Notes: a model not told the origin generated them from the sequence alone. Shown: positions 1-34,431, numbered from the stretch's first letter. The stretch is 34,431 nucleotides of DNA from Ferroacidibacillus organovorans (GCF_001642725.1 NZ_LSUQ01000028.1:1-34431), one strand, 5' to 3'. A program made the numbers and translations.

Positions 1-2
1 CA

Positions 3-272
3 CAGGCAGCGTGGTCACTCACAGGCCCGGTGAATGCCGCCGCGACCGAGGTGTTCGATGAAGAGGTGAACGACATGCATTTGGCGCAGGTGTTTTCGAA
101 CCTGTCGCTGGAAACCAGCATCAGCGGCAATCAGGTGACGGTTACCGTCCGCGGGGATTTTTTGCCGCTCTTTTTGCAGACAGCGGCCGCGCGCGTGCCG
201 GAACTTCGGTCGATGGCGGTGCCGATGAAGGCTGTGGTCCCGGTGGACGATCCGGTCGTGGGAAAGGGGTGA
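3..272 (+). CDS. 5'-truncated probable TadE/Flp pilus-associated protein (C-terminal part)
   Basis: Frame is open from base 3 (QAAWSLTGPVNAAATEVF...) to TGA at 270-272. The helix followed by 'ISGNQVTVTVRG' beta strands resembles a pseudopilin C-terminus. It lies upstream of an A24 prepilin peptidase. Confidence 0.45.
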   Translation, partial: QAAWSLTGPVNAAATEVFDEEVNDMHLAQVFSNLSLETSISGNQVTVTVRGDFLPLFLQTAAARVPELRSMAVPMKAVVPVDDPVVGKG

Positions 273-279
273 AGAAGAG

Positions 280-1353
280 ATGGAACGAGAAACGCGCATG
301 CTTCTGTGGACGCTGTTCGCGGTCGGTGTTCTGACGGTGGGGCTAATGCCTGCCGCTTTTGGCTCGTTCAATCACGCGGTGGCCATCGGCGTGAAGTCCA
401 ACAACGATATGGCACAGGCCCTGTGGGGGCAGTCTCCACCGTTGTCACCGACAGAGAACACCTGGCTGACGAACACGAATGTCCCGATCCTCCCAGGCGC
501 CGACACTACACATGTCGACTCCGTGTCCTGGAACACATCCACGTGGGGACCGAAAATCGTGATCTCCGGTTACGGTTTTGGGAATCCACCAACGGCGAGT
601 CAGACGGTGCTGCTCATCCAGGATACCCGTCGCGGATGGACGGCAGCGGATGGGTCTTCTTTTTTGGTTCAACCGACAATCACGTCCTGGAAAAATGACC
701 GGATTGTCGTGGACGGATTTGACAGATACGGGGTAACGGGTGTCTCAAATGGATCGGCCGGGCAAGGTAGCGAGGTCTTTGCGCCGGGGGATCCGATCAC
801 CGTGTCAGTGACAAATCCGCAGACAGGCAGTAGTGGATCGTTTCAAACGCAGTATCCCATGAGTGCACCCATGCCGATGGTGACCTTGAATCCTCTCCAA
901 AGTCTCATGGTGGGTCAATCTGAACTGCTGAGCGGTAGGGTGTCTTTGAAAGGGACAGGGTTAGCCGATCAAGCCGTGACGCTGTCGGCCGCTGGCGGGC
1001 AGATTCGTCCGCACGTTGTCGTAACCGATCGTCAGGGAATTTTCACCGCCACCTTCACCGCGCCGGGAACGGGCGGCACGGAGTCGGTGATGGCAAGCTG
1101 CGATGGGGGAATGGGTACGGCCTTCGTCACCGTGCGCGCGTTTACCGTGACGCTGTCGGCGGTGGGCGATCCGACGGACAACCAGGTCACACTCACGGCG
1201 ACGGTCAATCAACCGCTGCGTGGCGCCACGCTGCGCATCCACAATCGGACGACGGGTCAGATCGTTGCACAAACCGACCAAGGGACAACGCTCTCGACGC
1301 GCATCACGATGCAACCGGACATCAGCCAAACCTTTGTGGCGCAAATCGATTGA
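280..1353 (+). CDS. Secreted/membrane-anchored Thr/Gly-rich protein with Ig-like (IPT/Big_1-like) beta domains
   Basis: N-terminal hydrophobic segment, 'IVISGYGFG' IPT-like motif, 'VTDRQGIFTATFTAP' invasin/Big_1-like motif; operonic with neighbours. Confidence 0.55.
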   Translation: MERETRMLLWTLFAVGVLTVGLMPAAFGSFNHAVAIGVKSNNDMAQALWGQSPPLSPTENTWLTNTNVPILPGADTTHVDSVSWNTSTWGPKIVISGYGFGNPPTASQTVLLIQDTRRGWTAADGSSFLVQPTITSWKNDRIVVDGFDRYGVTGVSNGSAGQGSEVFAPGDPITVSVTNPQTGSSGSFQTQYPMSAPMPMVTLNPLQSLMVGQSELLSGRVSLKGTGLADQAVTLSAAGGQIRPHVVVTDRQGIFTATFTAPGTGGTESVMASCDGGMGTAFVTVRAFTVTLSAVGDPTDNQVTLTATVNQPLRGATLRIHNRTTGQIVAQTDQGTTLSTRITMQPDISQTFVAQID

Positions 1354-1367
1354 AGGGGGTATCCGAA

Positions 1368-1976
1368 ATGTTCAGATGGAAAAGCGCATTCGTGGGTGTG
1401 GCATCACTCTTTTTCGCACCGTCCCCTTTCGCATGGGCGGCGATGGCAAACAGCAACCCGGTGACCATCACGGGTGGCTACGATAGGATCGTGCAAACTG
1501 AAAAATGGGAACAGATCGGTACGACACAGCAAGCGTACACCTACCAAGCCGATGTGACGACGGTCCAAAGTAAACGGGTGCAGACGGGGACCACCACACG
1601 GATGTTTCAAATTGGAACCAAGCAACAGGAAATCGATTCAATCACCAGACGCTATCTAATAGGCACGCAGCGCGTGCAAACCGGCACGACTTCAATCTGT
1701 GACGGCGAATGGATGTACGATGTCCATCTCCGACGCTATGAATGCTCCGGCGGTATGATCCAGAAGCCTGTGTACAAAACGGTTCCCGTTTATCGCACGG
1801 AGACAATTCCTTTGTATCAAACGGTGCCTGTCTATCGCACGCAAACGATTCCGATCTTTACGATTGAATCGGTACCGGTGACTCGCGTGGAGACCTTCAC
1901 TGGGTATCGAAACGTACCCGAATATGGTTGGGTTACCGTGAACACCGAGCAGTGGGTGCCTGTTGTGATTCAATAA
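1368..1976 (+). CDS. Secreted beta-rich repeat protein (Q-[IT]-G-T repeats, central Cys pair, [VI]-P-[VLI]-[YF] repeats)
   Basis: RBS-like GAAGGGGG then ATG at 1368; signal peptide ending ...FAWAAMA; repeats are visible in the translation. Confidence 0.65.
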   Translation: MFRWKSAFVGVASLFFAPSPFAWAAMANSNPVTITGGYDRIVQTEKWEQIGTTQQAYTYQADVTTVQSKRVQTGTTTRMFQIGTKQQEIDSITRRYLIGTQRVQTGTTSICDGEWMYDVHLRRYECSGGMIQKPVYKTVPVYRTETIPLYQTVPVYRTQTIPIFTIESVPVTRVETFTGYRNVPEYGWVTVNTEQWVPVVIQ

Positions 1977-2393
1977 CGAGCGATGTCAACAAGGAAAAAA
2001 GTGGTTTCCAGTTGGAGGGGCGTTGTTCGGTGCTCAGACGACACGTGGCGGTGAACTGAAAAAAATACGCATGCATTATCCAACTCACAAACCTTTCGCA
2101 CCAAGACACGGCGTTCCCCGGAGACGTTGATTTTATCGAGCGCAGCTTGACGAATCAGACGTTTGTCACAGAAACGGCCACGGATGCGATGCCGGGAGAC
2201 GTTATGAGGGATCGATGGAAACGGTCGGTGGCATTTGGATTTCGCAATGTCACGCTGCCGGGTATCACGGGTGCCTGTCTGTACGGCTGTCCGAAGTGGA
2301 CAAATCATTGATGAAGTGGGAGAGATCCGTTTCGCGGATGGGGGTGGAGGCTTGTATTCGGAGTGGGGTAAGGAAGCATGGTTCGGGTTGGGG

Positions 2394-2837
2394 ATGGCTC
2401 ACGGAGCGTGGGTATGGATCGCGTTCCTTGTCTTTGCGCTAGTTGCAGCGTGGTTTGACATCCGGGAACGGCGGATTCCCAATTGGCTAAACCTGATTGG
2501 ATTGGTGTTCTTCTTGGTGTGGCACGTCGGCAGTGGTTCGGGAGAGGCGGCGGTTTTCGCCTTCGTTTGCACCGGGCTGTTACTCCTTATTCCGACGCTT
2601 CTTGGACTCTGGGGGCAGGGAGACTGGAAGATGGCCATGGTTTGCGGGGCAGCACTCGGAGTGCTGCCCACGCTGTTCATATGGTGGATGGCATTGCTGC
2701 TCGCCAAGATCTACAGTACAGCAGCGAAAAAACACAGGGTACGATGGACAAAAATATGCGCCAATGCGGGCCTGCCCGTGGCGGTCTTCGTTCTGGTGGC
2801 GGCGATTTCCTTCTTTGCAGTTATATTCATTTTCTGA
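2394..2837 (+). CDS. A24-family prepilin peptidase (TadV/CpaA-like)
   Basis: 'AWFDIRERRIPNWL' and 'WGQGDWKM' catalytic Asp motifs of A24 peptidases; multiple TM helices. Start placed at the in-frame ATG 2394 (ORF track starts at 2235). Confidence 0.85.
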   Translation: MAHGAWVWIAFLVFALVAAWFDIRERRIPNWLNLIGLVFFLVWHVGSGSGEAAVFAFVCTGLLLLIPTLLGLWGQGDWKMAMVCGAALGVLPTLFIWWMALLLAKIYSTAAKKHRVRWTKICANAGLPVAVFVLVAAISFFAVIFIF

Positions 2838-2989
2838 GAGGAGTATGGTTGCATCTTTTGGTTCGCGTTGTGGAAAGAGACCTCTTTATATGATTGACAG
2901 AAGCGTCCAATCGGTATTTGAACCTCAGTGCTCTGGAGGAATATTCGCCCACTACAGTAGGGAGTGTCGTACGGCACAAAATGGCCAAC

Positions 2990-3290
2990 CCGGTTTTCTT
3001 TCGGATGATTAAAGAGAGTAGACAGGATTGGCGACAAAAAAGGAACCGTAATTTCCTTTCCAGGTTCATCACCAGCAGTTGAAGGGTAATCACCGTCGCG
3101 CTCGTGTTTGCCAGTCGTGCCTTCATAAGACCAAGCCCGTAGATTCTCTTGCCCTCGCCAAATTTCCCTTCGACAGCATTGCGATCCGCCGCATCAAGCT
3201 TCGCCTGTCGTTTCTGTATCTTTGCGCTCTTTCTTTGCAGGCCATCCAAACGCCGGTCCATTCCATCGAATCCCGTGTGTTTTGCAGAAG
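2990..3290 (-). pseudogene. IS5-family transposase C-terminal remnant, frameshifted
   Basis: Minus strand gives 'FCKTHGIRWNGPAFGWPAK' in one frame and 'DAADRNAVEGKFGEGKRIYGLGLMKARLANTSATVITLQLLVMNLERKLR' in another, with a frameshift near 3230. Boundaries are approximate. Confidence 0.75.
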
Positions 3291-3896
3291 CTGATGTCTG
3301 AAATACAGCAGCAGGTGCGGACGATTTTAACGGCACCTGATGAGGAGACGGCAAGAACGCTGCTAAACCGAGTGCTCCAAGAATATGGAGAGAAGGCACC
3401 CAAGGCGGTCAAGGTGTTGGAAGAAGGATTTGAAGATGCAAAGGCAGTATTGGCGTTACCCGAATCGTTGCATCGGAAGTTGCGGACGACGAACAGCGTG
3501 GAACGGTTAAACGAAGAGATTCGCCGTCGTGAGCGAGTGATTCGCATCTTTCCCAATCGAGAATTTACACTTCGTTTGCTAGGAGCGTTGCTGATGGGGA
3601 TCGATGAGGGATGGTCGTCCCATCGAAAATACCTCGACATGGATGCGTATGCTTCGTGGTGCAAGGAGCAGCAGGAGAAATTGAGGCAGAAGGCCGAGAC
3701 GTGGGCATCATGAAGCTTTCACCTTGCGCTTGGGTGTCCCGTCTGGCCGGACAAACCAAACCGCATCCATGCAAGGGTGGAGCCACACGAATCGCAAGAT
3801 GAACGGAAGAGCTTCAAGTCGTCGGAAGGCGATGAAAGGACAAGAGCCCCTTTGGACAGAGGAAAAACGAAATTACACACAATTACGGACTTGACC
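3285..3896 (+). mobile_element. IS256-family remnant (transposase C-terminus ~3285-3713 plus right end)
   Basis: 'LRTTNSVERLNEEIRRRERVIRIFPN' is the IS256/Mutator catalytic-E region. The tail TTACACACAATTACGGACTTGACC at 3873-3896 resembles an IS256 terminal inverted repeat. The N-terminal part is missing. Confidence 0.85.
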
Positions 3897-3952
3897 CTGC
3901 GTGCTTTCGCGTTCTTATATCTTCATATGGACAATGGATTGATCTCACATTA

Positions 3953-3995
3953 TTGACAGAAAAACATCGCTCACCTATGATACCCTGGTAGGTAT
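3953..3995 (+). promoter_or_regulatory. SigmaA promoter for tauE with overlapping CsoR/CstR-type operator
   Basis: TTGACA (3953-3958), 17 bp, TATGAT (3976-3981); ATACC-CTGGTA-GGTAT inverted repeat at 3980-3995. Confidence 0.7.
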
Positions 3996-4048
3996 TTGCG
4001 GAGATTGAATTCGTTCGACAAAATTTTATACGTAGGGGAGATTATCTC

Positions 4049-4840
4049 GTGAATATTCATTTAACCGACGTACAGATTGTACTCTCTATATTTTCCGGCG
4101 GTCTTGTTGGGTTTACTCTCGGATTGATCGGAGGTGGAGGTTCAATCCTTGCTGTTCCACTGCTCTTATACGTTGTTGGCATTCATGATGCACATATTGT
4201 TATTGGAACCACAGCGCTTGCGGTTGCCGTTAATGCGTTTATTAATCTTATCCCACATTGGCGTAAGAATCATGTTCGATGGAATGCAGCAATTTTATTT
4301 GCAATACCAGGTGCTATCGGTGCAGTGATCGGTTCGGTGATTGGCAAAAGGCTCGATGGTAAAGCTTTGCTATTTTTGTTTGCTGTTCTCATGTTGGTCA
4401 TTGCGGTAAAGATGCTACGGACAAAACAGTCGGATCAAACAGATGAAAAAGTACATGAAATTAAATTTCTTCGCACGATCGCGACTGGAGCCACTACGGG
4501 AGTCGTTTCTGGTTTCTTTGGAATTGGTGGGGGATTCTTGATTGTTCCAGGGCTAATGTATGCGACGAGTATGTCAATGATCGATGCCATTGGAAGCTCT
4601 CTTTTCTCTGTTGGAACTTTCGGGCTAACAACGGCGATATCGTATTCGATTTCTGGCATGATTGATTGGTGGGTTTTTATTCTCTACGTTCTCGGGGGAA
4701 TTGTTGGCGGCGTTTTGGGAACCATGCTATCGAGTCGACTTGGACAGAACAAGAGAACCTTACAGGTTGTATTTTCATCAATCATCATGATCGTCGCTAT
4801 CTACATGCTATATGACAATCTAATAATCCTTAAATGGTGA
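4049..4840 (+). CDS. Sulfite exporter TauE/SafE family membrane protein
   Basis: Duplicated 'GLIGGGGSILAVP' / 'GFFGIGGGFLIVP' TauE motifs; about 8 TM segments; RBS AGGGGAG. Confidence 0.9.
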   Translation: MNIHLTDVQIVLSIFSGGLVGFTLGLIGGGGSILAVPLLLYVVGIHDAHIVIGTTALAVAVNAFINLIPHWRKNHVRWNAAILFAIPGAIGAVIGSVIGKRLDGKALLFLFAVLMLVIAVKMLRTKQSDQTDEKVHEIKFLRTIATGATTGVVSGFFGIGGGFLIVPGLMYATSMSMIDAIGSSLFSVGTFGLTTAISYSISGMIDWWVFILYVLGGIVGGVLGTMLSSRLGQNKRTLQVVFSSIIMIVAIYMLYDNLIILKW

Positions 4841-4901
4841 TCTTAAGTTAACTTCTAAATCGTCATTCATTTTTTGTGTTATTTCTAGGTCAATTGAAGA
4901 C

Positions 4902-4932
4902 CATGCTACTTCCGTTTAATGGAAGTAGCATG
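4902..4932. terminator. Probable bidirectional terminator between convergent tauE and multicopper oxidase
   Basis: Perfect 12-bp inverted repeat CATGCTACTTCC-gtttaat-GGAAGTAGCATG. Confidence 0.65.
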
Positions 4933-4942
4933 AATTGTGACG

Positions 4943-6118
4943 TTACATCCCGCTCATATTCCCAATGGCATTGGGCATTCTCGACTTGTCAGTACTTGAT
5001 TTCTGCAGTGGATAATAGGGTTTTCCGTTCGATTTTACGTATTGTAAGATAGACATCATACCTGCTTCTTGTCCGTTGATCCCCATCGTGTGATGGGGTA
5101 AGTGACAATGTAATGGCCAATTCCCAGGATTATTAGCAGTTAGTAAGATGTCATAAGTCTCACCTGGAGCCACATTCACAGTGTTTTCCTGATACTGGGC
5201 AGTCTTCGGAATTTCGTTTCCATCTTTGGATATAATCGTAAAATTGTGACCGTGCAAATGAATGGGATGATTTTCCATGCTCAAGTTGGCGAGACGAATC
5301 AATACACGATCCCCCTTTTTTACAGTTAAAGGCGCTGTTGCCGGGTACTGTTTTCCATTGAATGTAAATACATTCCAACTCATGCTTTCTGGATTAATAT
5401 CATAGTTCCCAGCGGGCACTTGACCTTCACCAAAGGTCATAGTATTAGAGTTTGATGAACCCATTGGCATTCTGTTCTGCTTTGTTCCTGTTTTTTGTAA
5501 GCTCCACTCTTGCAGCAGCAGCGTATAATCGTGTTGTATCGATTTTCCCATAAATGTATCTCTTCCACGTTTAGGGAGGGAAATAAAGACCCCGTCTAAT
5601 CCCATCATCTCTTGAATCGCAGGATTCAAATGGGAGTGATACATGAAAGTCCCAACTTGATTCACCTTAAATTGGTAACTGAAGCTCTTACCCGGTAGAA
5701 TCGCGGGGGATGGCTCTATGCCTGGCACGCCATCCATGGAATTCGGAACGTTTAGCCCATGCCAGTGCACACTCGTTGGGACTGGCAAACGATTTGATAC
5801 TAAGACACGGATCGTGTCACCCTGATGAACAACGATGGTAGGGCCAGGAGTGCCACCGTTATATCCCCATGCATTCATGAAAACACCTTTTGATACCTCT
5901 TGTTTAACCTTCTCCGCGGTTAAGTGGAAGACTTTTACTCCTTGATCGACGGTATATGAGGCGTTTGAGACATTTGGGGAGACAGGATGTGTGGTTGCCC
6001 TGGGTATTGCCATATTCAATCGTTCTGATTGTGCTGAACTTATTTGCCAAACACTAAATCCGGATATTGCAAGGAGTGCCGACGCGGCGAGGATTTGCCG
6101 AGTGAATTTTCTTGGCAT
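4943..6118 (-). CDS. Secreted two-domain multicopper oxidase (small laccase-like)
   Basis: Cu motifs HWHG, MYHSH, HPIHLHGH, HCHLPHH in 391 aa; N-terminal signal peptide; RBS AAAGGTGG. Confidence 0.9.
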   Translation of the reverse strand: MPRKFTRQILAASALLAISGFSVWQISSAQSERLNMAIPRATTHPVSPNVSNASYTVDQGVKVFHLTAEKVKQEVSKGVFMNAWGYNGGTPGPTIVVHQGDTIRVLVSNRLPVPTSVHWHGLNVPNSMDGVPGIEPSPAILPGKSFSYQFKVNQVGTFMYHSHLNPAIQEMMGLDGVFISLPKRGRDTFMGKSIQHDYTLLLQEWSLQKTGTKQNRMPMGSSNSNTMTFGEGQVPAGNYDINPESMSWNVFTFNGKQYPATAPLTVKKGDRVLIRLANLSMENHPIHLHGHNFTIISKDGNEIPKTAQYQENTVNVAPGETYDILLTANNPGNWPLHCHLPHHTMGINGQEAGMMSILQYVKSNGKPYYPLQKSSTDKSRMPNAIGNMSGM

Positions 6119-6151
6119 TCAGATTGTCCACCTTTCTGAGAATATAAGGAT

Positions 6152-6183
6152 ACTCTACAAATGAATTATGAAAAACTGACGAA
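6152..6183 (-). promoter_or_regulatory. Possible response-regulator-dependent promoter of the multicopper oxidase
   Basis: Minus strand reads TTCGTC-AGTTT-TTCATA-N9-TAGAGT, the same geometry as the five TTCACA-N9-(-10) promoters downstream. Confidence 0.4.
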
Positions 6184-7266
6184 GGTAGATAACACTTTTG
6201 GCAAAATGACGGTCGCGATGGTACCGATCCCCAACTGACTCTCTATTTGCAAGCTGCCATTTGAATCGATAATGATTTCTTTAGCGATAGCAAGTCCCAA
6301 TCCTGTTCCACCTGTCTTACGATCCCGAGAAGACTCGACACGATAGAACCGTTCACAGATATAGGGCAGATCTTTCATCGGGATGCCGATGCCTGTATCC
6401 CGAATGGTTGTCTTTATATCGCGGGAAGTTACTTCTACCTTTACTTCGATCGAATGATGGGGGAGTGTATATTTGTATGCATTATCCAATAAGTTTACAA
6501 ATACCTGAAGTAATTGATCTGCATCTGTCAGAACGTACTGATCAACAGGTAGTATGCCAACGTGAAAGATAATTTTCTTTTCTTCAATAATAGCTTTTAC
6601 ATGTTCAATCGCTAAATGTAAACAGTTCGAGATGTTGACGGGTACCTTAGCACGCATCGTTGGCTGGGTTTGAATCATACTCCTTTCAAGATCGAGCACC
6701 ATTTTCTCGAACCGCGTTACTTCTGCCATGAGTAAGGCAAAGCGCTCTGGTGTAGGCATCCAGACGCCATCGATGATAGCTGCGAGGCTTGCCTTCAAGG
6801 CTGTTAGTGGTGTGCGGAGTTCATGTGAGACATCTTGGATAAGTCGCTCTCGGAGATTTGCTTGTTGAGCCAATTGTTGTGACATATGGTTGAGTGTAGA
6901 TGAGAGATAAGTGATCTCGTTGTGACTGTTGCTGGGATTGCTATTGTGGAAAAAGTGTCCTTTTGCCAATGCTTCAGCCTGCTCGATCAACGTTCTCAGA
7001 GGGTATGTTAAACGCTTTGATAGCCACCAGGATATCGCGAAGGTCAAAATTACGATGACAATGGCCATCGAAATGAGAGTTTGACTTAAGGCGATCGTGA
7101 GATGCCTTACGAGCATTGTAATGATTTCAGTGTGGCGGGTTTGACCATTAAGAAAAGACCGAAAGTGGTTTGTAGCGACAATTCTGATGACAATTGCGTT
7201 CATAACAGTCATGGATAGAGTGATCGCAAGAAATGAAATAAGCAGTCTACTCTGTAATGGTTTCAC
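6166..7266 (-). CDS. Sensor histidine kinase (2 TM, HAMP, HisKA, HATPase)
   Basis: 'DVSHELRTPL' H-box, 'NLLDNAYKY' N-box, 'DTGIGI' and 'GTGLGLAI' G-boxes. Confidence 0.95.
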   Translation of the reverse strand: MKPLQSRLLISFLAITLSMTVMNAIVIRIVATNHFRSFLNGQTRHTEIITMLVRHLTIALSQTLISMAIVIVILTFAISWWLSKRLTYPLRTLIEQAEALAKGHFFHNSNPSNSHNEITYLSSTLNHMSQQLAQQANLRERLIQDVSHELRTPLTALKASLAAIIDGVWMPTPERFALLMAEVTRFEKMVLDLERSMIQTQPTMRAKVPVNISNCLHLAIEHVKAIIEEKKIIFHVGILPVDQYVLTDADQLLQVFVNLLDNAYKYTLPHHSIEVKVEVTSRDIKTTIRDTGIGIPMKDLPYICERFYRVESSRDRKTGGTGLGLAIAKEIIIDSNGSLQIESQLGIGTIATVILPKVLSTFVSFS

Positions 7267-7955
7267 AATGGTTTAACCTCGAATCGATAGCCTACTCCGT
7301 AAACCGTATGCACATATCTTGGTTGCCGAGGATTTTCTTCTAGCTTTTGCCGCAATGTTTTTATAAATGCATCAATGGTGCGAAGATCACCTTCGTACTG
7401 AAAACCAAATGCGCGCACCACGAGTTCGTCCCGTGTCCAAACACGCCCTGGATGTCGAGCTAGCGTAACGAGCAGATCATATTCTCGCGATGTAAGTGAA
7501 AGTTCCTCTCCGCGAGCGAAGACTTTATGCCGTTCATCGTCGATGATTAATTTACCATCGTCCCATTCGATAGAATATGCCAACAATCGATGTTCCTCCG
7601 TGCGACGTAGAACCGTTTTAACGCGTGTGATGAGTTCCCTTGGGTCAAATGGCTTGATCAAATAATCATCCGCTCCAAGCGACAATCCTCGAATTCGTGA
7701 GTTTATAGAAGATTTTGCCGTTACCATAATCACTGCTACATCGGATTGTGCGCGAATGGTTTTACATAAGTCTTCCCCAGAATGGTCAGGAAGCATGAGA
7801 TCAAGGATAACGAGATCTGGTTTATAAAGTATAAATTGCCGCATGCATTCTACGCCATTCGTAGCAGTCACGACTTGATACCCTGCTTTTTCTAAGTAGG
7901 ATTGAATCACATCGATAATCACAATTTCATCATCTACGACAAGTATTTTTTGCAA
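7263..7955 (-). CDS. OmpR-family response regulator
   Basis: 'ILVVDDE', 'LDLMLP', 'GADDYLIKPF', 'TVYGVGYRF'; start placed at TTG 7955 after AGAAGG; overlaps the kinase start. Confidence 0.95.
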   Translation of the reverse strand: MQKILVVDDEIVIIDVIQSYLEKAGYQVVTATNGVECMRQFILYKPDLVILDLMLPDHSGEDLCKTIRAQSDVAVIMVTAKSSINSRIRGLSLGADDYLIKPFDPRELITRVKTVLRRTEEHRLLAYSIEWDDGKLIIDDERHKVFARGEELSLTSREYDLLVTLARHPGRVWTRDELVVRAFGFQYEGDLRTIDAFIKTLRQKLEENPRQPRYVHTVYGVGYRFEVKPL

Positions 7956-8029
7956 GATCGTTATCGCTCGCCTTCTTTTGTTTGGGAAAATAAGGAGAAA
8001 TACATCGCTGCATGGTAGCGCAGGACTCG

Positions 8030-8062
8030 ACACATCACACTACATAGTGTAGTGTGATGTGT
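8030..8062. promoter_or_regulatory. Perfect 15-bp inverted repeat, probable BlaI-family operator over the promoter of the His-rich peptide
   Basis: ACACATCACACTACA-tag-TGTAGTGTGATGTGT, core ACTAC-N5-GTAGT; overlaps a TCGACA-17-TAGTGT promoter-like pair (8027-8055). Confidence 0.7.
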
Positions 8063-8093
8063 GAGGGACATCAAATCGTGAGGTGAGTATAGC

Positions 8094-8282
8094 ATGACAG
8101 ATTTTTTGCGCCATTTGTTTGGAGAAGGGCACCACGGCCGTCACGAAGAAGAGCGCCACGGCCATCATGAAGAAGAGCGCCACGGTCATCATGAAGAAGA
8201 GCGCCATGGCCATCATGAAGAAGAGCGCCATGGCCATCATGGAGAAGGGCATGGAATTTTGGGCAACATTTTCCGACCATGA
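8094..8282 (+). CDS. Small His/Glu-rich tandem-repeat peptide, putative metal-sequestering protein
   Basis: RBS GAGGTGAG before the ATG; 62 aa with 17 His and 14 Glu; (HGHHEEER)n repeats with mostly synonymous variation between units. Confidence 0.7.
   Translation: MTDFLRHLFGEGHHGRHEEERHGHHEEERHGHHEEERHGHHEEERHGHHGEGHGILGNIFRP
8133..8240 (+). repeat. 24-bp coding tandem repeat, 4.5 copies
   Basis: CAYGGYCRTCAYGAAGAAGAGCGC at 8133, 8157, 8181, 8205 plus a half copy at 8229; flanked by the direct repeat GGAGAAGGGCA (8121, 8241). Confidence 0.95.
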
Positions 8283-8352
8283 AATGATGGCTGCATGAGA
8301 TTAGGATCAATTAACGTATGACGAAAGTTGAAACTTTTCGAAAGGACTGTGG

Positions 8353-8400
8353 CAAGTCCCACTACCGCACGACATAGTGTAGTGATGGGGGTGGGACTTG
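8353..8400. promoter_or_regulatory. Second copy of the putative BlaI-family operator inside a larger hairpin
   Basis: CACGAC-ATAGT-GTAGTG at 8368-8384 (16/17 identical to 8038-8054), bracketed by CAAGTCCCAC ... GTGGGACTTG. Confidence 0.65.
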
Positions 8401-8783
8401 TGAGTTTTTTTGCCTTAATTACGTTTGTGGCAGGAATATTTCTTTATTCTCGGTCGAGACGATCAAAGTATCGAAATTATCATGGAATGTCTGTTGAAAT
8501 GATGATTTCCATGACTGTTCCATTTGCGATAGCGGTTCTCACAGAATCAGTCTTTAAGAATGAAATCTTAGCTATCTTGGTGGCTGTTATAGGTACTCTG
8601 ATTTTGACGATGATTGAGAAAAGGGTACTGCGCATCGAAGAAATAGGTGAACGTACGATTTCATCTGTCATGAGTGCTATGATGGCTTCGATGATGGTTG
8701 GAATGTCTGATGTGATTGTTGTGAATTTTATTCTCATTGCATTGTCTGTCGTCTCTATATTGGTCGGTAAACTGATTGCTTGA
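8385..8783 (+). CDS. Met-rich small multi-pass membrane protein of unknown function
   Basis: 4-5 hydrophobic segments; 'HGMSVEMMISM' and 'VMSAMMASMMVGM'. The true start is probably ATG 8385 or GTG 8400 rather than 8328. Confidence 0.6.
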   Translation: MGVGLVSFFALITFVAGIFLYSRSRRSKYRNYHGMSVEMMISMTVPFAIAVLTESVFKNEILAILVAVIGTLILTMIEKRVLRIEEIGERTISSVMSAMMASMMVGMSDVIVVNFILIALSVVSILVGKLIA

Positions 8784-8883
8784 AAAGATGAAAAATGGAA
8801 TCAATTTTTTCATGGTAACCGATTTTTTTAACTCAAAGAACATTTCACAATAGGAAAATGAACTGGGAAGTGGGAGGAAGACC

Positions 8884-9306
8884 ATGTGGAAGAATGGAGA
8901 ACTACAAGCTTTCCATTTACGTGAACAAGGACTTCAACGCGTTTTGGGACCACTAGAAGCAGATGTCATGGAAATATTGTGGAGAATAAAAAGTGGAACT
9001 GCTCGGGAAGTCCTGATGGAATTGGAACATAAACGTCCTTTTGCCTTTAATACTGTGATGACGATCTTAAAAAGGCTCTGTGAGAAGGAACTTCTTATGC
9101 GAATAGATGAAGGTGTCGCTCGTTTTTCTCCTTGCGTCACAAAAGATGAGCTACTTAGAAGGGTATCTCAAAATGTTTCAGATTGTTTGGTGGAGGAATT
9201 TGGGGAATTGGCCATTGTTCATTTTGTCGATAGCGTTTCGCGACGCGATCCTGATCTCTTAACTGAGTTACGTCGCATTCTGAATGTTTCACAGCATGAA
9301 GAGTGA
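8884..9306 (+). CDS. BlaI/MecI/CopY-family transcriptional repressor
   Basis: 'LGPLEADVMEILW', 'AFNTVMTILKRLCEK' winged helix; lacks the CopY C-terminal CxC motif; RBS GGGAGG. Confidence 0.9.
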   Translation: MWKNGELQAFHLREQGLQRVLGPLEADVMEILWRIKSGTAREVLMELEHKRPFAFNTVMTILKRLCEKELLMRIDEGVARFSPCVTKDELLRRVSQNVSDCLVEEFGELAIVHFVDSVSRRDPDLLTELRRILNVSQHEE

Positions 9307-10163
9307 AAGCAAATCATCACAACGTCCTTTTAGTGGGGTTTTGGCTTTTTATTATCTGGCTCTTGTTGAGCATCGTAATTCTTCTGAGTCCTTTTCTTAT
9401 AAATTGGGTGAGGCATGTCTCATCCTTTGCAGCGTATTGCATAATTTGGTTAAACCAAGGGATTCAGTACTCATCGGAGAATGGTTTTGGAGCCGTCGTT
9501 TTGTTGCTAGTCGCTCAAGGAGCAATCCTATTTATGGTTATTCTACAGAGGATTCGCGCAGCGAAACTGATGGGGCGTTTAAGTTTTAGTGTTCCACCTG
9601 AATCGGTTTCTCAGTTTGCAAAAGAGCACAGTATGGAAAATAGGTTGTCGTACACTCAATCGAAGCAGATTTTTTCATTTACATCAGGATTTTTCCATCC
9701 GCGAATCGTGATTTCACAAGGGATGGTCGAATTACTTAATGAGAAGCAACTTCACGCTGTCTTACTTCATGAGCGGATGCATGCGATTGGACACCATCCG
9801 CTTCTGTTGGCATTAGCTCGCTCATTCGCAAAGGTTTTTTGGTTTTTTCCGATTGTCGGTGAAATTGTACGGCAATACCAAATACTGTTGGAACTTGATG
9901 CAGATCAGTTTGCCATTCGTCATGTGGGAAAAGAACACCTTGCTGCAGCACTTCTTGCTGTAATGGAAGTCGATTTGAAACACGTACATGTTCATGAGGT
10001 CGCTTGGAATGGCTTTGATGATTTCATGAGACCACGCGTATATCAACTGATTGGACAAGAAGCAAGGCGCGACGTAAAACGCAAGTGGATGATCCGATCA
10101 ACGATTCAATCAGGGACGTCTTTCCTTTTGTTTATTCTACTTTTAGTAGCTTCTTGTTTGTGA
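9303..10163 (+). CDS. M56-family (BlaR1/MecR1-like) membrane metallopeptidase without a penicillin-binding sensor domain
   Basis: 'GFFHPRIVIS', 'LLHERMHA' (HExxH), 'ELDADQFA'; coupled to the repressor by GTGA overlap. Confidence 0.9.
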   Translation: MKANHHNVLLVGFWLFIIWLLLSIVILLSPFLINWVRHVSSFAAYCIIWLNQGIQYSSENGFGAVVLLLVAQGAILFMVILQRIRAAKLMGRLSFSVPPESVSQFAKEHSMENRLSYTQSKQIFSFTSGFFHPRIVISQGMVELLNEKQLHAVLLHERMHAIGHHPLLLALARSFAKVFWFFPIVGEIVRQYQILLELDADQFAIRHVGKEHLAAALLAVMEVDLKHVHVHEVAWNGFDDFMRPRVYQLIGQEARRDVKRKWMIRSTIQSGTSFLLFILLLVASCL

Positions 10164-10185
10164 TCACTTTTAAAGTAAGGAGAAA

Positions 10186-10719
10186 ATGGTGATGCGATTT
10201 CATTCGATTCGGATTTGGATAGTGGCTGTACTTATCCTTGTGATGATTTTAGTTGTAATCGTGAATCAGGTAAAGGGAAATCCAGCAACGTTACCTGAAC
10301 CCGGATATCAAGCCCCTCCCTTTCGATTAATGACTTTTAATGGGGGTACACGGTCATTATCACAATATCGAGGAAAGGACGTATTTATAAATTTTTGGGC
10401 ATCTTGGTGCCCGCCCTGTCAGGCAGAGACTCCTGATTTGGTAAGGATGTATCGTCAATATGGGAAGCAAGTTGTTTTTCTTGGTATCAATTTAACAGGG
10501 AGTGACACCGTGCAGTCGGCGAAGGGATTCATTCAGTATTATCACATTCCTTATACAGTCTTAGAGGATCCCAAAGATGTTATAGCTAAAAAATACGACG
10601 TTATTGCAATTCCGACGAGTCTTTTTATAAACGGTAGGGGGATCATTGTAAACCGTGTAACTGGGGGTATGTCTAAAGCGATGATGCAGGAAAATTTCAA
10701 GGCACTGATTAACCATTGA
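10186..10719 (+). CDS. TlpA/ResA-family membrane-anchored thiol-disulfide oxidoreductase
   Basis: 'NFWASWCPPCQAE', 'AIPTS'; N-terminal TM; RBS AAGGAG. Confidence 0.9.
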   Translation: MVMRFHSIRIWIVAVLILVMILVVIVNQVKGNPATLPEPGYQAPPFRLMTFNGGTRSLSQYRGKDVFINFWASWCPPCQAETPDLVRMYRQYGKQVVFLGINLTGSDTVQSAKGFIQYYHIPYTVLEDPKDVIAKKYDVIAIPTSLFINGRGIIVNRVTGGMSKAMMQENFKALINH

Positions 10720-10731
10720 TTAGAGGTGTGA

Positions 10732-11451
10732 ATGGATATGCTTGCATTGCTCGGAGGTTTCACGATAGGAGAAATTACCATTCCTTATGCATGGATCGGT
10801 GTTTTTCTCGGTGTTTATTTAGGTACACAGTTTATGAAATGGCATGTTCAGCGCACATCGATTCAACAAGGTCAACAAATAAGCGAACTTCTCTTTTCTA
10901 TTGTTTTGGTGGGGGTTCTGGGATGGAAGTTTTCCAATCTCTTGCTTAATCCAATGGATGCCATTCGCAATCCATTGTCAATGTTGGCGATTCCAGGAAG
11001 CACCTATGCAGGAGAGGCAGGTCTTCTCGTTGCGCTCACCTATGGTTCCTATAAGTGGTGGAGACTCAAACTCATCTGGCGTTCTGTCATCGATATTTGG
11101 CCAATCGGACTTGTAGCGGGTGGTGCAGTTACGGAGTTGTTTTGGTTATCTCTAGGTAAGACTACCCATTTGCCTTGGGGCGTTCATGCCTATGGTCAAG
11201 TATATCAACCCACAAATTTTTATGAGTCTATGGTGCTATGGGTTTCTCTTGCTATCGTCTGGAAGATGCGCGTTAGGAATAAAGGAAGTTGGTTACTTAT
11301 ATTTGTTGGAATTGGATCTCTTCTCGTATCGATTACAACTGTAAATACGTGGGTAATCATCGGATTAAGTCCTGGGCAATGGGTGGCTTTAGTGCTTGCA
11401 TTGCTCGGAATAATCAGTGTACGAGAAAATGATCGGAGGCAGATCGTGTGA
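10732..11451 (+). CDS. Divergent Lgt-like (prolipoprotein diacylglyceryl transferase family) membrane protein
   Basis: 'LGKTTHLPWGV...YQPTNFYES' matches the Lgt GxxTxLPW...HPxQLYE region, but the GRxGNF signature is absent. Confidence 0.6.
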   Translation: MDMLALLGGFTIGEITIPYAWIGVFLGVYLGTQFMKWHVQRTSIQQGQQISELLFSIVLVGVLGWKFSNLLLNPMDAIRNPLSMLAIPGSTYAGEAGLLVALTYGSYKWWRLKLIWRSVIDIWPIGLVAGGAVTELFWLSLGKTTHLPWGVHAYGQVYQPTNFYESMVLWVSLAIVWKMRVRNKGSWLLIFVGIGSLLVSITTVNTWVIIGLSPGQWVALVLALLGIISVRENDRRQIV

Positions 11452-12164
11452 ATATGGTCCCGTCCATTTGGCTCGCATTCATAGCCGGCCTGGTGTCTTT
11501 TATTTCACCCTGTTGTCTTCCGCTTTACCCATCGTATATTTCCTACATCTCTGGGGTTTCTTACGGAGCCTATCAAAAAGGGAATATCCCTTCAGAAATT
11601 CGAAAACGGGCATTATCGCACGCAGTCTTCTTTGTGCTTGGTTTTTCTGTCATTTTTGTAGCGCTCGGCGCCTCGGCAAGCCTTCTTGGTCTGTTGTTTG
11701 CACAATATCGATCGGTGCTTAGCCAAGTTGGAGGTGTCATTGTAATTGTCATGGGGCTATTTCTCATGGGAGTTATTAAACCGGGATTCCTGATGAGAGA
11801 ACTTAAGTGGCACGTGGATTCCAAACCGCAAGGTTTTCTCGGTGCATTTGTCATTGGGATGAGCTTTTCTGCAGGATGGACACCATGTATTGGTCCAATT
11901 TTGGCATCAGTCATTACTGTTGCTGCGACCAATCAGTTAAATGGTGCACTTCTCATGCTTTTTTATACGGTTGGATTTGCCATACCATTTCTTATTTTGG
12001 CTTATACACTTGGTTCCGTTCGAAAATTGCATACATACAGTTATCGTGTTAATCAGATTGGCGGAGGAATTATGGTATTCATGGGCATTTTATTGGCAAC
12101 GGGACAGCTGACGTTAATCATTAAGTGGTTGATTGGGCTATATCACGGGTACATTGGCATGTAA
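11448..12164 (+). CDS. ccdA: CcdA/DsbD-type transmembrane electron transporter
   Basis: 'SFISPCCLPLYPSY' and 'WTPCIGPILAS' Cys motifs; about 6 TM. Confidence 0.9.
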   Translation: MNMVPSIWLAFIAGLVSFISPCCLPLYPSYISYISGVSYGAYQKGNIPSEIRKRALSHAVFFVLGFSVIFVALGASASLLGLLFAQYRSVLSQVGGVIVIVMGLFLMGVIKPGFLMRELKWHVDSKPQGFLGAFVIGMSFSAGWTPCIGPILASVITVAATNQLNGALLMLFYTVGFAIPFLILAYTLGSVRKLHTYSYRVNQIGGGIMVFMGILLATGQLTLIIKWLIGLYHGYIGM

Positions 12165-12230
12165 CGTATAGGCGATCCTCTTAAAGGGTATATTATGATT
12201 CTTCAAAAATCATAGAAATGAGGATTAAAA

Positions 12231-12974
12231 ATGCAAATTTTCTCTTTAACATGGATCGTAATCTCAGTCTGTTGTACGTTCTGGTTGGTGAAAGATCTTC
12301 GCCACCAACCGGAAATCATGTCCATGATGAAAATCGCATGGATATTAATTACGCTTTACCTCGGATTCATCGGAATTTGGCTATACCACCGTAGTTGTCG
12401 CGAGCCAGAACCGGGCACTCACGATGCATTTGTTGCGCCGATGTGGAAGCAGTCGGTAGGTTCTGTCATGCATTGCGTAGCTGGTGACGCGTTAGGGATT
12501 GTCGCTGCATCGACTGTTGCGACTTGGTTAAGGTTACCCGAGTCTCAGAGCATGGTGGTTGAGTACATCGCTGGCTTTTTAATGGGATGGCTGTTTTTCC
12601 AAACGATTCCTATGATGAAAATGAACGGAACAACATTTAAACATGAATTGAAAACTGCCTTTTTTGCGGAATTTTTATCATTGACCTTTATGGTGATTGG
12701 CATGTTTCCGACGATGGCGTACTTCATGAGGATTTGGCATGTCATGTCTGCTGTAGATCTTCGATTCTGGCTGATCATGTCGATTAGCATTTTGATTGGA
12801 TCGATTGTAACGTATCCAATCAATTGGTGGATGGTTCGCCGTGGAATGAAACACGGAATGGGTAGTTCACATGTATTGGGACATGGCGGAAATCATGGTC
12901 TTCATCAGGAAGTGCACACTTCGGAACATGACAAGGATGTCGCTGTTCATCATAAGTTGTCGCATAAGCACTAA
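12231..12974 (+). CDS. DUF4396-like membrane protein with His-rich C-terminal tail
   Basis: 'MHCVAGDALG', 'FWLIMSIS', 'YPINWWMV...GMKHGM'; His-rich tail. Confidence 0.7.
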   Translation: MQIFSLTWIVISVCCTFWLVKDLRHQPEIMSMMKIAWILITLYLGFIGIWLYHRSCREPEPGTHDAFVAPMWKQSVGSVMHCVAGDALGIVAASTVATWLRLPESQSMVVEYIAGFLMGWLFFQTIPMMKMNGTTFKHELKTAFFAEFLSLTFMVIGMFPTMAYFMRIWHVMSAVDLRFWLIMSISILIGSIVTYPINWWMVRRGMKHGMGSSHVLGHGGNHGLHQEVHTSEHDKDVAVHHKLSHKH

Positions 12975-13145
12975 TACGAATTCTATCTTTTTGCAGCGGC
13001 GCACCTGACAATACTTGATACTTCGGTTATGCACTTTTTTCGATCGTGAGGATCGATCATTGAATCAATATACGATGCTTTCTGAACACAAAATTGCTTG
13101 GATCATTGTAGAGTTTTGGCTATAGTCATTGTGGAGGCGTTCATT

Positions 13146-13994
13146 TTGCGGTTTGTTCGTAAAAAACGGTGGATTATCATTTTTGCGCTGGTGGTCGTTA
13201 CCGTTATAGGGTATCATCGTTCTCTTTCTCGCTTGATAGAAAACCACGTTTTGCTTGGATTACAAAAAGCGGTTTCGATTCAAAGTTCCAAAAAGGAGGG
13301 GCAAGGGGTAGCCAGTAAATCGATTCGAACTCATACGAAATCGAGTGGAACAGTACATTCCAATTTATTTGGCTCATTGCAAACTGTCAGAGATCCATCG
13401 AGTCAATTGGTTCTTGTAAATAAAGAAAATCGCTTGCCCAGTGGGTATGTACCGAGTGATCTTGTTGTCCCGAGTGTACCATTTCTGTACGGTGCGCGAG
13501 ATGCTGAGTTTCATTTAATGAGGAAAGTAGCGGCACTTGCGCTAGCGAGAATGTTTGCTGCCGCAAAGCAAGATGGCGTCTTTATGGATGGAGTTTCCGC
13601 CTATCGGTCGTATGCGACACAAGCATCCCTTTTTGCACAGTATGTTCAACAGTATGGAAAATTGGCGGCAGAGCAATTTAGCGCGCTGCCTGGAGAGAGT
13701 GAACATGAGACTGGTCTTGCCATTGATGTCTCTGGAAGCAGTGGACGTTGCGCTGTTCAAAGTTGCTTTTCAAAGACCCCGCAAGCCATCTGGTTACAAA
13801 AACATGCGGCGACATATGGATTTATCATTCGATATCCTAAAGGAAAACAAGCGATAACGGGTTATGAATATGAACCATGGCATATTCGTTATGTGGGAAT
13901 TCTTCCTGCAAAATATATCGTGGGGCATAATATAACGTTTGAACAGTACGTAGCCATGATGAATGGTAAGACTCAACCGAATTCATCACTTTGA
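13146..13994 (+). CDS. M15B-family D,D/L,D-carboxypeptidase (VanY/YodJ/LdcB-like)
   Basis: 'LVLVNK', 'SAYRSY', 'SEHETGLAID', 'YEPWHIRYVG'; start placed at TTG 13146 after GGAGG. Confidence 0.9.
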   Translation: MRFVRKKRWIIIFALVVVTVIGYHRSLSRLIENHVLLGLQKAVSIQSSKKEGQGVASKSIRTHTKSSGTVHSNLFGSLQTVRDPSSQLVLVNKENRLPSGYVPSDLVVPSVPFLYGARDAEFHLMRKVAALALARMFAAAKQDGVFMDGVSAYRSYATQASLFAQYVQQYGKLAAEQFSALPGESEHETGLAIDVSGSSGRCAVQSCFSKTPQAIWLQKHAATYGFIIRYPKGKQAITGYEYEPWHIRYVGILPAKYIVGHNITFEQYVAMMNGKTQPNSSL

Positions 13995-14037
13995 ACCCCT
14001 CGGCGAGTCTTGCCATATCAGTCCGTGAAACGGAGTA

Positions 14038-15261
14038 TTATTTCGACAAGCCTTTTGACATGTTTGCCTGTAGGTTTGATGTAAGGTTTGAAAAAGAGAT
14101 TAATCCTTGATGATACCAAAGGATGTGCCCGGTACCAGATACTAAAACTTGTGTGGGAATCCCTGTGATCCCGTACAAGTCACTCACGCTGCCAGTCGCG
14201 TCTAAAGCAACTGGGTATTGAAGATGGTTTGTGACCATGTATTGTTTTACATGTAGCGTCGATGGCTCAGATTGTCGCAGATCTACGGCGAAAAGAGTAG
14301 GCCATGTGGGATGTCTTTTTGTCCATTGCGCATACTTTTGTAACGTTGGTGTTTCCATTTGGCAATCTGGACACCACGTTGCAAAAAACTCGAGCAGTGT
14401 AGAATGCCCAGTGTGGCCGATTGAAATATTTCGCGTCGTCGGTAGTCCAGACTTGTTGGGAAAAAGTGTTGGAAGCGTAAATGCGCGATCTACAGCTGAG
14501 GAAGGTCCAAGTGAGCTTGGAAGATACTCTAGCTGTCGTGCGGGCGCGAATTGAGAAGGGCTTACATGTCCAGGCAAGAGGGGAGCAATGTGGTTTTCGA
14601 TCTCCTGTACTTGGGCAGAAATCGTCGATGCTTGAGGATCTGTACTGTTTAGGTACAGCCATTTTTCATGACCTTTTGCGTCGATGACAAAAACGGCCGC
14701 GATGTGTTCTACAAGATTGCCGTGAAGGATTTGACTTGAGACGTAGTAATTTTTCCAAACGTTTTGCAAGGAATCGGTAGGGCCTGTGAGGTACTGCCAC
14801 TCATGGAGCATCCCATGCGAAGATGACCAATCATAGACGTCTTTTACCTTGGTTGCGATCGGGTTTGCATTGACCGCAACCAACTGTACATTTTTTCGAT
14901 ACGGACCAAGATCATACATGAGATTTTTTAATACGACTGCAGTAAGCGGGCATACTGTGGTGCATTTGCTATCAATAAATGTCAAAACAACAATTTTACC
15001 CCTATAATTCTTTAGAGAGATCGATTTTCCAAATTGATTGGTCAGTGTGAAGTTGGGGGCCATTTTGTTTCCAAGTGACGCTCCAGGATCGACATTTGGA
15101 TTGGATGCAGGGTTATTCGTATTTGGAGTAGCCGTATTTGACTTGGGAATAGGGTGGATATTTGATACAAACCGCCAAGTAAAGAAGGTAATGGCGAGAA
15201 GAAAAAGAATCGTTACAAATGCAATCGTGATTTCAATCAAATGCTTTATGGATCGATTCAA
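14038..15261 (-). CDS. Membrane-anchored SCO1/SenC domain fused to a C-terminal TlpA-like thioredoxin domain
   Basis: 'APNFTLTNQFGK', CxxxC 'CTTVCP' and 'EHIAAVFVID' (SCO), then 'FFATWCPDCQME' and 'GIPTQ' (TlpA); start TTG 15261 after AAGGAG. Confidence 0.85.
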   Translation of the reverse strand: MNRSIKHLIEITIAFVTILFLLAITFFTWRFVSNIHPIPKSNTATPNTNNPASNPNVDPGASLGNKMAPNFTLTNQFGKSISLKNYRGKIVVLTFIDSKCTTVCPLTAVVLKNLMYDLGPYRKNVQLVAVNANPIATKVKDVYDWSSSHGMLHEWQYLTGPTDSLQNVWKNYYVSSQILHGNLVEHIAAVFVIDAKGHEKWLYLNSTDPQASTISAQVQEIENHIAPLLPGHVSPSQFAPARQLEYLPSSLGPSSAVDRAFTLPTLFPNKSGLPTTRNISIGHTGHSTLLEFFATWCPDCQMETPTLQKYAQWTKRHPTWPTLFAVDLRQSEPSTLHVKQYMVTNHLQYPVALDATGSVSDLYGITGIPTQVLVSGTGHILWYHQGLISFSNLTSNLQANMSKGLSK

Positions 15262-15299
15262 AATGATAAACTCCTTTCGCTTGACCCTCTCGCGATCTT

Positions 15300-16001
15300 T
15301 TATAAGCCTGTAATAAGCAGACCGCGAGGGCCTTCCAGCCAGTACCACAATAAATAAAGTCCTGCGAAGATCATTACGATCGCACTCAACTTCTGGATAT
15401 AAGGAAGCGCGAATCGAATAAAAACCTCAACCGTTTGCCGAGCTGTTGTGGCAAGTATGGATAGGATGGTGATCACAATCCCCATCCCAATACTGTAAGC
15501 TAAAAATGAGATAATCCCGTTACTGAATCCCGTAACGAATCCCTGGGATGCCACGCTGACAAAAACGGGTAAACTACAGCTCAGGGATGCAATGCCAAAT
15601 GCGATTCCAAAGGCGAAAAAAGAACCGGAGGAACCTCGCGCAAAGAGTCCTTCAAGGCGAGTGGTTAGTTTCCCTGTGTGGAATCCAAGATAAAGGTTGC
15701 CACGCCAAACATAGAAGGCCATGATAAACAAGAGTATGGCTAAGAGAATCGACAGTATGGGTGCTGCGCCAAAAAGCCACTGACCTAGGGTAGAGACCAG
15801 GAGACCCGCAACCCCGAACATGAGGATAAACCCTAAGGTCATGAGCATTCCGGCACGCAAGCCGTCCATCCATCCCCACCTTGGCCTATGAATTCGACCA
15901 GAGAGCAAGTACATGAGGTAAGAAGGAAGAAGTGCAATACCACATGGATTAAAAGCGGTAACCATGCCTGCAGTACCAGAAATCAGCCATGAAATAGGCA
16001 A
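15300..16001 (-). CDS. CcdA/DsbD-family transmembrane protein
   Basis: 'TAFNPCGIALLPSY' and 'SLSCSLP'; start TTG 16001 after CAGGAGGT. Confidence 0.85.
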   Translation of the reverse strand: MPISWLISGTAGMVTAFNPCGIALLPSYLMYLLSGRIHRPRWGWMDGLRAGMLMTLGFILMFGVAGLLVSTLGQWLFGAAPILSILLAILLFIMAFYVWRGNLYLGFHTGKLTTRLEGLFARGSSGSFFAFGIAFGIASLSCSLPVFVSVASQGFVTGFSNGIISFLAYSIGMGIVITILSILATTARQTVEVFIRFALPYIQKLSAIVMIFAGLYLLWYWLEGPRGLLITGL

Positions 16002-16047
16002 GATTTTACCTCCTGAAATGATTCGAAAACAGAATTGTTGTGGGGCA

Positions 16048-16098
16048 ACCTTAGCACAATTTTTCGCATTTGACAAATAGGGTGCGGGGGTATACTAT
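16048..16098. promoter_or_regulatory. Back-to-back promoters (csoR-copA-copZ on +, ccdA-sco on -) with a CsoR-type operator
   Basis: + strand TTGACA (16070), 17 bp, TACTAT (16093), with the G-tract ATAGGGTGCGGGGGTAT in the spacer; - strand TTGTCA-17-TAAGGT overlapping the same -35. Confidence 0.7.
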
Positions 16099-16118
16099 CT
16101 GTGTCGGGTGGTGATGAA

Positions 16119-16394
16119 ATGCACGGGTACCAAAAGGATGCAGAAGATTTATTGAACAGGTTGCGCAAAGTGGAAGGTCAGGTGCGTGGCATACAAAAGA
16201 TGATTCAAGAAGATCGCTATTGTGTAGACATTTTGACGCAATTTTCATCGATCAAATCGGCTCTCGCAAAAATCGAGTTGGCGCTCCTTGAGAGTCACAC
16301 GCGCGGATGTGTGGTGGACGCCATTCAAGGTGGCGGCGGGGATGAGAAGATTGACGAATTGATGCACGTGATCCGGGCGAGTATGAAGGGGTAG
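16119..16394 (+). CDS. csoR: Copper-sensing repressor CsoR
   Basis: 'NRLRKVEGQVRGIQKM', 'RYCVDIL', 'SHTRGCV' (Cys-His-Cys Cu(I) ligands); directly upstream of copA. Confidence 0.9.
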   Translation: MHGYQKDAEDLLNRLRKVEGQVRGIQKMIQEDRYCVDILTQFSSIKSALAKIELALLESHTRGCVVDAIQGGGGDEKIDELMHVIRASMKG

Positions 16395-16406
16395 AGGTGA
16401 TCGCAG

Positions 16407-18623
16407 ATGGCAGAGGCAGTTCTTGAAACGGAGCGCGTCCCTTCCGAGCAGATTCAGATGAACATCACGGGGATGACATGCGCGGCGTGTGCGGCGCGTA
16501 TCGAGAAACAGTTGAACAAAGCACCGGGTGTCGTGCGGGTGAACGTCAATCTCGCGAGCGAAAAGGCGGTTGTGGAGTACGCGACGGGGACACTCACACC
16601 GGATGCGATCATTCGTGTCATTGAGAAGACAGGGTACGGCGCGGAACCGGTTACGGAGGCGTTGGGCGAGGAGCGCGAAGATCAGCGCATTGCGTATCGC
16701 AACTTGCGCGTCGCGTTTTGGGCGGGCGTTGTGTTGACGCTGCCCCTCGTGGTTCAGATGATCAGTGGTTTTATTCCACACGCGTCCTTTATGCTCCCTG
16801 TGTGGCTGCAAATCGCGCTTGCGACACCAGTTCAGTTTGTGGTGGGCTGGCGCTTTTACAAAGGGGCGTATCACGCCCTGCGCGGCGGCGCGCCAAACAT
16901 GGATGTGCTCGTCTCTTTGGGGACATCGGCCGCCTATTTGTTCAGTTTGGCAGTCGTCATCTGGCGCATCCCGTCTGGTCTCTACTTTGACTCGGCGGCG
17001 CTGATCACGACGCTCATTTTGATGGGCAAACTGCTTGAGCATAAGGCGAAGGCGCAGACGTCGCGCGCGGTGCGGGCGCTCGTAAAGTTGCAGGCAAAAA
17101 CGGCGCGCGTGATTCGCGACGGTCAAGAGATGGACATTCCCACAGAGCAGGTGGTGACAGGGGATGAGCTGCTCGTGCGGCCGGGGGAGAGCCTCCCGGT
17201 GGACGGGATCATCCTGTCGGGGCGGACGTCGATTGATGAATCGATGCTGACGGGAGAGAGCATGCCTGTGGCAAAAGAGGCGGGCAGTGCGGTGTTTGGC
17301 GCGACACTCAACAAGGAAGGCGCATTTCACATGCGGGCGACCAAGGTGGGGCGCGACACGGCGCTGGCGCAGATCATTCGCATGGTGGACGAGGCGCAGG
17401 GGTCGAAGGCGCCGATTCAACAGCTGGCAGACAAGGTGTCGGGGATCTTTGTGCCGATTGTGCTTGTTGTATCACTCGTGACGTTTATCGGGTGGTATTT
17501 TGCGGCCGGGTTCACGCACGCGCTGATCAATGCGGTGGCGGTTCTGGTCATCGCGTGCCCCTGTTCGCTTGGTCTTGCGACGCCGACGGCGATCATGGTG
17601 GGGACAGGAAAAGGCGCCGAGAATGGCATCCTGATCAAGGGCGGCGAAGCACTCGAACAGGCACATCGACTGACGGCGGTGATCCTTGACAAGACAGGGA
17701 CGATTACGAGCGGTCGCCCGGAGGTGACAGACGTGGCTGCGCTGTCTGATCGCGTGTGGGAGCGGGATCTGCTCGCATTGGCAGCCTCTGTTGAGCGCGA
17801 GTCGGAGCATCCGCTGGGCGCGGCGATCGTTTCTCATGCGCAAGCGCAGGGTCTGATTTTGCCGACGGCGAAAGATACAACGGCCATTCCGGGTTATGGC
17901 GTGCGCGCAACGGTGGAGGGCATGCTCGTGTTGATTGGCAACCGCGCCTTCATGGAGCGCGAAGGCGTTGCACTGGAGGACGGGGCTGACAGACAGGCGA
18001 TAGGCTTTGAAGCGATGGGCAAGACGGCGATGTGGGTGGCGCGCGATCGTGAGCTGCTCGGGATCATCGCGGTGGCGGATGGGGTCAGAGAGACGTCGCG
18101 GCAGGCGATCGCAGAGATGACTTCGCTCGGGCTTTCGGTGTACATGCTGACGGGAGATAACCACAAGACAGCACAGGCGATCGCCCAATCGGTGGGGATT
18201 GCGGCAGAGCGCGTTTTTGCGGAGGTGCTGCCTCAGCAAAAGGCGGAGATGGTCAAAAAGCTGCAAGGGGAAGGAAATGTGGTTGGCATGGTGGGCGACG
18301 GGATCAACGATGCCCCGGCGCTTGCCTCCGCAGAGATCGGTTTTGCCATCGGATCGGGTACGGACGTAGCCATTGAGACGGCGGACATCGCGCTTTTGCG
18401 CGGGGATCTGTTGAGCGTGGTCACCGCGATCCGTCTCTCGAACGCGACCATAAAAAAAATCCGGCAAAACCTCTTCTGGGCATTTGGCTACAATTCGCTC
18501 GGCGTACCGCTGGCCGCACTCGGGTTCATCAGCCCGGTGATTGCCGGCGCCGCGATGGCGCTCAGTTCGGTGAGTGTTGTGAGCAACTCTCTGTTGTTGC
18601 GGCGTTTTCGCTCGACAGTGTGA
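16407..18623 (+). CDS. copA: Copper-translocating P1B-type ATPase
   Basis: [38 protein letters not shown] and MALSS motifs. Confidence 0.97.
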
Positions 18624-18724
18624 GTTATGGCAGCGCGTTCGTAATGCGAATTCGGCGGCCAGCGTATTCTCGTGATGCCATCGGGTGTGCGCACAGGAAA
18701 GCCATTTGAAGGGAGGTGAGGGAG

Positions 18725-18931
18725 ATGGCGGTGGCAACGATTGAGGTGCAGGGGATGACCTGTCAGGGGTGTGTCAAATCGGTCACGAAGGCGCTGCAGG
18801 CGGTTGACGGGGTGACGTCGACGGACGTGAGTCTTGAGAAAAACCAGGCGACGGTGACCTATGAAGAAGGTAAAACAACGGTTTCGGATTTGAAGTTGGC
18901 GATTGAAGATGCCGGATATGATGTGGCGTAA
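18725..18931 (+). CDS. copZ: Copper chaperone CopZ
   Basis: 'GMTCQGCV' HMA motif, 'IEDAGY'; strong RBS GGGAGGTGAGGGAG. Confidence 0.92.
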   Translation: MAVATIEVQGMTCQGCVKSVTKALQAVDGVTSTDVSLEKNQATVTYEEGKTTVSDLKLAIEDAGYDVA

Positions 18932-18949
18932 GTGCAGTTTAAAACCGGA

Positions 18950-18992
18950 GTGGGCGTGCAGGTTCTCACGAATCTGTGCGCTCACGTTTTTT
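18950..18992 (+). terminator. Rho-independent terminator after copZ
   Basis: GTGGGCGTGCAGGTT / AATCTGTGCGCTCAC stem (with G-U pairs) followed by a T-run. Confidence 0.6.
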
Positions 18993-19078
18993 ATGTCTGC
19001 CGATCCTGATTGTCTGATAAACTAGACGTAGTTTTACGATTGCGATGTGTGGCACGAAAAAGGGGCGGAGGAAAACCT

Positions 19079-20167
19079 ATGAGCATTTTGAACCGGATTC
19101 GCACCATTTTGGCGGGCGAACGATATTGCTCTGATGAGCACTTGGAAGGTTATCACAGGATCGGGCAAGATGTGTACGTTCTTGAGATGGAGCTTTTGGA
19201 CGCGACAGAGCCGCATGCAAAAGCCATTGCGCGCGCCGCGCGCTGTTTTCAAGTGATTGGGGATGCGCTTTTGCAGGATGCGCGGGAGGATGATCAGAAG
19301 CGCTCGGTGGCGAGCATCACGCATGAGCAGGCGGAGGTATTGTACGGAAGGATTCCTGATCTCATGGTTGCCGCCAGACAGGAGGCTGCGTTTGCGGGGA
19401 GTGCCCGCGTGAGTTTGCCGATTCGACTTGGGAAACGGGTAGAATCTGGCCATACTGGTCCGTTGGAGCATTTAATTGGGTTGCAGCGCGCGGCGGATGA
19501 TCTGGAATCTCTACTGTCGTCGAAGATCCAGTTGGCGAGGTTGGAGGGTGACAAATTTAAAGAATCCATTCTTTTAGCAGAAGAGGCGCGAACGCGAAGA
19601 CGGACAGGGGATTCGACGGTAGGGAGACTGACGGAGGGGAAAAAGGTTCCGGCTGATCTGCACGAAGAGGCAGAAGAATCCTACTGGACGGCACTGTCTT
19701 CCTATTTGCTGGTTGCGCAAGGGCTCGAAGATCCGAGCGTTTTGTCGCATCCGGCGCGCGTGAGCAGCGTCAAAAGCAAATTAGACTCGGAGGATCGCTG
19801 GCGCATAACGTCTGAGTCGGCGAAACGAGAGATTCGCAGAAGTGGAGAATGGCAGATTGCAGAGCGGGATCTTGACGAATTTTGGGAGTCTCACCGCCTC
19901 ACGCAAGAAGAGCGCGAGTATGAAGCGACCGTAGAAAATCTGCTGCGCTCAGGCGATATCGTGGAAAATGGATACTGGTACTGTTGCCCATTCCAGTCTT
20001 GTTATCGTGTGGTGCAAGGTCCTGTGCATGTCGTGGGACATACCGTCAAGCAGCATCACGCATTTGTGTGGGAATACGGTGAAGATGGAGCGCGGGGCCA
20101 TTTTATTCAGGTGGAATCCTTCAATCGCGCAGACTCCCGGCAGTACTGTGGCGATGAGGATGAGTAA
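19079..20167 (+). CDS. Hypothetical cytoplasmic protein
   Basis: Long ORF with RBS GGAGG before ATG 19079; charged helical N-terminus, Cys/His/aromatic C-terminus (WYCCPFQSCY); no family recognised. Confidence 0.7.
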   Translation: MSILNRIRTILAGERYCSDEHLEGYHRIGQDVYVLEMELLDATEPHAKAIARAARCFQVIGDALLQDAREDDQKRSVASITHEQAEVLYGRIPDLMVAARQEAAFAGSARVSLPIRLGKRVESGHTGPLEHLIGLQRAADDLESLLSSKIQLARLEGDKFKESILLAEEARTRRRTGDSTVGRLTEGKKVPADLHEEAEESYWTALSSYLLVAQGLEDPSVLSHPARVSSVKSKLDSEDRWRITSESAKREIRRSGEWQIAERDLDEFWESHRLTQEEREYEATVENLLRSGDIVENGYWYCCPFQSCYRVVQGPVHVVGHTVKQHHAFVWEYGEDGARGHFIQVESFNRADSRQYCGDEDE

Positions 20168-20214
20168 ACCGTCAATCCTTGCAATTTCTCTCTCGTGATA
20201 AACGAACAATCCCG

Positions 20215-20265
20215 TCGCGATCCAGAGCGAGTGATCTAGCGCTCTCAGGATCGCGAACCATTTTT
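20215..20265 (+). terminator. Probable terminator hairpin
   Basis: TCGCGATCC-AGAGCG ... CGCTCT-CA-GGATCGCGA followed by ACCATTTTT. Confidence 0.5.
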
Positions 20266-20276
20266 AGCATGACGTG

Positions 20277-20308
20277 CACACACTTTCTTCACACTTGCGC
20301 GCTAGGAT
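20277..20308 (+). promoter_or_regulatory. Regulon motif copy 1 (SHOCT peptide-rusticyanin-like operon)
   Basis: CACACA-CTTTC-TTCACA-N9-TAGGAT. Confidence 0.8.
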
Positions 20309-20338
20309 GAAGCCAACAATTGAAAGGTGGGCTCTGAA

Positions 20339-20536
20339 ATGGGATGTTGTGGTGGAGGGATTTTCTCGCGTGGGTATCGTCAATCCTCTCAAAGGGCATC
20401 TGCGCCGATCAAGCAACAGGCGGATTCTCCGGTCGATACGTTAAAGAAACGTTTAGCGAATGGTGAAATCAGTGTCGAAGAGTATCAGAAACTTTTAGTC
20501 ATTCTTCAGCAAGAAGATGTACCCATGCGTCTGTAA
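20339..20536 (+). CDS. Small SHOCT-domain protein with N-terminal MGCCGG
   Basis: 'DTLKKRLANGEISVEEY' SHOCT motif; ATG 20339 after AAAGGTGG. Confidence 0.7.
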   Translation: MGCCGGGIFSRGYRQSSQRASAPIKQQADSPVDTLKKRLANGEISVEEYQKLLVILQQEDVPMRL

Positions 20537-20556
20537 TTGAAACGGGGTGTCACGCA

Positions 20557-21219
20557 GTGAAAATGGGACGATCCATTTGGCTGTGGGGGTTGATAGCCCT
20601 CGCAGGGTTTATCGTGTTGGCGGGCGTTTTCATGGTTGCCTTCAGAATGTACAGTGGGCAAGGCTATGGAGGCATGATGGGAGGCGGTTATGCAGCAACG
20701 GGGCCGATAGGATCATCCGTGGGAGGCGTGACCCGCCGAACGTCCTGGCTATCGAGTGCAGAACTCGCTACAACGATTCGCGTGGGGGAGCAGGCTGCAA
20801 GGATCGACAAAAAGACAAATCGCATCGTTTATCGCGGAAAAAACGTGAATCTTGTTGCGCTTGCCTCTCCGCACGGTGTGCCGAATATGACGTTTGAAGT
20901 CGATGGGTTGGTGAATCCAACTCTTGTCGTGCCTGCCCATGCGCGCATCACCATTGAACTTGTCAATACGGACTGGGGATACATGCACGGCTTTGAAGTG
21001 ACGGAGACGCCGCCGCCATACTCATCCATGGTGATGATGGGGATTCAAAATGACTTTATTTTGATGCCATTGCCGCCGCGCACGACGCAAAATCTCCAAA
21101 CCGCACAGTATGCAACCCGCACGGAGACGTTGACGCTGCCCGCAGGGACGTATCACTATTTATGCCCGGTTCCAGGACATGCGGCGACAGGGATGTACGG
21201 TCGTCTGATCGTAACCTAA
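20557..21219 (+). CDS. Membrane-anchored rusticyanin/sulfocyanin-like blue copper protein (copy A)
   Basis: 'FEVDGLVNPTLVVP', 'NTDWGYMHGF', 'GTYHYLCPVPGHAATGMYG' type-1 Cu ligands (His, Cys, His, Met) closely resembling the rusticyanin C-terminus. Confidence 0.85.
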   Translation: MKMGRSIWLWGLIALAGFIVLAGVFMVAFRMYSGQGYGGMMGGGYAATGPIGSSVGGVTRRTSWLSSAELATTIRVGEQAARIDKKTNRIVYRGKNVNLVALASPHGVPNMTFEVDGLVNPTLVVPAHARITIELVNTDWGYMHGFEVTETPPPYSSMVMMGIQNDFILMPLPPRTTQNLQTAQYATRTETLTLPAGTYHYLCPVPGHAATGMYGRLIVT

Positions 21220-21277
21220 CGTCAACTACCCACCACGGTAAATTCGTTGAATGTTTTTCTGAAGGGGGGTCTCTTCC

Positions 21278-21874
21278 GTGTGTGTCAATCACCCGCGCTT
21301 TACACGTTTTTATGTTTGGGGGCAGCGGTACGTAGAACAGGCTGTTGGGGAAATCAGGGAAAAGCAGAACAGCAAAGCCTACGGGAGAACGCTCATTGTA
21401 GGTGCGGGTACGGGTTTAGACATTTCCACACTCGGTTCAAAGGTGAGCGAAATTACGTTGCTTGAGCCAGATGCACACATGCGCACCTACTTAAAACAAA
21501 CCTATGATTCTCTCCCTTTGATTCCATCGACGGCCGAAAACATGGATGTGGGGGACGGGCAGTTCGATACAGTGATAACCAGTCTCGTACTGTGTTCTGT
21601 GACAAATGTGCGGCAAGTCTTATCTGAAATTTACCGCGTGCTAAAGCCCGGTGGACAGTATCTTTTCATGGAACACGTGCAGCACAATGAGGCTGTTTCC
21701 CGCATGGTACAAAATTCATTGAACCCCGTTTGGCAACACATTGCAGGCGGCTGTCAGCTAAATCGGAAGATTGCTGATGACATAAACGCCTCTGCCTTCA
21801 CCACCATCGAATGCAGTCTTGTAAAACCCCATTTCCTCATTCCGATCATCGCGGGACAGGCTATACGCATTTGA
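21278..21874 (+). CDS. Class I SAM-dependent methyltransferase
   Basis: 'IVGAGTG', 'FDTVITSLVLCSV', 'RVLKPGGQYLFMEH'. Confidence 0.88.
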   Translation: MCVNHPRFTRFYVWGQRYVEQAVGEIREKQNSKAYGRTLIVGAGTGLDISTLGSKVSEITLLEPDAHMRTYLKQTYDSLPLIPSTAENMDVGDGQFDTVITSLVLCSVTNVRQVLSEIYRVLKPGGQYLFMEHVQHNEAVSRMVQNSLNPVWQHIAGGCQLNRKIADDINASAFTTIECSLVKPHFLIPIIAGQAIRI

Positions 21875-22136
21875 TCGCGCCGAGCAAACCCTCCTCATGA
21901 CCACTGACCCAGCATCGAACCTGGGCGATCTGTTTGATTTGTCTTTGTCAGGATGTACTGGATTTTCAAGGGGGTTGAATATGCCGCACGCTATGGAGAA
22001 CTAGGCCAAGATTTATAAGGCGAAGCTAAATCGCAAGCGGTCCATGTTGTCTTTTGAGTACATTGGGTACCTTGAATTTGCTACCTAACCTCAATGTAAA
22101 TCGCTTTAGAGAGGCATCTTACATCGGGGATAACAG

Positions 22137-22820
22137 CTATAGCGTACGTTGCAAATGAACCCACAGAAGATGGATCTGTAGTTCTGCGATGGATAGCCAT
22201 TGCTGACCGTAATCGACAATGGCTAAACGGAGCTGCACAGGGATTCGCTTTCCGTTAGGTTCTGTGATACTCGTGACTGCCAGCGGAGGAGTTTGAGGAA
22301 ACGCACCTGTTCGTGGAATCGCGTGGGCATTCATGGCAACGTAGCACAGTTGGGGAAAGATTACACACCACCAATTATGTCCTTGCCCTTTTCCTAGAAC
22401 AATGCGCAATGCCTCATAATTACCAGCTGGGAAGACGTGATTGCCATAGAATTTTCTTGGAAACCATGTCATTCCAAAGGTCGTTGTGCTGTTGTAAGTG
22501 ATCCCCATATGATTTAGATCGTCATGAATCAACGGATTGATCTTTGATATGTCGCGCTGAATTTCTAGTGCGGTTTGACTGTATGTGAGATGTTTCGGAA
22601 GATGTTGAGACAGAAAGGTTAATACGTGATCGCGTATCGCCAGTTTAACACGTTGATCGTGTGGGGTATTGCTATTTGCGATGATGCGAATCCGAATGGC
22701 ATTCGCAGGCAGAGGGGATGACGGGAGAGAAGCAAGGGCAAAGAGTGGACGAAACGAAAATTGATGGAGCAGCCCGAACAGACATACGCCAACAAATGTG
22801 AAAATCACCCCCCGCCTCAT
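22137..22820 (-). CDS. spoIIR: Stage II sporulation protein R
   Basis: 'AIRIRIIANSN..DQRVKLAIRD', 'FPRKFYGNHVFPAGNYEALRIVLGKGQGHNWWCVIFPQLC'; signal peptide; RBS AAGGGGGGTGA. Confidence 0.92.
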   Translation of the reverse strand: MRRGVIFTFVGVCLFGLLHQFSFRPLFALASLPSSPLPANAIRIRIIANSNTPHDQRVKLAIRDHVLTFLSQHLPKHLTYSQTALEIQRDISKINPLIHDDLNHMGITYNSTTTFGMTWFPRKFYGNHVFPAGNYEALRIVLGKGQGHNWWCVIFPQLCYVAMNAHAIPRTGAFPQTPPLAVTSITEPNGKRIPVQLRLAIVDYGQQWLSIAELQIHLLWVHLQRTL

Positions 22821-22861
22821 GTTCTCACCCCCCTTTTCATTCAAAAAAACCTGGTAGGTGG

Positions 22862-22891
22862 AAGTGTGGCCAGTTCAGGAGCTAGATATAC
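22862..22891 (-). promoter_or_regulatory. SigmaF-type (forespore) promoter of spoIIR
   Basis: Minus strand GTATA-15 bp-GGCCACACT fits the sigmaF consensus GYATA-15-GGnnAnAHT. Confidence 0.7.
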
Positions 22892-22920
22892 GTGAGAGTC
22901 ATAGGAAACTCAATTGGATC

Positions 22921-22952
22921 TGCATACTTTCTTCACAGTTGGTCTCTATGAT
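22921..22952 (+). promoter_or_regulatory. Regulon motif copy 2 (rusticyanin-like copy B)
   Basis: TGCATA-CTTTC-TTCACA-N9-TATGAT. Confidence 0.8.
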
Positions 22953-22977
22953 GACTGTGAAAGGGAGGAATGCAGTG

Positions 22978-23775
22978 ATGAAAAGAAAAGGTTGGATCAT
23001 TCCTGTGATCGCTGGTTTGTCTGTGTTGATGATTGGCAGTGGGGCGTTTGCGGCGACGGTTTCGCAAACAAACCGCATGACTTTTCAGGGAACACATACG
23101 AGCCATGGATTAACGGGTACTGTGGGTGTGATGGGTGACAGAAGCAGCGGAAGTGGCGCCGCGAGCGCGCTGGGCGGCGGATACGGCATGATGGGCGGCG
23201 GAAGTGGCGCCGCGGGCAGGATGGGCGGTGGATACGGTAGGATGGGTGGCGGAAGTGGAACTGCGAGTCGGATGGGCGGTAGGATGAACGCTTATTCTTC
23301 ACTTGACAGTAGTGCCTCGCTGAATCAACAGATTGCGCTGGGAAAGCAGGGAGCCGTGATCGATCAAAAGACCAATACGATCACGTACAGCGGTGGGTCG
23401 ATTAACCTGGTTGCGCTCGCATCGCCGCACGGGGAACCGAATATGACGTGGGAGATCGATGGATTGGTGAATCCCACAATCATCGTGCCTTCCAGTGCAA
23501 ATGTTCAAGTTACCTTGGTGAATACGGACTGGGGATATATGCACGGATTTGAGGTGACGTCAACCGCACCACCGTATGGCATTATGGCGATGATGAGTGT
23601 GAATAGCGATTTTCTATTGATGCCGCTGCCTGAACGAACAACCAAGGCGCTTGCCACAGCGCGTTATGATACGCGATCTGGGCAGTTGCATTTGAGTAAA
23701 GGGACGTATCACTATCTATGTCCGATGCCCGGTCACGCCAATCAGGGTATGTACGGAACACTAAAAGTCGTTTAA
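22978..23775 (+). CDS. Secreted rusticyanin/sulfocyanin-like blue copper protein (copy B) with Gly/Met-rich repeat linker
   Basis: Signal peptide (...GAFA), 'NTDWGYMHGF', 'GTYHYLCPMPGHANQGMYG'; clear paralog of 20557-21219; RBS AAGGGAGG. Confidence 0.85.
   Translation: MKRKGWIIPVIAGLSVLMIGSGAFAATVSQTNRMTFQGTHTSHGLTGTVGVMGDRSSGSGAASALGGGYGMMGGGSGAAGRMGGGYGRMGGGSGTASRMGGRMNAYSSLDSSASLNQQIALGKQGAVIDQKTNTITYSGGSINLVALASPHGEPNMTWEIDGLVNPTIIVPSSANVQVTLVNTDWGYMHGFEVTSTAPPYGIMAMMSVNSDFLLMPLPERTTKALATARYDTRSGQLHLSKGTYHYLCPMPGHANQGMYGTLKVV
23147..23287 (+). repeat. 51-bp coding tandem repeat (~2.7 copies) encoding GSGAAxxMGGGYGxMGG
   Basis: GCGGAAGTGG recurs at 23147, 23198 and 23249. Confidence 0.85.
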
Positions 23776-23881
23776 TTTTTGCTCCATCGCATAGAGAACC
23801 GCGCAGGGACGGCAAAGGCACATTCGTGTCCAGTCCGCTTGCGCGGTTCGAATTTTAAAAATGCATCTTTCTTAGGGGGGA

Positions 23882-24199
23882 GTGAACGTGAGACGTTTGG
23901 ATTGGATGATTGCCAGTGGATTTGTTCTGTTGGGTCTTTTGTGTTTGATGATCGCCGGTGAAATCTTTGTAAGCGATCCAATGATGGCTGGAATGATGGG
24001 AGCGAATCCTAAGAGCAGCGCGCTATTTATCGTTATTCTCATACTATTTGTCATGATGGTTATGGTCTTGTTGGTGCGAATGAATCTTGATAAAAAGAAC
24101 GCTCCATCGGTGCGCTGTCTACATTGCAGTCAACGCTTAAAGTCGGAATGGCGTGTGTGTCCTTATTGCGGTCAGCATCGATCGCAGATTTGGGAATAG
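23882..24199 (+). CDS. Two-TM Met-rich membrane protein with C-terminal zinc ribbon
   Basis: Loop 'PMMAGMMG' between TMs; 'CLHC...WRVCPYCG'. Confidence 0.75.
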   Translation: MNVRRLDWMIASGFVLLGLLCLMIAGEIFVSDPMMAGMMGANPKSSALFIVILILFVMMVMVLLVRMNLDKKNAPSVRCLHCSQRLKSEWRVCPYCGQHRSQIWE

Positions 24200-24209
24200 A
24201 TCAGGCTTC

Positions 24210-24241
24210 TCCATACATTCTTCACAGGTAGGCGATAAAGT
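24210..24241 (+). promoter_or_regulatory. Regulon motif copy 3 (peroxiredoxin)
   Basis: TCCATA-CATTC-TTCACA-N9-TAAAGT. Confidence 0.8.
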
Positions 24242-24264
24242 ATGTACAAACGAAGACAGGAGAG

Positions 24265-24921
24265 ATGTTGTTTATGTCAGAAGTGCAGCAATTGCCGAGA
24301 TTGAATGAATTAGCACCAGATTTTGAAGCGAACACGACGCAAGGAAAACTAAAATTGAGTGATTTTCACGGGAAGTGGGTGGTTCTTTTTTCCCATCCAG
24401 CTGATTTTACGCCTGTGTGTTCGACGGAGTTCGGATCATTCGCTTCGAAAACGGAAGAGTTTGCAAAGCGCAATGTCCAATTAATCGGGCTGTCTGTAGA
24501 CGGTGTGCAGGCGCATTTGGCATGGATTCGCGACATTGAAGAGATTTTTTTACACAAGGTTACGTTTCCGGTGATTGCTGATTTGGATATGAAGGTATCA
24601 AGCTTATACGGAATGATTCATCCTGGTGCAAGCAGTACGGCGGCGGTTCGCTCGGTGTTCATCATGGATGACAAAGGGATCATGCGAGCGATGATTTACT
24701 ACCCGATGAATGCGGGACGCAATATATCAGAGATCATCCGTGTCATTGATGCGCTGCAAACGGCGGATCAATACGGCGTCTCGACACCTGCGGATTGGAC
24801 GCCTGGGGGAGAGGTCGTCGTGGCTCCCCCTGCGCAACAAGGCGCGATCAAGACACAGGAGGAAGAAGAAGCTCAAGGCTACGATTATAAACGTTGGTAC
24901 CTGCGCTTTAAAAATCTTTGA
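24265..24921 (+). CDS. Peroxiredoxin (Prx6/1-Cys type)
   Basis: 'FSHPADFTPVCSTE', 'YYPMNAGRN', 'TPADW'. Confidence 0.92.
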   Translation: MLFMSEVQQLPRLNELAPDFEANTTQGKLKLSDFHGKWVVLFSHPADFTPVCSTEFGSFASKTEEFAKRNVQLIGLSVDGVQAHLAWIRDIEEIFLHKVTFPVIADLDMKVSSLYGMIHPGASSTAAVRSVFIMDDKGIMRAMIYYPMNAGRNISEIIRVIDALQTADQYGVSTPADWTPGGEVVVAPPAQQGAIKTQEEEEAQGYDYKRWYLRFKNL

Positions 24922-24941
24922 TTTAAGAGGGGACATCGATC

Positions 24942-24975
24942 GCCCACCTGTCGCTTTGGAGACGGGTGGGCTTTT
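24942..24975 (+). terminator. Rho-independent terminator
   Basis: GCCCACCTGTC ... GACGGGTGGGC stem followed by TTTT. Confidence 0.7.
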
Positions 24976-25023
24976 GTATGTTCTAAAACGTATGCCCATT
25001 GTGGATGTGGCACATTCGTGATA

Positions 25024-25055
25024 CCCTTCATTCAAACCGATGTTTGAATGAAGGG
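25024..25055. promoter_or_regulatory. CadC-type operator
   Basis: Perfect 14-bp inverted repeat CCCTTCATTCAAAC-cgat-GTTTGAATGAAGGG with a TCAAA-N6-TTTGA core, directly before the ArsR gene. Confidence 0.8.
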
Positions 25056-25057
25056 GA

Positions 25058-25435
25058 ATGATGATGAATAAGCGGGACATGTGTCAAGTCGAATGTGTGG
25101 ATATGTCAAAGGTGGAGAGGCTTCGCTCTGTCATTCCGGAGACCGCTTCACCGTCTATGGTTTTCAAAGCCCTTGCAGATGGCACACGTCTCAAAGTGGC
25201 CTATGCTCTGGCAGAGGATGAACTGTGTGTCTGTGAGGTTGCAGCATTACTCGATACGACAGTTCAAAACGCGTCGCATCACCTCCGGCGGCTTAAAAGC
25301 GCAGGGCTCGCATCCTATCGGAAAGAGGGGAAACTCGTCTACTACAGACTGTCACCAGCGGCGTCTCTCGTTTTGAATTCAGTAAAGCAAGGTCAAGGGG
25401 GCGAAAAGGTTGTCAGTGAAAGCGTTGCAGGTTAA
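25058..25435 (+). CDS. ArsR/SmtB-family metalloregulator, CadC-like
   Basis: N-terminal 'CQVEC' plus 'ELCVCE' (alpha3N site); 'ASHHLRRLK', 'GKLVYY'. Confidence 0.85.
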   Translation: MMMNKRDMCQVECVDMSKVERLRSVIPETASPSMVFKALADGTRLKVAYALAEDELCVCEVAALLDTTVQNASHHLRRLKSAGLASYRKEGKLVYYRLSPAASLVLNSVKQGQGGEKVVSESVAG

Positions 25436-26048
25436 AAAAGGAATCAACATTGAGATTGTCAGCATTCTTTGGATGCTGGTTGAAGCGGCGGTGGCCATCC
25501 GCGCTGGAATCATTGCTCATTCATTGGCACTTAAGGCGTTTGGGGCAGATAGTATCATTGAATTGGTGGCAAGTGCGATCCTTCTCTGGCGGCTCTATGT
25601 TGAGTCAAGTGGTGCAAGCCTTGCACGGGTAAAGCAGGCCGAGAAGAGGGCTTCATGGGTTGTCGGAGTCGCTTTGCTTGCACTGGCTGGTTACATCGTT
25701 GTCTCAGCCGCATTCGACCTGTGGACACGTTCCGGCTCGGAAAAAAGCATGCTAGGTCTCGCACTTGCCATCGCTTCGGGGATGATTATGCCGTACTTGT
25801 CACGTGAGAAAAAAAGAATTGGTACGGAAATCGGCAGCAAAGCCCTTCGCGCCGACGGCTCATGTAGCATCGTATGTGCGTACATGGCGTGGACATTGAT
25901 CGTAGGACTCGTTTTGACCGCTCTGGTCGGCTGGTGGTGGCTGAATGCCCTGGCTGGCTTGGCATTGGTTTATTTTGTGGTCAAAGAGGGGATTGAAGCC
26001 ATTCAAGAGGCGCGCGGCGTCGAGGATGCCTGTGGGTGTGGTCATTGA
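25410..26048 (+). CDS. Short cation-efflux (CDF-like) transporter lacking the cytoplasmic C-terminal domain
   Basis: 'SLALKAFGADSIIE', 'GSKALRADG', about 6 TM, C-terminal 'CGCGH'. Confidence 0.75.
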   Translation: MSVKALQVKKGINIEIVSILWMLVEAAVAIRAGIIAHSLALKAFGADSIIELVASAILLWRLYVESSGASLARVKQAEKRASWVVGVALLALAGYIVVSAAFDLWTRSGSEKSMLGLALAIASGMIMPYLSREKKRIGTEIGSKALRADGSCSIVCAYMAWTLIVGLVLTALVGWWWLNALAGLALVYFVVKEGIEAIQEARGVEDACGCGH

Positions 26049-26060
26049 TCGAGAAGTTCC

Positions 26061-26092
26061 TCCATACTTTCTTCACAAATTCCGGATATGCT
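26061..26092 (+). promoter_or_regulatory. Regulon motif copy 4 (multi-pass membrane protein)
   Basis: TCCATA-CTTTC-TTCACA-N9-TATGCT. Confidence 0.8.
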
Positions 26093-26116
26093 CCTGCTAT
26101 TGTCTAAAAGAGGTGT

Positions 26117-27271
26117 ATGCATATGAACATGACTCCCTATATTGATCCCGCGGTTGTTCACTCCTTTCACGTGATGCTCTTTCAGTGGAGCCTCATGACG
26201 CTCGCGTCTGTTCTGTTGATGTCTGCGGCGTGGTGGCTTTTAGGCTATTTCAATGAGGATACGGATGCCCCTCGGCGCATCACGTTTGACACACATCATC
26301 CTTTTCGACAAATCTGGATGCTGATCCGCCACCGCGTCGGGCATACTCCAAAGGCGCGTGTCGTACTAGGGTGGGGTTTGGGAACATTCTGGCTCATCGA
26401 TGGAATTCTTCAAGCGCAGCCCGCCATGCCCAATAATGGATTTGTCCAGGACGTGCTTGCCCCCTCAGTGATAGGGCAGCCGCCGTGGTATCTTCGCATT
26501 CTCGGATGGAACATCCAGTTTTGGTCAGACTATCCTGTTGGCGCAGACGTGTTTTCCGTGATTTTACAGGTGGGCATCGGGCTGTGCCTTTTGCTCGCGA
26601 TGGATCGGGTCTGGGGACGGATTGGGTTGTGGGTATCCATCGTATGGGGTCTTGGCATTTGGTTTTTGGGAGAAGGGATGGGCGGCATCTTGACGGGCAG
26701 CGCGACATGGCTGTCAGGATCGCCTGGCTCCGTCCTGTTCTATGTGTGTGGCGCGATCTTTTTACTGCTTCCAGAAAGCGTGTGGAGAGATGGACGGGTC
26801 ATTCGACTCGGAAATCGCGTGATCGGAGGGATCTGGATCTTGGCCACGTTCGCCCAAGCGTTACCTACGGCAGGGTACTGGACAGGGCAAGGTCTCAGCG
26901 GGCCATTTATAACCGCAGCCAGTATGCCGCAACCAAGCTTTTTTTCAGATCCGATCCATGCGATGGCGGTGAGTACGCTTCGTCATCCGTGGCTTTGGAA
27001 TGCCGTTTTTGTTGCCTTTATGTTTACCTTGGGTGTCTTCTTCTGGTTTCAAAGGGTACACTCATGGGTGTTGGTCTCGGCATTTGTATGGCTCTTTTTC
27101 AGTTGGTGGATGGGGCAAGATTTTGGGGTCATGGGTGGGATTGGAACCGATCCAAATTCAGCGCCCGTGTTCGCTTTGTTCATTGTGACGATCCATCTCG
27201 ATCGGTTCGCGCGTCGCAAGCATGCACCTATAGAACGACATACACAAACTTTCTTCACACTTGAGCGGTAA
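26117..27271 (+). CDS. Uncharacterised Trp/Gly-rich multi-pass membrane protein with internal duplication
   Basis: About 9 TM segments; two similar halves ('IWFLGEGMGG...GSPGS' and 'WWMGQDFG...GTDPNS'); RBS AGAGGTG. Confidence 0.75.
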   Translation: MHMNMTPYIDPAVVHSFHVMLFQWSLMTLASVLLMSAAWWLLGYFNEDTDAPRRITFDTHHPFRQIWMLIRHRVGHTPKARVVLGWGLGTFWLIDGILQAQPAMPNNGFVQDVLAPSVIGQPPWYLRILGWNIQFWSDYPVGADVFSVILQVGIGLCLLLAMDRVWGRIGLWVSIVWGLGIWFLGEGMGGILTGSATWLSGSPGSVLFYVCGAIFLLLPESVWRDGRVIRLGNRVIGGIWILATFAQALPTAGYWTGQGLSGPFITAASMPQPSFFSDPIHAMAVSTLRHPWLWNAVFVAFMFTLGVFFWFQRVHSWVLVSAFVWLFFSWWMGQDFGVMGGIGTDPNSAPVFALFIVTIHLDRFARRKHAPIERHTQTFFTLER

Positions 27272-27274
27272 GGT
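27243..27274 (+). promoter_or_regulatory. Regulon motif copy 5 (SHOCT-RR-HK-zinc ribbon operon; autoregulatory position)
   Basis: CACAAA-CTTTC-TTCACA-N9-TAAGGT, embedded in the 3' end of the upstream CDS. Confidence 0.8.
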
Positions 27275-27331
27275 CTAAGCAGTAAGAAGAAGTGCTGATA
27301 CGTGCCTGTCATTGAAAAGGGGTGTTATACC

Positions 27332-27598
27332 ATGTGGTATGGAAATGGTGGAATTGGGTTTGGGTCGATGATGGGAGCGATGGGGATCATGGGATTTGTC
27401 ATGATTCTGTTTTTCGGGATCTTGATCTTTGCCGTCGTTTTTGGGGTGAGAATGTTCACGCGAACGGAGCGCGGTTATTCAGGCGGAAATTCGTCTCATG
27501 ATTCGGGCAGGGCGCTTCACATCGTTAAAGAACGCTATGCCAAAGGGGAAATCAGCCGCGATGAGTACGATCGGCTGCGCGATGAGTTGAAAGACTGA
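27332..27598 (+). CDS. Met/Gly-rich single-TM SHOCT-domain protein
   Basis: 'GSMMGAMGIMG' then a TM; 'ALHIVKERYAKGEISRDEY'; ATG 27332 after AAGGGGTG. Confidence 0.85.
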   Translation: MWYGNGGIGFGSMMGAMGIMGFVMILFFGILIFAVVFGVRMFTRTERGYSGGNSSHDSGRALHIVKERYAKGEISRDEYDRLRDELKD

Positions 27599-27631
27599 TC
27601 GGTTACGTTTGCATCGAAAGAAGGGGAGAGG

Positions 27632-28321
27632 ATGCAGCGCCATATCCTGATCGTGGACGATGAGGCGGCAATGCGGCAATTGGTGCGCATCTATCTGGCG
27701 CACGCGGGGTTCTCCGTCTCTGAAGCAAAGGACGGTGTTTCGTGTATGGAGGAACTGTCTGCGGGCGTCTATGACATGGTGATCCTCGACATGATGATGC
27801 CAGGCATGGACGGTGTGGAAGTGTGTCGGAGGATTCGCGAGCGTCTTCCTGAGATGCCAGTGCTTATGTTGACCGCGCGCGACGAGGTGGAGTCGCGCGT
27901 AAAGGGGCTCACGGCTGGTGCGGATGACTACCTGACGAAACCGTTTGACTCGCGGGAACTGGTCGCGCGTGTCAAAAGTTTACTGCGAAGAACGCAACCT
28001 CGCGATGAGGTGGAGTACGCGATTCCGGAATATCATTTGCGCATGGATGTCGAGACGCGAAATGCGACGGTGCGCGAGGAACGGCTCGCGCTTACTCCCA
28101 AGGAGTTTGATTTGCTCGCATTGTTCGTCAAGTGGCCCGGCCGCACGTACACGCGTGATGAACTGCTGGATCGGGTCTGGGGACCAGAGTATGAGGGAGA
28201 CACGCGCACGGTGGATAGCCACATCAAAAACATCAGAGAAAAGCTGCGGGACGCGGGCCTTTCGGCGAGCATCCTCGCCACCGTCTGGGGCATCGGCTAT
28301 CGGTTTGAGGTTCCCAAATGA
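27632..28321 (+). CDS. OmpR-family response regulator
   Basis: 'ILIVDDE', 'LDMMMPGMDG', 'GADDYLTKPF', 'TRTVDSHIKNIREKL', 'TVWGIGYRF'. Confidence 0.95.
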   Translation: MQRHILIVDDEAAMRQLVRIYLAHAGFSVSEAKDGVSCMEELSAGVYDMVILDMMMPGMDGVEVCRRIRERLPEMPVLMLTARDEVESRVKGLTAGADDYLTKPFDSRELVARVKSLLRRTQPRDEVEYAIPEYHLRMDVETRNATVREERLALTPKEFDLLALFVKWPGRTYTRDELLDRVWGPEYEGDTRTVDSHIKNIREKLRDAGLSASILATVWGIGYRFEVPK

Positions 28322-29403
28322 TTCGCTCACGCATCGCCGTCAAACTCGGGGCATCCATCCTTGGGCTTATGCTCGTGGTGCTTTCAGCGCTCTATCTCTC
28401 GCTTGAACAGTTGATGGTTCATGTGGCGCAATTTCGTGACATCAGCCACGCCGCCTCGAGTCGTGTAGAACAGATGCTCGTGCTGGCCGCAGTCGGGGCG
28501 ATCCTGTTGACGGCAGGTCTGGCGATCGTTCTCTCACATCGCCTCGCGCAGCCCCTGCTCGCGATGAGAAGGGCCACGCGCGAGATTAGTCGCGGGCAGT
28601 ACCACATTCGCGTGCCTGCGTCAGGTCGCGATGAGGTCTCCCAACTCGGTCAGGCCATCAATGATCTCGCGAAACATCTGGATTATCTGGATAAAACGCG
28701 CAAGCAATTTCTCGCCGATGTCGCGCATGAATTGCGTACACCGCTCACGTACATTAAAGGCTATAGTGAAGTGGTGTACAAGGGAATGGCGGAGTCACCG
28801 GACGCGGTCAATCGCTATTTGGCGCTGATCTATGAAGAAACGCAACGCGTCGAACGCTTGATTCAGGATTTGTTTACCCTCGCGCAAGCGGATGAAGGGG
28901 TGCTCTTGCCCATACACCGGGAGAAAATTCAGGTCAATGAGTGGATTTGCAACCTGGTTGATCGGGTGAGCGCGCGGGCAGCCACCAAGGATGTTACGGT
29001 GGATGTGCACATCGCGCAAACGTTCTGCGTTGAAGGCGATCCTGTGCGACTTGAACAGGCATTGATCAATGTGCTTGACAATGCGGTGCGCTACACGTTG
29101 TCCGGTGGGATGGTATCGGTCGCGGTCGCGCAAGAGGGAGACTTCCTCCTGCTCCAGGTGAGCGATACGGGCATCGGCATTCCGCGTGAGGAACTCCCCT
29201 ATATCTGGGAACGCCTCTATCGCGTCGAGAAGTCGAGGTCGCGCGGGGGCGGCGGAAGTGGGCTTGGTTTGGCGATTGTCAAACAGATTGTCGAGTCGCA
29301 CGGGGGATACGTTTCCGCGAAGAGTGAAGAAGGAAAAGGGACGGTCATTACGCTCGGCGTGCCGCTTCATGCAGGCGTCGACACGGGAGGGGATCGGGCG
29401 TGA
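28318..29403 (+). CDS. Sensor histidine kinase with very short extracytoplasmic loop
   Basis: Two TMs, HAMP, 'DVAHELRTPL', 'NVLDNAVRY', 'DTGIGI', 'GSGLGLAI'. Confidence 0.95.
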   Translation: MIRSRIAVKLGASILGLMLVVLSALYLSLEQLMVHVAQFRDISHAASSRVEQMLVLAAVGAILLTAGLAIVLSHRLAQPLLAMRRATREISRGQYHIRVPASGRDEVSQLGQAINDLAKHLDYLDKTRKQFLADVAHELRTPLTYIKGYSEVVYKGMAESPDAVNRYLALIYEETQRVERLIQDLFTLAQADEGVLLPIHREKIQVNEWICNLVDRVSARAATKDVTVDVHIAQTFCVEGDPVRLEQALINVLDNAVRYTLSGGMVSVAVAQEGDFLLLQVSDTGIGIPREELPYIWERLYRVEKSRSRGGGGSGLGLAIVKQIVESHGGYVSAKSEEGKGTVITLGVPLHAGVDTGGDRA

Positions 29404-29708
29404 ATAAAACGCCGTGGATCATCGCCTCCATTTTGATTTTTTTAGGGATACTCTGCCTCTTCATGGTGGGGAGTGGCGCGACCGTTAGGCCGATGGGTTC
29501 AATGATGGGGCCCATGATGATGTTTGGGATGCTCTGGATGATCGCATTTCTTTTTTTAGCGGTTCTTCTCTTGGTATTCCTCTATTTACAGATGAAAAAA
29601 TGGAGAGAGCGGGAAAATTCCTGCCGATCGTGTGGACAGCGTCTCCACCGTGAATGGAAGGTCTGTCCGTACTGTGGTGAGAGGATCGAGAAATTTCCAG
29701 ATCGGTAA
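29400..29708 (+). CDS. Two-TM Met-rich membrane protein with C-terminal zinc ribbon (paralog of 23882-24199)
   Basis: 'PMGSMMGPMMM'; 'CRSC...WKVCPYCG'; GTGA overlap with the kinase stop. Confidence 0.8.
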   Translation: MNKTPWIIASILIFLGILCLFMVGSGATVRPMGSMMGPMMMFGMLWMIAFLFLAVLLLVFLYLQMKKWRERENSCRSCGQRLHREWKVCPYCGERIEKFPDR

Positions 29709-29726
29709 GGCGTGTCAGGCGGCTCT

Positions 29727-30692
29727 TCAGTGACTGTGAGGTTGACTGTCGTCATCTCTACACAGCACAGAGTCATCGTGCGGGTGATCGCCGTCCTCAA
29801 TTTGTACGGTGACGTGGCCAATGTTTTTATGCGCCAGCGCCTGCTCTACGTCGCGCAGGATGTGCTGGCTCTCGCGGATCGTTAGGCCGCCGTCGAGCAC
29901 AGCGTGACAAGACAGCGCATTTTTTCCGCTGGTGATACTCCAGATGTGGACGTCGTGGACGTCGTGGACGCCGCCTACTGCGCGAATCGTCTCTACGATG
30001 TCACCTACTTCGATGCCAGTTGGCGTGCCTTCCATCAGAATGCTGACCGTTTGCTTTACGATGCGCCACGCGCCGAATGCGATGAGCAGCGCGATGAGAA
30101 CGCTCAGGATGGGGTCGATCAGATTCCAGTGCGTGAATGCGATGATCAGACCACCGAGAATGACAGCGGCCGAAGCGGCAGCGTCTCCCAGCATGTGCAG
30201 CACCGCGCTGCGCACGTTGATGTTCTCATCGTGGCGCATGCCGAGTCCGAGATAAAGGTTCATGAGCAACCCAACGCCGGCGCTGATGAACATCCATGTG
30301 GGGGTCACGTTTACCGGATGATGAAAGCGACTGTACGCTTCCCACAGGATGACGAGTGTGATGAGGATCAATGTGATGCCATTGATGAGGGCGGCGAGAA
30401 TGCCCGATCGATGGTACCCAAACGTCATTGAACCGCTCGGTGGCTTTTCTGACTGCTTTAGGGCGAACCATGACAGGCCGATCGCCGCGATGTCGGTCAG
30501 AACATGGCCGGCGTCTGACAGCAGAGCGAGACTGTGGGAAAGCATGCCGCCGATCAGTTCTACAACGAGGATCAAAAAGGTGAGAAAGAATGCCTTTTTC
30601 ATCTGGCCTGTCGGCGCGTGCGAGTGGAACACGCCGCTGTGATCGTGATCGTGCGTTTTTGCGTGGCCATGATGATGCGCGTGTTCAGCCAT
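29727..30692 (-). CDS. czcD: Cation diffusion facilitator (Zn/Co/Cd efflux, CzcD-like)
   Basis: His-rich N-terminus, 'SLALLSDAGHVLTD', 'LHMLGD', 'HDVHIW'; ATG 30692 after AAGGAG. Confidence 0.88.
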   Translation of the reverse strand: MAEHAHHHGHAKTHDHDHSGVFHSHAPTGQMKKAFFLTFLILVVELIGGMLSHSLALLSDAGHVLTDIAAIGLSWFALKQSEKPPSGSMTFGYHRSGILAALINGITLILITLVILWEAYSRFHHPVNVTPTWMFISAGVGLLMNLYLGLGMRHDENINVRSAVLHMLGDAAASAAVILGGLIIAFTHWNLIDPILSVLIALLIAFGAWRIVKQTVSILMEGTPTGIEVGDIVETIRAVGGVHDVHDVHIWSITSGKNALSCHAVLDGGLTIRESQHILRDVEQALAHKNIGHVTVQIEDGDHPHDDSVLCRDDDSQPHSH

Positions 30693-31086
30693 GAGAATTC
30701 TCCTTTTGTAGATGATCGATGTGATCGATCGCCATTTGTAGCAGCCCCAACGTGTGCGCATCGTCGTGCGTATAATAGATGGTGTTTCCGTCGCGGCGAT
30801 TCTTCACGAGTCGCAAGGTGCGCGAGTAGCGCAACTGGTGGCTGATCGCGGATTGCGTCATTCCGAGCGCTTCTGCCAAGTCACAGACACACAACTCACG
30901 CTGCGCTAAGATGGAGAGAATGCGAATTCGGGTAGGGTCGGAAAGCGCCTTGAACCACTCGGATAACTGTTTTACGGTGTCGTCTGCCAAAGCGCTTGAC
31001 GCGCAAGGTTCTACAGCGTTCAGGTGTGCGCCTGATCCGCCACAACATGATTCGGCGTTCAAGTTTATAAGTTTTGACACTTGCAC
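30685..31086 (-). CDS. ArsR/SmtB-family metalloregulator (CzrA/SmtB-like)
   Basis: 'FKALSDPTRIRIL', 'ELCVCDL', 'SAISHQLR', alpha5-type 'DDAH...DHIDH'; N-terminal CC. Confidence 0.88.
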   Translation of the reverse strand: MQVSKLINLNAESCCGGSGAHLNAVEPCASSALADDTVKQLSEWFKALSDPTRIRILSILAQRELCVCDLAEALGMTQSAISHQLRYSRTLRLVKNRRDGNTIYYTHDDAHTLGLLQMAIDHIDHLQKENSHG

Positions 31087-31092
31087 ACCACC

Positions 31093-31142
31093 TATATGCG
31101 TTGTTGTTCATATATTGTATTCTAGTGTCACATCTTTTGCAA
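31093..31142 (-). promoter_or_regulatory. Promoter and SmtB/CzrA-type operator
   Basis: Minus strand TTGCAA-17-TACAAT followed by TATATG-AACAACAACG-CATATA. Confidence 0.7.
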
Positions 31143-31168
31143 CTGGGATCACTTGAAGAAGCTTAACG

Positions 31169-31203
31169 TTGACGAATCATATATTTAGATATATAAATAT
31201 ATG
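31169..31203 (+). promoter_or_regulatory. mer operon promoter with ArsR-type palindromic operator
   Basis: TTGACG-17-TATAAA overlapped by CATATATTTA-gatata-TAAATATATG (10-bp perfect IR); normal 17-bp spacer rather than the long MerR-type spacer. Confidence 0.7.
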
Positions 31204-31235
31204 TAATTGGTTTGCGATGAGATGGAGATGATTTT

Positions 31236-31532
31236 TTGGTTGAACGACCTTATTTTTTAAAGGTAACTAATCTCGCTTTGGCTGGCATACCTGTTGTGTT
31301 TTTTCTTTGCTGTGGGTTACCTCTGATCTTAGGTGCGATTGGTCTGACTGCAGCTGGCGCATTCATGGTTGGTATGAAAAATTGGATCGTTGGAGGATTT
31401 GTCGTGATGATAGGCATCGTCGCGTTGATCGCTGCCATTCGTCGGCGTGGTTCGATCAAACAGGCTTGCCGCGTTACGAAAATGGGTCAGGAGGTGCCGG
31501 ATTGTGAATCCAATCCAGAAACAAGACACTGA
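31236..31532 (+). CDS. Small mercury transport membrane protein (MerE/MerF/MerT-like)
   Basis: Vicinal Cys pair in TM1 ('FLCCGLPLILG'); 2-3 TM; first gene of the merA operon. Confidence 0.65.
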   Translation: MVERPYFLKVTNLALAGIPVVFFLCCGLPLILGAIGLTAAGAFMVGMKNWIVGGFVVMIGIVALIAAIRRRGSIKQACRVTKMGQEVPDCESNPETRH

Positions 31533-31839
31533 AATTCAGAATGAATTATACGCGAAATTTTTTCACGGTTTGTCTAATCCGACACGTTTTCGCATCGTGG
31601 AGATTCTGTTAGATGGCGAAAAAACAGTAAGTGAATTGGTAGATATGCTTTCTGTGACTCAGGGGCAAGTATCCAACCATTTGGCGTGCCTGAAATGGTG
31701 CGGATATGTTTCATCAAAGCAAGACGGAAAATATGTGATCTATCGAATGACGGATGAACGTGTACGAACAATTGTGCAACTTGCCAAGGAAATGGTGTCA
31801 GACAATGCAGCGCATATCAGTCAATGCACAAGAATGTGA
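31504..31839 (+). CDS. ArsR/SmtB-family regulator, CmtR-like (alpha4C Cys site)
   Basis: 'VSNHLACLKWCGYV' CxxxC in alpha4 plus a C-terminal Cys; GTG 31504 after CAGGAGGTG. Confidence 0.85.
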   Translation: MNPIQKQDTEIQNELYAKFFHGLSNPTRFRIVEILLDGEKTVSELVDMLSVTQGQVSNHLACLKWCGYVSSKQDGKYVIYRMTDERVRTIVQLAKEMVSDNAAHISQCTRM

Positions 31840-31842
31840 GGG

Positions 31843-32379
31843 TTGACCGTGAATAAATGGGTTTTGTCGCTGGGATTGGTCGTCATTGTCGGGATTGGTA
31901 TTTCTGCGGTGAATGCAGTTGGGAGACAGGCTCAAGTCTCCAATGTGAATGCCCCGCCAACGACGAGTCAGACTCATTCAACAGCTACCGGAAATGTGGG
32001 GTACCAGTCCCTCTCGTTCCATACAGTTTCAGGACAAGTACTTCACGTGAACCCAAACAAGAAAACCGTGTTACACTTTATGACATCGACGTGTGCTTCC
32101 TGCGTGCCGACAGAACGGATGCTTACGAAATTTTCAAGTATGCCCGGGGTTCAGATCATCTCCGTCGACATCAATCCGCAAAACGACAATTTACGCACGA
32201 TTCAACAATTTGAACGCACGGCGCATTCAAATTGGCCGTATGTCATGGAGACGACGCCATACTTTATTGATACGTTTCATGTCACTGAACTTGATACGGT
32301 GGTTGTTCTCGAACACGGCCATGTGATCTTTAATAAGGTTCTCCCATCTTTCGCTCAGTTAAAGAAGGTATTAGCCTAA
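31843..32379 (+). CDS. Membrane-anchored thioredoxin-like protein
   Basis: N-terminal TM; 'LHFMTSTCASCVP' CxxC motif. Confidence 0.75.
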   Translation: MTVNKWVLSLGLVVIVGIGISAVNAVGRQAQVSNVNAPPTTSQTHSTATGNVGYQSLSFHTVSGQVLHVNPNKKTVLHFMTSTCASCVPTERMLTKFSSMPGVQIISVDINPQNDNLRTIQQFERTAHSNWPYVMETTPYFIDTFHVTELDTVVVLEHGHVIFNKVLPSFAQLKKVLA

Positions 32380-33038
32380 TGACTGGGTCATGGATTATTC
32401 TTGGGGCAGGGATTATGGCTGCTTTCAACCCGTGCGGTGTGGCGATGTTGCCAGGGTATATCGTGCGCCTGCTCGGCGAGCAAAATCATTCGCTCAAAGA
32501 TGGTTTATGGGCTGGCGGCGTCATGACGCTCGGATTTTTCTTTGTGTTTAGTATCGGCGGTATCGGCGCTGCTCTTTTCGCCTCGTTACTGGGTGCAATC
32601 GCGTCTTGGGTAGCATTTTTTGTTGGTGTTTCGTTTGTTGTCGCGGGATTTTTGATGTTTTTTGGAAAGTCGCTTCTTCAATTCCACATTCGCGGACCAA
32701 AAGCTGGATCTGCAAAATCCAATCGAACCTTTTTCGTTTACGGGATCGCGTATGCGCTAGGTTCACTTGGATGTACATTTCCGCTATTCTCCCTACTGGT
32801 GTTGTCCTCGTTCGCATCACAAGGGTGGATCGGAGGAATGATGGACTTTTTGCTTTATGCGTTCGGCATGGGCTTTATGGTAACTCTATTATCGCTTGCG
32901 TCCACCATCTCTCAACAACTGATTTCAACGTGGATGCGCAAAGCAGCAGTTTGGATGAACCGTTTCAGTGCCGCGATTACAGTCGGCACTGGAATCTACC
33001 TGATGTTCTATTGGTGGCCCTATCTTACGCTAAAGTGA
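32379..33038 (+). CDS. CcdA/DsbD-family transmembrane protein
   Basis: 'AAFNPCGVAMLPGY', 'SLGCTFP'; TAATG coupling to the upstream gene. Confidence 0.85.
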   Translation: MTGSWIILGAGIMAAFNPCGVAMLPGYIVRLLGEQNHSLKDGLWAGGVMTLGFFFVFSIGGIGAALFASLLGAIASWVAFFVGVSFVVAGFLMFFGKSLLQFHIRGPKAGSAKSNRTFFVYGIAYALGSLGCTFPLFSLLVLSSFASQGWIGGMMDFLLYAFGMGFMVTLLSLASTISQQLISTWMRKAAVWMNRFSAAITVGTGIYLMFYWWPYLTLK

Positions 33039-33050
33039 GGGATTGAAATC

Positions 33051-34431
33051 ATGACGAGCATACAGATTAAACTAAACATTGAGGGCATGACGTGCACAGA
33101 CTGTGAGAAACATATTGTCAAAGCGCTGTCCGAACTGGGCGTCGCCCAAGCAAACGCCGACTTTCGGCGTAGCGAGGCAGTTTTTACGGCGCCTTCAGAC
33201 ATCAGTCTTGATCGGTTGTTTAAGGCAATTCGCGACGCTGGATACACACCGACAGGCGTTGAGTTGCGCGATGACCCTCACGTAGAGCCACCCAGCACAC
33301 AGGCGCGCGAGTACGACTATGATTTTTTGATCATCGGGACGGGCGCCGCCGCATTCTCGGCGGCGATTGAAGCTGCGAAGTTTGACGCACGCATCGCACT
33401 CGTCGAGCGTTCGGTCATCGGCGGAACATGCGTGAATGTCGGCTGCGTACCCTCAAAAGCGCTGCTGCGCGCGGGGGAAGTCTACCACCAAGCGGGGGGT
33501 CATCCGTTTGCGGGGATCTATACCTCTGCTCAGCGGGTGGATTGGCAGGCGCTTGTCGATCAAAAGGACGCGCTGGTGAAAGAACTCCGCAAACACAAAT
33601 ACGAAGATTTGATGGATGCTTACGGATTCACGCTGCTTCAGGGCGATGCAAAATTTATCGACGGTCACACCGTGATGGTGGAAGATCAGAGGATCACTTC
33701 GGCGAAATTCCTGATTGCGACAGGTGCGTCACCACAGATTCCAGAGATTGAAGGACTGTCTGATGTCTCTTATTTGACAAGCACGAGCGCACTCGAACTT
33801 TGCGCAGTTCCGGATCATCTCGTTGTAATCGGATCGGGGTTTATCGCGCTTGAGATGGGACAATTGTTTCGCAACGCCGGAGCGCGCGTCACCTTGATCA
33901 AGCGTGGTGATCGCCTGCTCCCATCCTATGAACCAGAAGTTTCTGAGGCGGTTGCACAGGTTTTGAAGCGGCAAGGCATTGACGTGATTTATGGGGCAAC
34001 CTGCGAGCGTGTCAGTGAGGAAGATGGAATCAAGTCTGTGTATCTCATCGCGCAGGGGGAGGAGGCGCGTGTCATTCGCGGCGATGCGCTCCTTGTCGCC
34101 GCGGGCCGCAAGCCGAACACGGCAGGGCTTGACCTCGAAAAAGCGAATGTGCGCGTCGGTGAAAAGGGTCAGGTTTTGGTGGTCGATGGCATGCGCACGA
34201 GCAATCCAGACGTCTATGCGGCGGGCGACGTGACACTCGGACCGCAGTTTGTGTATGTGGCGGCCCATCAAGGGGCGATTGCGGCGAGCAATGCGGTCGG
34301 AAAAGAAGGGCGGAAAGTCGATTTGCGGGCGGTTCCAAGTGTGATTTTCACACACCCGGCCATTGCCTCGGTAGGAATGACGGAAGAGGAAGCCAAAGCG
34401 CACGGACACGAGACGCGCGTCTCGATCCTTT
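33051..34431 (+). CDS. merA: Mercuric reductase, 3'-truncated by the window edge
   Basis: Translated by hand from ATG 33051 (absent from the ORF track): HMA 'GMTCTDCEKH', 'IIGTGAAAFSAA', 'GGTCVNVGCVPSK', 'YAAGDVTLGPQFVYVAA'. Confidence 0.93.
   Translation, partial: MTSIQIKLNIEGMTCTDCEKHIVKALSELGVAQANADFRRSEAVFTAPSDISLDRLFKAIRDAGYTPTGVELRDDPHVEPPSTQAREYDYDFLIIGTGAAAFSAAIEAAKFDARIALVERSVIGGTCVNVGCVPSKALLRAGEVYHQAGGHPFAGIYTSAQRVDWQALVDQKDALVKELRKHKYEDLMDAYGFTLLQGDAKFIDGHTVMVEDQRITSAKFLIATGASPQIPEIEGLSDVSYLTSTSALELCAVPDHLVVIGSGFIALEMGQLFRNAGARVTLIKRGDRLLPSYEPEVSEAVAQVLKRQGIDVIYGATCERVSEEDGIKSVYLIAQGEEARVIRGDALLVAAGRKPNTAGLDLEKANVRVGEKGQVLVVDGMRTSNPDVYAAGDVTLGPQFVYVAAHQGAIAASNAVGKEGRKVDLRAVPSVIFTHPAIASVGMTEEEAKAHGHETRVSIL

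Follow-up and report, generated by a model that had tools for sequence, protein, structure and literature searches.

A promoter box shared by five genes or operons in the metal-resistance island of an acid-mine bacterium: a putative PhoB-style site of a probably copper-responsive two-component clade

Introduction

Several described systems offer points of comparison for the locus presented here. PhoB of Escherichia coli acts by class II activation from the pho box, which replaces the -35 hexamer and is built of half-sites of the type CTGTCAT. The box of CusR is a palindrome. Intramembrane-sensing kinases work with accessory proteins, as in the BceS-BceAB and LiaS-LiaF pairs. CopRS of Corynebacterium glutamicum activates a copper island (multicopper oxidase, P-type ATPase) and its own operon from a direct repeat of 11-bp period with the half-site TGAAGA, and a single CopR site in the genome is given in the part of the account cited here (PMC3140484). 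For the tcrYAZB-cueO island of Enterococcus faecalis, the cited part of the source suggests, at the level of annotation, that a cusRS-like pair 'probably' regulates cueO (PMC4511184).

Here we describe one promoter box shared by five genes or operons of the metal-resistance island of an acid-mine bacterium, Ferroacidibacillus organovorans. The window, that is, the whole stretch of DNA analysed, comprises 34,431 nucleotides (NZ_LSUQ01000028.1), and coordinates refer to it. An original prediction from the sequence alone had assigned the box to the response regulator encoded at 27632. We conclude that it is probably a PhoB-style, -35-replacing activator box of an unnamed two-component clade that would respond to copper.

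Results

The 17-bp box YVCAHACWTTCTTCACA is matched exactly five times in the window, each time on the + strand, and not once in 100 dinucleotide-preserving shuffles of it (0 expected vs 5 observed). In all five cases a -10-like TAnnnT hexamer, read from the sequence, begins after a gap of exactly 9 bp:

20277..20308, + strand: box 1 (20277-20293) and TAGGAT (20303-20308)
22921..22952, + strand: box 2 (22921-22937) and TATGAT (22947-22952)
24210..24241, + strand: box 3 (24210-24226) and TAAAGT (24236-24241)
26061..26092, + strand: box 4 (26061-26077) and TATGCT (26087-26092)
27243..27274, + strand: box 5 (27243-27259) and TAAGGT (27269-27274)

Number, orientation, hexamers and spacing are those originally predicted, and so is the position just upstream of gene starts, with three start codons (20339, 22978 and 27332) adjusted by orthologs' N-termini and ribosome-binding sites. 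For the first SHOCT gene, the ORF list starts with GTG at 20327, and the ATG at 20339 fits the orthologs. A Shine-Dalgarno-like stretch and a start codon follow 17-51 nt past the predicted transcript start at all five copies. Box 5 lies within the last codons of the gene for a 384-aa membrane protein, and its -10 element overlaps the stop codon of that gene. Two window copies read CACAC and CAAAC instead of CATAC.

The box can be read as two 11-bp units, TnCAnAnnTnn followed by TTCACAnnTnn, which together span about -38 to -17 of the predicted transcript start. The direct repeat TnCAnA-N5-TTCACA is present in 5/5 window sites, and position 9 of both units is a T; that of the second unit, three bases past the box, is found in 28 of 32 distinct sites from this and other genomes. 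These 32 sites, many of them orthologs or paralogs and therefore non-independent, were chosen by the 15-mer CANACWTTCTTCACA alone. Since TAnnnT stands at +9 in 28 of them, where about 1-2% would be expected at a fixed place (our estimate from base composition), the 9-bp spacing is no artefact of selection. A sigma-70 scan predicted a promoter at none of the five boxes, and no -35-like hexamer was found at any of the five promoters.

The boxes head five proposed units, which comprise the following genes:

20339..20536, + strand: small SHOCT-domain protein with MGCCGGG at its N-terminus (Pfam SHOCT at E 2.3e-5, under the cut-off; ortholog N-termini)
20557..21219, + strand: membrane-anchored rusticyanin-like cupredoxin A with a Gly/Met-rich linker (Pfam SoxE/Copper-bind)
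21278..21874, + strand: Class I SAM methyltransferase (Pfam Methyltransf_11; syntenic in G001)
22978..23775, + strand: rusticyanin-like cupredoxin B, probably starting at ATG 22978, with a long linker rich in Gly and Met (Pfam, NCBIfam, sequence)
23882..24199, + strand: membrane protein of two helices, with an outer loop rich in Met and a zinc ribbon at the C-terminus (Pfam zinc-ribbon matches below cut-off)
24265..24921, + strand: 1-Cys peroxiredoxin (Pfam AhpC-TSA and 1-cysPrx_C; NF009668 266 bits, above the cut-off of 211)
26117..27271, + strand: 384-aa multipass membrane protein of no named family
27332..27598, + strand: membrane protein that opens the regulator operon, with an N-terminus rich in Met and Gly, a single helix and a SHOCT domain (Pfam SHOCT at 30.4 bits, over the cut-off of 27)
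27632..28321, + strand: OmpR/PhoB-family response regulator (Pfam Response_reg and Trans_reg_C; clade and recognition helix)
28318..29403, + strand: histidine kinase with two helices, an outer loop of ~25 residues, HAMP, HisKA and HATPase_c (Pfam, N-terminal alignment)
29400..29708, + strand: zinc-ribbon protein with two helices and a Met-rich loop (position right after the kinase conserved)

The first unit, originally taken to consist of the SHOCT protein and cupredoxin A, does contain both genes and is probably longer by one, with the methyltransferase gene as its last member. Both cupredoxins have the C-X4-H-X4-M spacing of copper ligands; they are called rusticyanin-like, not rusticyanin equivalogs, because they score 99.3 (A) and 93.6 bits (B) against the TIGR03095 cut-off of 146.7. 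The protein at 23882..24199 aligns as a paralog of the one encoded after the kinase, and Met-rich outer stretches are present in the regulon proteins. A strong terminator-like hairpin (24942-24971) lies 3' of the peroxiredoxin gene. The 384-aa protein has no Pfam or NCBIfam match; its modelled fold is similar to that of a membrane domain which Actinomycetota have in fusion with SCO1/SenC (Atlas TM 0.77-0.78), which we offer as a lead only.

The box is rare in its own genome. Seven exact copies occur in the 3.03-Mb assembly: the five of the window, one at C8:46266, also with TATGAT at +9, and one at C54:13867, inside a 625-aa ORF and without TAnnnT. In a position weight matrix (PWM) scan, whose training sites include the six top-scoring own-genome sites, six sites reached at least 31.5 bits and the next 26.0 bits, the maximum in the reversed genome being 20.3 bits. 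The 26.0-bit site is a degenerate box directly before a paralogous regulator on C8. The scan found no box before respiratory or Pho genes, so the genome-wide occurrence before respiratory genes that would have told against the original prediction was not seen; nor was there a box at the interleaved genes (spoIIR, ArsR/CDF), which had been said to lack it.

A scan of related genomes had also been proposed, and it revealed that the box travels with one clade of regulators. The 15-mer matched 28 times in nine of 41 relatives' genomes (5 matches for the reversed pattern), in clusters of five in each of G001, G032 and G011; together with the -10 element it gave 24 sites in 11 of 401 genomes of the class, and the reversed pattern gave 0. 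A cultured member of the same genus shares the five boxes of the window. Box clusters recur in related Alicyclobacillales and a few other Bacilli, and the genomes that hold them almost always carry an ortholog of the window regulator and kinase. Among the 41 relatives, seven have both box and regulator/kinase, three the kinase only, two the box only and 29 neither (Fisher p = 1.6e-4, the related genomes being non-independent). Full-length kinase orthologs (39-76% identity) are encoded in G001, G032, G007, G014, G009, G006, G033 and G002, and G011 has a regulator ortholog together with a kinase truncated by the contig end. The box stands directly before the regulator operon in G000, G001, G002, G007, G014, G032 and G073; a DUF1541 gene lies between the two in G410 and its near-identical copies G101 and G129, and variant boxes precede the operon in G033, G067 and the OF4 plasmid. 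In 80 loci surrounding less related OmpR regulators (1.1 Mb), which served as a negative control, one site exceeded 16 bits.

The association has exceptions. G006, G009 and G033, all with kinase orthologs, contain no exact box, and a search with two mismatches stayed at the control level; the first two assemblies are 81% and 73% complete, and G033 has only a three-mismatch variant before its regulator. No box was found upstream of the regulator gene itself in G006, G009, G011 and G137. G017 has a box and no clade regulator in its 91%-complete assembly; in G049 boxes are present ahead of a multicopper oxidase gene and of a DsbD-like gene, and a clade-type regulator was not found. Overall, the link between box and regulator is supported by this independent comparative test of sequences. 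The system is not peculiar to acidophiles, as had been suggested: the clade, with boxes or variants, also occurs in other Bacilli, including plasmids of Bacillus and Paenibacillus, where copper genes adjoin it.

The regulator belongs to the OmpR/PhoB family by its domains (Response_reg 122.5 bits, Trans_reg_C 92 bits, both above the Pfam cut-offs), and its best solved relatives are RegX3, MtrA and BaeR. Inspection by eye shows DDE at residues 9-11, D53 in VILDMMMPGMDG and the K in LTKPF as candidates for the acidic pocket, the phospho-acceptor Asp and the conserved Lys. It scores below the heavy-metal regulator subfamily TIGR01387 cztR_silR_copR (177.7 bits vs 279.2) and the PhoB equivalog TIGR02154 (220.6 vs 296.2), as the kinase does for the heavy-metal subfamily TIGR01386 (199.7 vs 292.55). 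The C8 paralog groups with the box-linked regulators in a single clade (support 96/99), separate from the other 18 of the 20 OmpR-type regulators of this genome. Its members share the recognition helix RTVD[ST]H[IV]KN[ILM]REK, from which those 18 differ. The C8 regulator, 55% identical to that of 27632 and with the same helix, could bind the same box, an addition to the original prediction of a single activator.

All three kinase domains (HAMP, HisKA, HATPase_c) exceed the Pfam cut-offs, in keeping with a classical HisKA-type kinase. A CusS-type outer domain with conserved His/Met ligands is absent; the only His or Met column of the ~25-residue loop with some conservation is H35, kept in five of nine orthologs with a short loop. 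Relatives in other Bacilli are 472-aa kinases with an outer domain of ~150 residues. The protein encoded after the kinase has an invariant PMG-MM-M motif in its outer loop and a zinc ribbon at its cytoplasmic end, and in 2/2 plasmid loci (OF4, P. lautus) the gene after the kinase encodes a small two-helix protein whose N-terminal helix has the same W..(L/I)G(L/I)xCL pattern. We regard the zinc-ribbon protein (29400..29708) as a candidate co-sensor. Complex prediction weakly supports its pairing with the kinase, with a score of 0.43 against 0.00 for the best of three controls, a contact agreement between runs of at least 79% and a partner pLDDT of at least 76. Of 157 solved complexes, 116 reached the mark used, as did 2 of 215 mismatched pairs; at scores of 0.60 or below, only 18 of the 157 did so, together with both passing mismatches.

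Discussion

We propose that the box is the DNA site for a tandem dimer of the regulator 27632-28321, possibly of the C8 paralog too. It would take the position of the usual -35 hexamer, and the five promoters, which lack a usable -35 beside their -10-like TAnnnT, should require the phosphorylated regulator to recruit RNA polymerase, in the manner of PhoB at pho boxes. Unit 1 would express the SHOCT protein, cupredoxin A and probably the methyltransferase, unit 2 cupredoxin B and the zinc-ribbon membrane protein, unit 3 the 1-Cys peroxiredoxin and unit 4 the 384-aa membrane protein; unit 5 would express the second SHOCT protein, regulator, kinase and zinc-ribbon protein, giving positive autoregulation. 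The original claim that this regulator controls five promoters, including its own, is strengthened by the rarity of the box and its co-occurrence with the clade. On these sequence grounds we infer that the clade likely binds the box, and consider it almost as likely that it activates from there.

The signal is most likely excess copper outside the cytoplasmic membrane: the cupredoxins and Met-rich loops would bind or buffer the metal, and the peroxiredoxin would repair oxidative or thiol damage. In more distant genomes, the box precedes a multicopper oxidase-copA-csoR-copZ operon and the DUF1541-regulator-kinase genes (G410), a multicopper oxidase (G049) and, twice, lgt (G137). Variant boxes stand before a multicopper oxidase on the P. 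lautus plasmid and before four genes beside a regulator-kinase-CopC cluster on the A. pseudofirmus OF4 plasmid, and in G006 the regulator directly follows copA. The window itself is a copper island, with genes for multicopper oxidase, SCO1/SenC, csoR and copA. Against copper, CDF/ArsR and MerA genes are also present in this island, the window regulon includes neither efflux pump nor oxidase, copper in the window is already served by csoR-copA and by a second two-component system ahead of the multicopper oxidase, and conserved His or Met residues are missing from the kinase loop. On balance copper appears the somewhat better supported signal of the two-component system, and of the copper/redox-stress role first proposed we favour copper over a general redox signal.

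The same box and regulator could instead answer to redox state or Fe(II)/Fe(III), controlling rusticyanin-like electron carriers that serve the oxidation of iron, or else to stress of an oxidative, thiol or envelope kind. Rusticyanin-like cupredoxins are encoded in two of the five units, and in acidophiles these are discussed as iron-oxidation components in the cited part of one source (PMC6803676). The regulon includes a peroxiredoxin and, in G011, TlpA-like redoxins; PspA is found next to paralogous modules, and the kinase loop without conserved metal ligands fits such a signal as well. These points are outweighed by the multicopper oxidase, copA-csoR-copZ, DUF1541 and CopC-linked genes behind the box or its variants in distant members, and by the invariant Met-rich loops of the accessory proteins. 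We know of nothing to suggest iron oxidation in the hosts of those members, and we consider a non-copper signal unlikely.

The kinase might have lost its outer domain and read copper via the two-helix protein that follows it, so that a three-part extracytoplasmic copper sensor of Gram-positive bacteria would result; we put this forward tentatively. The module of regulator, kinase and small membrane protein would then be the ancestral unit, and Bacilli would sense copper outside the cell by a route distinct from CsoR and CopY, which are cytoplasmic. Further copper baits or feedback elements might be provided by the Met-rich SHOCT membrane proteins.

Could the regulator bind the box and repress, blocking RNA polymerase until the signal releases it? 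The box covers the -35 position and spacer, where repressors also sit. The box agrees with PhoB-type activation sites both in where it lies and in its 11-bp direct repeats, though, the five promoters have no -35-like hexamer, and an autoregulated operon with such a box is typical of positive feedback, all of which makes repression improbable. About equally improbable, or slightly more so, is a reading in which the neighbouring regulator is a bystander and the box is bound by the C8 paralog on its own, by a core regulator resembling PhoP, ResD or WalR, or by the window's second two-component regulator (7263-8033). The genome offers 20 OmpR-type regulators, TTCACA fits the Bacillus subtilis PhoP half-site TT(A/T/C)ACA, and the paralog combines the same recognition helix with a degenerate box upstream. 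Within the genome, however, the box is confined to this island and C8, across genomes it accompanies the clade regulator and not core regulons, in many cases on mobile islands, and the other 18 helices differ. An alternative sigma factor promoter or the remnant of a mobile or cassette element is the least probable reading: all copies share one orientation at the head of a gene unit, islands are mobile with transposases nearby and near-identical copies in different families, and CATAC resembles part of sporulation-sigma -10 elements in an island with spoIIR, but in the annotated loci the box is not accompanied by a sigma-factor gene, flanks are unconserved beyond box and -10 among the sites compared, two window copies deviate from CATAC, and the internal 11-bp period fits a tandem dimer.

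Comparison with known systems

The activator site proposed here resembles the pho box in its OmpR/PhoB-family regulator, its two direct repeats of 11-bp period and the presence of the box at the regulator operon itself; it ends about 9-10 bp before the -10 element and takes the place of the -35 hexamer. Its half-sites, TnCAnA/TTCACA, differ from CTGTCAT, and its targets are copper and redox genes, not phosphate genes. The kinase resembles BceS and LiaS in its two helices, in the extreme shortness of its outer loop and in having as conserved neighbour a membrane protein that could deliver the signal, but that protein is small and two-helix, with a Met-rich loop and a zinc ribbon, and the kinase has a HAMP domain.

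Gram-negative CusRS/PcoRS/CopRS likewise sense extracytoplasmic copper by a kinase-regulator pair that activates copper genes, and CusS, unlike the kinase here, has a large periplasmic Cu(I)-binding domain, as far as the cited part of the source describes them (PMC7558416); the present pair also falls below the NCBIfam heavy-metal subfamily cut-offs. CopRS of C. glutamicum, so far as the cited part of its description goes, is likewise a Gram-positive two-component system with a short kinase outer loop and an 11-bp direct repeat, and its TGAAGA is also found in the reverse complement of the present box (TGTGAAGAAAG). It differs in phylum and target genes, in having one CopR site against five promoters here, and in a CopS loop with His/Met candidates, whereas the loop here is unconserved and a Met-rich zinc-ribbon protein follows the kinase.

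The E. faecalis copper island shares with the present clade its setting in Bacilli, its mobility and the combination of multicopper oxidase, lgt paralog and two-component pair, and the part of that report cited here defines no box (PMC4511184). No Enterococcus record was among the 17 plasmid matches at E <= 1e-50. The bare idea of such a system was already suggested for the E. faecalis pair in the cited part of that report (PMC4511184), and what the original prediction called undescribed is new in respect of this box and regulon. Multicopper oxidase and lgt, both genes of that island, are the kinds of genes that stand behind the box in G410, G049 and G137.

The promoter box and the genes behind it

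Five stretches of the window, all on the + strand, fit the pattern YVCAHACWTTCTTCACA exactly; in 100 shuffled sequences it was matched 0 times. Each match is a 17-bp box that heads one gene unit:

20277, +, box 1: small MGCCGGG/SHOCT protein, rusticyanin-like cupredoxin with membrane anchor, SAM methyltransferase (probable member)
22921, +, box 2: second cupredoxin of this type, and zinc-ribbon protein with two helices and a Met-rich loop
24210, +, box 3: 1-Cys peroxiredoxin
26061, +, box 4: 384-aa multipass membrane protein without family
27243, +, box 5: Met/Gly-rich SHOCT membrane protein, OmpR/PhoB-type regulator, HAMP-HisKA-HATPase kinase and second Met-loop zinc-ribbon protein

A TAnnnT hexamer lies exactly 9 bp after each box (TAGGAT, TATGAT, TAAAGT, TATGCT and TAAGGT, respectively), and at all five a purine-rich ribosome-binding stretch and then a start codon follow 17-51 nt past the predicted transcript start. 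Box 5 sits within the final codons of the 384-aa membrane protein gene, and its -10 hexamer overlaps the stop codon of that gene. A scan of 18500-31500 for sigma-70 consensus promoters and terminators placed a promoter at 0/5 boxes and a strong terminator-like hairpin 3' of the peroxiredoxin gene. The five + strand copies of the original prediction, each 9 bp ahead of TAnnnT and before a gene start, were all confirmed, as was the statement that the interleaved spoIIR and ArsR-CDF genes lack the motif, since a position-weight scan placed no box there.

Among 32 distinct sites from several genomes, chosen by a 15-mer alone, TAnnnT is found at +9 in 28 and a T three bases past the box also in 28, counts that overstate independent support because many of the sites are related by descent. 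This T is the counterpart of the one found at position 9 in the first 11-bp unit, so that the box can be read as two such units, TnCAnAnnTnn and TTCACAnnTnn. The relaxed model takes the form CAnAnnTTCnnCACA-N9-TAnnnT.

The surrounding island

Beyond the five units, the window is an island of copper and metal genes, among them further CDF/ArsR genes; the features with coordinates, the box 4 gene included, are:

4943-6118, -, multicopper oxidase of 391 aa
6166-7266, -, kinase of a second two-component pair
7263-8033, -, regulator of this pair, which lies directly upstream of the multicopper oxidase
8884-16076, BlaI/CopY-like repressor and BlaR1-like M56 protein, then TlpA-like redoxin, Lgt-like, CcdA/DsbD-like, DUF4396 and VanY proteins
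14038-15348, on the strand opposite to the rest of the preceding set, SCO1/SenC-redoxin fusion
16101-18623, csoR-copA
18950-18985, 16-pair terminator-like hairpin just ahead of the next gene
19010-20167 (likely start 19079), +, cytoplasmic protein without family, 385 aa (probably 362 aa), its C-terminus rich in Cys and His
22137-22844, -, spoIIR
26117-27271, +, the 384-aa membrane protein of box 4
31447-34430, ArsR-type regulator, thioredoxin-like protein, unknown 219-aa protein and MerA-type mercuric reductase with HMA domain, its gene cut by the window end

No box was found at the second two-component pair (4943-8033), whose regulator has a recognition helix unlike that of the box-linked clade; together with the multicopper oxidase, this pair may form a separate copper circuit. 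The genes at 8884-16076 look like a thiol/copper-handling set adjoining csoR-copA, and those at 31447-34430 constitute a mercury module at the downstream edge of the island. The gene of the 385-aa protein, which precedes box 1, also adjoins the regulon in three relatives: G001, a cultured member of the same genus, G032, from another family, and G011 (G and L numbers denote related Alicyclobacillales or other Bacilli genomes and loci in them). spoIIR, a sporulation signalling gene, is an odd yet conserved neighbour, located mid-island here and in G001 and beside the island in G032 (L031 15466-16158). In its predicted fold, the 384-aa membrane protein resembles the membrane portion of actinobacterial SCO1/SenC and AhpC-TSA fusions (TM 0.77-0.78), a hint that it may partner copper or thiol oxidoreductases in the membrane.

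Specificity of the box in its own genome

The whole 3.03-Mb assembly holds only seven exact copies, five of them in the window. The sixth perfect box, on contig C8 (46266-46297; L001 5267-5298), has TATGAT at +9; lying between IS1595-type and Tn3 transposase fragments with no convincing gene behind it, it looks like a stranded promoter. The copy on contig C54, intragenic and without a -10, was set aside as chance. The position-weight scan that had been proposed as a check gave six sites of at least 31.5 bits, all six also part of the matrix training set, against a maximum of 20.3 bits in the reversed genome. The next site, at 26.0 bits, is directly ahead of a paralogous regulator on C8. Copies being few and mostly in the window, the motif is therefore not the genome-wide one of a core regulator, the outcome that had been named as refuting the original prediction. 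Words from 20000-29800 were next to absent from three metatranscriptome runs of one study.

The C8 regulator is 55% identical to that of the window, and no kinase gene adjoins it. Its module (C8 56000-59700; L132 3215-6676) comprises a degenerate box, CACACTTTCTACAAA-N9-TACGAT, the orphan regulator, a paralog of the 385-aa protein and then PspA. A divergent 1-Cys peroxiredoxin gene at the same module is preceded by CCATGGTTTCTCCATA-N9-CACGAT, which looks like a decayed box. The C8 paralog may cross-regulate.

Linkage of the box to one regulator clade

The 15-mer CANACWTTCTTCACA has 28 matches in 9 of 41 related genomes, and its reversed pattern five. Matches are clustered, with five syntenic copies in G001 and five each in G032 and G011; G002 carries two divergent copies. 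Requiring the -10 as well leaves matches in 11 of the 401 genomes searched from this class, and the reversed pattern then has none. A G034 match at a contig edge, without TAnnnT, was treated as chance. Allowing two mismatches (G006, G009, G033, G011 and G017) gave counts close to the reversed-pattern control, exact sites aside, so that degenerate boxes are not findable in this manner.

Box and regulator-kinase ortholog occur together in seven of the 41 genomes and are both absent from 29; three (G006, G009 and G033) have the ortholog without an exact box and two (G017 and G034) the box without an ortholog (Fisher p 1.6e-4, for related genomes that are not independent). Full-length kinase orthologs are present in G001 (76%), G032, G007, G014, G009, G006, G033 and G002 (39%), and G011 has a regulator ortholog with its kinase cut off by the contig end. 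The box stands directly ahead of the regulator-holding operon in the own genome (G000), G001, G002, G007, G014, G032 and G073; a DUF1541 gene intervenes between box and regulator in G410, and variant boxes precede the operon in G033 and G067. No box is found ahead of the regulator in G006, where it directly follows copA, or in G009, G011 and G137.

In the tree, one clade (support 96/99) unites the box-linked regulators from all of these genomes with the C8 paralog; its members have the common recognition helix RTVD[ST]H[IV]KN[ILM]REK, which is lacking from the other 18 of the 20 OmpR-type regulators of the own genome. The negative control, 80 generic OmpR-family loci from a regulator search (1.1 Mb; best Paenibacillus alvei, 51% identity, close relatives being absent), contained one site above 16 bits. 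Co-occurrence and clade together lend good comparative support to the proposal that the regulator at 27632 would govern the five promoters, including its own.

The regulators of G032 (L031) and G007 (L037) are almost identical although their genomes are from different families, and the copies in G410, G101 and G129 (L046, L143 and L145) are 99-100% identical, so the module is horizontally mobile. Near the closely matching regulators and boxes of these five genomes lie transposase, resolvase and IS200 genes. The module travels on mobile metal islands.

The signal and its sensing

Copper is, in our estimate, somewhat the better candidate for the signal. A box precedes the multicopper oxidase-copA-csoR-copZ operon of G410 as well as its DUF1541-regulator-kinase operon, a multicopper oxidase in G049 (where a DsbD-like gene has a copy lacking TAnnnT upstream) and two lgt paralogs in G137. 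In A. pseudofirmus OF4, a plasmid-borne regulator of 53% identity belongs to a regulator-kinase-small protein-CopC cluster, and variant boxes CAwAnwTTCAwCACA-N9-TAnnnT lie ahead of four genes; in P. lautus, one of 56% identity, likewise on a plasmid, is found beside YdhK, SHOCT and a multicopper oxidase with a variant box. The SHOCT, zinc-ribbon and cupredoxin proteins share Met-rich outer stretches, a type of sequence known to bind Cu(I) in other proteins. Counting against copper, pump and oxidase are both absent from the window regulon, csoR-copA and the second two-component pair already serve copper in the island, and cupredoxins and peroxiredoxin would suit iron or redox as the signal too. 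Readings of the box as an alternative-sigma promoter or a mobile repeat were considered and rated low.

The kinase carries two helices with an outer loop of some 25 residues, in which the alignment of kinases reveals no conserved His or Met; a direct metal site in the loop was rejected on this ground. Clade kinases of G410 and G073 have 472 aa and a large outer domain. A two-helix protein gene directly follows the kinase in G000, G001, G002, G007, G014, G032 and G009, the last by a C-terminal match of just 28 residues. In the six aligned proteins (G009 left out), M32, G33, M35, M36, M39 and all four cysteines of the zinc ribbon do not vary, and their N-terminal helix motif recurs in the small proteins after the plasmid kinases (OF4 and P. 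lautus). Complex prediction for kinase and zinc-ribbon protein scored 0.43, the best of three controls 0.00, with at least 79% contact agreement between runs and partner pLDDT of at least 76. Of 157 solved complexes 116 pass the mark used, and so do 2 of 215 mismatched pairs; the passes at 0.60 or below comprise only 18 of the 157, plus both mismatches. This modelled support is weak, and a role of the zinc-ribbon protein as co-sensor is a doubtful, tentative proposal.

Significance and relation to known systems

Regulator and kinase fall below every NCBIfam equivalog and heavy-metal subfamily cut-off, the names of 94 regulator homologs are all generic or automatic 'ResD' labels, and the closest named homolog (80% identity) is from Ferroacidibacillus organovorans. 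Literature searches outside subscription journals found no paper defining the box or naming the clade. Judged from sequence, the predicted regulon would be a new, well-delimited PhoB-type activator system of Bacilli, probably copper-responsive, and its regulator-kinase clade can putatively be tied to copper genes via a defined promoter box. The clade ranges over acid-mine Alicyclobacillales, other Bacilli, and Bacillus and Paenibacillus plasmids.

The regulon becomes predictable from sequence and offers a first functional handle on unnamed Met-rich SHOCT, two-helix zinc-ribbon and 384-aa membrane proteins and on the rusticyanin-like cupredoxins of Gram-positive acidophiles, together with a ready set of candidate copper-inducible promoters for bioleaching organisms. 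It also raises the testable question of how the signal is perceived by a kinase that has no sensor domain. Because the PhoB-style activator mechanism is ordinary, the value lies in the regulon and this question rather than in a new principle.

PhoB at pho boxes has the same architecture as the present box, and copper sensing in Bacilli is usually described as occurring inside the cell only, via CsoR or CopY. Parts of one review name two-component copper sensing solely for the Gram-negative periplasm (PMC7558416). For an lgt-bearing copper island, an E. faecalis genome paper proposes on the basis of annotation that cueO is regulated by a cusRS-like pair (PMC4511184). Among characterised systems, CopRS of C. 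glutamicum is the closest in its biology: its kinase has a short loop, its site is the direct repeat TGAAGATTTnnTGAAGATTT with an 11-bp period, and it activates a copper island as well as itself (PMC3140484).
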